Source: Escherichia coli (lineage in GTDB: Bacteria > Pseudomonadota > Gammaproteobacteria > Enterobacterales > Enterobacteriaceae). From it: a DNA stretch of 64,000 bases. This document shows, piece by piece, positions 1 through 64,000 of the stretch (position 1 is the stretch's first letter; every line of letters begins with the position of its first letter). Both the position numbers and the translations under genes were made by a program. The notes beneath the pieces were generated by a model. It saw only the letters and a program-made list of their open reading frames with translations, searched no databases and was not told the DNA's origin. The stretch is from the NCBI RefSeq assembly GCF_001677475.2, contig NZ_CP015229.1. The stretch is one strand, 5' to 3'.

Positions 1-227
1 TTACACAGTAAAATAACGGTAATACTGACGGCAGAATAATGCAGAATCGCCAACAGGTTACTGGCGAGGTTATCGAGAAACGCCAGACTGATACCCATAA
101 AAAAGAGAATAAGGTAAACCATCCAGCTTAATAGCTGATTAATAACTCTTAATGCAGCTTTTTGGCGAAGAGGAATGAGGTAACCCACAATCAGGGGAAC
201 CAGAATGATTAACAGCCCAGAAAACAT
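1..227 (-). CDS. ybjE: Lysine exporter LysO/YbjE, N-terminal part only (gene runs off the window start)
   Basis: Reverse-strand translation from the ATG whose complement is at 225..227 reads MFSGLLIILVPLIVGYLIPLRQKAALRVINQLLSWMVYLILFFMGISLAF..., which I recognise as the YbjE N-terminus. Not in the ORF track because no stop lies inside the window. Confidence 0.7.
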   Translation of the reverse strand, partial: MFSGLLIILVPLIVGYLIPLRQKAALRVINQLLSWMVYLILFFMGISLAFLDNLASNLLAILHYSAVSITVILLC

Positions 228-590
228 GAAAACCCAGTCCTTGCAAAGATGAAGTCGAAATGCGCGATGACACACTACTGAAAGCGGAAGGACGAGTAAA
301 GTTGCAATTAAAAGGAAATGTTATGCATAAGGAGCAGTAGAGTATTCGTTTTCATTTAAAGATATTCTTGCGCTTTAATTACAAACCGCACCGGTGTTGG
401 TGGCGTCAAAATCGCCGACCCGGTAGCCGTAAGGGATAAGCCGAGGGCACCGCGCAGCGGCGATTTTGTTCGCCAGAGCCCGGGGGGGCAGGGGCGGCGG
501 CGATTGGCCGCCCCCTGCGCGCTCCCTGCGCCAGTGACTATATGTGGCTTAACACATCAAGGAGCGCAACAGGAAGATGAATCAATATAT

Positions 591-624
591 TTAAAAAAGG
601 CCTGACATTGCGCCAGGCCTTCTG
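591..624 (-). terminator. Putative intrinsic terminator downstream of aqpZ
   Basis: Inverted repeat aaggcctg/caggcctt at about 597..624 directly beyond the aqpZ stop, with an A-run on the plus strand (a U-run on the minus transcript). Confidence 0.5.
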
Positions 625-630
625 CGTTAA

Positions 631-1326
631 TTAATTACGCTTTTCCAGCAGGGTCCGGTAAATCAGACCACCGATAATGCCGCCGACAATTGGCACCACC
701 CAGAAGAACCACAGTTGTTCTAATGCCCAGCCGCCCTGGAAGATAGCAACCGCGGTGCTGCGCGCTGGGTTAACAGAAGTGTTAGTCACCGGAATACTGA
801 TTAAGTGAATCAGGGTTAAGGCCAGACCAATAGCGATCGGCGCAAAACCTGCTGGAGCGAATTTGTCGGTTGCGCCGTGGATCACCAACAGGAAACCTGC
901 ACTCAATACCAGTTCAACTACCAGCGCGGAAAGCATGGAATAACCGCCTGGTGAATGCTCGCCATAACCGTTAGAAGCAAAACCGCTGGCTGCCGCGTCA
1001 AAACCCGTTTTACCACTGGCAATTAAATACAGCAGCGCCGCTGCAACAATACCGCCGACAACCTGGGCAATTACGTAGCCAACGACTTCTTTTGCCGGGA
1101 AACGTCCGCCAGCCCATAAACCAATAGTGACCGCCGGGTTAAAATGACCACCAGAAATATGACCAACAGCGAAGGCCATCGTCAGAACGGTCAAACCAAA
1201 TGCCAGCGCCACGCCGGCAAAACCAATGCCTAATTCCGGGAAGCCTGCGGCCAGTACAGCACTACCACAGCCACCAAAAACAAGCCAGAAAGTACCAAAA
1301 CATTCAGCTGCTAATTTTCTGAACAT
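631..1326 (-). CDS. aqpZ: Aquaporin Z (MIP-family water channel)
   Basis: ORF 631..1332. Product has two NPA boxes (HFNPAVT, VNPARS) and a hydrophobic six-helix pattern. Start placed at the second Met (MFRKLAAE...) to give the 231-aa protein. Confidence 0.95.
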
Positions 1327-1751
1327 ATCCACCTCAATTAAAAATTGACCCTGTGAAAAATATGGTCGTTTTATAGGGTCGTCGTAAAAAAGTGACGACG
1401 GAAATAATGCGCGGCTATTTTAAAAACGAAGGCGAGTCATTCACCAGATAAATAAATCCAGTAAATTTGATTTAGGGCAACAGCGGGTTGTCCCATATAG
1501 TCATTTGTCTGATTGACAGTGTAGTGCAAGCGAAAGATTTAATCCTTTAGGCGTAATAAAAAATAATTTATCATGCTAATTATTTGATTTTGTTGTTTTT
1601 GCAGGCTTATCAGCAAGAGGGAGTATAACGCGATTATTCGCTCATTTTTCAGACATTTGCCATGCTTAAATGTGATGTCATCACGTATTAGCAAGGCCTT
1701 TCCCGTTATACTGCCAGCGTAAAGGATAAGTCACATATTTCTGGAGGGGAT

Positions 1752-3410
1752 ATGATTCTTGAGCGCGTTGAAATTGTGGGTTTTCGCGGTATCAACCGTT
1801 TGTCGTTGATGCTCGAACAAAACAACGTCCTGATTGGGGAGAACGCGTGGGGTAAATCCAGCTTGCTGGACGCCTTAACCCTGCTGCTATCGCCAGAATC
1901 AGATCTCTACCATTTTGAGCGCGACGATTTCTGGTTCCCGCCGGGAGATATCAACGGGCGAGAACATCATCTGCATATTATTTTGACCTTCCGCGAATCG
2001 CTGCCAGGCCGACATCGGGTTCGCCGCTATCGGCCGCTGGAAGCGTGCTGGACGCCATGCACCGATGGCTATCACCGTATTTTTTATCGTCTGGAAGGGG
2101 AGAGTGCGGAAGACGGCAGCGTGATGACACTGCGCAGTTTTCTCGATAAAGACGGACATCCGATTGATGTCGAGGATATTAACGATCAGGCACGCCATCT
2201 GGTGCGTTTAATGCCGGTGCTGCGCTTGCGTGATGCCCGTTTTATGCGTCGTATTCGTAACGGCACGGTGCCAAATGTCCCCAATGTGGAAGTCACCGCG
2301 CGCCAGCTCGATTTCCTCGCTCGTGAATTATCCTCACATCCGCAAAATCTCTCTGATGGACAGATTCGTCAGGGACTTTCCGCAATGGTACAGCTGCTTG
2401 AGCATTATTTCTCTGAGCAGGGGGCCGGACAGGCGCGATATCGTTTAATGCGGCGGCGGGCCAGCAATGAGCAACGAAGCTGGCGCTATCTGGATATCAT
2501 CAACCGGATGATTGACCGACCTGGAGGGCGCTCGTATCGGGTTATTTTGCTCGGCCTGTTTGCTACTTTATTGCAGGCAAAAGGCACATTGCGACTGGAT
2601 AAAGACGCCCGTCCATTGTTGCTGATTGAAGATCCAGAAACCCGTTTACACCCCATTATGCTTTCAGTTGCCTGGCATCTGTTGAATCTTCTGCCATTGC
2701 AGCGCATTGCCACCACCAACTCGGGTGAGTTGCTTTCGTTAACGCCGGTAGAGCATGTTTGCCGACTGGTACGTGAGTCCTCGCGCGTTGCCGCCTGGCG
2801 TCTGGGGCCGAGCGGCTTGAGTACCGAAGACAGCCGACGCATCTCTTTCCACATTCGTTTTAACCGTCCGTCATCGCTGTTTGCCCGTTGTTGGCTGCTG
2901 GTGGAAGGCGAAACGGAAACCTGGGTTATCAATGAACTGGCGCGTCAGTGCGGACATCATTTTGATGCCGAAGGGATCAAGGTCATTGAGTTTGCCCAGT
3001 CCGGGCTAAAGCCACTGGTTAAATTTGCCCGGCGAATGGGGATTGAATGGCATGTACTGGTCGATGGCGATGAAGCAGGGAAGAAATATGCTGCTACGGT
3101 ACGCAGCCTGTTGAATAACGATCGGGAAGCCGAACGAGAACATTTAACGGCGTTACCGGCGCTGGATATGGAACATTTTATGTATCGCCAGGGATTTTCC
3201 GATGTGTTCCACCGCGTGGCGCAAATCCCGGAAAATGTACCGATGAATCTGCGCAAAATTATCTCGAAAGCGATCCATCGCTCTTCCAAACCCGATCTTG
3301 CCATTGAAGTGGCAATGGAGGCCGGACGTCGTGGTGTGGACTCCGTACCGACGCTGCTGAAAAAAATGTTCTCACGCGTACTGTGGTTGGCGCGCGGTCG
3401 CGCGGATTAA
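1752..3410 (+). CDS. ybjD: OLD-family ATPase/Toprim-domain protein YbjD
   Basis: 552-aa ORF. N-terminal P-loop (GENAWGKSSLLDAL) and C-terminal Toprim-like segment (WLLVEGETETWVINELA). Length and context match ybjD. Confidence 0.9.
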   Translation: MILERVEIVGFRGINRLSLMLEQNNVLIGENAWGKSSLLDALTLLLSPESDLYHFERDDFWFPPGDINGREHHLHIILTFRESLPGRHRVRRYRPLEACWTPCTDGYHRIFYRLEGESAEDGSVMTLRSFLDKDGHPIDVEDINDQARHLVRLMPVLRLRDARFMRRIRNGTVPNVPNVEVTARQLDFLARELSSHPQNLSDGQIRQGLSAMVQLLEHYFSEQGAGQARYRLMRRRASNEQRSWRYLDIINRMIDRPGGRSYRVILLGLFATLLQAKGTLRLDKDARPLLLIEDPETRLHPIMLSVAWHLLNLLPLQRIATTNSGELLSLTPVEHVCRLVRESSRVAAWRLGPSGLSTEDSRRISFHIRFNRPSSLFARCWLLVEGETETWVINELARQCGHHFDAEGIKVIEFAQSGLKPLVKFARRMGIEWHVLVDGDEAGKKYAATVRSLLNNDREAEREHLTALPALDMEHFMYRQGFSDVFHRVAQIPENVPMNLRKIISKAIHRSSKPDLAIEVAMEAGRRGVDSVPTLLKKMFSRVLWLARGRAD

Positions 3411-4399
3411 CCGCGAAACATCGTGGCCATTTGTGGCTGAATAGCGTCGAGCATCTCATAGCGCCGACGGTATTCAGCCCGTTTTTTACTGGCGATTTCG
3501 GCAATCTCTTTTCGTGCTATCTGTGCTGGAAGGCGGTAATGGCGTTCAGCATCACATACGCCGCCAACCGATTCCCAGAAAGCGTTGTAATCAGCGTGGA
3601 TCTTGCCTTCTTTATCGCGATAACGCAGGCTGCGGTAAATATGCGTTTCATTGCTGACGGCAATAATCTGCTCTACCTGCAAACGTTGGGCAAACAGACA
3701 GGCCGCTTCCATCACGAGGCGTTTGGGAAATAGCCCGTGGCAGGCTTTCGTCGCATTCTGGATTTCCTGATGTGGAATTTCCCATTTTGCGCCTTGCAGT
3801 CCGCCAATAAACATCGTTCTTTTCCCCTGATATTCACACAGGGTAAACGTGAGCTCTGCCAGAGGAATACCTTCGCTGTTGCGGAACAGGATTGTGCTGT
3901 CACCTTCTTTATCCATTGAGATCATCATGGTCAGCTCAAGCGTGAACTGCTCGCCGTTTTTGCCTTCCAGTTTAGCCAGTTGCAGCCCGGGGGTATTCAA
4001 ATATAAGCTGAATTCTTCCGCCGACATACACCCGCGGAGTAACGCATAATGGTAACGTAACGCCTCCAGCAATTGCTTACGGCTAAGATTCGCCGCAAGG
4101 TAAGGGCGATGCAGACGCACAGGCAGTCGCGGCTGGCGCGTTAACAACACATTGAGATTGGGCCAGTGGGAAAGTTCGTTCATCCACTCAACGCTTAAAC
4201 GCGGCATAATCAACGAGCGCAGCAAAAATTTCTGGCGAAAACTACGGCGATGCCAGAATTTACCCGGCCGACACTGTCCACGTGCCAGACTAAGAAAAAG
4301 TGAGAGGCTGCTGAGAGATTCAGATGACGTAAAGGTCCGTTCGGTTAGCTGCGACATATTCATGAAATCAATGGTTGTATATGACGTCGATTTCACCAT
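3407..4399 (-). CDS. ybjX: DUF535/VirK-like protein YbjX
   Basis: 330-aa ORF convergent with ybjD (4-bp overlap of 3' ends). Position and length match ybjX. Confidence 0.85.
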   Translation of the reverse strand: MVKSTSYTTIDFMNMSQLTERTFTSSESLSSLSLFLSLARGQCRPGKFWHRRSFRQKFLLRSLIMPRLSVEWMNELSHWPNLNVLLTRQPRLPVRLHRPYLAANLSRKQLLEALRYHYALLRGCMSAEEFSLYLNTPGLQLAKLEGKNGEQFTLELTMMISMDKEGDSTILFRNSEGIPLAELTFTLCEYQGKRTMFIGGLQGAKWEIPHQEIQNATKACHGLFPKRLVMEAACLFAQRLQVEQIIAVSNETHIYRSLRYRDKEGKIHADYNAFWESVGGVCDAERHYRLPAQIARKEIAEIASKKRAEYRRRYEMLDAIQPQMATMFRG

Positions 4400-4513
4400 T
4401 GCGTATCTTAACCAAACATCAATAGTGTGATTACTAACGTAAATTTTAGGGTTTTGTTGATATTTCGTTGAAGTTAATGACCCGGATTGGCATATGGAGT
4501 ATTCAGAATATTT

Positions 4514-5629
4514 ATGAAAAAGCGGAAAACCGTGAAGAAGCGTTACGTTATTGCGCTGGTGATAGTCATCGCCGGGCTGATTACGTTATGGAGAATTCTT
4601 AACGCACCCGTGCCGACTTATCAGACGCTGATTGTGCGCCCCGGTGATTTACAGCAAAGCGTGCTGGCGACCGGAAAGCTGGACGCGCTGCGTAAGGTTG
4701 ATGTGGGCGCGCAGGTCAGCGGTCAGTTGAAAACGCTGTCGGTGGCGATTGGCGATAAAGTAAAAAAAGACCAGCTTTTAGGGGTTATTGATCCTGAACA
4801 GGCTGAAAACCAGATCAAGGAGGTCGAAGCAACGCTGATGGAGCTACGCGCGCAGCGGCAGCAGGCGGAAGCGGAGCTGAAACTGGCGCGGGTGACGTAT
4901 TCCCGTCAGCAACGTCTGGCACAAACGCAGGCGGTTTCACAGCAGGATCTCGACACCGCCGCGACGGAGATGGCTGTGAAACAGGCGCAAATTGGCACCA
5001 TTGACGCGCAAATCAAGCGCAATCAGGCTTCTCTCGATACGGCTAAAACCAATCTCGATTACACTCGCATCGTTGCCCCGATGGCCGGGGAAGTCACGCA
5101 AATCACCACTCTGCAAGGCCAGACGGTGATTGCCGCACAACAAGCACCGAACATTCTGACGCTGGCAGATATGAGCACCATGCTGGTAAAAGCGCAGGTT
5201 TCTGAAGCGGATGTAATCCACCTGAAGCCGGGGCAAAAAGCCTGGTTTACGGTACTAGGCGATCCGCTGACGCGCTACGAGGGGCAAATCAAGGATGTGC
5301 TACCGACGCCGGAAAAGGTTAACGACGCTATTTTCTATTACGCCCGTTTTGAAGTACCCAACCCCAATGGTTTGCTGCGGCTGGATATGACTGCGCAAGT
5401 GCATATTCAGCTCACCGATGTGAAAAATGTGCTGACGATCCCTCTGTCGGCGTTAGGCGATCCGGTTGGCGATAATCGTTATAAAGTCAAATTGTTGCGT
5501 AATGGTGAAACACGCGAGCGTGAAGTGACGATTGGCGCACGTAACGATACCGATGTTGAGATTGTCAAAGGGCTGGAAGCGGGCGATGAAGTGGTGATTG
5601 GTGAGGCCAAACCAGGAGCTGCACAATGA
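4514..5629 (+). CDS. macA: Macrolide efflux periplasmic adaptor MacA
   Basis: ORF 4487..5629. Start taken at the internal Met ([21 protein letters not shown]...), giving 371 aa. Membrane anchor plus coiled-coil adaptor; stop overlaps the macB start (ATGA). Confidence 0.9.
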
Positions 5630-7572
5630 CGCCTTTGCTCGAATTAAAGGATATTCGTCGCAGCTATCCTGCCGGTGATGAGCAGGTTGAGGTGCTGAAG
5701 GGCATCACCCTCGATATTTATGCGGGTGAGATGGTAGCGATTGTTGGCGCTTCGGGTTCCGGTAAATCGACCCTGATGAATATTCTCGGCTGTCTGGATA
5801 AGGCCACCAGCGGCACCTATCGCGTCGCCGGTCAGGATGTTGCCACGCTGGACGCCGATGCGCTGGCGCAACTGCGCCGCGAGCATTTCGGCTTTATTTT
5901 CCAGCGTTACCATTTGCTTTCGCATTTAACCGCCGAGCAGAACGTTGAAGTACCCGCCGTCTATGCCGGTCTTGAGCGGAAACAGCGGCTGCTTCGCGCC
6001 CAGGAGTTACTGCAACGACTGGGGCTGGAAGACCGTACAGAGTATTATCCGGCACAGCTTTCGGGCGGTCAGCAACAGCGCGTCAGCATCGCGCGGGCAT
6101 TGATGAACGGCGGTCAGGTAATTCTTGCCGATGAACCGACCGGCGCACTGGACAGCCATTCTGGCGAAGAGGTGATGGCGATCCTGCATCAGCTGCGCGA
6201 TCGCGGGCATACGGTGATTATCGTCACCCACGATCCGCAGGTCGCTGCTCAGGCTGAGCGGGTGATCGAAATTCGCGACGGCGAAATTGTGCGCAATCCT
6301 TCCGCCATTGAAAAAGTGAATGTTGCTGGCGGGACGGAACCTGTTGTCAACACGGCGTCTGGCTGGCGGCAGTTTGTCAGCGGTTTTAACGAGGCGCTGA
6401 CGATGGCATGGCGGGCGCTGGCAGCGAATAAAATGCGTACTTTACTGACCATGCTGGGTATTATTATCGGTATTGCGTCGGTGGTTTCCATTGTCGTGGT
6501 GGGTGACGCCGCCAAACAAATGGTGCTGGCGGATATTCGTTCTATTGGTACGAATACTATTGATGTCTATCCCGGGAAAGATTTTGGCGATGACGATCCG
6601 CAATATCAGCAGGCGCTGAAGTACGATGACTTAATCGCCATCCAAAAACAACCGTGGGTCGCCTCAGCCACACCTGCCGTCTCGCAAAACCTGCGCCTTC
6701 GTTATAACAATGTTGATGTTGCTGCCAGTGCCAATGGCGTGAGCGGCGATTATTTTAATGTCTATGGCATGACCTTCAGTGAAGGGAACACCTTTAATCA
6801 GGAGCAGCTGAACGGTCGTGCGCAGGTCATGGTTCTCGACAGTAATACTCGCCGCCAGCTTTTCCCCCATAAAGCAGATGTGGTTGGCGAGGTGATTCTG
6901 GTCGGCAATATGCCCGCCAGAGTCATTGGTGTGGCGGAAGAAAAACAGTCGATGTTTGGTAGCAGTAAAGTGCTGCGTGTCTGGCTACCTTACAGCACAA
7001 TGTCCGGGCGAGTTATGGGCCAGTCGTGGCTTAACTCCATTACTGTCAGGGTGAAAGAAGGATTTGACAGCGCCGAGGCGGAACAGCAACTCACGCGTTT
7101 ACTTTCACTGCGCCACGGAAAGAAGGATTTCTTTACCTGGAACATGGACGGCGTCTTGAAAACTGTTGAAAAGACCACACGTACTTTACAACTGTTTCTG
7201 ACGCTGGTGGCGGTGATTTCGCTGGTGGTGGGCGGTATTGGTGTAATGAATATTATGCTGGTGTCAGTGACCGAGCGGACGCGGGAAATTGGCATTCGCA
7301 TGGCTGTAGGTGCGCGAGCAAGCGATGTTTTGCAACAGTTCCTGATCGAAGCCGTACTGGTTTGCCTGGTCGGTGGCGCGTTGGGAATAACACTGTCACT
7401 GTTAATTGCTTTCACCTTGCAGCTTTTCTTACCCGGCTGGGAGATTGGTTTTTCACCGTTGGCGCTGCTGCTGGCGTTTCTCTGCTCGACGGTCACCGGG
7501 ATTTTATTTGGCTGGTTACCCGCACGAAATGCGGCACGACTGGATCCAGTAGATGCTCTGGCACGAGAGTAA
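5626..7572 (+). CDS. macB: Macrolide export ABC transporter MacB (fused ATPase/permease)
   Basis: 648-aa ORF. Walker [13 protein letters not shown] signature LSGGQQQR, Walker [12 protein letters not shown], followed by a FtsX-like permease domain. Confidence 0.95.
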
Positions 7573-7584
7573 TTTTTGAGATAA

Positions 7585-7612
7585 AAATGCCAGCCGATCG
7601 GGCTGGCATTTT
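7585..7612. terminator. Bidirectional intrinsic terminator between macB (+) and cspD (-)
   Basis: Hairpin aaatgccagcc-gatc-ggctggcattt flanked by A/T runs on both sides, lying between two convergent genes. Confidence 0.6.
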
Positions 7613-7644
7613 GCCTTTAGGATGTACACAATGAGACAGAAGAG

Positions 7645-7869
7645 CTATGCGACTGCCGCTTCTACTTCGACGGGCACAATAACACTGGCGTGATTGCCTT
7701 TTGGCCCCTGGTGGACATCAAACTGAACGGATTGTCCAGCTTTTAGCGTTCTGTAACCATCCATCTGAATGGTGGAATAATGAGCGAAAATATCTTCGCC
7801 GCCGCCTTCAGGGCAGATGAAACCAAACCCTTTGGCATTGTTGAACCACTTAACAGTACCCTTTTCCAT
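7645..7869 (-). CDS. cspD: Cold-shock-domain protein CspD (stationary-phase replication inhibitor)
   Basis: ORF 7645..7899. Start taken at MEKGTVKWFNNAKGFGFI... (74 aa), containing the RNP1-like cold-shock motif KGFGFI. Confidence 0.9.
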   Translation of the reverse strand: MEKGTVKWFNNAKGFGFICPEGGGEDIFAHYSTIQMDGYRTLKAGQSVQFDVHQGPKGNHASVIVPVEVEAAVA

Positions 7870-8192
7870 GCTTCGACATCCTTCGCAAATCTTATACAAA
7901 TAAGATGGAATAAACCGGGGTCAGAGAGGGGGGCTGTTCAAAACCTCGCCAACTCTAGAAATACAATTTAGAGAATTAGGGCGAGCCGTCAAGCATTTGA
8001 CAGGGGGCAAGGGGCAGGTATGAATCAAAAATTTGAAGCAGTTAACGCTATTGACAGGAATGTGACAGATGTCGCTGATGCCAACGATAGATGATAGTTA
8101 TCTATCATGTGGAGTAGATTGGTCAGGCAAATAAGCTCTTGTCAGCGGCAGGGCGTTCTGCCGATAACCGTAACCGAAGATGATAACTGACA

Positions 8193-8513
8193 ATGGGTAA
8201 AACGAACGACTGGCTGGACTTTGATCAACTGGCGGAAGAAAAAGTTCGCGACGCGCTAAAACCGCCATCTATGTATAAAGTGATATTAGTCAATGATGAT
8301 TACACTCCGATGGAGTTTGTTATTGACGTGTTACAAAAATTCTTTTCTTATGATGTAGAACGTGCAACGCAATTGATGCTCGCTGTTCACTACCAGGGGA
8401 AGGCCATTTGCGGAGTCTTTACCGCCGAGGTTGCAGAAACCAAAGTGGCGATGGTGAACAAGTACGCGAGGGAGAATGAGCATCCATTGCTGTGTACGCT
8501 AGAAAAAGCCTGA
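8193..8513 (+). CDS. clpS: ClpS adaptor of the ClpAP protease (N-degron recognition)
   Basis: 106-aa [50 protein letters not shown]..., immediately upstream of clpA. Confidence 0.95.
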
Positions 8514-8543
8514 ATGCAGGCATAAAAATTGGGGGAGGTGCCT

Positions 8544-10820
8544 ATGCTCAATCAAGAACTGGAACTCAGTTTAAATATGGCTTTCGCCAGAGCGCGCGAG
8601 CACCGTCATGAGTTTATGACCGTCGAGCACTTGTTACTGGCGCTGCTCAGTAACCCATCTGCCCGGGAGGCGCTGGAAGCGTGTTCTGTGGATTTGGTTG
8701 CGCTCCGTCAGGAACTGGAAGCCTTTATTGAACAAACCACACCCGTTCTGCCTGCCAGTGAAGAGGAGCGCGACACACAGCCGACGCTGAGTTTTCAGCG
8801 TGTACTGCAACGTGCGGTCTTCCATGTCCAGTCCTCCGGTCGCAATGAAGTTACCGGTGCAAACGTTCTGGTCGCTATCTTTAGCGAACAGGAGTCGCAG
8901 GCGGCGTATCTGTTGCGCAAACATGAAGTCAGCCGTCTCGATGTGGTGAACTTTATTTCTCATGGCACGCGTAAAGACGAGCCATCTCAGTCTTCTGAAC
9001 CAGGAAACCAGCCGAGCAGTGAAGAACAAGCTGGTGGGGAGGACCGTATGGAGAATTTCACGACTAACCTGAACCAGCTTGCACGCGTGGGAGGAATCGA
9101 CCCGCTGATTGGTCGTGAGAAGGAACTGGAGCGCGCCATTCAGGTTCTCTGTCGCCGCCGTAAAAACAACCCGCTGCTGGTCGGGGAGTCTGGCGTCGGT
9201 AAAACCGCCATTGCGGAAGGTCTTGCCTGGCGTATTGTTCAGGGCGATGTGCCGGAAGTGATGGCTGACTGTACGATTTATTCTCTCGATATCGGTTCTC
9301 TGTTAGCGGGCACAAAATATCGCGGCGACTTTGAAAAACGTTTTAAAGCGTTGCTCAAGCAGCTGGAGCAGGACACTAACAGCATCCTGTTTATTGATGA
9401 GATCCACACCATTATCGGTGCGGGTGCAGCGTCTGGTGGTCAGGTCGATGCGGCTAACTTAATCAAACCGTTGCTCTCCAGCGGTAAAATTCGCGTAATT
9501 GGTTCGACAACCTATCAGGAGTTCAGCAACATTTTCGAGAAAGACCGTGCTCTGGCGCGTCGCTTCCAGAAAATTGATATTACTGAACCGTCAATCGAAG
9601 AAACTGTTCAAATCATCAATGGCCTGAAACCGAAGTATGAAGCGCACCACGACGTGCGTTATACCGCAAAAGCGGTGCGTGCGGCGGTAGAGCTGGCGGT
9701 GAAATACATCAATGATCGTCATCTGCCGGATAAAGCGATTGATGTTATCGACGAAGCGGGCGCTCGCGCACGCCTGATGCCGGTAAGCAAACGCAAGAAA
9801 ACCGTTAATGTGGCGGATATTGAGTCCGTGGTGGCCCGTATTGCACGCATTCCAGAGAAGAGTGTTTCTCAGAGTGACCGCGATACTCTGAAAAACCTCG
9901 GCGATCGCCTGAAAATGCTGGTCTTCGGTCAGGATAAAGCCATTGAGGCGCTGACTGAAGCCATTAAGATGGCGCGTGCAGGTTTAGGTCACGAACATAA
10001 ACCGGTCGGTTCGTTCCTGTTTGCCGGCCCTACCGGGGTCGGGAAAACAGAGGTGACAGTACAGCTTTCCAAAGCCCTGGGCATTGAGCTTTTACGCTTT
10101 GATATGTCCGAGTATATGGAGCGTCATACCGTCAGCCGCCTGATTGGTGCACCTCCGGGATACGTTGGTTTTGATCAGGGTGGTCTGCTGACCGATGCGG
10201 TGATCAAACATCCGCACGCGGTGCTGCTGCTGGACGAAATCGAGAAAGCGCATCCGGACGTATTCAACATTCTGTTGCAGGTGATGGACAACGGCACGCT
10301 GACCGATAACAACGGACGCAAGGCAGATTTCCGTAACGTGGTGCTGGTGATGACCACCAACGCCGGGGTACGTGAAACCGAGCGCAAATCTATTGGCCTT
10401 ATCCACCAGGATAACAGCACCGATGCGATGGAAGAGATCAAGAAGATCTTTACGCCAGAGTTCCGTAACCGTCTCGACAACATTATCTGGTTCGATCATT
10501 TGTCAACCGACGTAATCCATCAGGTGGTGGATAAATTCATCGTCGAGTTGCAGGTTCAGTTGGATCAAAAAGGCGTTTCTCTGGAAGTGAGTCAGGAAGC
10601 ACGTAACTGGCTGGCCGAGAAAGGTTACGACCGGGCAATGGGTGCACGTCCGATGGCTCGCGTCATTCAGGACAACCTGAAAAAACCGCTCGCTAACGAA
10701 CTGCTGTTTGGCTCGCTGGTGGACGGCGGCCAGGTCACCGTTGCACTGGATAAAGAGAAAAATGAGCTGACCTACGGGTTCCAGAGTGCGCAAAAGCACA
10801 AGGCGGAAGCAGCGCATTAA
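8544..10820 (+). CDS. clpA: ATP-dependent Clp protease ATP-binding subunit ClpA
   Basis: ORF 8529..10820. Start taken at [19 protein letters not shown] (758 aa). Two AAA+ modules with Walker A motifs GESGVGKT and GPTGVGKT. Confidence 0.95.
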
Positions 10821-10844
10821 TCTGATTGTCAGGTAGGTTGGTCA

Positions 10845-10878
10845 AGTCCGTAATCTCGAAAGAGGTTGCGGACTTTTT
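10845..10878 (+). terminator. Putative intrinsic terminator downstream of clpA
   Basis: Inverted repeat agtccg...cggact followed by a T-run (ttttt) about 25 bp after the clpA stop. Confidence 0.5.
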
Positions 10879-11034
10879 ATTTATGGGGTGGAACGGTGAA
10901 AACCCTATTTTTGGAGGTGAAGGTAAGTTGTTGATAATTAGTGCTGCTGGAAAAGGTAAGGATAAAAAAGGGTGACAGCAGGAAAATGAGATGGTTTTGC
11001 TTTATTAACAACGGGCTAAACGTGTAGTATTTGA

Positions 11035-11122
11035 GTTCACTGCCGTACAGGCAGCTTAGAAATTCACAGGTAACATACTCCACCCGCCCACCATGTTCAC
11101 TGCCGTACAGACAGATAAAATG
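11035..11122 (+). CRISPR. Orphan type I-F CRISPR remnant: two 28-bp repeats and one 32-bp spacer, no cas genes in the window
   Basis: Repeat 1 gttcactgccgtacaggcagcttagaaa (11035..11062); spacer ttcacaggtaacatactccacccgcccaccat (11063..11094); repeat 2 gttcactgccgtacagacagataaaatg (11095..11122), degenerate at its 3' end. The repeat matches the I-F (Ypest-type) consensus I recall. The clpA-infA interval is a known site of such arrays in E. coli. Confidence 0.8.
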
Positions 11123-11165
11123 CGAAAAAAAAGCTCGCACTTTCGTACGAGCTCTTCTTTAAATA

Positions 11166-11253
11166 TGGCGGTGAGGGGGGGATTCGAACCCCCGATACGT
11201 TGCCGTATACACACTTTCCAGGCGTGCTCCTTCAGCCACTCGGACACCTCACC
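11166..11253 (-). tRNA. serW: tRNA-Ser (anticodon GGA)
   Basis: Reverse complement reads GGTGAGGTGTCCGAGTGGCTGAAGGAGCACGCCTGGAAAGTGTGTATACGGCAACGTATCGGGGGTTCGAATCCCCCCCTCACCGCCA: acceptor stem, long variable arm typical of tRNA-Ser, T-arm GGTTCGAATCC, encoded CCA end. Confidence 0.9.
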
Positions 11254-11505
11254 AAATTGTTTTGTCGCCTGACCTCATGGGGGCAACGGGGCGCTACTAT
11301 AGGGAGTTGGAGTAAAACGGTCAAGAAGAATTTTAATGATAATTATTGTTTGCTCATACTGTAAACAAGTTGTGCAGTATATCTACATCGAGACAAGTTA
11401 TGGATTTATACTTCCAAAGTACTTCATACATATCACAAAATAAAAAGGTCGGCTAAACCGACCTTTTACTCGTTCTTTCTCTTCGCCCATCAGGCGGTAA
11501 AACAA

Positions 11506-11727
<222 letters not shown>

Positions 11728-12008
11728 ATCCTCTGGGGTATCACTACCGTAATTTGAACCGGCAAGATAATGCCGAAGTTCTGTAAATAAGTAAAGATTT
11801 GCGCGCTAAATCGCAACAAACAGGTTCGGCACATTACTCCGAAAACACACGGCTAAGCCGCACCAAAAGCGCAACGTATAAGGGAGCGGTGAGATAAACG
11901 ATGGGCGTTACCTGACGCGAAAAATTCCTTATCGGCAGCGGGGTAATGAGCGTAACCAACTCTGCGACCGCAATTATAACACTCTGGGGAGAAATGTGCC
12001 GAAAACAT

Positions 12009-12713
12009 TCATTCTTGTGGTGAAAACAAGCACCGTGGTACCCAGAAATTATTCGGCAATCGTCCGAGGCGCATTTGATTGAGATAATTGAGATAATCCC
12101 GGCGAGGAATTTCGCAGGCACCAAGCGACGCTGTGTGATCGTTAAGTACCTGGCAGTCGATAAGTTTACCGCCATGACCAATAAATTCCTCACAGAATAC
12201 CAGAAGCGCCGTTTTAGACGCATTTTCCATCCGGCTGAACATGGACTCGCCACAAAATAGCGTTCCCTGGGCCACGCCGTACATACCGCCGACAAGCTCA
12301 TCTTCACGCCAGACTTCAATAGAGTGGGCATGACCGAGTTCGTGAAGGCGATGGTAGGCTTCGACCACGCCACGCGTGATCCAGGTTCCTTCTTCGCGAT
12401 CGCTGGCACAGCCTTCAATGACCTGACCAAAAGCGTAATTCATCGTGACTCGATAGGGCGAGCGTTTATGAAATCGCTTCATACTACGGCTGATATGCAG
12501 TGATTCTGGCCATAGCACCGCGCGAGGATCGGGCGACCACCAGAGGATGGGGTCGCCTGGAGAAAACCACGGAAAAATACCACGCTGGTAAGCCATTAAC
12601 AGGCGCGCAGGGCTAAGATCGCCCCCCAGTGCCAGCAGGCCGTTAGGCTCACGTAATGCGCCTTCCGGGGAAGGGAAGGCTATTGAATGGCGAGAAAGCT
12701 GAACCAGGCGCAT
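12009..12713 (-). CDS. aat: Leucyl/phenylalanyl-tRNA--protein transferase
   Basis: 234-aa ORF; position between infA and cydC and length match aat. Confidence 0.9.
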
Positions 12714-12754
12714 GACCGCAAAACTCCACGCTAGTCGGATCGTTCAATAATAGC

Positions 12755-14476
12755 TTACAAACCCTGCTTAAACTGGTAATAACGCCCCTGTCTGGCAAGC
12801 AGTTCTGCGTGAGTACCTTGCTCAATAATTTGCCCGTTGTCCATCACTATTATTTTCTGGAAACGAGAGAGTCCGCGAAGTCGATGGGTGACCATTAACA
12901 CCGTTTTCTCATGCATCATTTCTGCAAGCAATTCAAGGATCTGACTTTCGGTTGTGGCATCTAAGCCTTCTGTAGGTTCATCCAGCAATACCAGCGGCGC
13001 ATCATGTAACAGCGCACGGGCGATAGCCAGACGGCGCAGTTCACCACCGGAGAGCTGGCGTCCGCCTTCACCTAACCAACTGTTGAGACCTGCATCCTCG
13101 AGCAGCTTCTCCAGACCAACGCGACGTAAGATCTCCGCCAGAGCCTCATCACTACTGCCAGGTGAGGCGAGTAACAGATTATCACGCAGCGTGGCGCTAA
13201 ACAGATGCACTCGCTGTGGCACAACGCTGATGGTCTGTCGTAGAGTCGCTTCATTCAGACTGGCTATGGGGCTATCGTTAAGCAAAATCTCGCCCTGTTG
13301 CGGGTCCCATGCGCGGGTCAGCAGTTGTAACAGTGTTGATTTGCCGCATCCGGTTCGCCCGAGAATCGCTATATGTTCCCCGGCGTTTACCTGAAGAGAA
13401 ATCCCTTTAAGTGCCTGTTGGGATTGCTCCGGATAAGTGAACTGAACATCCCGTAATGTCAGCGAAACGCGATCGGCAACACGAGTTTGGGTATCAGGGA
13501 AGGTGACCTCCGGTTTTTGATCCGTTAAATCAGTGATCCGAACGGCAGAGGCAATGACTTGCCCCAGATGCTGAAATGCACCCGTTACTGGTGCCAGTGC
13601 TTCAAACGCGGCTAACGCGCAGAAGACAAACAGGGCAATTAACGCGCCGGGTTGAGCATTGCCGCCAACGCCGCCAGACGCCATCCACAGCATCAGGATC
13701 ACCGCTAACGCGCCAATGAGCAGCATTATCGCTTGCGACAATGCGGTTAGTTCAGATTGACGGCGTTGCGCTTCCAGCCATTGAATTTCTGTATTCTCTA
13801 GTTGCGTGCGATAACGATCGCTGGCACCAAAAATGGTCAGCTCAGCTTGCCCTTGCAGCCAGGCCGTCAGTTGTTGGCGATACTGCCCGCGAAGATGAGT
13901 CAGATTTTGCCCGGTGCTTTTTCCCGCACGATAAAACAGCGGTGGCATCAGGAAAAGCGTCAGTAACATAATGCCGCCCAGCGTAAAGGCGAGGGTGAAA
14001 TCAAGGAAACTTAACCCGACTGTCACCACCATAATCACCACAAAAGCGCCCACCAGCGGCGAAATAACGCGCAGGTAAAGATGATCGAGCGTATCAACAT
14101 CCGCCACCACGCGGTTGAGCAATTCGCCCTGACGATAGCGCGCCAGTCCGGCAGGGGAGAGGGGTAGCAATTTGCTGAAGGTGTAAATGCGCAGATGCTG
14201 CAACACGCGGAAAGTCGCGTCGTGACTTACCAGACGTTCAAAATAACGCCCGGCAGTACGGGTGATTGCTGCGCCACGCACGCCCGCAGCGGGTAGCATG
14301 TAGTTGAAGCTGTACAGTCCGGCAACCCCCGCAATCGCTGAGGCGGAGAGGAACCAGCCCGAAAGTGTCAACAGACCGATACTGGCGAGCAGCGTGACAA
14401 TTGCCAGCACGATACCAAGACTTAACATCCATTTATGACGTTTATACAGTGCCAGATAGGGTAGCAAAGCGCGCAT
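12755..14476 (-). CDS. cydC: Glutathione/cysteine ABC exporter CydC (cytochrome bd assembly)
   Basis: 573-aa ORF. N-terminal six-helix transmembrane domain plus ABC ATPase (Walker A GRTGCGKST, signature LSGGELRR, Walker B LLLDEPTEGLD). Confidence 0.95.
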   Translation of the reverse strand: MRALLPYLALYKRHKWMLSLGIVLAIVTLLASIGLLTLSGWFLSASAIAGVAGLYSFNYMLPAAGVRGAAITRTAGRYFERLVSHDATFRVLQHLRIYTFSKLLPLSPAGLARYRQGELLNRVVADVDTLDHLYLRVISPLVGAFVVIMVVTVGLSFLDFTLAFTLGGIMLLTLFLMPPLFYRAGKSTGQNLTHLRGQYRQQLTAWLQGQAELTIFGASDRYRTQLENTEIQWLEAQRRQSELTALSQAIMLLIGALAVILMLWMASGGVGGNAQPGALIALFVFCALAAFEALAPVTGAFQHLGQVIASAVRITDLTDQKPEVTFPDTQTRVADRVSLTLRDVQFTYPEQSQQALKGISLQVNAGEHIAILGRTGCGKSTLLQLLTRAWDPQQGEILLNDSPIASLNEATLRQTISVVPQRVHLFSATLRDNLLLASPGSSDEALAEILRRVGLEKLLEDAGLNSWLGEGGRQLSGGELRRLAIARALLHDAPLVLLDEPTEGLDATTESQILELLAEMMHEKTVLMVTHRLRGLSRFQKIIVMDNGQIIEQGTHAELLARQGRYYQFKQGL

Positions 14477-16243
14477 TTAAATCTCCTCCTGACGATGGGC
14501 CAGTAATGTGGCGAATGGGCCACCAGCCACACTTAATTCCGCGTAACGTCCTTGCTCAATAATCCGGCCATCCTGCATAACCCAAATGACATCCCAGTCA
14601 GCAAGATCTTCTAACTGGTGGGTGACCATTAACGTTGTCTGGCGCAGAGAGGCGGCATTCAGCGCCTCCATTACGCGCTGTTCACTGTGAGCATCAAGGC
14701 TGGCAGCGGGTTCATCCAACAGTAATAGCGAGCAGGGATTCAGTAACGCACGGGCCACCGCCACGCGCTGCGCCTGCCCCACGGAAAGGCGGGCAGCCTG
14801 GTCGCCAACAGGCGTATCAACGCCTTGTGGCAGGAGCGGTAGAAACTCACTGACCCAGGCGTTATCCAGCGCTGTTTGTAACTCGTGTTCGCTGGCATCA
14901 GGTCGTGCCAGTAGTACGTTATCCCGTAGTGTTGCTGCCGGTAATTGTGGGTTTTGCCCAACCCAGGAGAGATGTTTACGCCATGATTCCGGTGATAAAT
15001 CGCGTAATTCTATCCCGTTGATTCGTAGCGATCCCTGATATGAGAGAAAACCAGAAAGCGCGTTCAACAGTGAACTTTTACCTGAACCGCTGCGACCAAC
15101 CAACACCGCACGTTGGCCAGCTGGCAAAGTAAAGTTCAGCGGTCCGGCCAGCGTTTTACCTTCTGGTGATGTAATAAACAGCTCCTCGGCTTCAATGGTC
15201 ACCGGATCGGTCGATGCTAATTCCGCCTCACCACGCTGCGGATGGGCAAGCGGGGTTTCCATAAACGTTTTCAAACTGTCAGCTGCACCAACAGCCTGGG
15301 CTTTAGCATGATAAAACGTACCGAGATCGCGTAATGGCTGGAAAAACTCCGGCGCAAGGATCAGGGCCAGAAAACCCGCAGCCAGCGTCACGCCAGTATC
15401 GTAGTGACCAAAATCCAGCTCGCCGAGATAGGAAAAACCAAAGTAGACCGCCACCAGAGCAATTGACAGCGAGGTAAAAAATTCGAGAATGCCGGAGGAT
15501 AAAAACGCCAGCCGCAGCACTTCCATTGTCCGTTGGCGGAAATCTTCCGAAGCAGAACGAATACTTTCAATTTCAGCTTCACCACGACCAAAAATACGCA
15601 ATGTTTCCATGCCGCGCAGGCGATCGAGAAAATGCCCACTTAAGCGAGCAAGAGCGAGAAAGTTGCGTCGGTTAGCATCGGCAGCCCCCATTCCAACCAG
15701 CGCCATAAATAACGGAATTAGCGGTGCAGTGCCCAGTAGAATCAGCGCTGCAGCCCAGTTAGAGGGGAAGATAGCCACCACAATCAGCAACGGCACCGAC
15801 ACTGCCAGCGCCATTTGCGGCAGGTAGCGTGCATAGTAATCATGCATATCGTCAATTTGCTCGAGTACCAGCGTCGCCCAGCTCCCCGCCGGTTTACCCT
15901 GAATCCACGCTGGCCCTGCTTGTTGCAGACGGTCGAGAACCTGACGGCGGATGGCAAAGCGGATATGCTGCCCGGCGTGATAACCCACCCGTTCGCGTAA
16001 CCAGACCACCCATGCGCGCAGTACAAAGGTCAGAACCAGTAACGTAAAGGGAAGCAGCAGAGCTTCACGGGGAATATTCTCCATAATCATATGTTGCAGA
16101 ATTCGCGCCATGAACCAGGCCTGGGCAATGATCAATATGCCGCTCACAAAGCCCAGCAGACGAGAAATATTCAGCCAACGTTGGGAGATGACGCTTTGCT
16201 GTTTTAACCAGCGGGTTAACTCTTTTTGACGGGATTTATTCAT
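14477..16243 (-). CDS. cydD: Glutathione/cysteine ABC exporter CydD (cytochrome bd assembly)
   Basis: 588-aa ORF directly upstream of and abutting cydC. Walker [10 protein letters not shown], signature LSVGQAQR, Walker B LLLLDEPAASLD. Confidence 0.95.
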   Translation of the reverse strand: MNKSRQKELTRWLKQQSVISQRWLNISRLLGFVSGILIIAQAWFMARILQHMIMENIPREALLLPFTLLVLTFVLRAWVVWLRERVGYHAGQHIRFAIRRQVLDRLQQAGPAWIQGKPAGSWATLVLEQIDDMHDYYARYLPQMALAVSVPLLIVVAIFPSNWAAALILLGTAPLIPLFMALVGMGAADANRRNFLALARLSGHFLDRLRGMETLRIFGRGEAEIESIRSASEDFRQRTMEVLRLAFLSSGILEFFTSLSIALVAVYFGFSYLGELDFGHYDTGVTLAAGFLALILAPEFFQPLRDLGTFYHAKAQAVGAADSLKTFMETPLAHPQRGEAELASTDPVTIEAEELFITSPEGKTLAGPLNFTLPAGQRAVLVGRSGSGKSSLLNALSGFLSYQGSLRINGIELRDLSPESWRKHLSWVGQNPQLPAATLRDNVLLARPDASEHELQTALDNAWVSEFLPLLPQGVDTPVGDQAARLSVGQAQRVAVARALLNPCSLLLLDEPAASLDAHSEQRVMEALNAASLRQTTLMVTHQLEDLADWDVIWVMQDGRIIEQGRYAELSVAGGPFATLLAHRQEEI

Positions 16244-16300
16244 TGCACGCTTAGCAGGTGAGTTATCAGAATTATTTGCAGAGCAATGTTACAACGAGGA

Positions 16301-16337
16301 AAAAATAAAGGCGACCCATAGTCGCATGGTGTCGCCT
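16301..16337 (-). terminator. Putative intrinsic terminator downstream of trxB
   Basis: Strong hairpin ggcgacccat-agtcgc-atggtgtcgcc preceded on the plus strand by an A-run (a U-run on the minus transcript), beyond the trxB stop. Confidence 0.55.
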
Positions 16338-16365
16338 TCTTTACTTTTGTTACTGATTTGTAAAA

Positions 16366-17448
<1,083 letters not shown>

Positions 17449-17874
17449 TCAAATTCTCCCGTCATTATCACCTCTGCTACTTAAATTTCCCGCTTTATAA
17501 GCCGATTAAATGATGAATAAACGCCCCTGGTAATGAATATCTGGCATGTTGTACTAAAAATCGATGTTTTGCTTTGACAATCCCCTGGTGTTTTGCGAAA
17601 ACATTCGAGGAAGAAAAAAACAGTATTCTTATATGCGCATAACCATGCATGTAAATACCATGTTTACCGTGCTAGTGAAATCTACGTATGGCGTGGACAG
17701 ACGCCATTCGTGATGTCGATAGCTGCCACAAGGCAACGGTCTTCTCACCGTAGACCCAGGCATTGCGCGCCGTGAATCTTCATGATTTCGGTCTATCGTG
17801 ACGGGTAGCGACTCTGAACAGTGATGTTTCAGGGTCAGACAGGAGTAGGGAAGGAATACAGAGAGACAATAATA

Positions 17875-18369
17875 ATGGTAGATAGCAAGAAGCGCCCTGG
17901 CAAAGATCTCGACCGTATCGATCGTAACATTCTTAATGAGTTGCAAAAGGATGGGCGTATTTCTAACGTCGAGCTTTCTAAACGTGTGGGACTTTCCCCA
18001 ACGCCGTGCCTTGAGCGTGTGCGTCGGCTGGAAAGACAAGGGTTTATTCAGGGCTATACGGCGCTGCTGAACCCCCATTATCTGGATGCATCACTTCTGG
18101 TATTCGTTGAGATTACTCTGAATCGTGGCGCACCGGATGTGTTTGAACAATTCAATACCGCTGTACAAAAACTTGAAGAAATTCAGGAGTGTCATTTAGT
18201 ATCCGGTGATTTCGACTACCTGTTGAAAACACGCGTGCCGGATATGTCAGCTTACCGTAAGTTGCTGGGGGAAACCCTGCTGCGTCTGCCTGGCGTCAAT
18301 GACACACGGACATACGTTGTTATGGAAGAAGTCAAGCAGAGTAATCGTCTGGTTATTAAGACGCGCTAA
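17875..18369 (+). CDS. lrp: Leucine-responsive regulatory protein Lrp (AsnC family)
   Basis: ORF 17821..18369. Start taken at MVDSKKRPGKDLDRIDRNILNELQKDGRISNVELSKRVGLSP (164 aa); HTH followed by a RAM domain. Confidence 0.95.
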   Translation: MVDSKKRPGKDLDRIDRNILNELQKDGRISNVELSKRVGLSPTPCLERVRRLERQGFIQGYTALLNPHYLDASLLVFVEITLNRGAPDVFEQFNTAVQKLEEIQECHLVSGDFDYLLKTRVPDMSAYRKLLGETLLRLPGVNDTRTYVVMEEVKQSNRLVIKTR

Positions 18370-18503
18370 CACGGAACAGGTGCAAAATCGGCGTATTTTG
18401 ATTACACTCCTGTTAATCCATACAGCAACAGTACTGGGGTAACCTGGTACTGTTGTCCGTTTTAGCATCGGGCAGGAAAAGCCTGTAACCTGGAGAGCCT
18501 TTC

Positions 18504-21500
18504 TTGAGCCAGGAATACACTGAAGACAAAGAAGTCACATTGACAAAGTTAAGTAGCGGCCGCCGCCTTCTGGAGGCGTTGCTGATCCTTATTGTCCTGT
18601 TTGCCGTCTGGTTGATGGCTGCCTTACTAAGCTTTAACCCTTCGGACCCCAGCTGGTCGCAAACGGCCTGGCATGAACCTATCCATAATTTAGGTGGGAT
18701 GCCCGGTGCGTGGTTGGCAGATACGCTGTTCTTTATTTTTGGCGTGATGGCTTACACCATTCCCGTCATTATTGTCGGCGGTTGTTGGTTTGCCTGGCGT
18801 CATCAGTCCAGCGACGAATACATTGATTATTTTGCCGTTTCGCTACGCATCATTGGCGTTTTGGCGCTCATCCTTACCTCCTGTGGTCTGGCGGCAATCA
18901 ACGCTGATGATATCTGGTATTTTGCCTCCGGTGGCGTCATTGGCAGCTTACTAAGTACTACGCTACAACCACTGCTACACAGTAGCGGGGGAACTATTGC
19001 GCTGCTCTGCGTTTGGGCTGCGGGCCTGACGCTGTTCACCGGTTGGTCATGGGTGACCATTGCTGAAAAACTCGGCGGCTGGATTTTAAACATTCTCACC
19101 TTCGCCAGTAATCGTACCCGTCGCGATGATACCTGGGTCGATGAAGATGAATATGAAGATGACGAAGAGTATGAAGATGAAAACCACGGCAAACAGCATG
19201 AAACACGCCGTGCCCGTATTCTTCGCGGCGCGCTAGCGCGTCGTAAACGGTTGGCGGAAAAATTCATTAATCCGATGGGGCGGCAAACAGACGCTGCGTT
19301 GTTCTCCGGTAAGCGGATGGATGATGAAGAAGAGATTACCTACACTGCACGCGGTGTGGCTGCCGACCCGGACGACGTCCTATTTTCGGGCAATCGTGCA
19401 ACGCAGCCAGAATATGACGAATACGATCCATTATTAAACGGTGCGCCAATTACCGAACCTGTCGCTGTAGCAGCTGCTGCTACCACGGCGACACAAAGCT
19501 GGGCTGCGCCGGTTGAACCTGTGACTCAGACGCCGCCTGTTGCCTCTGTTGATGTTCCACCTTCGCAACCTACAGTAGCCTGGCAGCCTGTACCGGGTCC
19601 ACAAACGGGAGAGCCGGTTATTGCTCCTGCACCGGAAGGTTACCCACAGCAGTCACAATATGCGCAGCCTGCAGTGCAATATAATGAGCCGCTGCAACAA
19701 CCAGTACAGCCGCAGCAGCCGTATTATGCACCTGCAGCTGAACAACCTGCGCAACAGCCGTATTATGCCCCTGCGCCAGAACAACCGGTGGCAGGTAACG
19801 CCTGGCAAGCCGAAGAGCAGCAATCCACTTTTGCTCCACAGTCTACATACCAGACTGAGCAAACTTATCAGCAGCCAGCCGCTCAGGAGCCGTTGTACCA
19901 ACAGCAGCAACCCGTTGAACAGCACTCTGTTGTGGAGCCTGAGCCCGTTGTAGAAGAGACAAAACCCGCGCGTCCGCCGCTTTACTATTTTGAAGAAGTG
20001 GAAGAGAAGCGTGCCCGTGAACGTGAACAACTTGCGGCCTGGTATCAACCGATTCCTGAACCGGTTAAAGAACCAGAACCGATCAAATCTTCGCTGAAAG
20101 CACCTTCTGTTGAAGCAGTATCTCCAGTGGAAGCCGCTGCCGCTGTTTCCCCTTTGGCATCTGGCGTGAAAAAAGCGACACTGGCGACGGGGGCTGCTGC
20201 AACCGTTGCCGCGCCAGTCTTCAGTCTGGCAAATAGCGCTGGACCGCGTCCGCAGGTCAAAGAGGGGATTGGCCCGCAGTTGCCACGACCGAAACGTATC
20301 CGCGTGCCAACTCGTCGTGAATTGGCGTCTTACGGTATTAAGCTGCCCTCACAGCGTGCGGCGGAAGAAAAAGCCCGTGAAGCCCAGCGCAATCAGTATG
20401 ATTCTGGCGATCAGTATAACGATGATGAAATCGATGCGATGCAGCAGGATGAACTGGCACGTCAGTTCGCCCAGACACAGCAGCAACGCTATGGCGAACA
20501 GTATCAACATGATGTGCCCGTAAACGCAGAAGATGCAGATGCTGCGGCAGAGGCTGAACTGGCTCGTCAGTTTGCGCAAACTCAACAACAACGTTATTCC
20601 GGCGAACAACCGGCTGGGGCGAATCCGTTCTCGCTGGATGATTTTGAATTTTCGCCAATGAAAGCGTTGTTGGATGATGGTCCACACGAACCGCTGTTTA
20701 CGCCAATTGTTGAACCTGTACAGCAGCCGCAACAACCGGTAGCGCCACAGCCGCAGTATCAGCAGCCACAACAGCCAGTTGCGCCACAGCCGCAGGATAC
20801 CCTGCTTCATCCGCTGTTGATGCGTAATGGCGACAGCCGTCCGTTGCATAAACCGACGACGCCGCTGCCTTCTCTGGATTTGCTGACACCGCCGCCGAGC
20901 GAAGTGGAGCCGGTAGATACCTTTGCGCTTGAACAAATGGCGCGCCTGGTGGAAGCGCGTCTGGCTGATTTCCGTATTAAAGCCGATGTCGTCAATTACT
21001 CTCCGGGGCCGGTTATCACTCGCTTTGAATTGAACCTGGCACCGGGCGTAAAAGCGGCGCGCATTTCTAATTTGTCACGGGACCTGGCCCGTTCACTTTC
21101 TACGGTGGCGGTGCGTGTCGTTGAAGTTATTCCTGGCAAACCCTATGTAGGTCTGGAGTTACCGAATAAAAAACGACAAACCGTTTATCTGCGCGAAGTT
21201 TTGGATAACGCCAAATTCCGCGATAATCCGTCGCCATTAACCGTGGTGCTGGGTAAAGATATCGCCGGTGAGCCGGTGGTTGCCGATCTGGCGAAAATGC
21301 CGCACTTGTTGGTTGCGGGGACTACCGGTTCCGGTAAGTCTGTCGGTGTGAACGCGATGATCCTGAGCATGCTTTATAAAGCACAGCCAGAAGATGTGCG
21401 TTTCATCATGATCGACCCGAAAATGCTGGAGCTTTCGGTTTATGAAGGCATTCCGCACCTGTTAACGGAAGTCGTTACTGATATGAAAGATGCCGCCAAC

Positions 21501-22337
21501 GCGCTGCGCTGGTGTGTTAACGAGATGGAACGTCGGTATAAACTGATGTCTGCGCTGGGTGTGCGTAATCTGGCGGGTTATAACGAAAAAATTGCTGAAG
21601 CCGATCGCATGATGCGTCCGATTCCAGACCCGTACTGGAAGCCGGGTGACAGTATGGATGCCCAGCATCCGGTGCTGAAAAAGGAACCGTACATTGTGGT
21701 GTTGGTGGACGAATTTGCCGACCTGATGATGACGGTAGGTAAAAAAGTGGAAGAGCTGATAGCACGTCTGGCACAAAAAGCCCGTGCCGCGGGTATCCAT
21801 CTCGTACTGGCAACTCAGCGTCCATCGGTTGATGTTATTACTGGTCTGATTAAAGCGAATATTCCGACCCGTATCGCCTTTACCGTATCCAGTAAGATTG
21901 ACTCACGTACCATTCTTGATCAGGCTGGCGCGGAATCACTGCTGGGTATGGGGGATATGCTTTACTCTGGGCCGAACTCCACGTTGCCGGTACGTGTTCA
22001 TGGTGCTTTTGTTCGCGATCAGGAAGTTCATGCCGTGGTGCAGGACTGGAAAGCGCGTGGTCGCCCACAGTATGTTGATGGCATCACCTCCGACACTGAA
22101 AGCGAAGGTGGCGCGGGCGGTTTCGATGGTGCTGAAGAACTGGATCCGTTGTTCGATCAGGCGGTGCAGTTTGTTACTGAAAAACGCAAAGCGTCAATTT
22201 CTGGCGTACAGCGTCAGTTCCGCATTGGTTATAACCGTGCAGCGCGTATTATCGAACAGATGGAAGCGCAGGGGATTGTCAGCGAACAGGGGCACAACGG
22301 TAATCGTGAAGTGCTGGCCCCACCGCCGTTTGACTAA
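18504..22337 (+). CDS. ftsK: DNA translocase FtsK, 1277 aa as encoded here
   Basis: TTG start with ggag 9 bp upstream. N-terminal membrane domain, long Pro/Gln-rich linker, C-terminal motor (Walker A GTTGSGKS) and gamma winged-helix domain. See finding on linker length. Confidence 0.95.
19712..19792 (+). repeat. Imperfect tandem coding repeat in the ftsK linker (QQPYYAPA-type units)
   Basis: Two adjacent near-identical units cagccgtattatgcNcctgc...gaacaacc, encoding ...[27 protein letters not shown].... Confidence 0.6.
20728..20796 (+). repeat. Imperfect tandem coding repeat in the ftsK linker (QQPVAPQPQ-type units)
   Basis: Units caacaaccggtagcgccacagccgcag and caacagccagttgcgccacagccgcag, encoding [25 protein letters not shown]. 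Confidence 0.6.
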
Positions 22338-22346
22338 TTAATGCAT

Positions 22347-22378
22347 TGCCGGATAAGGCGGTAGCGTCGCATCCGGCA
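22347..22378. repeat. REP (repetitive extragenic palindrome) element downstream of ftsK
   Basis: tgccggataaggcg...cgcatccggca palindrome, typical of enterobacterial REP units, in the ftsK-lolA intergenic region. Confidence 0.6.
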
Positions 22379-22489
22379 CTCTATCAACTGAAAATTCAGT
22401 ATTTTCTTCTTTCCTCAAGCTGATTATTAGCCTGGAATAGAGAGTAGAGGGAACTCCCGATCGGGAGTGACGTAATTTGAGGAATAATG

Positions 22490-23101
22490 ATGAAAAAAAT
22501 TGCCATCACCTGTGCATTACTCTCAAGCTTAGTAGCAAGCAGCGTATGGGCTGATGCCGCAAGCGATCTGAAAAGCCGCCTGGATAAAGTCAGCAGCTTC
22601 CACGCCAGCTTCACACAAAAAGTGACTGACGGTAGCGGCGCGGCGGTGCAGGAAGGTCAGGGCGATCTGTGGGTGAAACGTCCAAACTTATTCAACTGGC
22701 ATATGACTCAACCTGATGAAAGCATTCTGGTTTCTGACGGTAAAACACTGTGGTTCTATAACCCGTTCGTTGAGCAAGCTACGGCAACCAGGCTGAAAGA
22801 TGCCACCGGTAATACGCCGTTTATGCTGATTGCCCGCAACCAGTCCAGCGACTGGCAGCAGTACAATATCAAACAGAATGGCGATGACTTTGTCCTGACG
22901 CCGAAAGCCAGCAATGGCAATCTGAAGCAGTTCACCATTAACGTGGGACGTGATGGCACAATCCATCAGTTTAGCGCGGTGGAGCAGGATGATCAGCGCA
23001 GCAGTTATCAGCTGAAATCCCAGCAAAATGGGGCTGTGGATGCAGCGAAATTTACCTTCACCCCGCCGCAAGGCGTCACGGTAGATGATCAACGTAAGTA
23101 G
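22490..23101 (+). CDS. lolA: Periplasmic lipoprotein carrier LolA
   Basis: ORF 22487..23101 (MMKKIA...). Signal peptide [21 protein letters not shown] followed by the mature chaperone; 203 aa from the second Met. Confidence 0.9.
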
Positions 23102-23111
23102 AGGCACCTGA

Positions 23112-24455
23112 GTGAGCAATCTGTCGCTCGATTTTTCGGATAATACTTTTCAACCTCTGGCCGCGCGTATGCGGCCAGAAAATTTAGCACAGTATATCGG
23201 CCAGCAACATTTGTTGGCTGCGGGGAAGCCGTTGCCGCGCGCTATCGAAGCCGGGCATCTGCATTCTATGATCCTCTGGGGGCCGCCGGGTACTGGCAAG
23301 ACAACCCTCGCTGAAGTGATTGCCCGCTATGCGAACGCTGATGTGGAACGTATTTCTGCCGTCACCTCTGGCGTGAAAGAGATTCGCGAGGCGATCGAGC
23401 GCGCTCGGCAAAACCGCAATGCAGGTCGCCGCACTATTCTTTTTGTTGACGAAGTTCACCGTTTCAACAAAAGCCAGCAGGATGCATTCCTGCCACATAT
23501 TGAAGACGGCACCATTACTTTTATTGGCGCAACCACTGAAAACCCGTCGTTTGAGCTTAATTCGGCACTGCTTTCCCGTGCCCGTGTCTATCTGTTGAAA
23601 TCCCTGACTACCGAGGATATTGAGCAAGTACTAACTCAGGCGATGGAAGACAAGACCCGTGGTTATGGTGGTCAGGATATTGTTCTGCCAGATGAAACAC
23701 GACGCGCCATTGCTGAACTGGTGAATGGCGACGCGCGCCGGGCGTTAAATACGCTGGAAATGATGGCGGATATGGCCGAAGTCGAAGATAGCGGTAAGCG
23801 GGTCCTGAAGCCTGAATTACTGACCGAAATCGCAGGTGAACGTAGCGCCCGCTTTGATAATAAAGGTGATCGCTTTTACGATCTGATTTCCGCACTGCAT
23901 AAGTCGGTACGTGGTAGCGCACCCGATGCGGCGCTCTACTGGTATGCGCGAATAATTACCGCCGGTGGCGATCCGTTATATGTCGCGCGTCGTTGCCTGG
24001 CAATTGCTTCCGAAGATGTCGGCAATGCCGACCCACGGGCGATGCAGGTGGCAATTGCGGCCTGGGATTGCTTTACTCGCGTTGGCCCGGCGGAAGGTGA
24101 ACGCGCCATTGCTCAGGCGATTGTTTACCTGGCCTGCGCGCCAAAAAGTAACGCTGTCTACACTGCGTTTAAAGCCGCGCTGGCCGATGCTCGCGAACGT
24201 CCAGATTATGACGTGCCGGTTCATTTGCGTAATGCGCCGACAAAATTAATGAAGGAAATGGGCTACGGGCAGGAATATCGTTACGCTCATGATGAGGCAA
24301 ACGCTTATGCTGCCGGTGAGGTTTACTTCCCGCCGGAAATAGCACAAACACGCTATTATTTCCCGACAAACAGGGGCCTTGAAGGCAAGATTGGCGAAAA
24401 GCTCGCCTGGCTGGCTGAACAGGATCAAAATAGCCCCATAAAACGCTACCGTTAA
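23112..24455 (+). CDS. rarA: Replication-associated recombination protein A (AAA+ ATPase RarA/MgsA)
   Basis: 447-aa ORF with GTG start. Walker [10 protein letters not shown], Walker [11 protein letters not shown]. Confidence 0.92.
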
Positions 24456-24524
24456 TGTTATCGTTGCGGTAATGTTGTTACTGTATCCCTGTGGTCGCAG
24501 GCTGTGGCCACATCTCCCATTTAA

Positions 24525-25838
<1,314 letters not shown>

Positions 25839-25863
25839 TACCCAATTTTTCTGAATCTAAAAA

Positions 25864-25885
25864 GCGCCTGCGGGCGCTTTTTTTG
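25864..25885 (+). terminator. Intrinsic terminator downstream of serS
   Basis: gcgcc-tgcg-ggcgc hairpin immediately followed by ttttttt. Confidence 0.75.
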
Positions 25886-26076
25886 TCTCCCTTTGATACC
25901 GAACAATAATTACTCCTCACTTACACGTAATACTACTTTCGAGTGAAAATCTACCTATCTCTTTGATTTTCAAATTATTCGATGTATACAAACCTATATA
26001 GCGAGCTGCTATAGAAATAATTACACAATACGGTTTGTTACTGGAATCAATCGTGAGCAAGCTTGAGTGAGCCATT

Positions 26077-28520
26077 ATGAAAACGAAAATCCCTGATGCG
26101 GTATTGGCTGCTGAGGTGAGTCGCCGTGGTTTGGTAAAAACGACAGCGATCGGCGGCCTGGCAATGGCCAGCAGCGCATTAACATTACCTTTTAGTCGGA
26201 TTGCGCACGCTGTCGATAGCGCCATTCCAACAAAATCAGACGAAAAGGTTATCTGGAGCGCCTGTACAGTTAACTGTGGTAGTCGCTGCCCGCTACGTAT
26301 GCACGTCGTGGACGGTGAAATCAAATATGTCGAAACGGACAATACCGGCGATGACAATTACGACGGCCTGCACCAGGTTCGCGCCTGTCTGCGTGGGCGT
26401 TCCATGCGTCGCCGTGTCTACAATCCGGACCGGCTGAAATATCCGATGAAACGAGTCGGGGCGCGCGGTGAAGGCAAATTCGAGCGCATTAGCTGGGAAG
26501 AAGCCTACGACATCATCGCGACCAATATGCAGCGCCTGATCAAAGAGTACGGCAACGAGTCTATCTATCTGAACTATGGCACCGGTACGCTGGGCGGCAC
26601 CATGACCCGCTCCTGGCCGCCGGGAAATACCCTGGTCGCGCGCCTGATGAACTGCTGCGGCGGCTATCTGAACCATTACGGCGACTACTCCTCCGCGCAA
26701 ATTGCGGAAGGTCTGAACTATACCTACGGCGGCTGGGCAGATGGTAACAGCCCGTCGGATATCGAAAACAGTAAGCTGGTAGTGCTGTTTGGTAATAACC
26801 CAGGCGAAACGCGAATGAGTGGCGGCGGGGTGACTTATTACCTTGAACAGGCTCGCCAGAAATCTAATGCTCGCATGATCATCATCGATCCGCGCTATAC
26901 CGACACCGGTGCCGGGCGCGAAGATGAGTGGATCCCTATTCGTCCGGGAACAGATGCCGCACTGGTTAACGGTCTGGCGTACGTCATGATCACCGAAAAC
27001 CTGGTGGATCAGGCATTCCTCGATAAATATTGCGTTGGCTACGACGAGAAAACACTGCCAGCCAGTGCGCCGAAAAATGGTCACTATAAAGCTTATATTC
27101 TGGGTGAAGGGCCAGATGGCGTAGCTAAAACGCCGGAATGGGCCTCGCAAATCACCGGTGTTCCGGCAGACAAAATCATCAAACTGGCTCGTGAAATCGG
27201 CAGTACCAAACCGGCGTTTATCAGCCAGGGATGGGGCCCGCAGCGTCACGCTAACGGTGAAATCGCAACCCGTGCTATCTCGATGCTGGCGATTCTGACC
27301 GGTAACGTTGGTATTAATGGAGGGAACAGCGGCGCGCGTGAAGGTTCATACAGCTTACCGTTTGTCCGTATGCCGACCCTCGAAAACCCGATCCAGACCA
27401 GCATTTCTATGTTTATGTGGACCGATGCCATTGAACGTGGCCCGGAAATGACGGCGCTGCGTGATGGTGTGCGCGGGAAAGATAAGCTGGATGTGCCGAT
27501 CAAAATGATCTGGAACTATGCCGGTAACTGCCTGATTAACCAGCATTCTGAAATCAACCGTACCCATGAAATCCTTCAGGATGATAAGAAGTGCGAGCTG
27601 ATTGTGGTTATCGACTGCCACATGACCTCATCGGCGAAATATGCTGACATCCTGCTGCCTGACTGCACCGCTTCCGAACAGATGGACTTTGCACTGGATG
27701 CATCCTGCGGGAATATGTCTTACGTGATTTTCAACGATCAGGTGATTAAACCGCGCTTTGAATGTAAGACCATCTATGAAATGACCAGCGAACTGGCAAA
27801 ACGTCTTGGCGTTGAGCAACAGTTTACTGAAGGCCGTACACAGGAAGAGTGGATGCGGCATCTGTATGCCCAGTCGCGGGAAGCGATTCCTGAACTGCCA
27901 ACGTTTGAAGAGTTCCGCAAGCAGGGGATCTTTAAAAAGCGCGCCCACAAGGGCATCACGTTGCTTATAAAGCCTTCCGTGAAGATCCGCAGGCAAATCC
28001 ACTGACCACGCCATCGGGTAAAATTGAGATTTATTCGCAGGCGCTGGCTGACATTGCCGCTACCTGGGAATTGCCAGAAGGCGACGTGATCGATCCACTG
28101 CCGATCTACACGCCGGGCTTTGAAAGTTATCAGGATCCGCTGAACAAACAGTATCCGCTGCAGCTTACGGGTTTCCACTATAAATCTCGCGTTCACTCAA
28201 CTTACGGCAACGTTGATGTGCTGAAAGCGGCTTGCCGTCAGGAGATGTGGATCAACCCGCTTGATGCGCAAAAACGCGGTATCAACAACGGCGATAAAGT
28301 CAGGATCTTTAACGATCGTGGTGAGGTTCATATTGAGGCGAAAGTGACGCCACGAATGATGCCGGGCGTGGTCGCACTGGGTGAAGGTGCCTGGTATGAC
28401 CCAGATGCAAAACGTGTCGATAAGGGCGGTTGTATCAACGTACTGACCACTCAACGTCCGTCTCCTCTCGCTAAGGGGAATCCGTCACATACAAACCTTG
28501 TTCAGGTTGAAAAGGTGTAA
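26077..28520 (+). pseudogene. dmsA: dmsA, anaerobic DMSO reductase catalytic subunit, with an interrupted reading frame (true pseudogene or sequencing indel)
   Basis: ORF 26077..28005 (642 aa) has the Tat signal (SRRGLVKTTAIGG) and the molybdopterin-oxidoreductase N-terminus, then ends ...FKKRAHKGITLLIKPSVKIRRQIH*. The +1 frame is open from about 27936 to 28520 and encodes the expected C-terminal part (...PQGHHVAYKAFREDPQANPLTTPSGKIEIYSQ...NLVQVEKV), ending 10 bp before dmsB. This implies a 1-nt indel near 27940..27950. Confidence 0.6.
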
Positions 28521-28530
28521 GGAGTAACCG

Positions 28531-29148
28531 ATGACAACCCAGTATGGATTTTTTATTGATTCCAGCCGTTGCACCGGTTGCAAAACCTGCGAGCTGGCTT
28601 GTAAAGACTACAAAGATTTGACGCCAGAAGTCAGTTTCCGCCGCATTTATGAATATGCTGGCGGCGACTGGCAGGAAGATAACGGTGTCTGGCACCAGAA
28701 CGTGTTTGCCTACTATCTGTCGATTTCATGTAACCACTGCGAAGATCCGGCTTGTACTAAAGTCTGCCCGAGCGGTGCGATGCATAAACGTGAAGATGGT
28801 TTTGTTGTGGTCGATGAAGATGTGTGCATTGGCTGCCGTTACTGCCATATGGCTTGCCCGTACGGCGCACCGCAATATAACGAAACGAAAGGCCATATGA
28901 CCAAATGCGATGGTTGTTATGACCGTGTTGCGGAGGGGAAAAAACCGATCTGCGTAGAATCCTGCCCGCTGCGGGCGCTGGATTTCGGCCCTATCGACGA
29001 GCTGCGTAAAAAACATGGCGATTTGGCGGCTGTTGCGCCGTTGCCGCGAGCTCACTTTACCAAACCGAATATTGTGATCAAACCCAATGCCAACAGCCGC
29101 CCGACCGGGGATACCACTGGCTACCTGGCAAACCCGAAGGAGGTGTGA
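28531..29148 (+). CDS. dmsB: DMSO reductase iron-sulfur subunit DmsB
   Basis: 205-aa ORF with four Cys clusters of 4Fe-4S ferredoxin type (CTGCKTCELAC, CNHCEDPACTKVC, CIGCRYCHMAC, CDGC...C). Confidence 0.95.
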   Translation: MTTQYGFFIDSSRCTGCKTCELACKDYKDLTPEVSFRRIYEYAGGDWQEDNGVWHQNVFAYYLSISCNHCEDPACTKVCPSGAMHKREDGFVVVDEDVCIGCRYCHMACPYGAPQYNETKGHMTKCDGCYDRVAEGKKPICVESCPLRALDFGPIDELRKKHGDLAAVAPLPRAHFTKPNIVIKPNANSRPTGDTTGYLANPKEV

Positions 29149-29149
29149 G

Positions 29150-30013
29150 ATGGGAAGTGGATGGCATGAATGGCCGCTGATGATCTTCACGGTCTTCGGG
29201 CAATGTGTAGCGGGTGGTTTTATCGTTCTGGCTTTGGCGCTGCTCAAAGGCGACCTGCGAGCAGAAGCCCAGCAGCGTGTTATTGCCTGCATGTTTGGTT
29301 TATGGGTGCTGATGGGCATTGGCTTTATCGCCTCTATGCTCCATCTTGGTTCACCGATGCGCGCCTTTAACTCGCTCAACCGGGTAGGGGCTTCAGCACT
29401 CAGTAACGAAATCGCCAGCGGTTCGATCTTTTTTGCTGTTGGTGGCATCGGCTGGTTGCTGGCAATGCTGAAAAAGCTGTCACCGGCATTGCGTACGCTG
29501 TGGCTGGTGGTGACGATGGTTCTTGGCGTCGTCTTTGTCTGGATGATGGTGCGTGTCTATAACAGCATCGATACCGTACCCACCTGGTACAGCATCTGGA
29601 CACCGATGGGCTTCTTCCTGACGATGTTCATGGGCGGCCCGTTACTGGGTTACCTGTTGCTGAGTCTGGCTGGCGTCGATGGCTGGGCGATGCGTCTGCT
29701 GCCAGCCATTTCTGTACTGGCACTGTTAGTGAGTGGCGTGATGTCAGTGATGCAGGGCGCAGAGCTGGCGACTATTCATAGTTCTGTGCAGCAGGCCGCA
29801 GCGCTGGTGCCGGACTATGGTGCGCTGATGTCCTGGCGGATCGTGCTTTTGGCTGTTGCCCTGTGTTTGTGGATTGCACCACAGCTAAAAGGTTATCAGC
29901 CTGCGGTTCCGCTACTATCCGTCTCATTCATTCTGCTTCTGGCAGGAGAATTAATCGGTCGCGGCGTATTCTATGGTTTGCATATGACCGTGGGGATGGC
30001 CGTCGCAAGCTAA
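29150..30013 (+). CDS. dmsC: DMSO reductase membrane anchor subunit DmsC
   Basis: ORF 29087..30013. Start taken at MGSGWHEWPLMIFTVFGQ (287 aa), 1 bp after the dmsB stop, with SD aaggagg upstream. Polytopic membrane protein. Confidence 0.9.
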   Translation: MGSGWHEWPLMIFTVFGQCVAGGFIVLALALLKGDLRAEAQQRVIACMFGLWVLMGIGFIASMLHLGSPMRAFNSLNRVGASALSNEIASGSIFFAVGGIGWLLAMLKKLSPALRTLWLVVTMVLGVVFVWMMVRVYNSIDTVPTWYSIWTPMGFFLTMFMGGPLLGYLLLSLAGVDGWAMRLLPAISVLALLVSGVMSVMQGAELATIHSSVQQAAALVPDYGALMSWRIVLLAVALCLWIAPQLKGYQPAVPLLSVSFILLLAGELIGRGVFYGLHMTVGMAVAS

Positions 30014-30021
30014 TCAGTAAC

Positions 30022-30043
30022 AACCGGGGTTTCGACCCCGGTT
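30022..30043. terminator. Bidirectional hairpin between dmsC (+) and ycaC (-)
   Basis: aaccgggg-tttcga-ccccggtt inverted repeat between convergent genes. Confidence 0.5.
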
Positions 30044-30048
30044 CTCTA

Positions 30049-30675
30049 TTATTTCTGCTTCGTTAATGTGTCATAACTGGTCATCAAATTACGATAATCA
30101 GGAATGTGGTTAGAGAACAACGTCGCCAGTCCTTCAATATCATTACGCCAGTCACGGTGCAGCTCGCAAGCCACGCCGAACCATGTCATCAATTGCGCAC
30201 CAGCTTGCGACATGCGATCCCACGCCGAATGCCGGGTAATTTCATTAAAGGTCCCTGATGCATCAGTCACGACAAATACATCAAACCCCTCTTCAATGGC
30301 TGAAAGCGCCGGGAATGCCACGCAAACTTCGGTTACCACACCGGCAATAATTAACTGTTTTTTACCTGTCGCTTTGACAGCTTTTACAAAATCTTCGTTA
30401 TCCCAGGCGTTAATATTTCCCGGGCGAGCAATGTAAGGTGCATCGGGAAACTGTGCTTTCAGTTCTGGAACTAATGGGCCGTTAGGACCGGTTTCAAAAC
30501 TGGTGGTAAGAATAGTAGGTAAGTTGAAATACTTAGCCAGGTCGCCCAGCGCCAGCACGTTATTTTTAAACTTATCGGGTTCGATATCCCGTACAAGGGA
30601 AAGTAAACCAGCCTGGTGATCAACAAGCAAAACGGCAGCATCATTTTTATCAAGACGAACATACGGTTTGGTCAT
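30049..30675 (-). CDS. ycaC: Isochorismatase-family hydrolase YcaC
   Basis: 208-aa ORF MTKPYVRLDKNDAAVLLVDHQAGL...; cysteine hydrolase fold signature (VAGVVTEVCV). Confidence 0.9.
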   Translation of the reverse strand: MTKPYVRLDKNDAAVLLVDHQAGLLSLVRDIEPDKFKNNVLALGDLAKYFNLPTILTTSFETGPNGPLVPELKAQFPDAPYIARPGNINAWDNEDFVKAVKATGKKQLIIAGVVTEVCVAFPALSAIEEGFDVFVVTDASGTFNEITRHSAWDRMSQAGAQLMTWFGVACELHRDWRNDIEGLATLFSNHIPDYRNLMTSYDTLTKQK

Positions 30676-30989
30676 CCTCTTCTCCTTTCGAGAGTCAGTG
30701 GTACGTCTGAAATCGGTCAGACGCGATGCATTGCTCTGAAAGCATAGACGGGAAATATGAGTTTGCTTTGACCATGAAATTTTTCGACTGAACGAAGCGT
30801 ATGAAATTTGTGTTAGATCAATAAAAACAACCAGATGAGATTAATCGTCTCTCCAGCATTAGCGTTATGAATGAGTAATATAAATCGATAATACCTCCGC
30901 TGCGATATGCGCGTATTTTCACCCATTGACAATGTTTTTGGCGGTGGCATGATGCGCATGAAATTTGAACTTCCTCACGGTTTTAATTC

Positions 30990-32138
30990 ATGTCCACGTA
31001 TACCCGGCCTGTCATGCTTTTGCTGTCTGGCCTGCTTTTGTTGACTCTGGCGATCGCAGTGTTAAATACACTCGTGCCGCTTTGGCTCGCCCAGGAACAC
31101 ATGTCCACATGGCAGGTAGGCGTTGTCAGCTCATCCTATTTTACCGGCAACCTGGTCGGTACATTGCTGACAGGGTATGTCATTAAGCGCATTGGCTTTA
31201 ACCGCAGCTATTATCTGGCCTCCTTCATTTTTGCCGCTGGCTGTGCCGGCCTTGGCCTGATGATTGGATTCTGGAGCTGGTTGGCTTGGCGTTTTGTCGC
31301 CGGCGTCGGCTGTGCCATGATTTGGGTGGTTGTTGAGAGCGCGCTGATGTGCAGTGGGACGTCACGTAACCGTGGGCGTTTGCTTGCTGCGTATATGATG
31401 GTTTATTACGTGGGAACGTTTTTAGGCCAGTTACTGGTCAGCAAAGTTTCAACCGAGCTGATGTCCGTATTGCCGTGGGTTACAGGTTTGACGTTGGCAG
31501 GGATCTTACCGCTGTTGTTTACGCGTGTGCTGAATCAGCAGGCTGAAAACCATGATTCGACGTCAATTACGTCAATGCTAAAACTCCGTCAGGCGCGGCT
31601 TGGCGTGAATGGCTGCATTATCTCAGGAATCGTTCTGGGATCTCTATATGGCCTGATGCCGCTGTACCTCAATCACAAAGGGGTGAGCAATGCCAGCATT
31701 GGTTTCTGGATGGCGGTACTGGTCAGTGCGGGTATCCTTGGACAATGGCCGATTGGACGTCTGGCGGATAAGTTTGGTCGACTGCTGGTGTTGCGTGTTC
31801 AGGTCTTTGTCGTCATTCTCGGCAGTATCGCGATGCTTAGCCAGGCGGCGATGGCCCCAGCGTTATTCATCCTCGGTGCCGCTGGCTTTACGCTATATCC
31901 GGTGGCGATGGCATGGGCTTGCGAGAAAGTTGAACATCATCAACTGGTGGCGATGAACCAGGCCTTACTGTTGAGCTATACCGTGGGAAGTCTGCTTGGC
32001 CCGTCATTTACTGCCATGCTAATGCAGAATTTCTCCGATAATTTATTGTTTATCATGATCGCCAGCGTATCGTTTATCTATTTGCTGATGCTGCTTCGCA
32101 ACGCCGGTCATACGCCGAAACCCGTTGCTCACGTGTAA
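30990..32138 (+). CDS. ycaD: MFS transporter YcaD
   Basis: 382-aa ORF, 12-helix hydrophobic pattern; position and length match ycaD. Confidence 0.9.
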
Positions 32139-32347
32139 ATGAATTAACGCAGAGTGTGAACTTACTGTTTCACACTCTGCTTTTCTGTTTCTTCTCTCTG
32201 ACTTGCTTTTTTCAAAATTTTATTCGTTTCAAAATAAAATGTGCAGCAGGTTATAATTTTGCATTTCGCTATTTCCGCACTTCTTATTTGCCGCGCATAA
32301 TCCTTCGTTTTACAGATGCCCCTTTAATTTTGGCGAAGGATTTGTCT

Positions 32348-33778
32348 ATGGCTGGGAATGTTCAGGAAAAACAGCTGCGATGGTACAACATTGCGCTGAT
32401 GTCTTTTATCACTGTCTGGGGTTTTGGCAACGTTGTTAATAACTACGCCAACCAGGGGCTGGTGGTTGTTTTTTCATGGGTGTTTATCTTTGCGCTCTAT
32501 TTCACACCTTATGCGCTAATTGTTGGCCAGTTAGGCTCGACCTTCAAAGATGGGAAGGGCGGGGTCAGTACCTGGATTAAACACACGATGGGACCCGGAC
32601 TGGCTTACCTCGCCGCGTGGACCTACTGGGTAGTGCATATTCCCTATCTGGCACAAAAACCCCAGGCAATACTGATTGCGCTCGGTTGGGCGATGAAAGG
32701 CGACGGTTCGCTAATCAAAGAATATTCAGTCGTAGCGTTACAGGGGTTAACGCTGGTGCTGTTTATCTTCTTTATGTGGGTTGCTTCACGCGGTATGAAA
32801 TCGCTGAAAATCGTCGGTTCTGTGGCAGGGATTGCGATGTTTGTTATGTCGCTCCTGTATGTGGCGATGGCGGTAACCGCGCCTGCGATTACTGAAGTGC
32901 ATATTGCGACCACAAACATTACCTGGGAAACGTTCATTCCTCATATCGACTTTACCTACATTACCACTATTTCAATGCTGGTTTTCGCGGTTGGCGGAGC
33001 AGAGAAGATTTCTCCTTACGTTAATCAAACGCGCAACCCAGGAAAAGAATTTCCAAAAGGGATGTTATGCCTGGCGGTGATGGTTGCGGTTTGTGCCATT
33101 CTGGGCTCACTGGCGATGGGGATGATGTTTGACTCGCGTAATATCCCGGATGACTTAATGACTAACGGTCAGTATTACGCCTTTCAGAAGCTGGGCGAGT
33201 ATTACAACATGGGTAATACTTTAATGGTGATTTATGCCATTGCGAATACCCTGGGACAAGTAGCTGCGCTGGTATTCTCGATTGATGCACCGCTTAAAGT
33301 GTTATTAGGCGATGCCGACAGCAAATATATTCCAGCAAGTTTATGTCGTACCAACGCTTCTGGTACGCCCGTTAATGGCTATTTTCTGACCCTGGTGCTG
33401 GTGGCGATCCTGATAATGCTACCGACTCTCGGCATTGGTGATATGAACAATCTCTATAAATGGCTGTTGAATCTTAACTCGGTAGTGATGCCGCTGCGTT
33501 ATTTGTGGGTATTTGTTGCGTTTATTGCTGTCGTTCGCCTGGCGCAGAAATATAAACCAGAGTATGTCTTTATTCGTAATAAGCCGATGGCAATGACCGT
33601 CGGGATATGGTGTTTTGCCTTTACCGCTTTTGCATGCCTGACAGGAATTTTCCCTAAAATGGAAGCCTTCATTGCAGAGTGGACATTCCAATTGGCACTG
33701 AACATTACTACGCCATTTGTCCTCGTTGGACTGGGGCTGATATTCCCGCTGCTTGCACGTAAAACGAATACAAAATAG
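32348..33778 (+). CDS. ycaM: APC-family amino-acid/polyamine transporter YcaM
   Basis: ORF 32156..33778. Start taken at MAGNVQEKQLRWYNIALMSF (476 aa), preceded by aagga. Polytopic membrane protein. Confidence 0.88.
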   Translation: MAGNVQEKQLRWYNIALMSFITVWGFGNVVNNYANQGLVVVFSWVFIFALYFTPYALIVGQLGSTFKDGKGGVSTWIKHTMGPGLAYLAAWTYWVVHIPYLAQKPQAILIALGWAMKGDGSLIKEYSVVALQGLTLVLFIFFMWVASRGMKSLKIVGSVAGIAMFVMSLLYVAMAVTAPAITEVHIATTNITWETFIPHIDFTYITTISMLVFAVGGAEKISPYVNQTRNPGKEFPKGMLCLAVMVAVCAILGSLAMGMMFDSRNIPDDLMTNGQYYAFQKLGEYYNMGNTLMVIYAIANTLGQVAALVFSIDAPLKVLLGDADSKYIPASLCRTNASGTPVNGYFLTLVLVAILIMLPTLGIGDMNNLYKWLLNLNSVVMPLRYLWVFVAFIAVVRLAQKYKPEYVFIRNKPMAMTVGIWCFAFTAFACLTGIFPKMEAFIAEWTFQLALNITTPFVLVGLGLIFPLLARKTNTK

Positions 33779-33785
33779 TCATCAT

Positions 33786-33803
33786 GCCCCGGTTCGCCGG
33801 GGC
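33786..33803 (+). terminator. Hairpin just downstream of ycaM (weak terminator candidate)
   Basis: gccccgg-ttcg-ccggggc perfect inverted repeat 8 bp after the ycaM stop; no clear U-tract. Confidence 0.35.
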
Positions 33804-34875
33804 TGTGATATCAAATAGACTAAAATTAGATCAGGCCTGATAAGGCAAAAGTTAAGTTTTTCTTAAGAGATGAAAGAAAATCAACGCTACCGTGATAATA
33901 CGAATTTTAGTTATCGGAGACCATTATTTTTAGATATGGTGATAGTTTTAATTATTGGTTATTTTGCAAGTTATTATTTTGGGCTCTGGAGTAAACTCTT
34001 GCGCATAGTAATAACATGATTTTTACGGCTAAATTTTCAACAAAGATTGGTAATGTAAACTCGTATTTTTTGATTTGCATCAATGAATTCGCACGTTGCT
34101 AATTATGGTTAAATTTGCTGAGAATGATTGCGGTTATTGTTTGGATATGCAGATGGTATATTGATTCACTGGCGTAATATTCTGTAAAAATTATATTTTA
34201 TAGTGTTTTAATCTGGCAAAAATCATCTCCCGACAGAATCTTCTCATGCCTGGTGTAGTTCACAGTCTTTTGTTTTAAAAATAAAATAGTGCTCTAATGT
34301 TGCATCTATTGTTTTATCGAGCGTGTGTTCCTGAAAATATTTATCTGTTAGGTTGATGGACAAATTACAGCCTGGGCAGTGAAATTTTCACGATCACTTT
34401 CTGACTAAATCTTACTTTAAGGTTACTGATTAATATATTTGGGCTAAGAGAGTCGTATTACACATGTCTCAAAAAAGATAAATAAACAGAAAGGATTACT
34501 CACAATAGATACTAATAACACTTTTGGATAGTTATAGAGTAGAAGCCACGACTCAGCAGGATGTAGTAGCTGTGTTGTTATAAGTTAATTTTTTCATGGC
34601 TAAATTATTTCGTTGAAAAATTAACGAAAGGCGGTAGCGTGGGTGAAAGATACAAAATGAGTGTTACATATAACAATATTACCTTGGTTAAAATAGAATG
34701 AATGATAATCACCTGTGGAAATTAAGAAAAAAGTAATCTTCTCATCATGATATATTTTTTATATGGAATAGTGAAATTAATAAAATCATAAAGAGGAGAG
34801 CAACATCGTCTAATATACAGAACGTTATACGATATGATATGAAGCTATTAATAACATTTTAGTCAGAATACCAGT

Positions 34876-37224
34876 ATGTATAGCATTACCGAAAAATTAA
34901 ACTCAAGATTTAACACTGCGGTTATATTAGCTGTTACTGTCTATATTGTCTTGTCATTTATTACCGCAATTGATTTCCATAAAAAAATAGCAGAAAACTC
35001 TGCACAGATTAACCTTATACTCATCAATAACAATTTGAATAATTTTTTTTCTAAAGTTGAAAAAGAGGCTGATGCATTAAAAGATGCAATCTATCTGTTA
35101 CATGATGAAGATGAAATAAAGCGAGCAGTCCTTCATCGCATGAAAAAAATAGACGCGGTTAATTTAGTAGGGATAATGCTCAATAATGGAAAATATCTTA
35201 GCTTTATTCGAACTGAGAATGGGGAGGTAAAATTTCTGGGGCAATCAGAACCCGGTAAACCTTTTATTGGTGACGATGGTGATATCAGCGATAACTACTT
35301 TAATCCGGAATCACGCCCATGGAATAAATTACCGAGGGGGACTTATTCAAAATGGTCACCATGGTATAATTGTTATGGTATTGCCGGAAAAAAATGTTTT
35401 TCGTTTTCACTACGACCATCCGAAGAAGAAAAAAATTCATTTGCTTTGAAGTTAATACATCTGGATGTTGATGAAAAATATTTCAGTAATTTTTTAAATA
35501 AACTGGGTGGTGATTCTGATATTTTATTCATGGAACAAAACAAAAGGATTATGGTGGGTAATGAAAAATCAATGTTACATCTTATTGTCCGTGATTTATC
35601 GGGAAGTTATAACATAAGCAATAATAGTGGCAACTATACAGACAATGTTATCTCACTCCCCTGGCTTCCTGATGTCAGATTCCATTATTTCCACTATCAA
35701 AAATCAGAAGATACAAACATCAATAAATATTTTACACTGATGTTTTTATGTGGCTTGGTTTGTTTCTGTTTATTATGGTATATCGTTGAAAAAATAACAA
35801 GAAAAATCAAAGGTGAATCCAGCAAACTGATAGAACATCTGAAAAAATTAGCTAATTCAGTATATCGCAACGACACAATTGATATTGTGCAAAATGACAG
35901 TGGTGAGATTGTTGAACTCAAAAAGATCATTAATAATATCAGCGATAAATACAAGGAGCGTATGGACCGATTACTTAATCTTGTGTCCTATGAACAAGGA
36001 AGTTGCTTTTATATTAATAAGGCTATTATTGAAACTAATAATAAAACCTATTTGGCAATTGGTATGCTTTGCATCTATGGATTAGAGTTTGTTGAAGCGG
36101 TATATGGAAATCAGAAATTTCATGAGATTTTTAATGATATAAAATCTAAGATATCACAAAAATATTCAAAATATTGTGATATCGTAAAAATCTCAACTGA
36201 AACATACTTGTTGCTATGTCACACTGATTGCGAAGAGTTCATCGAAAAATTATCGGTTTTAAACTTTCCTGAACATATATTTTGCATAAGAAATATATAT
36301 ATCCACAAGATTGCCATTTGCGAAAATTTTTCAGGGGAAAATGTATCGATTTATGAAAGGAAACTGAAACTGGCATTAACAGCTATGCGGGAAAATAAAG
36401 AATCTGAATTTATTTTTTATGATGACATCAAAGTCCATGAACTTGATCAAAAGGTCTGGGTGGCAGGAAATATAAAAAAAGCGATTGCGAGTAATGAGCT
36501 TTATTTAGTATATCAACCGATTGTTGATATGGATAATAATAGGGTTGTAGGCGCAGAGGCGTTATGTCGCTGGTTGTCCTGCGAAAATGGGGTAATACCG
36601 CCATCAATTTTTGTACCTGTTGCTGAAGAAATAGGATTAATTAAAGAACTGGGTGATTTTGTTCTCGAAACAGCTATTAGCGAATTTGGGGTGTTTAGTT
36701 GTGAATATGAGGTTGCTAACGATTTTCTCCTGCATATCAATGTTTCTCCCTGGCAATTAAATGAATTTGACTTCCACACTCGTGTTCTTACTTTAATTAA
36801 TGCATTTGGTGTAAATGTTGAACAAATCTGCCTGGAGATCACCGAATCAGCAGTAAAAGATATAAATGATAGCTTTTACAATAATATAAATATTTTAAAA
36901 GAAAATGGTATCAAGATTTCCCTTGATGATTTCGGAAGTGGATTAGCTGACCTGAAAAAACTTTATAAAGTAAGACCTGATAGCATTAAAATTGATTCAG
37001 AGTTTACCTCTGGTATTTTCGATGAAACTAACAAGGTTGTATATTTTATATCCAATCTTGCTCGTGAAGAAAATATGCCGGTAATAGCTGAAGGTGTTGA
37101 AACTGAAAGTCAGGCTAGAGAGTTGCAAAAATTAGGATTTTCTCATGTTCAGGGATACTTATACCAGAAACCGTTACCGTTTTCAGAATGGCATATAGAC
37201 AACAAACCGAAAAAAAGAAAATAA
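34876..37224 (+). CDS. Membrane-bound c-di-GMP phosphodiesterase: TM, periplasmic sensor domain, TM, cytoplasmic linker region, EAL domain
   Basis: 782 aa. Hydrophobic helices near residues 15-35 and ~285-305. EAL-domain motifs all present: QPIVD, EALCRW, NVSP, LEITES, DDFGSG, KIDSEF, AEGVETE, QGYLY. No GG(D/E)EF signature upstream of the EAL domain. Confidence 0.85.
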   Translation: MYSITEKLNSRFNTAVILAVTVYIVLSFITAIDFHKKIAENSAQINLILINNNLNNFFSKVEKEADALKDAIYLLHDEDEIKRAVLHRMKKIDAVNLVGIMLNNGKYLSFIRTENGEVKFLGQSEPGKPFIGDDGDISDNYFNPESRPWNKLPRGTYSKWSPWYNCYGIAGKKCFSFSLRPSEEEKNSFALKLIHLDVDEKYFSNFLNKLGGDSDILFMEQNKRIMVGNEKSMLHLIVRDLSGSYNISNNSGNYTDNVISLPWLPDVRFHYFHYQKSEDTNINKYFTLMFLCGLVCFCLLWYIVEKITRKIKGESSKLIEHLKKLANSVYRNDTIDIVQNDSGEIVELKKIINNISDKYKERMDRLLNLVSYEQGSCFYINKAIIETNNKTYLAIGMLCIYGLEFVEAVYGNQKFHEIFNDIKSKISQKYSKYCDIVKISTETYLLLCHTDCEEFIEKLSVLNFPEHIFCIRNIYIHKIAICENFSGENVSIYERKLKLALTAMRENKESEFIFYDDIKVHELDQKVWVAGNIKKAIASNELYLVYQPIVDMDNNRVVGAEALCRWLSCENGVIPPSIFVPVAEEIGLIKELGDFVLETAISEFGVFSCEYEVANDFLLHINVSPWQLNEFDFHTRVLTLINAFGVNVEQICLEITESAVKDINDSFYNNINILKENGIKISLDDFGSGLADLKKLYKVRPDSIKIDSEFTSGIFDETNKVVYFISNLAREENMPVIAEGVETESQARELQKLGFSHVQGYLYQKPLPFSEWHIDNKPKKRK

Positions 37225-37228
37225 AGCA

Positions 37229-38569
37229 ATGTTCAAATATAAAAAAAAGGCGGCAGTGATCTGTTTTTTGTATTTTTTGTGCGTCGCTGTAGTAACTTGT
37301 TATTTGTACACCATTCATGTTAAAGGCCGTATAAATTCGGTGAAGGTATCTATTGTAGATAGTGGGCTTGCAATAGCTAATGTTTCTGAGTATCGCCGCT
37401 CAGTATCTAATAATATATTTTATGAACTTGAGGTTTCGCCAGAAGAGTTGTTAAAAAAAATACGCAATAGCTTTGCTGGCTATGAAAACCCTGGATATTT
37501 GTATGATCTCGGTCCTTATATGATTAGCGATGGTAAATGTATCAAAGTCACAACGAAAGGAGATAATTTTTGTGACGACATAGTTTCCTCTATTAGGGTA
37601 ATTAATGAATTTGAAAGAGGCATTATTAGCTTAAAAAATAAGTGCTATGTTTATTATGCTCATCCCATTGCAAAACGTACAAGTTTGATATCAGTGGTAG
37701 ATCCTGAACGTTATTTATCTTTGATAAGAAATCAATCAGGGGAACGAGAAGATATCTATGTATCATTTTATGATATTAATGATAATGAAAAGAAAATCGC
37801 AGGTGATGATTTTTTGATAAATGATGCAGTATTTGAGATGTCAGCTATCACTCTGTCGTATTCTTATCTTCCAGAAATGATGTTTATTGTTGCCTATAAA
37901 AAAAGTAAATATCTATATATATGTGCGTTTTTCGTTTTTGCATCGGCAATATCTGCAGTCATAATGTATGTTTATTATGTTAAATTATTGCGTGATATTA
38001 TAAATAAGGGTAGATTGGAAAAAGAATCTATATTGTCGAATCATCAATATGATTTACGTGGAGAAAATCTATTCTTTAATACGGAAGAGATTAATGCAAT
38101 TCGAGAGATATATGACTTTGGCACTTGTGATGCATTAACCAGGGCTTCTGGTCGCCGGAGTTTTGATAAAGAAATCAAGATACTGAGAAAAAATTTTGGC
38201 TACCTGTGTCTATTTGATGTGGATAAATTTAAAACCATTAATGATAAGTTTGGTCATTTATTTGGTGATGAAGTACTCATCAAACTTGTTAATATCATTA
38301 AAGAAGAGTTACCCCGTCGTGAAGGGGAAATATACCGGTTTGGCGGTGATGAGTTTGCTATTATTTATTATGAGAAAGATAAAAATAAGCTATCAAGAAT
38401 TTTGCACAGAGTTGTTCATTTCGCCATTGGTGGGTTAAATTGTAGTTGCAGTATAGGTGTTGCCAGCACAGATGAGTGCATGAATAACATTGAACGGTTG
38501 AAATTGCTGGCAGATGAACGGTTATATAAAAGTAAGCAAAATGGCCGAGCACAGATAACGTGGTGTTGA
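37229..38569 (+). CDS. Membrane-bound diguanylate cyclase: TM, periplasmic sensor domain, TM, GGDEF domain
   Basis: 446 aa, starting 5 bp after the upstream stop. Two hydrophobic helices flank a ~200-aa periplasmic segment. GGDEF-domain motifs: DALT..RR, LFDVDKFKTINDKFGH, GDEVL, RFGGDEFAIIY, ADERLYKSKQNGR. No RxxD inhibitory site immediately upstream of GGDEF. Confidence 0.85.
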   Translation: MFKYKKKAAVICFLYFLCVAVVTCYLYTIHVKGRINSVKVSIVDSGLAIANVSEYRRSVSNNIFYELEVSPEELLKKIRNSFAGYENPGYLYDLGPYMISDGKCIKVTTKGDNFCDDIVSSIRVINEFERGIISLKNKCYVYYAHPIAKRTSLISVVDPERYLSLIRNQSGEREDIYVSFYDINDNEKKIAGDDFLINDAVFEMSAITLSYSYLPEMMFIVAYKKSKYLYICAFFVFASAISAVIMYVYYVKLLRDIINKGRLEKESILSNHQYDLRGENLFFNTEEINAIREIYDFGTCDALTRASGRRSFDKEIKILRKNFGYLCLFDVDKFKTINDKFGHLFGDEVLIKLVNIIKEELPRREGEIYRFGGDEFAIIYYEKDKNKLSRILHRVVHFAIGGLNCSCSIGVASTDECMNNIERLKLLADERLYKSKQNGRAQITWC

Positions 38570-38653
38570 TATTTTAATTTGCATGGCATTGGTCATCGAT
38601 GTTTACAAAAATCACACAGTTCAAGTTATATTATTAATGAATCGTTAAGTGCA

Positions 38654-40768
38654 ATGCTCATAAAAAATAAAGTAATATTAAACAAAATCCTTTTGGTTGT
38701 TGCTATACTGCTATGTTTTGTTTTTTTATCAATTGTTGAACAGCCCCTTGGATTTTATCAACAAACATTATTTTCAATTATTATTTGTATCGCTGCTATC
38801 TTCCTTAATTTTCTCAAAGGAAGGATAATTACTCTGATTCTAATGGGTGTTGGAATACTCATATCATCCCGATATCTATGGTGGCGTTACTCTTCTTCAG
38901 TAATCCTGGATGAATTTCCAGACTGTTTATTTTCAGTCACGCTATTAGTTGCTGAGACGTATGCATGGTTTGTTTTATTACTTGGTTACTTTCAGGTTTG
39001 CTTCCCGCTGAACCGAGAAAGTATACCCTTACCAGAGAATAAAGAAGAATGGCCCGTTGTTGATATATTAATCCCCACATATAACGAACCCTTTACAGTC
39101 GTTAAGAATACAGTTTATGGTGCGTTGGCCTTAGACTGGCCAACGGATAAATTAAATATCTGGCTCCTTGATGATGGCGCCAGGGACGAGTTCAGGAAAT
39201 TCGCGAACGAGTTAGGTATTTACTATGTCGCAAGAGAAACACATGAACATGCTAAGGCCGGAAATATAAATAATGCGCTTAAAATAGCTAATGGCGAATT
39301 TGTTGCTATTTTCGATTGCGATCATATACCCTCGGTTTCTTTTTTAAAGAAAACGATGGGCTGGTTTATCGCCGATAAAAAATTATCGATGTTGCAAACA
39401 CCACATCATTTTTTTTCCCCCGACCCTTTTGAGCGAAATTTGGGGCAGTTTCGGCAAAAGCCAAATGAAGGACACCTTTTTTATGGGTTAATCCAGAATG
39501 GTACGGATACATGGAATGCTTCATTTTTTTGTGGTTCATGTGCAATCATCCGTAGATCTGCTCTGGATGAGGTTGGAGGCATTGCAGTCGAAACAGTAAC
39601 AGAAGATGCGCATACGTCGTTACGCTTGCATCGTGCAGGTTATAGCTCTGCGTATCTTCGCTATCCTCTGGCTGCCGGGCTAGCCACCGAAACATTGTCT
39701 GCTCATATTGGACAACGGATTCGGTGGGCTCGAGGCATGATTCAAATCTTGCGTATTGACAATCCATTATTGGGCAAGGGGCTGACATTATCACAGCGCC
39801 TTTGCTATCTCAGCAGCATGATGCATTTTTTATCAGGTGTGCCACGCCTGATTTTCTTGTTCGCACCGTTATGTCCTATTTTCTTTTCGGTCAATCTGAT
39901 CGATGCATCAGTTGCAGATATTATGTCTTATGTTTTACCTTATCTATTTGTTATTATTTTAACTAATTCAAGAGTACAAGGTAAATACAGACATTCATTC
40001 TGGAATGAGATTTATGAAATGGTTCTGGCCTGGTATATTACGCTACCAACGCTTGTAGCTTTACTTGCGCCAGCAAAAGGTCGTTTTAACGTTACGGCCA
40101 AAGGGGGACTGATAAAAAATAAGTTTGTTGACTGGCGAATTTCCTATCCCTATCTTATTTTTGCTATTTTAAATGTAATCGGGCTGATAATAGGTGTTAT
40201 TAATGTTTATAGTTTGCAAGGGCATATTGCCATCTTGAATTTGTTTTGTTTAATCTGGTTGTTTTATAACGCAATTATTATTGGCGCAACTTTGGCTGTT
40301 TCTATTGAACAAAAGCAGGTGCGTTTTTCTCCCCGTATTGATGTTTCTTTCAAGGGCGTTATACAACTGGATGATGGACGGCGCTATCCTTGTTCTGTTC
40401 TTGATTTTTCCGAAGGAGGATTAGGTGTAATCCTTGATAATATCTCCGACGTAAAAGATATGCTTAAAGCACAGCAATTGTCTCTTTATCTGGATGATAG
40501 CAACGGGAAATGTGATATTCCGGTAGAAATAGTTCATGCTTACAATAATAAAATTGGTCTGAAGATTATGCCAATGAGTTATGAACAAAGTGTTAATTAT
40601 GTAAGAGCAACGTTTTCTCGTGATTCATTATGGCAAGAGTGGAATAATAAAATTAGACGGGACAATATTCTAAAGAGTTTTTTTGAAATATGTTTCATCT
40701 CTCTGAAAGGTTATTGCAATATGGTTTTTTATATTCTGCGGACACTGAAAAGCAGTTCCAAAAGTTAG
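38654..40768 (+). CDS. BcsA-like family-2 processive beta-glycosyltransferase with C-terminal PilZ domain (c-di-GMP-gated synthase)
   Basis: ORF 38579..40768 begins with TTG; first in-frame ATG is at 38654 (704 aa). Catalytic motifs: DDGARDE, FDCDH, QTPHHFFSPDPFERN, FFCGSCA, TEDAHTSLRLH, QRIRWARG. PilZ motifs RFSPRID and DFSEGGLG. Confidence 0.85.
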   Translation: MLIKNKVILNKILLVVAILLCFVFLSIVEQPLGFYQQTLFSIIICIAAIFLNFLKGRIITLILMGVGILISSRYLWWRYSSSVILDEFPDCLFSVTLLVAETYAWFVLLLGYFQVCFPLNRESIPLPENKEEWPVVDILIPTYNEPFTVVKNTVYGALALDWPTDKLNIWLLDDGARDEFRKFANELGIYYVARETHEHAKAGNINNALKIANGEFVAIFDCDHIPSVSFLKKTMGWFIADKKLSMLQTPHHFFSPDPFERNLGQFRQKPNEGHLFYGLIQNGTDTWNASFFCGSCAIIRRSALDEVGGIAVETVTEDAHTSLRLHRAGYSSAYLRYPLAAGLATETLSAHIGQRIRWARGMIQILRIDNPLLGKGLTLSQRLCYLSSMMHFLSGVPRLIFLFAPLCPIFFSVNLIDASVADIMSYVLPYLFVIILTNSRVQGKYRHSFWNEIYEMVLAWYITLPTLVALLAPAKGRFNVTAKGGLIKNKFVDWRISYPYLIFAILNVIGLIIGVINVYSLQGHIAILNLFCLIWLFYNAIIIGATLAVSIEQKQVRFSPRIDVSFKGVIQLDDGRRYPCSVLDFSEGGLGVILDNISDVKDMLKAQQLSLYLDDSNGKCDIPVEIVHAYNNKIGLKIMPMSYEQSVNYVRATFSRDSLWQEWNNKIRRDNILKSFFEICFISLKGYCNMVFYILRTLKSSSKS

Positions 40769-40833
40769 TTCTAATTTCTGACTGCTAATTAAATATATTG
40801 TTTGTGTTTATTATGGTTGTTGAATTTTTTAAA

Positions 40834-43134
40834 ATGGAAAGAAAATTTTTGAGATTAAGTGCTGCGATAATTGGCTTGGGGTTATTATGTTTTTACCAGG
40901 CAAATACAGCATCGGCTACAGATACAGTAACCAGTAAGTCTTCCTCTGGAGAAGTATTACCATCTATCCAGAAGACAAATATCTCTGCTTATGAGAAAGA
41001 GTCGTCTCGCCATTTTAAACTCCCATTTACACAAATCGCACCAGCTCCAGGAAACATAGTCCTGAATGGCGTTAACCCACAGGGGCAAATTGAGTTTGGT
41101 ATGCGTAGCGATGAAATAGTATCAGAAGCAAAACTAAAACTTGAATACACTACATCACCGTCGCTGATCCCTGTCCAGTCACAGCTTAAGGTCTATCTTA
41201 ATGACGAGTTGATGGGGGTATTGCCGATTACCAAAGAACAACTGGGGAAGAAAACGCTGGCGGAAATAACTCTTAACCCATTGTATTTTTCTGATTTTAA
41301 TCGCTTGCGCCTCGAATTAATTAGTCACTACCAGAGCGCCTGTGAAAACCCGACCAGCAGCAATTTGTGGCTTGATATTGGACGTACCAGTGAACTTGAA
41401 CTGGTATTTCAGAGACTTAATCTGAAAAATGATCTTTCATATTTTCCTGTACCGTTTTTTGACCCGCGAGATAACCGCACTAATACATTGCCGATGGTTT
41501 TTGCAGGTACTCCTGAGACTGGTTTGCAGCAGGCATCAGCTATTGTCGCTTCGTGGTTTGGTGCGCAATCTGGCTGGCGTGGTCACCGATTTCCGGTTTT
41601 CTATAACCAGTTACCGGAAAGTAATGCAGTGGTCTTTGCCACTAACAATAGACGCCCGGACTTTCTGCGCGAGCATCCGTTGGTGAATGCGCCTGTTATT
41701 AAAATGATCAGTCATCCACAAAATCCTTTTATCAAATTGCTGGTACTTTTGGGCCGCGATGACAAAGATTTATTACAGGCGGCAAAAGGCCTTGCACAGG
41801 GAAATATACTTTTTCGCGGCGATAGTGTGATCGTAAATGAAGTGACGCCGTTACTGCCGCGTAAACCTTATGATGCGCCAAACTGGGTACGCACTGACCG
41901 TCCTGTAACTTTCGCAGAGCTTAAAAATTATGAAGGGCAGTTACAGGCAAGTGGCCTGGAGTCTGCGGCAATTAATGTTTCATTTAATTTGCCACCTGAT
42001 CTTTTTCTATTGCGTAATCGTGGGGTTGATATGAAGATTAACTATCGCTATACCACGCCAACGATAGGTGGTTCACGCATGGATGTCAGCCTTAATAACC
42101 AGTACCTTGAATCTTTCCGGCTAAGTCCGCAATCTGCTACCGATAGATTGTTGTTACGTTTACCGTTATTGCAAGAATTGTTGGATGGTAATAATGGAAT
42201 TACCATTCCTGCGCTGACGTTGGGGGCGCTTAATCAATTGCGATTTAATTTTGAGTACATTAATACAATGCCGCGTTCTGATGCTGATAGCTGTATTATT
42301 TCCAGGCCTCTAAAAAATCATGCGGTTATTGCAGATGATTCCACTATCGATTTTTCAAAGTACCATCACTTTATCGCAATGCCAGATTTACGCGCTTTTG
42401 CCAGCTCAGGCTTTCCATTTAGCCGCATGGCCGATCTATCAGAAACGGTTGTGGTTATGCCTGAAAATCCTGGTACAACGCAAGTTGAAACATTATTAAA
42501 TACCCTTGGACTGATTGGTGCTCAAACTGGATTTCCGGCAATTAATCTGACAATTACTGATGATATAGGTTCTGTCCAGGGTAAGGATTCAGATATTCTG
42601 CTTATAGGAACACTTCCGCAAGAATTTGCAGATAAACAGCAAATTAATCTGCTCATTGAGGCAACAACGAGTTGGGTAAAAAGCCCAATGCGGAACACTG
42701 ATTACGCAAAAATTATGGCAGATAAAAACGATCAAAAACCTGAAATACAAACAACTATAAATTCCCCATTGCCAATGGCGGCGATAGTTGGTTTTCAGTC
42801 CCCATATCATGCCCAACGTAGCGTAATTGCTTTAATGTCCGAGGGATCACGCGGCGATACGCTACTCAACAATGCGTTAATTAATAGTACAAAACGCGGC
42901 AATATTTTTGGTTCAGTCGCGGTTATTCGCGAATCTGGCGTCAATAGTTTACAGGTTGGAGATACTTATTACGTTGGGCATCTCCCCTGGATTGAACGAG
43001 TGCAATATGTGTTAGCCAGACACCCCATTCTACTGGCAGTCCTGGCAACTCTCAGTGTGGTGCTATTGGCGTGGGTAGTATGGCGTCTGTTACGTAACAT
43101 TAGTCGCCGTCGTCTGAACCCTCATCAACAGTAA
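40834..43134 (+). CDS. BcsB-like periplasmic synthase subunit with C-terminal membrane anchor
   Basis: ORF 40798..43134 begins with TTG; start taken at MERKFLRLSAAIIGLGLLCFYQANTASA (signal-peptide-like). C-terminal single TM helix ILLAVLATLSVVLLAWVVWRLL followed by basic residues, as in BcsB. Confidence 0.8.
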   Translation: MERKFLRLSAAIIGLGLLCFYQANTASATDTVTSKSSSGEVLPSIQKTNISAYEKESSRHFKLPFTQIAPAPGNIVLNGVNPQGQIEFGMRSDEIVSEAKLKLEYTTSPSLIPVQSQLKVYLNDELMGVLPITKEQLGKKTLAEITLNPLYFSDFNRLRLELISHYQSACENPTSSNLWLDIGRTSELELVFQRLNLKNDLSYFPVPFFDPRDNRTNTLPMVFAGTPETGLQQASAIVASWFGAQSGWRGHRFPVFYNQLPESNAVVFATNNRRPDFLREHPLVNAPVIKMISHPQNPFIKLLVLLGRDDKDLLQAAKGLAQGNILFRGDSVIVNEVTPLLPRKPYDAPNWVRTDRPVTFAELKNYEGQLQASGLESAAINVSFNLPPDLFLLRNRGVDMKINYRYTTPTIGGSRMDVSLNNQYLESFRLSPQSATDRLLLRLPLLQELLDGNNGITIPALTLGALNQLRFNFEYINTMPRSDADSCIISRPLKNHAVIADDSTIDFSKYHHFIAMPDLRAFASSGFPFSRMADLSETVVVMPENPGTTQVETLLNTLGLIGAQTGFPAINLTITDDIGSVQGKDSDILLIGTLPQEFADKQQINLLIEATTSWVKSPMRNTDYAKIMADKNDQKPEIQTTINSPLPMAAIVGFQSPYHAQRSVIALMSEGSRGDTLLNNALINSTKRGNIFGSVAVIRESGVNSLQVGDTYYVGHLPWIERVQYVLARHPILLAVLATLSVVLLAWVVWRLLRNISRRRLNPHQQ

Positions 43135-43246
43135 TTCATCATCATTTCTATTTTGCGGCTCCATTCTGTCCTGACTTTATACAGGCAGGGAGCTGCGCCC
43201 GTTCTGTTTTTAATAAAAAGTGAGTTAACACCTGATTGAGGCAGGC

Positions 43247-46200
43247 ATGTACAAATTCACCCTAAATTTACTCACAATATCCCTTGGTTTGGCGGTAATG
43301 TCGATGGCGAAAGCCACACCAACTGTACACAAGCTGTTAATGGCGCAGATTCGGTTAGGCGAAGACATTCATCGTGAAGATCTGGTCGAACAGTCGCTTT
43401 ATCGTCTTGAATTGGCGGAACCTGATAATCCAGATGTCGTTGCGGCGCGTTTTCGCTATCTGCTGCGTAAGGGGGATATTGAAGGTGCGCAAAAACAACT
43501 TGCCAGACTTTCCCTGTTCGCTCCTGATTCAAAAATATATAAAGCATCGCGCACGGCCATGCGACTTTCTTCGCCTGAGGGGCGTCAGGCACTGCAAATG
43601 GCACGCTTACAAGCTATCTCCGGGCGACATAAAGAGGCTATCGACAGTTACGACAAGCTATTTAACGGGGCACCGCCAGATATCGAAATGGCGCTGGAAT
43701 ACTGGGGGGCAATGACGCAAATTTCCTCCCGTCGCAACGAAGCGATTCGTCAGTTGAAAATACTTAATATTGATAATCCTGACTCTGGTGCCATATTTGG
43801 GGCGCTGGGGCAGGCGTATTCCCAGAATGGCGATCGCGCTAATGCGGTGGCGAATCTGGAAAAAGCCCTCGCACTGGATCCGCACAGCAGCAACAACGAC
43901 AAATGGAACAGTCTGCTGAAGGTGAATCGCTACTGGCTGGCGATCCAGCAGGGCGATGCTGCGCTGAAAGCCAATAATCCTGACCGCGCAGAGCGTCTGT
44001 TCCAGCAGGCGCGCAATGTCGATAACGCCGACAGCTATGCGGTGCTGGGGCTGGGCGATGTGGCGATGGCGCGCAAAGATTACCCCGCCGCCGAACGTTA
44101 TTATCAGCAGACGCTGCGTATGGACAGCGGCAACACCAACGCCGTGCGCGGGCTGGCGAATCTTTATCGCCAGCAGTCGCCGGAAAAAGCCGAAGCGTTT
44201 ATTGCCTCGCTCTCTGCCAGCCAGCGGCGCAGCGTTGATGACATCGAACGCAGCCTGCAAAACACGCGTTTATCACAGCAGGCAGAGGCACTGGAAAATC
44301 AGGGTAAATGGGCGCAGGCGGCAGCACTTCAGCGCCAGCGACTGGCGCTCGATCCCGGCAGTGTGTGGATTACTTACCGGCTTTCGCAGGATCTCTGGCA
44401 GGCCGGACAACGCAGCCAGGCCGATACGTTAATGCGCCATCTGGCGCAGCAGAAGCCGAACGACCCGGAGCAGGTTTACGCTTACGGGCTGTATCTCTCT
44501 GGTCATGACCAGGACAGAGCGGCGCTGGCGCATATCAACAGCCTGCCGCGCGCGCAATGGAACAGCAATATTCAGGAGCTGGTTAATCGACTGCAAAGCG
44601 ATCAGGTGCTGGAAACCGCTAATCGCCTGCGAGAAAGCGGCAAAGAAGCTGAAGCGGAAGCGATGCTGCGCCAACAACCACCTTCCACGCGTATTGATCT
44701 CACGCTGGCTGACTGGGCGCAACAACGACGTGATTATACCGCCGCCCGCGCTGCATATCAGAATGTCCTGATGCGGGAGCCAACTAACGCCGATGCCATT
44801 CTTGGTCTGACGGAAGTGGATATTGCTGCCGGTGACAAAGCGGCAGCACGTAGCCAGCTGGCGAAACTGCCTGCCACCGATAACGCGTCGCTGAACACTC
44901 AGCGGCGCGTGGCGCTGGCACAGGCGCAGCTTGGCGATACCGCAGCGGCGCAGCAGACGTTTAATAAGTTGATCCCGCAGGCAAAATCTCAGCCGCCGTC
45001 GATGGAAAGCGCGATGGTGCTGCGCGACGGTGCGAAGTTTGAAGCGCAGGCGGGCGATCCAAAGCAGGCGCTGGAAACCTACAAAGACGCCATGGTCGCA
45101 TCCGGTGTGACTACGACGCGTCCGCAGGATAACGACACCTTTACCCGACTGACCCGTAACGATGAGAAAGATGACTGGCTGAAGCGCGGTGTGCGCAGCG
45201 ACGCGGCAGATCTCTATCGTCAGCAGGATCTTAACGTCACCCTTGAGCACGACTACTGGGGATCGAGTGGCACCGGTGGTTACTCCGACCTGAAAGCGCA
45301 CACTACCATGTTGCAGGTGGATGCTCCGTATTCTGACGGGAGGATGTTCTTTCGCAGTGATTTCGTCAATATGAACGTCGGCAGTTTCTCCACTAATGCC
45401 GATGGCAAATGGGATGACAACTGGGGCACCTGTACATTACAGGACTGTAGTGGCAACCGCAGCCAGTCGGACTCCGGTGCCAGCGTGGCGGTCGGCTGGC
45501 GAAATGACGTCTGGAGCTGGGATATCGGTACCACGCCGATGGGCTTCAACGTGGTGGATGTGGTCGGCGGCATCAGTTACAGCGATGATATCGGGCCGCT
45601 GGGTTACACCGTTAACGCCCACCGTCGGCCCATCTCCAGTTCTTTGCTGGCCTTTGGTGGGCAAAAAGACTCTCCGGGCAATACCGGGAAAAAATGGGGT
45701 GGCGTGCGTGCCGACGGCGTGGGGCTAAGCCTGAGCTACGATAAAGGTGAAGCAAACGGCGTCTGGGCATCGCTTAGCGGTGACCAGTTAACCGGTAAAA
45801 ATGTCGAAGATAACTGGCGCGTGCGCTGGATGACGGGCTATTACTATAAGGTCATTAACCAGAACAATCGCCGCGTCACAATCGGCCTGAACAACATGAT
45901 CTGGCATTACGACAAAGATCTGAGTGGCTACTCACTCGGTCAGGGCGGTTACTACAGTCCGCAGGAATACCTGTCGTTTGCCATACCGGTGATGTGGCGG
46001 GAGCGCACGGAAAACTGGTCGTGGGAGCTGGGTGCATCTGGCTCGTGGTCGCATTCGCGCACCAAAACCATGCCGCGTTATCCGCTGATGAACCTGATCC
46101 CGACGGACTGGAAAGAGGATGCCGCCAGCCAGACCAACGACGGCGGCAGCAGTCAGGGCTTTGGCTACACGGCGCGGGCGTTACTTGAGCGTCGCGTCAC

Positions 46201-46354
46201 GTCCAACTGGTTTGTCGGCACGGCGATTGATATCCAGCAGGCGAAAGATTATGCGCCAAGCCATTTCCTGCTCTACGTGCGGTATTCCGCCGCCGGATGG
46301 CAGGGCGACATGGATTTACCGCCGCAGCCGCTGATACCTTACGCCGACTGGTAA
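43247..46354 (+). CDS. BcsC-like outer-membrane export component (signal peptide, TPR repeats, C-terminal beta-barrel)
   Basis: 1035 aa. Signal peptide MYKFTLNLLTISLGLAVMSMAKA; SD gaggcagg upstream. Many TPR-like repeats (e.g. GALGQAYSQNGDRANAVANLEKALALDP); C-terminal Gly/aromatic-rich region ending in W (...LIPYADW). GC content rises sharply after the first ~0.6 kb. Confidence 0.85.
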   Translation: MYKFTLNLLTISLGLAVMSMAKATPTVHKLLMAQIRLGEDIHREDLVEQSLYRLELAEPDNPDVVAARFRYLLRKGDIEGAQKQLARLSLFAPDSKIYKASRTAMRLSSPEGRQALQMARLQAISGRHKEAIDSYDKLFNGAPPDIEMALEYWGAMTQISSRRNEAIRQLKILNIDNPDSGAIFGALGQAYSQNGDRANAVANLEKALALDPHSSNNDKWNSLLKVNRYWLAIQQGDAALKANNPDRAERLFQQARNVDNADSYAVLGLGDVAMARKDYPAAERYYQQTLRMDSGNTNAVRGLANLYRQQSPEKAEAFIASLSASQRRSVDDIERSLQNTRLSQQAEALENQGKWAQAAALQRQRLALDPGSVWITYRLSQDLWQAGQRSQADTLMRHLAQQKPNDPEQVYAYGLYLSGHDQDRAALAHINSLPRAQWNSNIQELVNRLQSDQVLETANRLRESGKEAEAEAMLRQQPPSTRIDLTLADWAQQRRDYTAARAAYQNVLMREPTNADAILGLTEVDIAAGDKAAARSQLAKLPATDNASLNTQRRVALAQAQLGDTAAAQQTFNKLIPQAKSQPPSMESAMVLRDGAKFEAQAGDPKQALETYKDAMVASGVTTTRPQDNDTFTRLTRNDEKDDWLKRGVRSDAADLYRQQDLNVTLEHDYWGSSGTGGYSDLKAHTTMLQVDAPYSDGRMFFRSDFVNMNVGSFSTNADGKWDDNWGTCTLQDCSGNRSQSDSGASVAVGWRNDVWSWDIGTTPMGFNVVDVVGGISYSDDIGPLGYTVNAHRRPISSSLLAFGGQKDSPGNTGKKWGGVRADGVGLSLSYDKGEANGVWASLSGDQLTGKNVEDNWRVRWMTGYYYKVINQNNRRVTIGLNNMIWHYDKDLSGYSLGQGGYYSPQEYLSFAIPVMWRERTENWSWELGASGSWSHSRTKTMPRYPLMNLIPTDWKEDAASQTNDGGSSQGFGYTARALLERRVTSNWFVGTAIDIQQAKDYAPSHFLLYVRYSAAGWQGDMDLPPQPLIPYADW

Positions 46355-46395
46355 TGAGGTAGAATCAGAAGGTTAAAACTCGGAAATTAAATCCA

Positions 46396-46438
46396 GTAAA
46401 TCAGCGTCGAGCATGTTCTTAACGCTGATTTACTTTTT
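46396..46438 (+). terminator. Intrinsic terminator after the BcsC-like gene (may also serve convergent pflA)
   Basis: gtaaatcagcgt...acgctgatttac inverted repeat followed by ttttt, 42 bp after the stop at 46354. Confidence 0.65.
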
Positions 46439-46488
46439 ACTACTAAAGGAAGGGGTGGCAGGTCGGAATTCAGCCTGCACATGATGTT

Positions 46489-47229
46489 TTAGAACATCAC
46501 TTTATGACCATATTGCTCAAGAATCCCTTTCACTCGCTCCATGGTTTCTTTTTTCGGTGGTTTCACACCGTCGAGTTTGTACTCTTCGCCCATCGCCACC
46601 CACTTATGTTTGCCTAACTCATGGTAGGGGAGGAGCTCGATTTTTTCGACGTTACCCATATCGCGAGTAAATTCACCGAGGCGATGAGCTGAATCGTCAT
46701 CGTCAGACCAGCCAGGTACTACGACATAACGTATCCAGACTTTCACATTTTTGTTCGCCAGATATTTAGCAAACTCGAGTGTACGATGGTTGGAAACGCC
46801 TACCAGATTCTGGTGGATTTCGTCGTTCATCTGTTTGAGATCGAGCATTACCAGGTCGGTCACTTCCAGAAGTTCATCAATTACTGGATCGTAACGACGA
46901 ACAAAACCGTTAGTGTCCAGACAGGTATGAATGCCTTCTTTTTTGCAGGCGCGGAACCAGTCGCGAACGAACTCGGCTTGCAGGATTGCTTCACCACCGG
47001 ATGCGGTAACGCCGCCGCCGGAAGCGTTCATAAAGTGGCGATAGGTCACCACTTCCTTCATTAAATCTTCAACGGTAACTTCTTTACCGCCATGCGTATC
47101 CCAGGTGTCGCGGTTATGACAATACAGGCAGCGCATCAGGCAGCCCTGGAAAAAGGTGATAAAGCGAATACCCGGGCCGTCTACGGTTCCACAGGATTCA
47201 AAGGAGTGAATGCGACCAATAACTGACAT
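46489..47229 (-). CDS. pflA: Pyruvate formate-lyase activating enzyme (radical SAM)
   Basis: ORF 46489..47256. Start taken at [23 protein letters not shown] (246 aa). Radical-SAM CxxxCxxC motif ([12 protein letters not shown]). Confidence 0.95.
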
Positions 47230-47352
47230 TGCGGTGTTTCTCCAGATGTGGCCCATCTGAGGCCGTGTTGGTGCGCAGCTCGAAGGCTACGTCGAGTCTG
47301 TTTTGGCAGTCACCTTAAAGTATAGATAGCTGACAAAAAAGGCTCTCGTGCT

Positions 47353-47378
47353 AAAAAAGGCCCCACTTTCGTGGAGCC
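47353..47378 (-). terminator. Putative intrinsic terminator downstream of pflB
   Basis: Hairpin ggccccac-tttc-gtggagcc preceded on the plus strand by aaaaaa (a U-run on the minus transcript), about 45 bp past the pflB stop. Confidence 0.55.
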
Positions 47379-47420
47379 TTTATTGTACGCTTTTTACTGT
47401 ACGATTTCAGTCAAATCTAA

Positions 47421-49703
<2,283 letters not shown>

Positions 49704-49757
49704 GTAACACCTACCTTCTTAAGTGGATTTTTTATTTACTGCGTACTTCGACAACCA

Positions 49758-50615
49758 TTAATGGTGATCGTTTTCACGCAGGTAAATGACCCAGTATGTC
49801 AACCCAACCAACAAACCACCGCCGATAATATTACCGATCGTAACCGGAATCAGGTTATCAGTGATGAAGTTCATCACGGTCAGGTGAGAAAAATTTTCCG
49901 GTGCAGAACCGACAGCGGTCCAGAATTCCGGAGATGCGAAGTCGCGGATTACAATACCCATCGGGATCATAAACATGTTTGCGATACTGTGCTCAAAACC
50001 GCTGGCAACAAACATCGCGACCGGCAGCACCATGATAAACGCTTTGTCCATCAGGCTGCGGCCAGAATAGCTCATCCATACTGCCAGGCATACCATCAGG
50101 TTAGCCAGGATACCGAGGCAGACAGCCTCAATAAAAGTATGGTGTACTTTGTGGTCGGCGGTTTGTAGGACGTTTAGTCCCCATTGACCATTTGCGGTCA
50201 TATACTCGCCGGAAAGCCACATTAAAAGTACAAACAGCAGTGCGCCGACCAGGTTGCCAAAATAGACATTTAGCCAGTTTTTAGCCAACTGACCCCAGGT
50301 GATGCGCCCACTCGCCTTAGCAACAACAATCAACACTGTGGAAGTAAAGAGATCGGCTCCGCAGACAACACAAAGAATCAGCCCCAGAGAGAAGCAAATG
50401 CCGCCAACCAGTTTTGCCATGCCGAAGGGCATTGTGCCTGTGCCAGTGGTTGCTGTGATATAGAAGACGAATGCGATTGAGATGAAAACACCGGCGGTAA
50501 TCGCCAGATAGAAAGTCTTAAGCGGATGTTTCGTTGCTTTATAGACACCTGCCTCTTCGGCCACTTTGGCCATTGCTGCAGGAAGTAAAAGATCAAAAGG
50601 GTTGTCAGCTTTCAC
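49758..50615 (-). CDS. focA: Formate channel FocA (FNT family)
   Basis: ORF 49758..50789. Start placed at the GTG codon giving (M)KADNPFDLLLPAAMAKVAEEAGVYKATK... (285 aa); non-ATG start recalled for focA. Polytopic membrane protein. Confidence 0.85.
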   Translation of the reverse strand: MKADNPFDLLLPAAMAKVAEEAGVYKATKHPLKTFYLAITAGVFISIAFVFYITATTGTGTMPFGMAKLVGGICFSLGLILCVVCGADLFTSTVLIVVAKASGRITWGQLAKNWLNVYFGNLVGALLFVLLMWLSGEYMTANGQWGLNVLQTADHKVHHTFIEAVCLGILANLMVCLAVWMSYSGRSLMDKAFIMVLPVAMFVASGFEHSIANMFMIPMGIVIRDFASPEFWTAVGSAPENFSHLTVMNFITDNLIPVTIGNIIGGGLLVGLTYWVIYLRENDHH

Positions 50616-50674
50616 ACTAACTCTCTCTTTATTAAGTCGGCGACGAGATACTAACAAAGCATTATAGATGAGAA

Positions 50675-50688
50675 ATTGATATAGATCA
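50675..50688. promoter_or_regulatory. FNR-box-like palindrome upstream of focA-pflB
   Basis: ttgat-atag-atcat approximates the FNR consensus TTGAT-N4-ATCAA, in the AT-rich region upstream of the anaerobically induced focA-pflB operon. Exact promoter assignment not possible from sequence alone. Confidence 0.35.
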
Positions 50689-51020
50689 TATCTCGCCTGG
50701 CTTATAGGCCCGTAACTCGCATGGTTTTTATGCAAATACGGAGTAAATATTTGATTATCCAAATAAAAATAAATTTTAAAAATTAACAAATGAGTTGAAT
50801 TTTTTCCGCATCCTCCGCTAAAACAGTTAATTAAAAGGGAGCATCAGACAAATAAAGCAACAATATCGATCGTATTTATTAAATACAAATTACCGATATT
50901 TAACTTTATAATTACAATTATTTTATTAATGCAAATATATGTAAAGCGGGGCATTAAAAAAACGCCCCGTAATATAACTCAGACGAATCATTAAGCCTAC
51001 ATTGCGTAGGCTATTTGATT

Positions 51021-52781
51021 TTATTTTGCCCAGAATGCTGCTTTGGCGCGCTGCAGCTTTTCGTAGGCTTTTAACAGCGACTGATGCGCCGCAAACGCGT
51101 GCAGATCGCTATCTACCGGTTGCAGGCCATAAAACGCCGCTTCGCCACTCATTGCCGCACTGGCTGCTTCTACCGCGTCTGCGCCGTACATACGAACGAA
51201 GGCATTCAGATATTGCAGCGGCTGGCGATCTTCTTCCTGCGCCAGCAATAACAATGTTTGCAGGCAGCGATAATAGTTGGCGCGTTCCGGACTGAACACC
51301 GATGAGTTAAATTCCATCGTCCATTCAGTCCAGACCAGAGCTTGTTCCAGATCGCCGCCAGCCAGTGCCAGCATTGCTTTTAATTCACCGATACGCAGGG
51401 TATACCAACCGTTATCTGACCCGGTCGCCAGACCTAACAGCTCACGCACGCGGGTAAAGTCATCAAAACCTTCTTCATCCAGTTGCTCGATGAGGTTCAG
51501 GTAATCTTCTTTTTCCCACTCGCTGCCTGGTAGCGAAAGAATCGTTTCACGTAAATGGCTGCCCATACCGTTATTTGCCAGCCATAAATCTTCAGCCGGA
51601 TAAATATCGGACATGCCAGGCACGATAATGCGGCAAGCGTAGACACCCAGATGCTCGTAATCGGCAATATAAACTTCTTTATCTTCCTTTTTGAAGATAG
51701 CCATCAGCGTGGCGAACTCTTCTTCAGTGGTGCCAGAGAAATTCCAGTCCACAAACGGATAATCGGCATCTTGTTTGAAAAGATCCCAGGAGATCAAACC
51801 GCTGGAATCGATAAAGTGCGTTTCGAGGTTAGTATGTTCGGCGACTTCTTCATCATCGAAGGTCGGCGGAGTAAACACATCCAGATCTTTCAGGCCACGA
51901 CCCTGCAGCAGCTCGGTCACGGTACGTTCCAGTGCAACGCCAAAATCAGGATGCGCGCCGAAGGAGGCAAAACAAGTGCCATTGGTCGGGTTGAACAGTA
52001 CGACGCAGATCACTGGATACTGACCGCCAAGCGAGCCGTCATAAGCAAAGATTGGGAAACCTTCCGCTTCCAGTGTTTCGATCGCTTCAACTACAGCCGG
52101 ATAACGTGCAAGCACCTCTGCCGGGATCTCCGGCAAGCTGATGCTTTCAGCAATAATGCGGTTTTTCACGTAGCGTTCGAAAACTTCGGACAACCCCTGA
52201 ACGCGCGCCTCGTTGCGGGTATTGCCAGCGGACATACCATTGGAAACGTACAGGTTACCGATAATATTCATCGGAATATAGACGGTCTGATTGTCAGACT
52301 GGCGCGTAAACGGCAGGCCACATATACCGCGATCGTCATTACCGGATTGCAGATCAATCAGCATACTGCCGGTCAATTCATTTTCCGGGTCGTAAAATGC
52401 GCGCAGACGGTCATCAAGCAGGCCTTCCGGCACATCGTCGTTTTCGGTTAGTGGAAACCATTTTTCGTTGGGATAATGGACGAACGGACCGTTGGCGATA
52501 GTTTCGCCCAGCCAGAAATCAGCAAAAAAGTAGTTGGTTGAGAGACGCTCGAAATATTCACCCAGAGCAGAAGCCAGCGCCGCTTTTTTGGTTGCGCCTT
52601 TACCGTTGGTAAAACACAGCGCGCACTCTTTGTCGCGAATATGTACAGACCAGACGTTAGGCACCGGATTCAGCCAGGAAGCTTCTTCAATCTGAAAACC
52701 GAGGTCGGAGAGTTTTTGCTGGAAGCGAGCGATGGAATCTTCCAGGGCGGCATCTTTGCCGGGGATAAATGTTTGTGTCAT
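51021..52781 (-). CDS. ycaO: YcaO-domain protein (ATP-dependent amide activation; ribosomal S12 methylthiolation accessory factor)
   Basis: ORF 51021..52814. Start taken at MTQTFIPGKDAALEDSIARFQQKL (586 aa). Confidence 0.9.
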   Translation of the reverse strand: MTQTFIPGKDAALEDSIARFQQKLSDLGFQIEEASWLNPVPNVWSVHIRDKECALCFTNGKGATKKAALASALGEYFERLSTNYFFADFWLGETIANGPFVHYPNEKWFPLTENDDVPEGLLDDRLRAFYDPENELTGSMLIDLQSGNDDRGICGLPFTRQSDNQTVYIPMNIIGNLYVSNGMSAGNTRNEARVQGLSEVFERYVKNRIIAESISLPEIPAEVLARYPAVVEAIETLEAEGFPIFAYDGSLGGQYPVICVVLFNPTNGTCFASFGAHPDFGVALERTVTELLQGRGLKDLDVFTPPTFDDEEVAEHTNLETHFIDSSGLISWDLFKQDADYPFVDWNFSGTTEEEFATLMAIFKKEDKEVYIADYEHLGVYACRIIVPGMSDIYPAEDLWLANNGMGSHLRETILSLPGSEWEKEDYLNLIEQLDEEGFDDFTRVRELLGLATGSDNGWYTLRIGELKAMLALAGGDLEQALVWTEWTMEFNSSVFSPERANYYRCLQTLLLLAQEEDRQPLQYLNAFVRMYGADAVEAASAAMSGEAAFYGLQPVDSDLHAFAAHQSLLKAYEKLQRAKAAFWAK

Positions 52782-52910
52782 GAAAATCACTTTAGTCGTA
52801 CGGAAAGCGCGCAATAATACGGGTTTTATCTCAAAGGCGCTATCACCGCCGCCACGCCGGTGAACTGTTGACTATGCTTTTAGCGGATAAATTACGATAA
52901 GAGCATAAAA

Positions 52911-53603
52911 ATGAAGGCGTTCGATCTCCACCGTATGGCATTTGATAAAGTGCCTTTTGATTTCCTTGGCGAAGTGGCACTACGTAGTCTGTATACCTTT
53001 GTACTGGTTTTTTTGTTCCTCAAAATGACCGGAAGACGCGGTGTGCGGCAGATGTCGCTGTTTGAAGTGTTAATCATTCTGACGCTGGGGTCAGCGGCGG
53101 GAGATGTGGCGTTTTATGATGATGTGCCGATGGTCCCGGTACTTATCGTCTTTATCACTCTGGCGTTGTTATACCGCCTGGTAATGTGGTTGATGGCACA
53201 CAGTGAAAAACTGGAAGATCTTCTGGAAGGTAAGCCGGTTGTCATTATTGAAGATGGCGAGCTGGCCTGGTCGAAACTCAATAACTCCAACATGACGGAA
53301 TTTGAGTTCTTTATGGAGCTACGATTGCGCGGTGTAGAGCAGTTGGGGCAAGTACGTCTGGCGATTCTCGAAACCAACGGGCAAATCAGTGTCTATTTCT
53401 TTGAAGATGACAAGGTGAAACCGGGCTTACTTATTTTACCCAGTGACTGTACTCAGCGTTACAAAGTGGTACCCGAGTCGGCGGACTATGCCTGCATTCG
53501 TTGCAGTGAAATCATTCATATGAACGCGGGGGAAAAACAATTATGTCCGCGCTGTGCAAATCCAGAATGGACGAAGGCAAGTCGGGCAAAACGGGTGACG
53601 TGA
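52911..53603 (+). CDS. ycaP: DUF421-family inner membrane protein YcaP
   Basis: 230-aa ORF with N-terminal hydrophobic helices and a C-terminal Cys pair (CIRC...CPRC). Confidence 0.85.
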   Translation: MKAFDLHRMAFDKVPFDFLGEVALRSLYTFVLVFLFLKMTGRRGVRQMSLFEVLIILTLGSAAGDVAFYDDVPMVPVLIVFITLALLYRLVMWLMAHSEKLEDLLEGKPVVIIEDGELAWSKLNNSNMTEFEFFMELRLRGVEQLGQVRLAILETNGQISVYFFEDDKVKPGLLILPSDCTQRYKVVPESADYACIRCSEIIHMNAGEKQLCPRCANPEWTKASRAKRVT

Positions 53604-53801
53604 CAGTAAAAACATCGGCTTTTTGCTAATAATCCGAGAGATTCTTTTGTGTGATGCAAGCCACATTTTTGCCCTCAACGGTTTTACTCATTGCGATGTG
53701 TGTCACTGAATGATAAAACCGATAGCCACAGGAATAATGTATTACCTGTGGTCGCAATCGATTGACCGCGGGTTAATAGCAACGCAACGTGGTGAGGGGA
53801 A

Positions 53802-54890
53802 ATGGCTCAAATCTTCAATTTTAGTTCTGGTCCGGCAATGCTACCGGCAGAGGTGCTTAAACAGGCTCAACAGGAACTGCGCGACTGGAACGGTCTTGGT
53901 ACGTCGGTGATGGAAGTGAGTCACCGTGGCAAAGAGTTCATTCAGGTTGCAGAGGAAGCCGAGAAGGATTTTCGCGATCTTCTTAATGTCCCCTCCAACT
54001 ACAAGGTATTGTTCTGCCATGGCGGCGGTCGCGGTCAGTTTGCTGCTGTTCCGCTGAATATTCTCGGTGATAAAACCACTGCAGATTATGTTGATGCCGG
54101 TTACTGGGCGGCAAGTGCCATTAAAGAAGCGAAAAAATACTGCACGCCTAATGTCTTCGACGCCAAAGTGACTGTTGATGGTCTGCGCGCGGTTAAGCCA
54201 ATGCGTGAATGGCAACTCTCTGATAATGCTGCTTATATGCATTACTGCCCGAATGAAACCATCGACGGTATCGCTATCGACGAAACGCCAGACTTCGGCA
54301 AAGATGTGGTGGTCGCCGCCGACTTCTCTTCAACCATTCTTTCCCGTCCGATTGACGTCAGCCGTTATGGTGTAATTTACGCTGGCGCGCAGAAAAATAT
54401 CGGCCCGGCTGGCCTGACAATCGTCATCGTTCGTGAAGATTTGCTGGGCAAAGCGAATATCGCGTGTCCGTCGATTCTGGATTATTCCATTCTCAACGAT
54501 AACGACTCCATGTTTAACACGCCGCCGACATTTGCCTGGTATCTGTCTGGTCTGGTCTTTAAATGGCTGAAAGCGAACGGCGGTGTAGCTGCAATGGATA
54601 AAAGCAATCAGCAAAAAGCAGAACTGCTGTATGGGGTGATTGATAACAGCAATTTCTACCGCAATGACGTGGCGAAAGCTAACCGTTCGCGGATGAACGT
54701 GCCGTTCCAGTTGGCGGACAGTGCGCTTGACAAATTGTTCCTTGAAGAGTCTTTTGCTGCGGGGCTGCATGCCCTGAAAGGGCATCGTGTGGTCGGCGGT
54801 ATGCGTGCGTCAATTTATAACGCAATGCCTCTGGAAGGCGTTAAAGCGCTGACAGACTTCATGATTGAGTTCGAACGCCGTCACGGCTAA
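53802..54890 (+). CDS. serC: Phosphoserine aminotransferase
   Basis: 362-aa [49 protein letters not shown]... (PLP-dependent aminotransferase class V). Confidence 0.97.
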
Positions 54891-54960
54891 TGCCGAAATT
54901 TTGCTTAATCCCCACAGCCAGCCTGTGGGGTTTTTATTTCTGTAGTAGAGAGTTGAGTTC

Positions 54961-56244
54961 ATGGAATCCCTGACGTTACAACCCATCGCTCGTGTCGATG
55001 GCACCATTAATCTGCCCGGTTCCAAGAGCGTTTCTAACCGCGCTTTATTGCTGGCGGCATTAGCACACGGCAAAACAGTATTAACCAATCTGCTGGATAG
55101 CGATGACGTGCGCCATATGCTGAATGCATTAACAGCGTTAGGGGTAAGCTATACGCTTTCAGCCGATCGTACGCGTTGCGAAATCATCGGTAACGGCGCT
55201 CCATTACACGCAAAAAGTGCCCTGGAGTTGTTCCTCGGTAACGCCGGAACGGCAATGCGTCCGCTGGCGGCAGCTCTTTGTCTGGGTAGCAATGATATTG
55301 TGCTGACCGGTGAACCGCGTATGAAAGAACGCCCCATTGGTCATCTGGTGGATGCTCTGCGCCTGGGCGGGGCGAAGATCACTTACCTGGAACAAGAAAA
55401 TTATCCACCATTGCGTTTACAGGGCGGCTTTACTGGCGGCAACGTTGACGTTGATGGCTCCGTTTCCAGCCAGTTCCTCACCGCACTGTTAATGACTGCG
55501 CCTCTTGCACCGGAAGATACGGTGATTCGTATTAAAGGCGATCTGGTTTCTAAACCTTATATCGACATCACACTCAATCTGATGAAGACGTTTGGTGTTG
55601 AAATTGAAAATCAGCACTATCAACAATTTGTCGTAAAAGGCGGGCAGTCTTATCAGTCTCCGGGTACTTATTTGGTCGAAGGCGATGCATCTTCGGCTTC
55701 TTACTTCCTGGCAGCAGCAGCAATCAAAGGCGGCACTGTAAAAGTGACCGGCATTGGACGCAACAGTATGCAGGGTGATATTCGCTTTGCTGATGTGCTG
55801 GAAAAAATGGGCGCGACCATTTGCTGGGGCGATGATTATATTTCCTGCACGCGGGGTGAACTGAACGCTATTGATATGGATATGAACCATATTCCTGATG
55901 CGGCGATGACCATTGCCACGGCGGCGTTATTTGCAAAAGGCACCACCACGCTGCGCAATATCTATAACTGGCGTGTTAAAGAGACCGATCGCCTGTTTGC
56001 GATGGCAACAGAACTGCGTAAAGTTGGTGCGGAAGTAGAAGAGGGGCACGATTACATTCGTATCACTCCACCGGAAAAACTGAACTTTGCCGAGATCGCG
56101 ACATACAATGATCACCGGATGGCGATGTGTTTCTCGCTGGTGGCATTGTCAGATACACCAGTGACGATTCTTGATCCCAAATGTACGGCCAAAACATTTC
56201 CGGATTATTTCGAGCAGCTGGCGCGGATTAGCCAGGTAGCCTGA
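54961..56244 (+). CDS. aroA: 3-phosphoshikimate 1-carboxyvinyltransferase (EPSP synthase)
   Basis: 427-aa [38 protein letters not shown]... Confidence 0.97.
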
Positions 56245-56412
56245 ATGAACAACGGGCAATAAATAGCCAAATCTTTCTTTATCAAAACGTCGGCACATTG
56301 TCGGCGTTTTTTTTCGGACATTGTGAACCATTTTTATTGATGGTAGCGTTAGCTGTCAATGTAAGTTGTTGATATATAATATTTATATATGATTAATCAA
56401 CGGATGATTCAC

Positions 56413-57177
56413 ATGAAGAATACTAAATTACTGCTGGCGATTGCGACCTCTGCAGCATTGTTGACGGGGTGTCAGAATACGCATGGTATTAATACCGATC
56501 TGGCCATCAGCTCCGGTTTAAATGCCTATAAAGCTGTAACGTTAAGCGATGCCGATGCAAAAGCGATTGCCAATCAGGGCTGTGCCGAAATGGACAGCGG
56601 CAATCAAGTCGCAAGTAAATCCAGCAAGTACGGTAAACGTCTGGCAAAAATCGCCAAAGCATTGGGTAACAATATTAATGGCACGCCGGTCAACTATAAG
56701 GTTTATATGACCAGCGACGTCAACGCATGGGCGATGGCGAACGGCTGTGTTCGTGTCTACAGTGGCCTGATGGACATGATGAACGACAACGAAATTGAAG
56801 GCGTTCTGGGCCATGAACTGGGTCACGTCGCGTTGGGTCACTCGTTGGCTGAAATGAAAGCTTCTTATGCGATCGTTGCCGCACGTGATGCTATTTCCGC
56901 CACCAGCGGTGTTGCTTCCCAGCTTTCCCGTTCACAATTAGGTGATATCGCAGAAGGCGCTATCAATGCTAAATACTCCCGCGATAAAGAGTCTGAAGCA
57001 GATGATTTCTCCTTTGATCTGCTGAAGAAACGTGGCATCAGCACCCAGGGACTGGTCGGTAGCTTTGAAAAACTGGCTAGCCTGGATGGCGGTCGTACCC
57101 AGTCCATGTTTGACTCTCACCCACCATCAACAGAGCGTGCGCAACACATCCGTGATCGTATCGCCTCTGGTAAGTAA
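56413..57177 (+). CDS. loiP: M48-family metalloprotease lipoprotein LoiP (YcaL)
   Basis: ORF 56389..57177. Start taken at MKNTKLLLAIATSAALLTGC (lipobox LTGC). Zinc motif HELGH. Confidence 0.9.
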   Translation: MKNTKLLLAIATSAALLTGCQNTHGINTDLAISSGLNAYKAVTLSDADAKAIANQGCAEMDSGNQVASKSSKYGKRLAKIAKALGNNINGTPVNYKVYMTSDVNAWAMANGCVRVYSGLMDMMNDNEIEGVLGHELGHVALGHSLAEMKASYAIVAARDAISATSGVASQLSRSQLGDIAEGAINAKYSRDKESEADDFSFDLLKKRGISTQGLVGSFEKLASLDGGRTQSMFDSHPPSTERAQHIRDRIASGK

Positions 57178-57349
57178 ATCATTGTCATCTTTCGGGCTGG
57201 TCTTCTGCCAGCCCGCTATAATTGCGCAATAAATCCCCATCTGAATACAGACAAAACTGGTTTTTGCACACAACGTTAACGATTTGTGGCGTCGGCGCGT
57301 ATAATGCGCGCGGTTATGTTAACGGTACGCCTGTTTTAAGGAGATAAAG

Positions 57350-58033
57350 ATGACGGCAATTGCCCCGGTTATTACCATTGATGGCCCAAGCGGTGCAGGG
57401 AAAGGCACCTTGTGTAAGGCTATGGCGGAAGCATTGCAATGGCATCTGCTGGATTCGGGTGCAATTTATCGCGTACTGGCACTAGCGGCATTACATCACC
57501 ATGTTGATGTTGCATCGGAAGATGCGCTGGTGCCGCTGGCATCCCATCTGGATGTACGTTTTGTGTCAACCAATGGCAATCTGGAAGTGATCCTCGAAGG
57601 GGAAGATGTCAGCGGCGAAATTCGTACTCAGGAAGTGGCGAATGCAGCTTCACAAGTCGCGGCATTCCCACGCGTTCGTGAGGCATTATTGCGTCGCCAA
57701 CGCGCGTTTCGCGAATTACCAGGCCTGATTGCCGATGGCCGCGACATGGGTACGGTGGTATTCCCTGATGCGCCAGTGAAAATTTTCCTTGACGCCTCCT
57801 CGGAAGAACGTGCGCATCGCCGCATGCTACAGTTGCAGGAGAAGGGCTTTAGTGTTAACTTTGAGCGCCTTTTGGCCGAGATCAAAGAACGCGACGACCG
57901 CGATCGTAACCGAGCGGTAGCGCCACTGGTTCCGGCAGCCGATGCTTTAGTGTTGGATTCCACCACCTTAAGCATTGAGCAAGTGATTGAAAAAGCGCTA
58001 CAATACGCGCGCCAGAAATTGGCTCTCGCATAA
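57350..58033 (+). CDS. cmk: Cytidylate kinase
   Basis: 227-aa ORF with P-loop GPSGAGKGT. Confidence 0.95.
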
Positions 58034-58143
58034 GCGACCGAATTTGCAGTACCCCCGTTGCAATGGAATGACAGCGGGTATGTTAAACAACCCCATCCGG
58101 CATGGAGCCAGGTGGACGTTAAATATAAACCTGAAGATTAAAC

Positions 58144-59817
58144 ATGACTGAATCTTTTGCTCAACTCTTTGAAGAGTCCTTAAAAGAAATCGAAACCCGC
58201 CCGGGTTCTATCGTTCGTGGCGTTGTTGTTGCTATCGACAAAGACGTAGTACTGGTTGACGCTGGTCTGAAATCTGAGTCCGCCATCCCGGCTGAGCAGT
58301 TCAAAAACGCCCAGGGCGAGCTGGAAATCCAGGTAGGTGACGAAGTTGACGTTGCTCTGGACGCAGTAGAAGACGGCTTCGGTGAAACTCTGCTGTCCCG
58401 TGAGAAAGCTAAACGTCACGAAGCCTGGATCACGCTGGAAAAAGCTTACGAAGATGCTGAAACTGTTACCGGTGTTATCAACGGCAAAGTTAAGGGCGGC
58501 TTCACTGTTGAGCTGAACGGTATTCGTGCGTTCCTGCCAGGTTCTCTGGTAGACGTTCGTCCGGTGCGTGACACTCTGCACCTGGAAGGCAAAGAGCTTG
58601 AATTCAAAGTAATCAAGCTGGATCAGAAGCGCAACAACGTTGTTGTTTCTCGTCGTGCCGTTATCGAATCCGAAAACAGCGCAGAGCGCGATCAGCTGCT
58701 GGAAAACCTGCAGGAAGGCATGGAAGTTAAAGGTATCGTTAAGAACCTCACTGACTACGGTGCATTCGTTGATCTGGGCGGCGTTGACGGCCTGCTGCAC
58801 ATCACTGACATGGCCTGGAAACGCGTTAAGCATCCGAGCGAAATCGTCAATGTGGGCGACGAAATCACTGTTAAAGTGCTGAAGTTCGACCGCGAACGTA
58901 CCCGTGTATCTCTGGGCCTGAAACAGCTGGGCGAAGATCCGTGGGTAGCTATTGCTAAACGTTATCCGGAAGGTACCAAACTGACTGGTCGCGTGACCAA
59001 CCTGACTGACTACGGCTGCTTCGTTGAAATCGAAGAAGGCGTTGAAGGCCTGGTACACGTTTCCGAAATGGATTGGACCAACAAAAACATCCACCCGTCC
59101 AAAGTTGTTAACGTTGGCGATGTAGTGGAAGTTATGGTTCTGGATATCGACGAAGAACGTCGTCGTATCTCCCTGGGTCTGAAACAGTGCAAAGCTAACC
59201 CGTGGCAGCAGTTCGCGGAAACCCACAACAAGGGCGACCGTGTTGAAGGTAAAATCAAGTCTATCACTGACTTCGGTATCTTCATCGGCCTGGACGGCGG
59301 CATCGACGGCTTGGTTCACCTGTCTGACATCTCCTGGAACGTTGCAGGCGAAGAAGCAGTTCGTGAATACAAAAAAGGCGACGAAATCGCTGCAGTTGTT
59401 CTGCAGGTTGACGCAGAACGTGAACGTATCTCCCTGGGCGTTAAACAGCTCGCAGAAGATCCGTTCAACAACTGGGTTGCTCTGAACAAGAAAGGCGCTA
59501 TCGTAACCGGTAAAGTAACTGCAGTTGACGCTAAAGGCGCAACCGTAGAACTGGCTGACGGCGTTGAAGGTTACCTGCGTGCTTCTGAAGCATCCCGTGA
59601 CCGCGTTGAAGACGCTACCCTGGTTCTGAGCGTTGGCGACGAAGTTGAAGCTAAATTCACCGGCGTTGATCGTAAAAACCGCGCAATCAGCCTGTCTGTT
59701 CGTGCGAAAGACGAAGCTGACGAGAAAGATGCAATCGCAACTGTTAACAAACAGGAAGATGCAAACTTCTCCAACAACGCAATGGCTGAAGCTTTCAAAG
59801 CAGCTAAAGGCGAGTAA
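58144..59817 (+). CDS. rpsA: 30S ribosomal protein S1
   Basis: 557-aa ORF of six S1 repeats ([34 protein letters not shown]...). Confidence 0.98.
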
Positions 59818-59976
59818 TTCTCTGACTCTTCGGGATTTTTATTCCGAAGTTTGTTGAGTTTACTTGACAGATTGCAGGTTTCGTCCTGTAATCAAGCACT
59901 AAGGGCGGCTACGGCCGCCCTTAATCAATGCAGCAACAGCAGCCGCTTAATTTGCCTTTAAGGAACCGGAGGAATC

Positions 59977-60261
59977 ATGACCAAGTCAGAATTGATAGAA
60001 AGACTTGCCACCCAGCAATCGCACATTCCCGCCAAGACGGTTGAAGATGCAGTAAAAGAGATGCTGGAGCATATGGCCTCGACTCTTGCGCAGGGCGAGC
60101 GTATTGAAATCCGCGGTTTCGGCAGTTTCTCTTTGCACTACCGCGCACCACGTACCGGACGTAATCCGAAGACTGGCGATAAAGTAGAACTGGAAGGAAA
60201 ATACGTTCCTCACTTTAAACCTGGTAAAGAACTGCGCGATCGCGCCAATATTTACGGTTAA
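59977..60261 (+). CDS. ihfB: Integration host factor beta subunit
   Basis: 94-aa [97 protein letters not shown]. Confidence 0.98.
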
Positions 60262-60287
60262 GTTTTTACTCAAACTTGAACGAGAGA

Positions 60288-60311
60288 AAAGCACCTGTCG
60301 GGTGCTTTTTT
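60288..60311 (+). terminator. Intrinsic terminator downstream of ihfB
   Basis: aaaagcacc-tgtcg-ggtgc hairpin followed by tttttt. Confidence 0.7.
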
Positions 60312-60467
60312 CATTTCTCTAATCTGGAACTGGAAGCTGCTTCGCAGAGTTTTGAGCAGTTTTCACCCTTTCGTTAAATTCTTCTGAACGTGCCTCGGGG
60401 AACGCAAAATTCCCACCAGACAACCGCTCAACAAAGTTGCACACTTTCCATAAACAGGGAGGGGTGC

Positions 60468-62732
60468 ATGAAAATAACGACAGTCGGCATATGCATAATT
60501 TGCGGAATTTTTCCGTTGCTGATTTTGCCCCAATTGCCTGGGACATTAACCCTTGCGTTTCTGACTCTCTTCGCCTGCGTACTGGCATTTATCCCTGTTA
60601 AAACCGTCCGTTATATCGCGCTGACGTTGCTGTTTTTCGTTTGGGGCATATTATCAGCAAAGCAAATTTTGTGGGCAGGAGAAACCTTAACTGGCGCGAC
60701 GCAGGATGCAATTGTTGAGATCACTGCTACTGACGGCATGACCACTCATTACGGTCAAATTACTTATCTACAAGGTCGACGTATATTCCCTGCGCCAGGC
60801 CTTGTGCTGTATGGCGAATATCTTCCGCAAGCGGTTTGTGCCGGACAACTGTGGTCAATGAAACTCAAAGTTCGTGCCGTTCATGGTCAACTTAATGATG
60901 GCGGCTTTGATAGCCAGCGTTATGCCATTGCCCAGCATCAGCCGCTCACCGGCCGCTTTCTGCAGGCAAGTGTTATTGAACCGAATTGTAGCCTGCGTGC
61001 ACAGTATCTGGCGTCACTACAAACAACGCTGCAACCCTATCCGTGGAATGCGGTTATTCTTGGTTTAGGTATGGGGGAACGGTTATCCGTCCCCAAAGAA
61101 ATCAAAAATATCATGCGCGATACTGGAACGGCGCATTTAATGGCGATATCGGGATTGCACATCGCTTTTGCGGCGTTGCTGGCTGCCGGACTGATTCGCA
61201 GTGGACAAATTTTTCTGCCTGGGCGCTGGATCCACTGGCAAATGCCATTAATTGGCGGAATCTGCTGTGCTGCTTTTTATGCCTGGCTGACTGGGATGCA
61301 ACCTCCTGCATTGCGTACCGTGGTGGCGCTTGCTACGTGGGGAATGCTTAAGTTAAGTGGGCGACAGTGGAGTGGCTGGGATGTATGGATATGTTGTCTG
61401 GCGGCAATTTTGCTGATGGATCCTGTTGCCATTCTCTCGCAAAGTTTATGGCTCTCTGCCGCTGCGGTCGCGGCACTGATTTTTTGGTCTCAGTGGTTTC
61501 CCGGTCCTGAGTGGCAACTGCCGCCGGTATTGCGTGCAGTTGTTTCCCTCATCCATCTGCAACTGGGAATCACACTCCTGCTTATGCCCGTGCAAATCGT
61601 CATATTTCATGGCATTAGTCTGACCTCGTTTATTGCAAATCTATTTGCAATTCCCCTGGTGACATTTATCACGGTTCCGTTGATCCTCGCCGCTATGGTT
61701 GTGCATTTAAGCGGGCCGTTAATCCTGGAAGAGGGATTATGGTTTCTTGCCGACCGGTCTTTGGCTTTACTTTTCTGGGGGTTAAAGAGTTTGCCGGAAG
61801 GGTGGATCAACATTGCTGAACGTTGGCAATGGCTAACATTTTCCCCATGGTTCTTACTGGTGGTATGGCGATTAAACGCCTGGCGAACGTTGCCAGCAAT
61901 GTGTGTGGCTGTAGGCTTGCTGATGTGCTGGCCGCTGTGGCAAAAACCTCGACCTGACGAGTGGCAAGTGTACATGCTTGATGTCGGGCAAGGGCTGGCA
62001 ATGGTGATAGCCAGAAACGGCAAAGCGATTCTCTATGACACGGGACTGGCCTGGCCCGAAGGGGATAGTGGGCAACAACTGATTATCCCCTGGCTCCACT
62101 GGCATAATCTTGAACCGGAAGGCGTTATTCTGAGTCATGAACATCTGGATCACCGGGGAGGGCTGGACTCAATATTGCATACATGGCCGATGTTATGGAT
62201 CAGAAGTCCGTTAAACTGGGAACATCATCAGCCCTGTGTGCGTGGCGAAGCGTGGCAATGGCAAGGATTGCGTTTCAGCGCGCACTGGCCTTTACAAGGT
62301 AGCAACGATAAAGGAAATAACCATTCCTGTGTGGTTAAGATTGATGACGGGACGAATAGCATTCTTCTAACCGGTGATATTGAAGCCCCCGCTGAACAAA
62401 AGATGCTAAGCCGTTACTGGCAGCAAGTGCAAGCAACATTACTTCAGGTACCTCACCATGGCAGTAATACCTCATCATCGTTGCCATTAATTCAGCGAGT
62501 GAATGGAAAAGTGGCACTCGCATCGGCATCGCGCTATAACGCATGGCGATTGCCCTCTAACAAAGTTAAGCATCGCTATCAACAACAGGGTTATAAGTGG
62601 CTTGATACTCCTCATCAGGGGCAAATAACGGTCAATTTTTCAGCGCAAGGCTGGCGGATTAGCAGCCTCAGGGAGCAAATTTTACCTCGTTGGTATCATC
62701 AGTGGTTTGGCGTGCCAGTGGATAACGGGTAG
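60468..62732 (+). CDS. ycaI: ComEC/Rec2-family membrane protein with C-terminal metallo-beta-lactamase-like domain
   Basis: ORF 60390..62732. Start taken at MKITTVGICIICGIFPLLILPQ (754 aa). Polytopic N-terminal region; C-terminal HxHxDH-type motif (SHEHLDHRGG). Confidence 0.88.
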   Translation: MKITTVGICIICGIFPLLILPQLPGTLTLAFLTLFACVLAFIPVKTVRYIALTLLFFVWGILSAKQILWAGETLTGATQDAIVEITATDGMTTHYGQITYLQGRRIFPAPGLVLYGEYLPQAVCAGQLWSMKLKVRAVHGQLNDGGFDSQRYAIAQHQPLTGRFLQASVIEPNCSLRAQYLASLQTTLQPYPWNAVILGLGMGERLSVPKEIKNIMRDTGTAHLMAISGLHIAFAALLAAGLIRSGQIFLPGRWIHWQMPLIGGICCAAFYAWLTGMQPPALRTVVALATWGMLKLSGRQWSGWDVWICCLAAILLMDPVAILSQSLWLSAAAVAALIFWSQWFPGPEWQLPPVLRAVVSLIHLQLGITLLLMPVQIVIFHGISLTSFIANLFAIPLVTFITVPLILAAMVVHLSGPLILEEGLWFLADRSLALLFWGLKSLPEGWINIAERWQWLTFSPWFLLVVWRLNAWRTLPAMCVAVGLLMCWPLWQKPRPDEWQVYMLDVGQGLAMVIARNGKAILYDTGLAWPEGDSGQQLIIPWLHWHNLEPEGVILSHEHLDHRGGLDSILHTWPMLWIRSPLNWEHHQPCVRGEAWQWQGLRFSAHWPLQGSNDKGNNHSCVVKIDDGTNSILLTGDIEAPAEQKMLSRYWQQVQATLLQVPHHGSNTSSSLPLIQRVNGKVALASASRYNAWRLPSNKVKHRYQQQGYKWLDTPHQGQITVNFSAQGWRISSLREQILPRWYHQWFGVPVDNG

Positions 62733-62768
62733 AATATGCGGCTATTTCAACAAATGCTGGTTTTTTGA

Positions 62769-64000
62769 ATGCATAACGACAAAGATCTCTCTACGTGGCA
62801 GACATTCCGCCGACTGTGGCCAACCATTGCGCCTTTCAAAGCGGGTCTGATCGTGGCGGGCGTAGCGTTAATCCTCAACGCAGCCAGCGATACCTTCATG
62901 TTATCGCTCCTTAAGCCACTTCTTGATGATGGCTTTGGTAAAACAGATCGCTCCGTGCTGGTGTGGATGCCGCTGGTGGTGATCGGGCTAATGATTTTAC
63001 GTGGTATCACCAGCTATGTCTCCAGCTACTGTATCTCCTGGGTATCAGGAAAGGTGGTAATGACCATGCGTCGCCGCCTGTTTGGTCACATGATGGGAAT
63101 GCCAGTTTCATTCTTTGACAAACAGTCAACGGGTACGCTGTTGTCACGTATCACCTACGATTCCGAACAGGTTGCTTCTTCTTCTTCCGGCGCACTGATT
63201 ACTGTTGTGCGTGAAGGTGCGTCGATCATCGGCCTGTTCATCATGATGTTCTATTACAGTTGGCAACTGTCGATTATTTTGATTGTGCTGGCACCGATTG
63301 TTTCGATTGCGATTCGCGTTGTATCGAAGCGTTTTCGCAATATCAGTAAAAACATGCAGAACACCATGGGGCAGGTGACCACCAGCGCCGAACAAATGCT
63401 GAAAGGCCATAAAGAAGTATTGATTTTCGGTGGTCAGGAAGTGGAAACGAAACGCTTCGATAAAGTCAGCAACCGAATGCGTCTTCAGGGGATGAAAATG
63501 GTTTCAGCCTCTTCCATCTCTGATCCGATCATTCAGCTGATCGCCTCTTTGGCGCTGGCGTTTGTTCTGTATGCGGCGAGCTTCCCAAGTGTTATGGATA
63601 ACCTGACTGCCGGTACGATTACCGTTGTTTTCTCTTCAATGATTGCACTGATGCGTCCACTGAAATCGCTGACCAACGTTAACGCCCAGTTCCAGCGCGG
63701 TATGGCGGCTTGTCAGACGCTGTTTACCATTCTGGACAGTGAGCAGGAGAAAGACGAAGGTAAGCGCGTGATCGAGCGTGCGACTGGCGACGTGGAATTC
63801 CGCAATGTCACCTTTACTTATCCGGGACGTGACGTGCCCGCATTGCGTAACATCAACCTGAAAATTCCGGCAGGGAAGACGGTTGCTCTGGTTGGACGCT
63901 CTGGTTCAGGTAAATCAACCATCGCCAGCCTAATCACACGTTTTTACGATATTGATGAAGGCGAAATCCTGATGGATGGTCACGATCTGCGCGAGTATAC
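62769..64000 (+). CDS. msbA: Lipid A export ABC transporter MsbA, N-terminal ~410 aa (runs off the window end)
   Basis: ATG at 62769; translation [57 protein letters not shown]... reaches the Walker [10 protein letters not shown] before the window ends. Absent from the ORF track because no stop lies in the window. Confidence 0.9.

Follow-up and report, generated by a model that had tools for sequence, protein, structure and literature searches.

The window, the 64,000-nucleotide stretch of Escherichia coli DNA analyzed here, carries on its plus strand a sensor phosphodiesterase gene, a diguanylate cyclase gene, and a cellulose synthase gene in direct succession. The first ORF (34876..37224) encodes a PdeI/YliE-like sensor phosphodiesterase of 782 residues plus the stop codon, whose ortholog in E. 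coli N3 is annotated as a "sensor domain-containing phosphodiesterase". The second (37229..38569), which starts 4 nt after that stop codon, encodes a DgcI/YliF-like diguanylate cyclase, for which Pfam reports a GAPES2 domain (E=5.5e-41) and a GGDEF domain (E=8.6e-25), and its GGDEF and DVDKFKTIND motifs are intact. The third ORF (38579..40768), collinear with annotated loci of E. coli N3 and E7-1N7, is an accessory, PilZ-containing cellulose synthase bcsA, the first gene of bcsABC. According to the GC profile, this cluster sits in a low-GC island; the bcsABC island lies between ycaM and pflA and is present in 9 of the 5426 complete E. coli genomes. A promoter and terminator scan of the intergenic region upstream of the phosphodiesterase gene (33779-34875) returned hits at chance level. 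The PdeI-like/GAPES2-GGDEF gene pair recurs in K-12 and at the P0020 and P0022 loci; all four independent contexts (the window, K-12, L009, and L010/L011) retain it, with 4-33 nt separating the two genes.

K-12 PdeI (YliE, b0833) also comprises 782 residues, and BLASTP aligns it to the window protein with 40% identity over 775 residues and 5 gap positions. For both proteins Pfam reports CHASE9 and EAL domains with nothing between them, and in both cases a GAPES2-GGDEF gene (DgcI/YliF in K-12) comes next. With this collinear homology, a CHASE9 domain, two transmembrane helices, a Pfam-silent segment of ~230 residues, an EAL domain, and the adjacent GAPES2-GGDEF gene, the window protein is a member of the PdeI/YliE family. 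Its periplasmic CHASE9 sensor domain covers residues 35-150 (34978..35325; Pfam PF17153, E=2.5e-42). A hydropathy scan places the first transmembrane helix at residues ~14-32 and the second one at residues ~285-305 (35728..35790), where the 19-residue Kyte-Doolittle windows starting at 282-290 exceed 1.6 and which the first helix of our first AlphaFold model spans. The EAL phosphodiesterase domain comprises residues 532-766 (36469..37173; Pfam PF00563, E=6e-65, 219 bits), and the top PDB sequence match of this part is the EAL domain of DosP (E=2.7e-40). All its catalytic motifs are present (EAL(C)R, NVS, EITE, DDFGSG, KID, EGVE, and QG), and its active site is intact, as expected of an active c-di-GMP phosphodiesterase. 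The boundaries given in the first-pass annotation, ~300 for the second transmembrane helix and ~540 for the EAL domain, are right within ~10 residues.

The intervening stretch (residues 299-542) is silent in most searches. It had been noticed at first pass that neither a GG(D/E)EF nor a DxDxF..ND motif occurs between the second transmembrane helix and the EAL domain, and a regular-expression scan confirms this: GG[DE]EF, DxDxF, D.[DN].[FL]K..ND, and RxxD are all absent from the stretch and from the whole protein. The only match to the relaxed pattern, ASNEL at residue 538, falls in the linker helix where the EAL domain begins, while the adjacent cyclase, used as a positive control, returned DVDKFKTIND at residue 330 and GGDEF at residue 372. 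Pfam and NCBIfam report nothing significant for this part of the whole protein, for the 243-residue stretch, for an 80-residue HAMP fragment, for a 172-residue GGDEF-like fragment, or for the mid region of K-12 PdeI. Matches of the stretch to Img2, Plk4_PB2, and V-ATPase_H_C were at chance level. The GGDEF family PF00990 is unmatched at E<=10, whether the query is the complete protein, its mid region, the 172-residue fragment, or K-12 PdeI; by the Pfam gathering threshold of 23.8 bits, which is not reached here, the segment lies outside this family at the sequence level. Phmmer returned no match of the stretch to PDB sequences at E<=10. The family profile hit two PDB entries, a cyclophilin at E=0.017 and, at E=0.82, a spike protein, and both were judged to be chance. 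A word-indexed homolog search with the stretch returned two fragments only, and an exhaustive search of 1.84 billion cluster representatives found 16 proteins related to the mid region, all of the PdeI/YliE family and none forming a bridge to a recognizable GGDEF domain.

Profile-profile comparison and structure prediction divide the stretch in two. The N-terminal ~55 residues (residues 307-359; 35794..35952) form a separate, divergent HAMP domain, with an AS1 helix, a connector, and an AS2 helix. Hhalign analysis of the family alignment (residues 301-375) against nine Pfam-verified HAMP domains reports a score of 20.6 (E=8.8e-4) over 50 columns, corresponding to HAMP positions 4-53 out of 56; 150 column shuffles gave a mean of 8.1 (sd 1.6) and a maximum of 13.0, all below this score. 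AlphaFold predicts a helix-loop-helix straight after the second transmembrane helix, and GEIVELKKIINNIS in this segment is the counterpart of the DEIGxLxxxFNxM motif. Since the segment returns no match with Pfam HAMP (PF00672) but does match at the profile level, it is best described as a divergent member.

The C-terminal part of the stretch, ~155 residues long (residues 361-516; 35956..36423) and hereafter called xGGDEF, is predicted to adopt the GGDEF fold with the topology α0-β1-α1-α2-β2-β3-α3-β4-α4-β5. We define this fold by a five-stranded core ordered β1-α1-α2-β2-β3-α3-β4-α4, preceded by helix α0, and by its likeness to solved GGDEF domains. The first AlphaFold model, made from a family-only alignment of 8 sequences, displays a helix-loop-helix and then the GGDEF topology with a core pLDDT of 80-87; the alignment is shallow, the overall pLDDT is 70-78, and AlphaFold may be drawn to a common fold. 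A second model (residues 361-775) gives the same topology again, and its 415 residues align over 425-440 columns with the tandem GGDEF-EAL structures of DosP, PA0575, MorA, PA0861, and LapD. The GTP-bound GGDEF-EAL tandems 5m3c and 5xgd are also among the fold matches. In this model a connecting helix (residues ~517-538, model helix 157-178; 36424..36489) leads from xGGDEF to the EAL domain, and phmmer aligns it with the segment that links GGDEF and EAL in DosP and MorA; the models thus place the two domains in the tandem GGDEF-EAL arrangement. Hhalign analysis of xGGDEF against GGDEF aligns the two in register end to end, with STETY (residues 440-444; 36193..36207) placed on the GGDEF signature at the β2-β3 hairpin. 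The profile-profile E-value is 0.002, and the score was reached in none of 200 column shuffles. The signal in the sequence is weak: the hhalign GGDEF probability is just 4-14%, the reversed-profile control scores 22.4 versus 25.9 for the real alignment, and the family profile returns no match beyond E=0.72 with the HAMP-GGDEF part of PdeK. The first-pass annotation had left two options, a GGDEF domain that is highly degenerate and a regulatory domain of another kind; the former holds for these ~155 residues, while the idea of a single domain gives way to HAMP followed by xGGDEF.

At the residue level, no catalytic or nucleotide-binding residue of a GGDEF domain is left. In PleD numbering, the hhalign alignment equates D327, the Mg2+-binding Asp where β1 ends, with G402, K332 with E407, H340 with N412, D344 with H416, R366 with K438, K442 with R505, R446 with E509, and GGEEF with STETY, while the guanine-pocket segment N335/D336 falls in a 3-residue deletion; as the map comes from hhalign and not from a structural superposition, equivalences near this deletion may be off by 1-2 residues. 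The position of the I-site, defined as an RxxD five residues upstream of the signature, is occupied by S431-K-Y-C434. Within the family, the signature position reads STETY, SNDRY, SPYKY, NADLY, or SDKRF, the D344 position H, Y, D, N, or S, the R446 position E, Q, H, F, or N, and the catalytic Glu position E, D, Y, or K. Judged from these residues, the signature, the Asp that binds Mg2+, the Asn/Asp pair contacting guanine, and the RxxD I-site are all lost. By the same token, xGGDEF, lacking the signature, the Mg2+-binding Asp, and the substrate residues K332, N335, D344, R366, K442, and R446, should be neither an active diguanylate cyclase nor a GGDEF domain regulated through an I-site, and the GTP-binding residues that CC3396 keeps are absent from it. 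The structure and profile check put forward at first pass therefore yields a predicted GGDEF fold in which the nucleotide-binding residues are absent rather than conserved.

The domain is nevertheless maintained. Purifying selection acts with equal strength on xGGDEF and the EAL domain (pN/pS of 0.11-0.13 for each), and xGGDEF is the second best-conserved part with respect to K-12 PdeI (46% identity, versus 54% for the EAL domain and 24-33% for the sensor and HAMP). The family-invariant residues include N388-N389, C434-D435, L446-L447-C448, and H477, and the invariant surface residues differ from the GGDEF consensus residues. A cross-strand disulfide or metal site formed by C434 and C448 was considered and rejected, as the hairpin register makes them diagonal neighbors with side chains expected on opposite faces of the sheet. 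BLASTP and hhalign both identify Gly411 (36106..36108) as the equivalent of Gly412 of K-12 PdeI and as the Gly conserved in the "GH" turn of GGDEF domains. In K-12, a G412S substitution in PdeI alters the in vivo c-di-GMP output (PMC11651652), which shows that output is modulated by the domain. According to the same study, c-di-GMP correlates positively with the PdeI level and rises ~11-fold upon PdeI over-expression, an effect abolished by G412S, and PdeI was read as a synthetase (PMC11651652). An ~11-fold rise conflicts with a pure relay role unless it is indirect.

The reading that we prefer, with a probability of roughly 80%, is that residues ~306-520 constitute a signal-transmission module of two domains, both too diverged for HMMs to recognize, in which a HAMP domain after the second transmembrane helix is followed by a pseudo-enzyme, xGGDEF, and by a long helix leading to an intact EAL domain. 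The xGGDEF domain would not synthesize c-di-GMP, its canonical sites would bind neither c-di-GMP nor GTP, and it would serve as a structural relay and dimerization scaffold. A conformational change of CHASE9 would pass through the second transmembrane helix and the predicted four-helix bundle of HAMP into the helix that leads to α0 of the GGDEF fold. This relay would reposition the two EAL domains of the dimer and thereby gate the phosphodiesterase, in the manner of other sensor-HAMP/PAS-GGDEF(degenerate)-EAL enzymes. The phosphodiesterase and the co-transcribed DgcI-like cyclase would jointly set the local c-di-GMP concentration sensed by the PilZ domain of the adjoining accessory BcsA.

Degenerate GGDEF domains in GGDEF-EAL tandems are often GTP-sensing, as in CC3396 and PA0861/RbdA, which counts in favor of a module in which a dead GGDEF domain still binds GTP and allosterically activates the EAL domain, like the GEDEF domain of Caulobacter PdeA (CC3396). 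The retained fold, the strong purifying selection, and the GTP-bound tandems among the fold matches fit this view as well. We nonetheless consider it quite unlikely for xGGDEF: the canonical GTP contacts are all gone, with N335/D336 deleted, D327 replaced by Gly, and the GG of the signature replaced by S-T or variable, whereas the degenerate GGDEF domains that bind GTP retain, to our knowledge, most of the GTP-contact residues.

A heterodimer is conceivable in place of a homodimeric relay, since catalysis by GGDEF enzymes needs a dimer of GGDEF domains. Here xGGDEF would be a pseudo-enzyme that pairs with the GGDEF domain of the DgcI-like cyclase encoded alongside it, switching this cyclase on or off within one phosphodiesterase-cyclase sensory complex. 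The conservation of the gene pair in all contexts and the invariant surface residues that are not GGDEF consensus would be explained, and the c-di-GMP rise reported for PdeI would be reconciled with a dead active site. However, gene adjacency is equally explained by the pairing of antagonistic enzymes, ~8 sequences are too few for a co-variation analysis, and the K-12 DgcI protein is undetectable under standard conditions (PMC5635695). Such a partnership is quite improbable in our eyes. The broader idea that the pair acts as a single switch under signal control, making or breaking c-di-GMP for the adjoining cellulose synthase, with xGGDEF gating the cyclase as a heterodimer, we regard as unlikely; if true, it would explain how a protein with an intact EAL and a dead GGDEF domain can raise c-di-GMP in a Gly412-dependent manner.

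The PdeI over-expression phenotype, its correlation with c-di-GMP, and its loss upon G412S can also be taken to mean that xGGDEF is an unconventional yet active diguanylate cyclase, so that the protein would have both activities or be a synthetase on balance, which is the proposal made for K-12 PdeI. We hold this to be very improbable for a domain devoid of GG(D/E)EF and of the Mg2+-binding Asp, with a deleted guanine pocket and an unconserved catalytic Glu; we know of no GGDEF enzyme that functions without the signature, the Mg2+-binding Asp, and the guanine-pocket residues. Moreover, the EAL site is fully intact, and the rise observed in vivo is possibly indirect, for example via the co-encoded DgcI. 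Lastly, a PAS, GAF, or novel regulatory domain together with a wrong AlphaFold model would agree with the silence of all profile libraries, the shallow alignment, and the low hhalign probabilities, but is extremely unlikely.

Identifying the blank as HAMP and xGGDEF closes an annotation gap, as databases give CHASE9 and EAL with ~230 blank residues for both the window protein and PdeI; both now fall into the standard sensor-HAMP-GGDEF-EAL class. In older surveys, YliE is entered as "EAL only" (PMC3484386). K-12 PdeI has already been described as having a "divergent GGDEF" (PMC11651652), and HAMP-xGGDEF-EAL is its label in the literature. As the same xGGDEF is reported for PdeI, the HAMP and dead GGDEF fold seen in the window protein are nothing out of the ordinary for this known family. 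As the Mg2+ ligand, the guanine pocket, and the I-site are all gone, caution is warranted in reading PdeI as a cyclase. A relay function would offer a target for mutagenesis, for instance at Gly411/412 and the family-invariant residues, and an island with its own phosphodiesterase/cyclase pair, although already described, is of some interest for biofilm formation.

The organization of this protein compares with several known systems. The GEDEF domain of Caulobacter PdeA (CC3396) is also a degenerate GGDEF upstream of an active EAL domain, but it keeps the GTP-binding residues, and GTP acts as its allosteric activator. DosP, MorA, PA0575, RbdA/PA0861, and LapD are the best structural matches of the model of residues 361-775 for both domains; their GGDEF domains are Pfam-recognizable, in contrast to xGGDEF, which shares 6-19% identity with them in this part. 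Several of these proteins still bind GTP or c-di-GMP, and the GGDEF domains of DosP and LapD are non-catalytic and relay signals. E. coli PdeK (YhjK) resembles the window protein in its periplasmic sensor, transmembrane helices, HAMP, inactive GGDEF, and active EAL domains, and in its location beside a cellulose synthase cluster, the core bcs operon. However, in PdeK (GAPES3-HAMP-GGDEF(degenerate)-EAL) the sensor differs, and Pfam still recognizes both HAMP (21.5 bits) and GGDEF (43.9 bits). Homologs of YliE and YliF, restricted to Escherichia, are reported beside the chromosomal bcs2 and bcs3 clusters in a preprint (Hosseinpourlamardi et al., bioRxiv 10.1101/2025.05.09.653004), whose sections considered here give the domain string without residue-level losses. 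With an accessory bcsABC adjoining YliE-like EAL and YliF-like GGDEF genes, as described in those sections, the window locus is very probably one of these bcs2/bcs3 loci. Compared with K-12 PdeI itself, which carries NADLY on the hairpin where STETY is found here, the window copy is a paralog.

The product of the ORF at 34876..37224 (+) aligns along 775 residues, at 40% identity and with five gap positions, to the phosphodiesterase PdeI (YliE) of E. coli K-12, both proteins comprising 782 residues. Pfam analysis reports a CHASE9 domain (residues 35-150) and an EAL domain (residues 532-766), with no other significant match, and a hydropathy scan places the transmembrane helices TM1 and TM2 at residues ~14-32 and ~285-305. 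In the second periplasmic half (residues 151-284, nt 35326-35727), named 'xCache' in a preprint of the Romling laboratory (10.1101/2025.05.09.653004), Pfam finds no match; this half is the least conserved part between the paralogs (24% identity to K-12 PdeI). The EAL motifs EAL(C)R, NVS, EITE, DDFGSG, KID, EGVE, and QG are all present, and this domain looks active from its sequence. From the ORF, the Pfam limits of EAL, and the hydropathy position of TM2, it follows that the first-pass annotation accurately described a cytoplasmic stretch of ~220 residues between TM2 and EAL. The absence of GG(D/E)EF and DxDxF...ND that it claimed was borne out by a regular-expression scan of the whole protein, in which none of GG[DE]EF, DxDxF, the extended DxDxFKxxND, and RxxD occurs; DVDKFKTIND and GGDEF are both found in the cyclase whose gene (37229..38569) begins 4 nt downstream. 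Neither the stretch nor its sub-fragments are recognized by Pfam or NCBIfam, and the K-12 homolog fails likewise. A phmmer search of the stretch against PDB sequences returns zero matches, and the family profile against the PDB only two, both at chance level.

Structure prediction assigns a GGDEF fold to the C-terminal two thirds of this stretch. The AlphaFold2 model of residues 296-531, computed from eight aligned family sequences and no others (mean pLDDT 70, core 80-87), exhibits a helix-loop-helix followed by a0-b1-a1-a2-b2-b3-a3-b4-a4-b5. Foldseek reports 31 PDB matches at E<=1e-3, nearly all of them GGDEF domains and the remainder related nucleotidyl-cyclase-type domains. A second model (residues 361-775, pLDDT 78) has the same topology, and its best matches, over 425-440 columns, are the tandem GGDEF-EAL structures DosP, PA0575, MorA, PA0861/RbdA, and LapD. 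At the sequence level, the GGDEF signal is weak but consistent. Aligned by hhalign with nine Pfam-verified GGDEF domains, the family profile of the whole stretch gives E=0.011 and the trimmed domain E=0.002 locally (125 columns) and 4.4e-4 globally (151 columns), the register holding from b1 through the last helix. None of 200 column shuffles reaches the trimmed-domain score of 25.9 (mean 12.9, sd 2.6, max 24.8); we put no weight on the E-value, because a reversed-profile control scored 22.4 over 37 columns. Moreover, phmmer alignments to DosP and MorA extend from EAL back into the last GGDEF helix, and by eye the domain start retains a trace of DxLTGL as [DE]xxSxF. The 'highly degenerate' GGDEF domain entertained in the first-pass annotation is therefore the correct alternative, with a predicted GGDEF fold (residues ~361-516, hereafter xGGDEF) and nucleotide-binding residues lost in the hhalign register. 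By profile and model, a divergent HAMP domain is predicted for the first quarter of the stretch. With nine Pfam-delimited HAMP domains (Tar, Tap, Tsr, EnvZ, CpxA, PhoQ, PdeK, and two metagenomic proteins), residues 301-375 score 20.6 (E=8.8e-4, 50 columns, HAMP positions 4-53 of 56), a score reached by 0/150 shuffles (mean 8.1, sd 1.6, max 13.0). The aligned segment, residues 307-359, immediately follows TM2, and AlphaFold predicts a helix-loop-helix there.

Canonical GGDEF positions are given in PleD numbering, with equivalences from the hhalign register. The Mg2+ ligand D327 becomes G402, the substrate-binding K332 and R366 become E407 and K438, and the guanine pocket N335-D336 falls inside a 3-residue deletion. 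H340 of the conserved turn is N412, the guanine-binding D344 is H416 (H/Y/D/N/S in the family), the I-site RxxD (R359-D362) is S431-K-Y-C434, and the phosphate-binding K442 and R446 are R505 and E509. The signature GGEEF (368-372) reads STETY (residues 440-444), NADLY in K-12, and SNDRY, SPYKY, or SDKRF in other members, an aromatic last residue being its sole retained feature across the family. The conserved glycine of the 'GH' turn is retained (G411, K-12 G412). Given these losses, xGGDEF is unlikely to be catalytic, to bind GTP in the canonical manner, or to bind c-di-GMP at an I-site. Residues outside the GGDEF consensus are nevertheless family-invariant: N388-N389 (nt 36037-36042), C434-D435 (nt 36175-36180), L446-L447-C448 (nt 36211-36219), H477 (nt 36304-36306), G487, and K496-L497. 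Judged by the hairpin register, Cys434 and Cys448 probably do not form a disulfide. Among the alleles of the window and of strains N3 and E7-1N7, pN/pS of residues 361-520 is 0.11-0.13, identical to that of the EAL domain (0.11-0.13). Identity to K-12 PdeI is 54% for EAL, 46% for xGGDEF, the second best, and 24-33% for sensor and HAMP. This dead GGDEF-fold domain is maintained under selection.

After the CHASE9 sensor come TM2, HAMP, the dead GGDEF fold, a connecting helix, and finally the intact EAL domain. Other EAL enzymes with a degenerate GGDEF domain act by a relay or scaffold mode. Here, xGGDEF is most probably a relay and dimerisation scaffold, through which HAMP and helix movements would alter the EAL dimer geometry and hence phosphodiesterase activity. 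The relay role is supported by the K-12 PdeI substitution G412S, located in the divergent GGDEF domain and reported in PMC11651652, citing Reinders 2016, to alter c-di-GMP output. A GTP sensor of the CC3396 type is unlikely, because the GTP-contacting residues appear to be gone, and a role of xGGDEF as pseudo-enzyme partner to the neighbouring cyclase has a low probability. PMC11651652 proposes that PdeI is itself an active cyclase, and a c-di-GMP rise is reported for it; on sequence grounds this is very unlikely for xGGDEF, and the rise may be indirect. That a stretch whose models match GGDEF domains has another fold is likewise very unlikely.

Over 31.5 kb the window matches E. coli strain N3 collinearly at 96.7% identity, and the gene order in N3 and E7-1N7 is ycaM, pde, dgc, bcsA, bcsB, bcsC, pflA. 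The phosphodiesterase gene (pde) is carried by 9 of 5426 complete E. coli genomes, always on the chromosome, within an island of 32-40% GC as compared with ~51% in the flanks. Across 34001-46000 the composition is mosaic (pde and dgc 32%, bcsA/bcsB 38-40%, part of bcsC at 44-46 kb 58%, flanks ~51%), which suggests an accessory cellulose cluster put together from sources differing in composition. The Romling laboratory preprint describes such accessory bcsABC clusters adjoining YliE and YliF homologs. Between ycaM and pde, at the left boundary of the island, lies a gap of 1.1 kb (33779-34875) that is AT-rich and non-coding; a scan of it found no terminator-like site and promoter-like matches only at chance level. 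Elsewhere in the window, 25852-25986 (-) is a full-length match to the enterobacterial sRNA STnc130 (140 bits), and 11035-11122 (+) holds a pair of type I-F CRISPR repeats, GTTCACTGCCGTACAGGCAGCTTAGAAA and a second, degenerate copy of it, around one 32-nt spacer (Rfam CRISPR-DR4, 50.1 bits), adjoining a tRNA at 11169-11253 (-). These repeats resemble the short CRISPR3-4 remnant retained close to clpA/infA/serW in E. coli strains without I-F cas genes.

Few proteins belong to the PdeI-like family: searched exhaustively by HMMER with residues 287-545, 1.84 billion cluster representatives yield 16 proteins, all PdeI-like. As in K-12, pde is directly followed by a GAPES2-GGDEF cyclase gene (DgcI/YliF homolog), and such a gene also follows the most distant full-length relatives, P0020 and P0022 (34-36% identity). 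Genes of TraI and integrase adjoin one of these two loci, and the other lies next to an IS200-type transposase and a BcsA/PilZ gene. The DgcI-like partner (window 37229-38569; K-12 L002:9336-10664; the distant loci L009:2079-3425 and L010:2012-3307) lies 4-33 nt past the stop of every PdeI-like gene found, with an overlap in the L011 gene call. The gene pair recurs in four independent genomic settings, mobile-element genes adjoining two of them, and behaves as a single mobile module. The phosphodiesterase and its co-transcribed cyclase would together set the c-di-GMP level sensed by the adjoining BcsA through its PilZ domain.

The same logic is found in PdeK (YhjK), which adjoins the core bcs operon; however, its HAMP and GGDEF domains are Pfam-detectable, unlike those described here. 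YliE was listed as EAL-only in older work (PMC3484386), whereas its middle region is a divergent GGDEF in PMC11651652 and, in 10.1101/2025.05.09.653004, an xGGDEF preceded by HAMP. The finding is real and its explanation is already in the literature, to which the present analysis adds a residue-level account of xGGDEF and an analysis of the selection acting on it.

Follow-up and report, generated by a model that had tools for sequence, protein, structure and literature searches.

A probable accessory cellulose synthase of the BcsA3 class in a five-gene island of Escherichia coli

We analysed a stretch of 64,000 nucleotides of Escherichia coli DNA (the window) and found that its bcsA gene at 38654..40768 (+ strand) probably codes for a working accessory cellulose synthase, one of the BcsA3 class that is restricted to Escherichia (probability roughly 0.8, judged from sequence). 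The protein would be the catalytic subunit of a self-contained island of pdeI-like, dgcI-like, bcsA, bcsB and bcsC genes, and most likely the island forms a BcsAB(C) machine of its own that is gated by c-di-GMP. The finding as such is already known: the exact protein is annotated in NCBI (EFI6951894.1 and others, named cellulose synthase), RefSeq names the genes, and a preprint describes the BcsA3 class (Hosseinpourlamardi, Labiba, Li, Dadvar and Romling, 2025; bioRxiv 10.1101/2025.05.09.653004).

Gene, motifs and membrane layout

The open reading frame of bcsA occupies positions 38579-40768 (+) and encodes 729 aa if begun at TTG or 704 aa from the first ATG, so both lengths given in the initial annotation are borne out. 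We discarded the TTG start, since the stretch between TTG and ATG contains in-frame stop codons in strains N3 and E7-1N7, in E. marmotae and in E. ruysiae. Given these stops in four other alleles, and given that PGAP chose the equivalent ATG in N3, the real start is the ATG at 38654.

The glycosyltransferase motifs of island BcsA are DDGARDE (residues 173-179), FDCDH (220-224), QTPHHFFSPDPFERN (248-262), TEDAHTSLRLH (316-326) and QRIRWARG (354-361), and the PilZ motifs are RFSPR (557-561) and DFSEGG (584-589). Every motif quoted in the initial annotation could be located, and we noted HAKAGN (199-204), FFCGS (291-295) and the gating-loop sequence FNVTAK (478-483) in addition. The catalytic residues are those of DDG (173-175), DCD (221-223), TED (316-318) and QRIRW (354-358). 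We aligned eight sequences, namely five chromosomal alleles, the plasmid-borne BcsA2 and two core BcsA1 proteins, and all eight agree at every residue for catalysis, acceptor binding, the gating loop and PilZ. There is no substitution at the catalytic D,D,D,QxxRW positions or at the PilZ arginines, where a misreading would have told against the original interpretation. Island BcsA also retains a glutamate eight residues upstream of QRIRW; in the C. sphaeroides structures, this residue pairs with the first arginine of PilZ while the enzyme is auto-inhibited.

Pfam recognizes GT2 families and PilZ in the protein. The GT2 catalytic domain (Glyco_tranf_2_3, residues 136-361, containing DDG, DCD, TED and QRIRW) lies at 39059..39736 (+), and the PilZ domain (residues 555-646, containing RFSPR and DFSEGG; E = 1.2e-10) at 40316..40591 (+). 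Hydrophobic peaks occur at residues 7-25, 38-56, 58-76, 92-113, 392-436, 453-474 and 500-543. Because the first 19-residue peak is at residues 7-25, the protein starts at its first membrane helix, in agreement with the earlier remark that it begins directly with the transmembrane region. The layout is thus four N-terminal membrane helices, GT2, further helices with the gating loop, and PilZ. The earlier phrase "reduced to the catalytic core" describes the protein badly, since the full membrane channel, the gating loop and PilZ are all kept.

Island BcsA scores 1012 bits against NCBIfam NF008558 (curated cut-off 992) and 844.2 against TIGR03030 (cut-off 699.1). The match to BcsA lies far beyond what chance would give. 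Neither the identity of the product, as the initial annotation held, nor its linkage can be read from the sequence, and the enzyme might make another beta-glucan, such as a mixed-linkage beta-1,3/1,4-glucan (as BgsA) or a curdlan-like beta-1,3-glucan (as CrdS). The overall identity to BcsA1 is only 52%, and proteins proposed to be cellulose synthases could in some cases form mixed-linkage glucans, as the preprint points out (bioRxiv 10.1101/2025.05.09.653004). However, the protein passes the BcsA equivalog cut-offs with no other glucan-synthase model near, its GT core shares 70-85% identity with E. coli BcsA1 in 60-residue windows, PilZ is present, and bona fide BcsB and BcsC follow. To our knowledge, BgsA and CrdS have neither PilZ nor BcsB/BcsC partners, a description that does not fit island BcsA. 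We therefore regard a different glucan as very improbable.

The island and its neighbouring genes

The island consists of five genes between ycaM and pflA, where it replaces ycaN-ycaK of K-12. The genes encode, in order, a PdeI-like phosphodiesterase, a DgcI-like diguanylate cyclase, BcsA, BcsB and BcsC, bcsA being the third. The GC content of the island is 32-38%, which suggests that it may be silenced under laboratory conditions.

The left end is a non-coding, AT-rich stretch (33779..34875, no strand assigned; 31.7% GC) that we presume to be a promoter or regulatory region. All ORFs in this 1.1-kb spacer are at most 49 aa long and none is convincing, and its identity to the E7-1N7 allele falls from about 98% to about 73%. 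A promoter/terminator scan of the island gave 33 promoter-like sites, compared with 34.4 expected from shuffled sequence. An Rfam scan of the whole window returned no match to a c-di-GMP riboswitch or other known RNA at 33.7-46.6 kb.

The first gene (34876..37224, +) encodes a PdeI (YliE)-like membrane phosphodiesterase of 782 aa with a CHASE9 periplasmic sensor (residues 35-150, E = 7e-42), a degenerate middle and an EAL domain (532-766, E = 8.5e-65). Its translation shows EAL, DDFGSG and EGVET motifs. The second gene (37229..38569, +) encodes a DgcI (YliF)-like diguanylate cyclase of 446 aa with a GAPES2 periplasmic sensor (26-232, E = 5.5e-41) and a GGDEF domain (300-441, E = 1.8e-24). This protein reads RREGEIYRFGGDEF; its GGDEF motif is intact, and it has no inhibitory site of the RxxD type.

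Downstream of bcsA, bcsB (40834..43134, +) encodes 766 aa from ATG, or 778 aa from a TTG at 40798; the equivalent of the ATG is used by PGAP in N3. The product carries a signal peptide, and its C-terminal membrane anchor is conserved. The protein scores 1188.6 bits against NCBIfam NF008325 (cut-off 922). It is 65.8% identical to core BcsB, and over the last 70 residues it hardly differs from the core protein.

The island bcsC is a chimera with core bcsC. Its 5′ part (43247..43774, +), which encodes the signal peptide and first TPR repeats, is island-specific and has about 70% DNA identity to core bcsC. The 3′ part (43799..46354, +) encodes TPR repeats and the outer-membrane barrel, has 58% GC and about 95% DNA identity to the core gene, and is preceded in the junction alignment by a 366-nt gap relative to that gene. 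In a megablast search, query positions 553-3108 of bcsC matched about 5,400 genomes at 94-95%. The BcsC protein scores 1892 against NCBIfam NF008520 (cut-off 858), with query residues 178-1035 corresponding to model positions 300-1157. We searched species-representative genomes for exact matches to a conserved 33-mer of bcsC and obtained only three loci, namely the core genes of E. albertii and of Escherichia sp. MOD1-EC7003 and the island of E. coli E69; the core bcsC of E. marmotae was not among them. We also considered conversion tracts that decay within bcsA and bcsB toward bcsC, and rejected them: the BcsA profile follows domain conservation and that of BcsB is flat at about 70%. The main text of the preprint mentions neither the chimeric bcsC nor the ycaM-pflA site nor E. 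marmotae and E. ruysiae.

The core-like regions raise the question of whether the short synthase plugs into the core Bcs machinery (BcsZ, BcsRQ, BcsE/F and even BcsG), so that the island would be an alternative catalytic module. Since the 3′ 82% of island bcsC is about 95% identical to core bcsC in DNA, the outer-membrane end is effectively of the core type. The nearly core-identical membrane anchor of BcsB would fit such an arrangement, because this anchor contacts BcsF in the core complex (PMC11470070). The island also lacks bcsZ, bcsQ and bcsR, and BcsRQ have been described as indispensable for secretion by the core system of E. coli (PMC11470070). By contrast, the elements on which BcsG docks are absent from island BcsA, and the PilZ and C-terminal regions contacted by BcsR/BcsQ are its most diverged parts (18-43% identity to BcsA1 per 60-residue window). 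Moreover, carriers with a deleted core bcs1 cluster have been reported (bioRxiv 10.1101/2025.05.09.653004). We consider the use of core components in this way unlikely, and we favour a self-contained machine.

Distribution, selection and origin

We counted 9 carriers of the island among 5,426 complete E. coli chromosomes. In E. marmotae and E. ruysiae, too, the five genes lie in this arrangement at the same site. For bcsA, dN/dS is 0.08-0.12 between alleles that are 6-14% apart in DNA, which indicates a working gene. Across all five island genes, dN/dS is 0.05-0.25, and dS between alleles reaches 0.8.

Could the island nonetheless be a decaying or silent relic that yields no polymer in present hosts? 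Its rarity in E. coli would be in line with decay, as would several carriers in which the match is split and IS1 or IS3 transposases are annotated inside. The sequence cluster of island BcsA includes truncated proteins (e.g., 392 aa in KTE strains), and the bcsC copy of E. marmotae CP056165.1 has an internal stop. The absence of bcsZ, bcsQ and bcsR, the very AT-rich DNA and the lack of a strong Shine-Dalgarno sequence ahead of the bcsA ATG point the same way. However, the window, N3, E7-1N7 and the metagenome L008 all have intact copies of the five genes. The low dN/dS values persist over deep allelic divergence, the functional motifs are all invariant, and the exact BcsA protein is present on at least 23 contigs, the sampled ones being mostly from draft NCBI assemblies. 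On balance, a relic appears quite improbable, and we retain the reading of a functional synthase.

The E. coli copies of the island look introgressed from cryptic Escherichia clades, an observation that is also absent from the main text of the preprint. The idea that the E7-1N7-type allele is the E. marmotae allele was rejected, for the distance between these two (84% identity in DNA, 88% in protein) equals the distance of each to the window.

Taking these features together, we tentatively propose a joint reading, to which we give somewhat less than even odds. The bcs3 island could be an old resident of cryptic Escherichia (E. marmotae and E. ruysiae) at ycaM-pflA rather than a stray horizontal acquisition, and it may reach E. 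coli by homologous recombination in which it replaces ycaN-ycaK. Repeated gene conversion from core bcsC might keep the island bcsC matched to its host. The island would then be a minimal BcsABC system of natural origin that has its own c-di-GMP switch and adds unmodified cellulose to the phosphoethanolamine cellulose that the core system makes.

Proposed mechanism and product

The original proposal of a catalytically competent, c-di-GMP-gated synthase is in line with the invariant residues, the dN/dS values and the adjoining BcsB, from which we infer both competence and c-di-GMP binding. The mechanism that we outline here is drawn by homology with the solved BcsA-BcsB structures of C. sphaeroides and E. 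coli. GT2 would add glucose from UDP-glucose to a beta-1,4-glucan by means of the DDG, DCD and TED aspartates and QRIRW. The glucan chain would pass through BcsA's own membrane channel, stabilized by the membrane anchor of BcsB, and BcsC would carry it over the outer membrane. In the resting state, the gating loop (FNVTAK), held by the first PilZ arginine, is predicted to shut the active site, and c-di-GMP bound at RFSPR and DFSEGG would free the loop. The cyclase and phosphodiesterase of the island, each with a periplasmic sensor domain, probably supply and remove c-di-GMP locally.

In the core system, the N-terminal domain of BcsA1 recruits three copies of BcsG and packs against a C-terminal amphipathic hairpin (PMC11470070). 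Island BcsA lacks this N-terminal domain and part of the hairpin. Since the N-terminal domain and the end of the hairpin, which together hold the three BcsG copies, are absent, no phosphoethanolamine modification is expected. BcsG should not dock, and the product is probably plain, unmodified cellulose.

If the island is active, its carriers could make two celluloses, one phosphoethanolamine-modified by the core system and one plain under a separate, sensor-controlled c-di-GMP switch, and this could alter the properties of biofilms and how well cells survive outside the host. The idea of two celluloses is not new, having been raised before (bioRxiv 10.1101/2025.05.09.653004). Island BcsA is also a natural deletion of both BcsG-holding segments, and is useful for asking what these segments contribute.

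Comparison with known systems

E. coli BcsA1 (7LBY, 9FMV, 9B8V) has 872 aa, compared with 704 aa for island BcsA. In the pairwise alignment, which had been suggested as a check, residues 154-830 of BcsA1 match residues 15-694 of the island protein (E = 2.5e-259), and all motifs are identical. Identity is 41.7% over the full BcsA1 length. Conservation is lowest in the PilZ and C-terminal segments. The multiple alignment shows that island BcsA lacks about 142 residues from the N-terminus of BcsA1 and 33 from its C-terminus, which agrees with the long N-terminal extension that the initial annotation gave for an E. coli BcsA of about 870 aa. The GC content of bcsA is 38% in the island and 55% in the core locus. 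Unlike the core locus, the island has no bcsR, Q, Z, E, F or G near bcsA. E. coli-type (type II) Bcs systems, which make phosphoethanolamine cellulose, are characterized by the N-terminal domain and C-terminal hairpin of BcsA and by bcsE/F/G/R/Q in the cluster; island BcsA does not have the complete pair of segments, and only five genes lie between ycaM and pflA.

The PdeI/DgcI pair of K-12 has the same order, lengths and domains (CHASE9-EAL and GAPES2-GGDEF) as the pair in the island. K-12 PdeI (782 aa) is 40% identical to the island protein over 775 residues, and K-12 DgcI (442 aa) is 42% identical over 445 residues. The island pair differs in being joined to a bcs operon and in its GC content (33%, compared with 42-44% for the K-12 pair).

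The Cereibacter sphaeroides BcsA (4HG6) has the same minimal layout as island BcsA, starting at the first membrane helix and continuing with GT2, gating loop and PilZ. Its residues 19-626 match residues 12-599 of the island protein (E = 5.8e-109), an alignment that takes in its PilZ domain only partly; 4P00 matches at E = 6e-109, and 4P02 and 5EJ1 are other BcsA-BcsB entries from this organism. This alignment, also called for at the outset, places RAAPR opposite RFSPR with both RxxxR arginines in register, and DxSxxG lines up as well. Differences are an insertion of about 19 residues after DDG in the C. sphaeroides protein and a much lower identity to island BcsA. The identity of island BcsA to solved structures is enough to settle its fold.

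The plasmid-borne BcsA2 (WP_074014783.1, plasmid A of E. coli S56) is likewise a short form (701 aa) with the same motifs, and is 72% identical to island BcsA. Its cluster has bcsB after bcsA, remnants of EAL and GGDEF genes before it, a bcsZ remnant, and a full-length bcsC (1,157 aa) with 98-99% identity to the core gene. This cluster is broken by an IS3 transposase, a group II intron and an IS200 element. None of the papers that we found reports an experiment on BcsA2 or BcsA3; the preprint tested only a bcs4 strain.

The closest known system is the BcsA3 class itself. The preprint that reports the classes BcsA2-4 (bioRxiv 10.1101/2025.05.09.653004) interprets them as we interpret island BcsA. 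It describes BcsA3 as a protein of about 700 aa without the N-terminus (about 150 residues) and C-terminus (about 30 residues) of BcsA1. BcsA2-4 have an intact processive GT2 signature and the PilZ motifs RxxxR and DxSxxG, and their identity to BcsA1 is given as 41% for BcsA3 and 43% for BcsA2. The bcs3 locus is a chromosomal bcsABC cluster beside YliE/YliF homologues, found only in Escherichia. We assigned island BcsA to this class by shared features, rather than by alignment to the representative HDP8224287.1: the size, the missing termini, the motifs, the YliE/YliF-like neighbours and the identity to BcsA1 (41.7%, compared with 41%) all agree, and nothing essential differs.

The short BcsA synthase

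The bcsA reading frame (38579-40768, plus strand) gives 729 aa counted from a TTG and 704 aa counted from the ATG at 38654, and both lengths in the initial annotation match the ORF list and the translation. The ATG at 38654 is the true start, since four other alleles have in-frame stops between the TTG and the ATG, and since PGAP uses the equivalent ATG in strain N3, another E. coli carrier. The first hydrophobic segment comprises residues 7-25; the protein therefore begins at its first membrane helix, as had been noticed. Every motif quoted previously is present in the translation, as are HAKAGN, FFCGS and the gating-loop sequence FNVTAK, which had not been listed.

The protein matches GT2 families and, at residues 555-646, the PilZ domain of Pfam. 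It scores above the curated cut-offs of both NCBIfam models for BcsA (1012 versus 992 for NF008558, and 844 versus 699 for TIGR03030). Residues 15-694 align with residues 154-830 of E. coli BcsA (7LBY, 9B8V, 9FMV; E = 2.5e-259), and residues 12-599 with residues 19-626 of Cereibacter sphaeroides BcsA (4HG6; E = 5.8e-109). In the latter alignment, the RxxxR motif RAAPR pairs with RFSPR of the island protein, and DASTSG pairs with DFSEGG. We also aligned five chromosomal alleles with the plasmid-borne form BcsA2 and with BcsA1, the core synthase, of E. coli and E. albertii; none of the catalytic, acceptor, gating-loop or PilZ motifs varies among the eight sequences.

BcsA1 has about 142 residues at its N-terminus and 33 at its C-terminus that have no counterpart in the short proteins. 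Over the aligned part it is 52% identical to the island BcsA, with 70-85% in the glycosyltransferase core but 18-43% in the PilZ and C-terminal part. The earlier description of a protein reduced to the catalytic core is inaccurate, because the membrane channel and the PilZ domain are complete, in the layout of the C. sphaeroides enzyme. The observation of a short BcsA synthase is itself confirmed.

Genes and setting of the island

The gene under study, bcsA (38654-40768), comes third in an AT-rich block of five genes, all in the same orientation. It is preceded by genes for a 782-aa CHASE9-EAL protein (34876-37224), with 40% identity to K-12 PdeI along its whole length, and a 446-aa GAPES2-GGDEF protein (37229-38569), 42% identical to K-12 DgcI. 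Downstream lie bcsB (40834-43134), whose product is 66% identical to core BcsB with a conserved membrane anchor, and bcsC (43247-46354; 1,035 aa, NCBIfam NF008520). We saw none of bcsZ, bcsQ, bcsR, bcsE, bcsF and bcsG in the block. Its flanks are E. coli-like (97.6-98.2% identity), and it occupies the ycaM-pflA interval, which holds ycaN and ycaK in K-12.

Along the operon (34876-46354), identity to the core paralogues climbs from PdeI and DgcI through BcsA (52%) and BcsB to the two parts of BcsC, in step with GC, which rises steadily through 0.33, 0.33, 0.38, 0.43, 0.48 and 0.58 along the block. It is unusual that BcsB is closer than BcsA to its respective core copy. No identity gradient was seen within individual island genes.

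The island diguanylate cyclase (37229-38569) has an intact GGDEF motif. At the RxxD feedback-inhibition position it has RREG, where K-12 DgcI has VDKG, so product inhibition is probably absent in both cyclases.

Distribution and origin

Among 5,426 complete E. coli genomes, the block has a match in only 10. Nine of these matches are chromosomal and each covers at least 80% of the block; N3 and GF43 carry it at 94.6% identity, the remaining seven at about 85%. The tenth is a partial match on a plasmid (74%). The island adjoins pflA in all three carriers inspected (N3, E7-1N7 and E69). In a search of 5.8 billion proteins, short relatives formed just three clusters, all from Escherichia, followed by enterobacterial BcsA proteins of 865-874 aa with identity down to 52-56%. 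NCBI already has the identical 704-aa protein under the name "UDP-forming cellulose synthase catalytic subunit" (EFI6951894.1 and others). It occurs on at least 23 contigs, and most of those sampled come from draft NCBI assemblies.

E. marmotae (CP056165.1) and E. ruysiae carry the five-gene island at this same site. Compared with E. ruysiae, the left flank of the window is 85-90% identical and the island 93-98%; the N3 and E. ruysiae islands are 95-98% identical. Given that the island is closer to E. ruysiae than the left flank is, the E. coli copies seem to stem from exchange with E. ruysiae-like lineages and not from vertical inheritance, and the pattern points to recent exchange. By contrast, island (80-91%) and left flank (82-90%) are about equally diverged from E. 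marmotae, which fits long residence in that species.

At least three deeply diverged island alleles exist: one shared by the window, N3 and E. ruysiae, one of the E7-1N7 type and one of the E. marmotae type. The three types have about 85% DNA identity and dS of 0.55-0.8 (window 33300-46800 compared with loci L001 and L003). Within E. coli, diverged alleles differing by 5-20% sit in flanks that are 98-100% identical, and the divergence reaches past the island, to the 3′ end of ycaM on one side and to pflA (dS 0.37) on the other.

Composition of bcsC

Judged from its sequence, the island bcsC (43247-46354) is a mosaic, or chimera. Over its first 528 nt, identity to core bcsC is about 70% (55-75% per 60-residue window of the protein). 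The gene then skips 366 nt of the core sequence, and its last 2.55 kb match the core bcsC of some 5,400 E. coli genomes at about 95% (91-100% per 60-residue window). The alleles of the window, N3 and E7-1N7 share the junction. In E7-1N7, however, the 3′ part reaches just 88% identity, both with the window and with the core gene of E. coli, and the 3′ part in the window has patches of 97-100% identity beside patches of 89-92%. Together, these features suggest gene conversion from the resident core bcsC after the alleles split, in a comparison made against the core bcsC of E. coli.

Proposed mechanism and function

By homology, BcsA and BcsB would form an inner-membrane synthase-translocase that c-di-GMP opens via PilZ and the gating loop, and BcsC would be the way out through the outer membrane. 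The neighbouring cyclase and phosphodiesterase, each linked to a sensor, could plausibly make and remove c-di-GMP for this system alone. An N-terminal domain specific to E. coli BcsA recruits three copies of BcsG and packs against a C-terminal amphipathic hairpin (PMC11470070). The island BcsA has neither element and so probably makes cellulose without modification, also where the host carries bcsEFG.

Allele pairs with dS of 0.18-0.8 give dN/dS ratios of 0.08-0.12 for bcsA and 0.05-0.25 across all five island genes. This low ratio and the invariant motifs argue for a working enzyme. The sequence evidence supports the proposal of a competent, c-di-GMP-gated synthase. Against a working enzyme, the island is without bcsZ, bcsQ and bcsR, three genes of importance to the core system (PMC11470070), truncated forms occur within the same protein cluster, and the match is split in some carriers with IS transposases annotated inside. 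Such two-piece matches occur in E. coli GF43, SCU-172, MSB1_4I and others, with an IS3-family or IS1A transposase within, and the island may be interrupted in these lineages. One E. marmotae bcsC (CP056165.1, locus L009, 14601-17708) also has an internal stop, and no bcsC gene is called there; a metagenome copy (L008) has an intact bcsC of 1,035 aa.

Other features of the window

A minimal orphan CRISPR array (11035-11122 and 11169-11253) consists of two repeats (GTTCACTGCCGTACAGGCAG...) at a spacing of 60 nt. The first repeat matches Rfam CRISPR-DR4, and a minus-strand tRNA gene directly adjoins the array. It resembles a known remnant of a type I-F array that lies close to clpA-infA in E. coli. 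In the serS-dmsA region there is a full-length match to STnc130, a small RNA of enterobacteria (25852-25986, minus strand; 140 bits, E = 4e-23).

Comparison with known BcsA classes

The feature is already known and annotated. A 2025 preprint (bioRxiv 10.1101/2025.05.09.653004) describes classes BcsA2-4, which are without the N-terminus (~150 residues) and C-terminus (~30 residues) of BcsA1 and retain the membrane helices, GT2 signature and PilZ motifs. According to the same preprint, BcsA2 and BcsA3 are confined to Escherichia, the bcs2 and bcs3 clusters on chromosomes have YliE- and YliF-like genes next to them, BcsC groups with BcsA in the trees, and a bare bcsABC cluster suggests unmodified cellulose for which BcsG is not needed. 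Its main text mentions neither chimera, recombination, E. marmotae nor E. ruysiae; the bcsC mosaic and a cryptic-clade origin are modest leads.

The plasmid BcsA2 cluster (S56 plasmid A, 7065-22627) seems to have been assembled piecemeal. Its EAL and GGDEF genes are in fragments, and it includes remnants of type II secretion genes, an IS3 element, bcsA and bcsB. After these come a group II intron, an IS200 transposase, 126 nt left over from bcsZ, and a bcsC of full length and core type, with 98-99% identity to the core gene.

The window protein is 72% identical to the preprint's BcsA2 representative from this plasmid (WP_074014783.1), and it groups with the chromosomal alleles at 88-98% identity. 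Counted over the full length of BcsA1, it is 41.7% identical to that protein, which matches the preprint's figure of 41% for BcsA3. On these grounds we file it as a probable BcsA3, the short chromosomal class represented by HDP8224287.1.

Follow-up and report, generated by a model that had tools for sequence, protein, structure and literature searches.

A predicted accessory cellulose operon of the BcsA3 type in Escherichia coli: a probable reduced bcsABZC cluster with a hybrid BcsC

Introduction

Can a gene cluster that encodes homologues of BcsA, BcsB and BcsC, and none of their accessory proteins, serve E. coli as a second cellulose system, and which host factors would it borrow? The question is raised by positions 38654-46354 of the 64,000-nt stretch of E. 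coli DNA analysed here (the window), which an earlier, sequence-only reading had described as a minimal gene set within an insertion, suggesting that the module either depends on host accessory factors or makes an unmodified polymer with different export requirements. Both suggestions concern well-defined steps of cellulose biogenesis. BcsRQ has been described as essential for secretion in native E. coli (PMC11470070), and the hydrolytic activity of BcsZ is required for secretion in this organism, yet functions in trans (PMC11379886). The N-terminal domain of BcsA, comprising its first 94 residues, recruits the BcsG trimer (PMC11379886; PMC11470070). In Cereibacter (Rhodobacter) sphaeroides, according to PMC11379886 and a recent preprint (10.1101/2025.05.09.653004), a short-form BcsA together with BcsB is alone responsible for making unmodified cellulose. 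We conclude that the locus is probably a self-contained accessory cellulose operon of the BcsA3-type bcsABC class, a reduced form of bcsABZC with a hybrid BcsC, whose function we predict from its sequence.

Results

The island replaces ycaN-ycaK and extends upstream of bcsA

Homology to typical E. coli stops at position 33777 on the left side and restarts at 46489 on the right. The genes from ycaN to ycaK are absent and the island, whose right edge (46488) lies beside the pflA stop codon, occupies their place between ycaM and pflA, so that, judged from this flanking homology to typical E. coli, the locus is better described as a replacement of ycaN-ycaK than as an insertion. The GC content of the island is very low (31-35%). 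Its left edge is formed by an AT-rich non-coding leader (33779..34875, no strand assigned, 27-36% GC) that begins directly after the ycaM stop codon. Searching 33500-46700, leader included, against Rfam (E≤0.1) returned zero RNA families, and promoter-like sites were not enriched (33 observed against 33.8 expected from shuffled sequence).

The three bcs genes that the sequence-only reading had proposed within 38654-46354 are present and intact, but the module extends further upstream to two c-di-GMP genes (34876-38569). The open reading frames of the bcs genes run from 38579/38654 to 40768, from 40798/40834 to 43134 and from 43247 to 46354, all on the + strand. The first upstream gene (34876..37224, + strand) encodes a predicted c-di-GMP phosphodiesterase of 782 aa with a CHASE9 periplasmic sensor (Pfam, residues 35-150, 7e-42) and an EAL domain (residues 532-766, 8.5e-65); its translation shows the motifs EAL, DDFGSG and EGVE, and its architecture resembles that of PdeI/YliE. 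The second (37229..38569, + strand) encodes a predicted diguanylate cyclase of 446 aa, DgcI/YliF-like in architecture, with a GAPES2 periplasmic sensor (residues 26-232, 5.5e-41) and a GGDEF domain (residues 300-441, 1.8e-24) in which the RFGGDEF motif is intact. The island thus reads as a five-gene operon (CHASE9-EAL, GAPES2-GGDEF, bcsA, bcsB, bcsC) closed by a putative terminator, for which RNA folding identified a terminator-like hairpin followed by a T-run 3′ of bcsC (46395..46440, + strand; MFE -19.8 kcal/mol, z = -5.0), with none of 200 shuffled sequences equally stable. The terminator scan had overlooked this hairpin because its loop is long, and folding recovered it. Purifying selection acts on each of the five genes (dN/dS 0.06-0.15, dS 0.5-0.75), with 0.09 for the phosphodiesterase against the MS21-1 allele and 0.13 for the cyclase; the bcsA comparison with N3, in which an indel put the reading frames out of register, was excluded.

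This cluster was found in 9 of 5426 complete E. coli genomes, among them N3 (NZ_CP031609.1), GF43, MS 21-1 and E69 (CP089930.1), every time between ycaM and pflA, and close relatives of the island BcsA are limited to E. coli and E. marmotae.

The island encodes a short-form BcsA, a full-length BcsB and a shortened BcsC

The bcsA gene (38654..40768, + strand) encodes a 704-aa protein of the BcsA3 class, predicted to be a c-di-GMP-gated cellulose synthase. It scores 1015 bits against NCBIfam PRK11498, with an equivalog cut-off of 992, and Pfam assigns it GT2 families and a PilZ domain at residues 580-671. The catalytic motifs of a GT2 synthase align with those of the native protein (LLDDG, containing DDG, DCDH, TED, QRIRW and FFCGS), and the RFSPR and DFSEGG motifs with which PilZ domains bind c-di-GMP are present. 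Identity to native BcsA is ~52% across the GT-PilZ core and 41.7% over the full native length, the island protein being without native residues ~4-135 at one end and ~32 residues at the other, which correspond to the class-II N-terminal domain and the C-terminal tail. The domain through which type II BcsA recruits BcsG is consequently missing, and the idea of an unmodified polymer therefore finds support in the sequence: since the island BcsA is without the BcsG-recruiting domain, pEtN modification of its product appears unlikely although the host has BcsG.

The bcsB gene (40834..43134, + strand) encodes a predicted periplasmic co-polymerase of 766 aa (NCBIfam 1188.6 bits, cut-off 922; Pfam BcsB 8e-214) that shares 65-66% protein identity with native BcsB over its full length. 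An N-terminal signal-like segment and a C-terminal hydrophobic segment, the latter a likely membrane anchor, are visible in the translation, as in full-length BcsB. The 1035-aa BcsC scores 1892 bits against an NCBIfam cut-off of 858 and combines TPRs with a BCSC_C domain (residues 680-1014, 1.4e-119), and hence has both the solenoid and the beta-barrel of an outer membrane exporter of this family. We also considered whether the low-GC part of the island has an identifiable distant donor, and rejected this possibility, as the nearest BcsA proteins outside Escherichia among 5.8 billion protein clusters are ordinary enterobacterial ones (52-56% identity).

Accessory genes are missing from the window, and a vestige of bcsZ remains

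With native E. coli BcsQ, BcsR, BcsE, BcsF, BcsG and BcsZ as queries, the six-frame translation of the entire window was searched by tblastn under very permissive settings. No E-value was better than 0.078, and BcsQ, BcsR, BcsE, BcsF and BcsG had no match in the island. No gene for any of the six proteins was thus identified in the island, in agreement with the sequence-only reading, or elsewhere in the 64,000 nt. The possibility of overlooked reading frames was also addressed. Island ORFs of at least 80 aa beyond the five genes are all nested or antisense and have no NCBIfam match, including those within bcsC, which reach 290 aa, and ORFs in the 1.1-kb leader reach at most 49 aa, none with a family match. 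The small leader ORFs, one of which (49 aa) contains a hydrophobic stretch, were considered as BcsF- or BcsR-like peptides and rejected on account of this absence of family matches and their poor conservation between alleles: stop codons interrupt the 49-aa frame in the MS21-1 and E. marmotae alleles, another (o39) is represented there by weak fragments only, and two more (o43 and o35) are unmatched in these alleles.

The island also differs from Bcs systems of types I, II and III. It has neither the bcsE, F and G nor the bcsR and Q that accompany the core genes in type II, and the ORF inventory and the family matches of nested and antisense ORFs revealed no bcsD with bcsH/O/P, as in type I. 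Type III loci contain bcsK, which is without a barrel, and usually bcsZ, whereas the third gene here has a BCSC_C barrel and its bcsZ is a vestige.

This vestige lies in the gap between bcsB (stop at 43134) and bcsC (ATG at 43247), which is exactly 112 bp long, as previously reported. The sole positional match in the tblastn search, 29 aa of the BcsZ C-terminus, fell inside this gap. In the spacer (43135..43246, + strand), peptide-level similarity to the 3′ end of bcsZ begins at ~43180 and the strict match, at 43215-43245, aligns with nt 1056-1087 of the 1107 nt of bcsZ in the syntenic position. Its alignment score of 32 was reached by none of 2000 shuffled sequences (14.2 +/- 2.2), and the alignment is likewise significant in the N3, MS21-1 and E69 alleles. 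In blastn, 43215-43759 is 71% identical to the native sequence that joins the end of bcsZ to the start of bcsC. The strict match is short, at 31 nt. Because the gap retains the 3′ end of bcsZ, the alignments indicate that the island is a reduced derivative of the enterobacterial bcsABZC arrangement, from which bcsZ was deleted, rather than a primitively minimal cluster. Judged from sequence, dependence on host accessory factors is plausible for BcsZ only, of which the island once had its own copy, and host BcsZ is the accessory activity most likely to be borrowed in trans. As regards BcsRQ, a bcsABC cluster without these proteins may be inactive or may borrow those of the host.

BcsC is a hybrid whose 3′ part follows native alleles

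The island bcsC gene consists of two parts with different relationships to the native gene. The 5′ part (43247..43774, + strand), encoding the signal peptide and residues 1-176 (TPR#1-4), is island-specific: it has 69-75% nucleotide identity to native bcsC, and informative sites in quartet comparisons join the island copies (131:0:1). In the native protein, TPR#1-4 correspond to residues 21-179 and TPR#1 docks on BcsB (PMC11379886); most of the residues in the BcsB/TPR#1 contact are kept in the island proteins. The 3′ part (43775..46354, + strand), encoding the remaining TPRs and the BCSC_C beta-barrel, is native-like and appears to be a gene-conversion zone. Between the two, native residues 177-298 (122 residues, about three TPRs) are deleted in frame, and four island alleles carry the identical deletion. 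A tblastn value of 45% identity for the BcsC N-terminus was discarded as the product of a mis-registered TPR alignment, since residues 1-176 align directly in a collinear comparison and are followed by the 122-residue gap. We likewise rejected the view that the hybrid gene is an assembly artefact, as four independent complete genomes share the identical in-frame junction.

Positions 43799-46354 are 95.8% identical to native bcsC, and the encoded export half is 96.6% identical to the native protein (TPR ~#8-19 plus beta-barrel, residues 287-1157), leaving the proposal of different export requirements unsupported. Comparison of the window island with that of E69 locates the change along the sequence, with ~99% identity up to ~44.3 kb and 88-95% beyond. 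Within the E69 genome, the island bcsC is 98.2% identical to the native bcsC, and quartets in the 3′ part favour grouping island with native copies (81:6:3 and 160:10:4). Since this 2.6-kb part follows native alleles and not other island copies, the sequence comparisons indicate that gene conversion has repeatedly replaced it with native bcsC sequence. The within-genome comparison comprises E69; for the strain analysed here, whose own native bcsC lies outside the window, conversion is deduced from E69 together with the mosaic pattern.

Discussion

The gene set itself is already known: Hosseinpourlamardi et al. (bioRxiv 2025, 10.1101/2025.05.09.653004) described BcsA3-type bcsABC clusters on Escherichia chromosomes. 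In that preprint, whose reference protein is HDP8224287.1, the BcsA3 class is described as ~41% identical to BcsA1 and devoid of its N-terminal (~150 aa) and C-terminal (~30 aa) extensions, and its clusters as chromosomal, restricted to Escherichia, limited to bcsA, bcsB and bcsC, and adjacent to YliE/YliF-like c-di-GMP enzymes. The window cluster fits this description, and its allele belongs to a sub-lineage at ~10% protein distance from both P0001, the most frequent BcsA3 cluster, and P0002, that of E. marmotae. The authors of the preprint likewise infer unmodified cellulose and BcsG independence for the BcsA3 type, and their experiments concern an unrelated type-4 cluster only. As the gene set and its likely meaning are thus already in the literature, the present locus adds one more, diverged member to the class. 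The portion of the preprint accessible to us makes no mention of the remnant of bcsZ, the loss of TPRs, the replacement of ycaN-ycaK or the native-like, converted 3′ part of bcsC, and such details are of use to specialists.

With the type II system of E. coli and Salmonella (bcsRQABZC plus bcsEFG), which makes pEtN-cellulose, the island shares a homologous core, PilZ-mediated c-di-GMP gating and the BcsB/BcsC architecture; it differs in the absence of bcsR, bcsQ, bcsZ, bcsE, bcsF and bcsG, in a BcsC shorter by 122 residues and in possessing its own cyclase and phosphodiesterase. The BcsA of the island and that of C. sphaeroides are both without the enterobacterial N-terminal domain, a likeness of description, whereas the island adds a BcsC exporter and a dedicated c-di-GMP enzyme pair to the minimal synthase of that organism. 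The BcsA2-type cluster on plasmid A of E. coli S56 (pS56, WP_074014783.1) likewise has a short-form BcsA (72% identical to that of the window); bcsA-bcsB is followed by a bcsZ remnant and bcsC, and EAL and GGDEF genes lie nearby. Unlike the island, this cluster resides on a plasmid and has a full-length bcsC of native type from end to end (98.8% in the 5′ 513 nt) and a native-like bcsZ remnant. It also looks degraded, with a group II intron and an IS200 element inserted and the c-di-GMP genes fragmented. The pairing of a diverged BcsB with a native-type BcsC on pS56 weakens the case for obligatory co-evolution of TPR#1-4 with BcsB, although the degraded appearance of this cluster has to be borne in mind.

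If the island encodes an accessory cellulose system, the paired cyclase and phosphodiesterase would tune local c-di-GMP in response to periplasmic signals, and binding of c-di-GMP to the PilZ domain would open BcsA. BcsA-BcsB would then polymerise UDP-glucose to a beta-1,4-glucan, driving the chain through the inner membrane. The island-specific TPR#1 of BcsC would dock on BcsB, and export would fall to the native-like solenoid and barrel. Unmodified cellulose is the expected product because the island BcsA should be unable to recruit BcsG, and host BcsZ would probably carry out periplasmic clean-up in trans.

An alternative that we consider unlikely is that the island synthase uses host BcsRQ, BcsEF and BcsG to make ordinary pEtN-cellulose, the island then being just an extra, differently regulated catalytic core. 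In its favour, island-bearing genomes also hold a native copy of bcsC, making two bcsC places per record (E69 is confirmed to have both copies), the export part of BcsC is native-like, and ~52% identity is retained in the GT-PilZ core of BcsA, the region to which BcsR and BcsQ bind natively (PMC11470070). That same figure, with ~66% for BcsB, means that interfaces may be lost; the island BcsA is moreover without the N-terminal domain that positions the BcsG trimer (PMC11379886) and without the C-terminal tail, and BcsG independence is also the prediction of the preprint (10.1101/2025.05.09.653004). Less probable again is that the product is not cellulose but another glucan, such as one with mixed beta-linkages. 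This would explain the absence of cellulose-specific accessory genes, and linkage is not readable from a BcsA just ~52% identical to the native enzyme, but all three Bcs proteins exceed the curated equivalog cut-offs for cellulose proteins, the nearest relatives outside the class are the ordinary enterobacterial BcsA proteins at 52-56%, and the vestige of a GH8 cellulase gene, left from the ancestral bcsABZC order, argues in the same direction; we regard this as highly improbable.

The island could also be a horizontally acquired relic, silent or in decay and without present function, in which the missing accessory genes and the deletion of bcsZ are steps of decay. Its rarity (9/5426 genomes), a GC content of 31-35%, as is usual in xenogeneic DNA of the kind that cells often silence, the loss of bcsZ, the visible degradation of the related pS56 cluster and the shortened or split phosphodiesterase in some E. 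marmotae contigs would all be in keeping with such a history. The five reading frames are, however, intact across alleles that differ by 5-15% in DNA sequence, every catalytic and c-di-GMP-binding motif is kept, and purifying selection acts on the five genes, as noted above, which makes a relic improbable, if somewhat less so than a different glucan.

Returning to the accessory cellulose operon, we tentatively advance a wider reading, possible though short of probable, in which the island and native systems share an interchangeable BcsC export module homogenised by conversion, TPR#1-4 remain private to each, about three fewer TPRs suffice, and two celluloses can be secreted under separate signals. 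If this is true, native pEtN-modified cellulose would stand beside unmodified island cellulose under its own pair of periplasmic-sensor cyclase and phosphodiesterase, and the island would be a natural domain-swap experiment showing which parts of BcsC set synthase specificity: the hybrid would place the synthase-specific part in TPR#1-4 and mark TPR#5-7 as apparently dispensable.

Gene conversion between the paralogues also has practical consequences, as it breaks short-read assemblies within bcsC and can mislead BcsC phylogenies. BcsC is reported to cluster concordantly with BcsA in the preprint (10.1101/2025.05.09.653004). The E. marmotae draft contigs without exception end 0.58-0.77 kb inside the island bcsC, which fits a repeat shared with the native copy.

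Gene content and probable operon structure of the island

The sequence-only reading placed BcsA, BcsB and BcsC homologues at 38654-46354, and all three ORFs are real and intact: bcsA (38654-40768, 704 aa; the mechanically called ORF starts at a TTG at 38579), bcsB (40834-43134, 766 aa) and bcsC (43247-46354, 1035 aa). Each product exceeds its NCBI curated equivalog cut-off (1015 against 992 bits, 1188.6 against 922 bits and 1892 against 858 bits, respectively), and Pfam assigns GT2 and PilZ domains to BcsA, the BcsB domain to BcsB, and TPRs with a BCSC_C barrel to BcsC. Directly upstream, and part of the module, are a CHASE9-EAL phosphodiesterase gene of PdeI/YliE architecture (34876-37224) and, 4 bp downstream of it, a GAPES2-GGDEF cyclase gene of DgcI/YliF architecture (37229-38569). 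Since the gaps across the five genes are, in order, 4, 84, 65 and 112 bp, the last being the bcsB-bcsC spacing already reported, and downstream of bcsC lies a stable hairpin with a T-run (46395-46440; -19.8 kcal/mol, z = -5), the module is most simply read as a single five-gene operon.

The absence of BcsZ, BcsQ, BcsR, BcsE, BcsF and BcsG genes from the island was upheld by the tblastn search proposed earlier, which used the native proteins of strain CT29 as queries at permissive settings against the whole window and gave a best E-value of 0.078; the sole positional match lay inside the 112-bp bcsB-bcsC gap. The other island ORFs of at least 80 aa all lie within the five genes or antisense to them, and none matches an NCBIfam family. 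ORFs in the 1.1-kb leader are all 49 aa or shorter, likewise with no family match; in the diverged MS 21-1 and E. marmotae alleles the small leader ORF o49 is interrupted by stop codons and o39 is weakly matched, while o43 and o35 are absent from both.

A bcsZ vestige and the reductive origin of the cluster

In the native locus the end of bcsZ runs into the start of bcsC, and this bcsZ 3' end has a homologous counterpart in the final ~30-80 nt of the 112-bp gap. By blastn, 43215-43759 matches the native bcsZ end and bcsC start at 71%, and the strict local match pairs 43215-43245 with nucleotides 1056-1087 of the 1107 in bcsZ, the syntenic position. This match scores 32, compared with 14.2 +/- 2.2 in 2000 shuffles (none as high), and is also found in three other island alleles. 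In one frame the vestige still encodes ...QGAAPVLFLIKSELTPD*, in comparison with the native BcsZ end. The vestige is non-functional as a gene, leaving the observation that bcsZ is missing intact, and its presence indicates that the cluster derives from bcsABZC by reduction rather than being a primitively minimal set.

In a preprint of 2025, the Römling laboratory described accessory clusters encoding BcsA2, BcsA3 and BcsA4 in E. coli. There, BcsA3 is ~41% identical to the core BcsA1, lacks ~150 N-terminal and ~30 C-terminal residues, and is encoded on the chromosome in a bcsABC cluster that has YliE/YliF homologues beside it, in Escherichia only (10.1101/2025.05.09.653004). The window cluster fits this account, its BcsA being 41.7% identical to BcsA1 over the full length, where the BcsA2 reference from plasmid pS56 reaches 45% identity to BcsA1, and the system is thus of an already described kind, the BcsA3 class; beyond that description it is of interest for its origin by reduction and for a BcsC that is hybrid and evolves in concert.

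Predicted properties of the synthase and possible borrowed factors

When island BcsA is aligned with the native protein, native residues ~4-135 and the last ~32 have no counterpart, while DDG, DCDH, TED, QRIRW and FFCGS and the PilZ motifs RFSPR and DFSEGG are kept. According to two structures from 2024, the first 94 residues of E. coli BcsA form an N-terminal domain that places three BcsG pEtN-transferases at the synthase (PMC11379886; PMC11470070). Lack of this domain is a concrete reason to predict that the product is unmodified even where the host has BcsG, which makes the "unmodified polymer" of the sequence-only reading plausible. Its companion suggestion of different export requirements finds no support, the BcsC solenoid and barrel being native-type. 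Dependence on host accessory factors is plausible for BcsZ: its hydrolytic activity is needed for efficient secretion in E. coli, yet unrelated cellulases substitute in trans (PMC11379886), so among factors that may be borrowed, host BcsZ is the most plausible. Secretion by the native system is described as requiring BcsRQ (PMC11470070).

In the mechanism we propose, the CHASE9 and GAPES2 domains would relay periplasmic signals to set the local c-di-GMP level, and c-di-GMP bound to PilZ would activate BcsA. BcsA-BcsB would then make and translocate a beta-1,4-glucan, undecorated with pEtN because the BcsA N-terminal domain is missing, and BcsC would dock via its private TPR#1-4 and export the chain through the native-type solenoid and barrel.

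Island BcsC as a hybrid under gene conversion

Residues 1-176 of island BcsC are collinear with native 1-176 and diverged (69-75% DNA identity), native residues 177-298 have been lost in frame, identically in the window, N3, MS 21-1 and E69 alleles, and over the 2556 nt that follow, identity to native E. coli bcsC is 95.8%. The history of the gene is clear from the informative sites of quartet (four-sequence) comparisons. Those of the 5' part unite the island copies to the exclusion of native ones (131:0:1). Those of the 3' part join an island copy to a native one: the window copy with CT29 native against E69 island with E69 native (81:6:3), and against MS 21-1 island with E. albertii native (160:10:4). 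The E69 island bcsC is 98.2% identical to that strain's own native copy and 94.8% to the window island copy; between the two islands, identity is ~99% over 33.8-44.3 kb and falls to 88-95% after that, within bcsC only. Native bcsC genes from 5426 genomes reach at most 95.8% identity to the window copy, which is therefore a mosaic and not the result of one recent copying event. Each of four E. marmotae draft contigs stops 0.58-0.77 kb into island bcsC, as expected if the repeat shared with native bcsC breaks short-read assemblies. The 3' part of the MS 21-1 island bcsC (the gene spans 13531-16638 in L002) is closest to E. albertii native (93.4%, against ~88% for E. coli native), a hint that an E. 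albertii-like lineage once carried this allele.

The segment specific to the island corresponds to TPR#1-4 (residues 21-179) and so contains TPR#1, by which BcsC docks on the terminal subunit of BcsB (PMC11379886). Of the seven named TPR#1 contact residues, five are kept (Q30L and I57A differ), and the BcsB side carries the conservative changes F163Y, I164F and V209L. A caveat to a matched BcsB and TPR#1-4 is the plasmid BcsA2 cluster, in which a diverged BcsB stands beside a BcsC that is native-type throughout, although this cluster seems degraded. In pS56 (7705-18627) its bcsB is separated by a group II intron (ltrA) and an IS200 transposase from a remnant of the bcsZ 3' end that is native-like. 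Next comes a bcsC of full length and native type, and the EAL and GGDEF genes upstream are fragmented; the 3' end of the cluster, too, was apparently acquired from the bcs locus of the chromosome.

Between the window and MS 21-1 alleles, dN/dS is 0.06-0.15 at dS 0.5-0.75 for all five genes, both bcsC parts included, a pattern of strong purifying selection over long divergence that argues against a decaying relic.

Distribution, borders and flanks

The island is rare, occurring in 9 of 5426 complete E. coli genomes, always between ycaM and pflA: two carriers (N3 and GF43) are at 95% DNA identity to the window and seven (MS 21-1 and others) at 84.5%. The E69 allele is ~99% identical over most of the island, and E. 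marmotae has a further allele. Beyond these carriers, the nearest BcsA among 5.8 billion clusters is ordinary enterobacterial (52-56%). In the E. marmotae and metagenome contigs (L006-L009) the island directly follows ycaD, without ycaM, and the phosphodiesterase gene is shortened (709 aa or 694 aa) or split (462+231 aa); some carriers may accordingly have lost the ability to degrade c-di-GMP.

Gene order in the window, a stretch of E. coli chromosome, is dmsABC, ycaC, ycaD, ycaM, the low-GC island, pflA, pflB, focA and ycaO. GC drops from ~50% to 27-36% at 33.8 kb and then rises stepwise (bcsA ~0.34-0.44, bcsB ~0.42-0.46, most of bcsC ~0.59). Typical E. coli genomes are homologous up to the ycaM stop codon exactly (33777/33778) and again from the pflA stop (46489) onward. 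Because they carry ycaN and ycaK between these same limits, the 12.7-kb island (33779-46488) replaces ycaN-ycaK rather than being simply inserted. The last ~280 nt of ycaM (33500-33777) and ~510 nt of pflA (46489-47000) are 87-89% identical to typical E. coli (TUM9757), and the wider flanks are 98-99% identical to those of other island-bearing strains, which suggests that homologous recombination moved the island between Escherichia lineages, carrying diverged flank sequence along.

Upstream of the phosphodiesterase gene, 34000-34600 is the island's most divergent stretch between alleles (64-69% identity to MS 21-1, and falling to 87% against the elsewhere 99% identical E69) and may be a variable regulatory region; the AT-rich leader is, we infer, typical of often-silenced DNA. 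Outside the island, dmsA (26077-28520) lies in two ORFs, of 642 aa (26077-28005) and, in another frame, a C-terminal 149 aa (28071-28520), which points to a frameshifted pseudogene or else to an error in sequencing.
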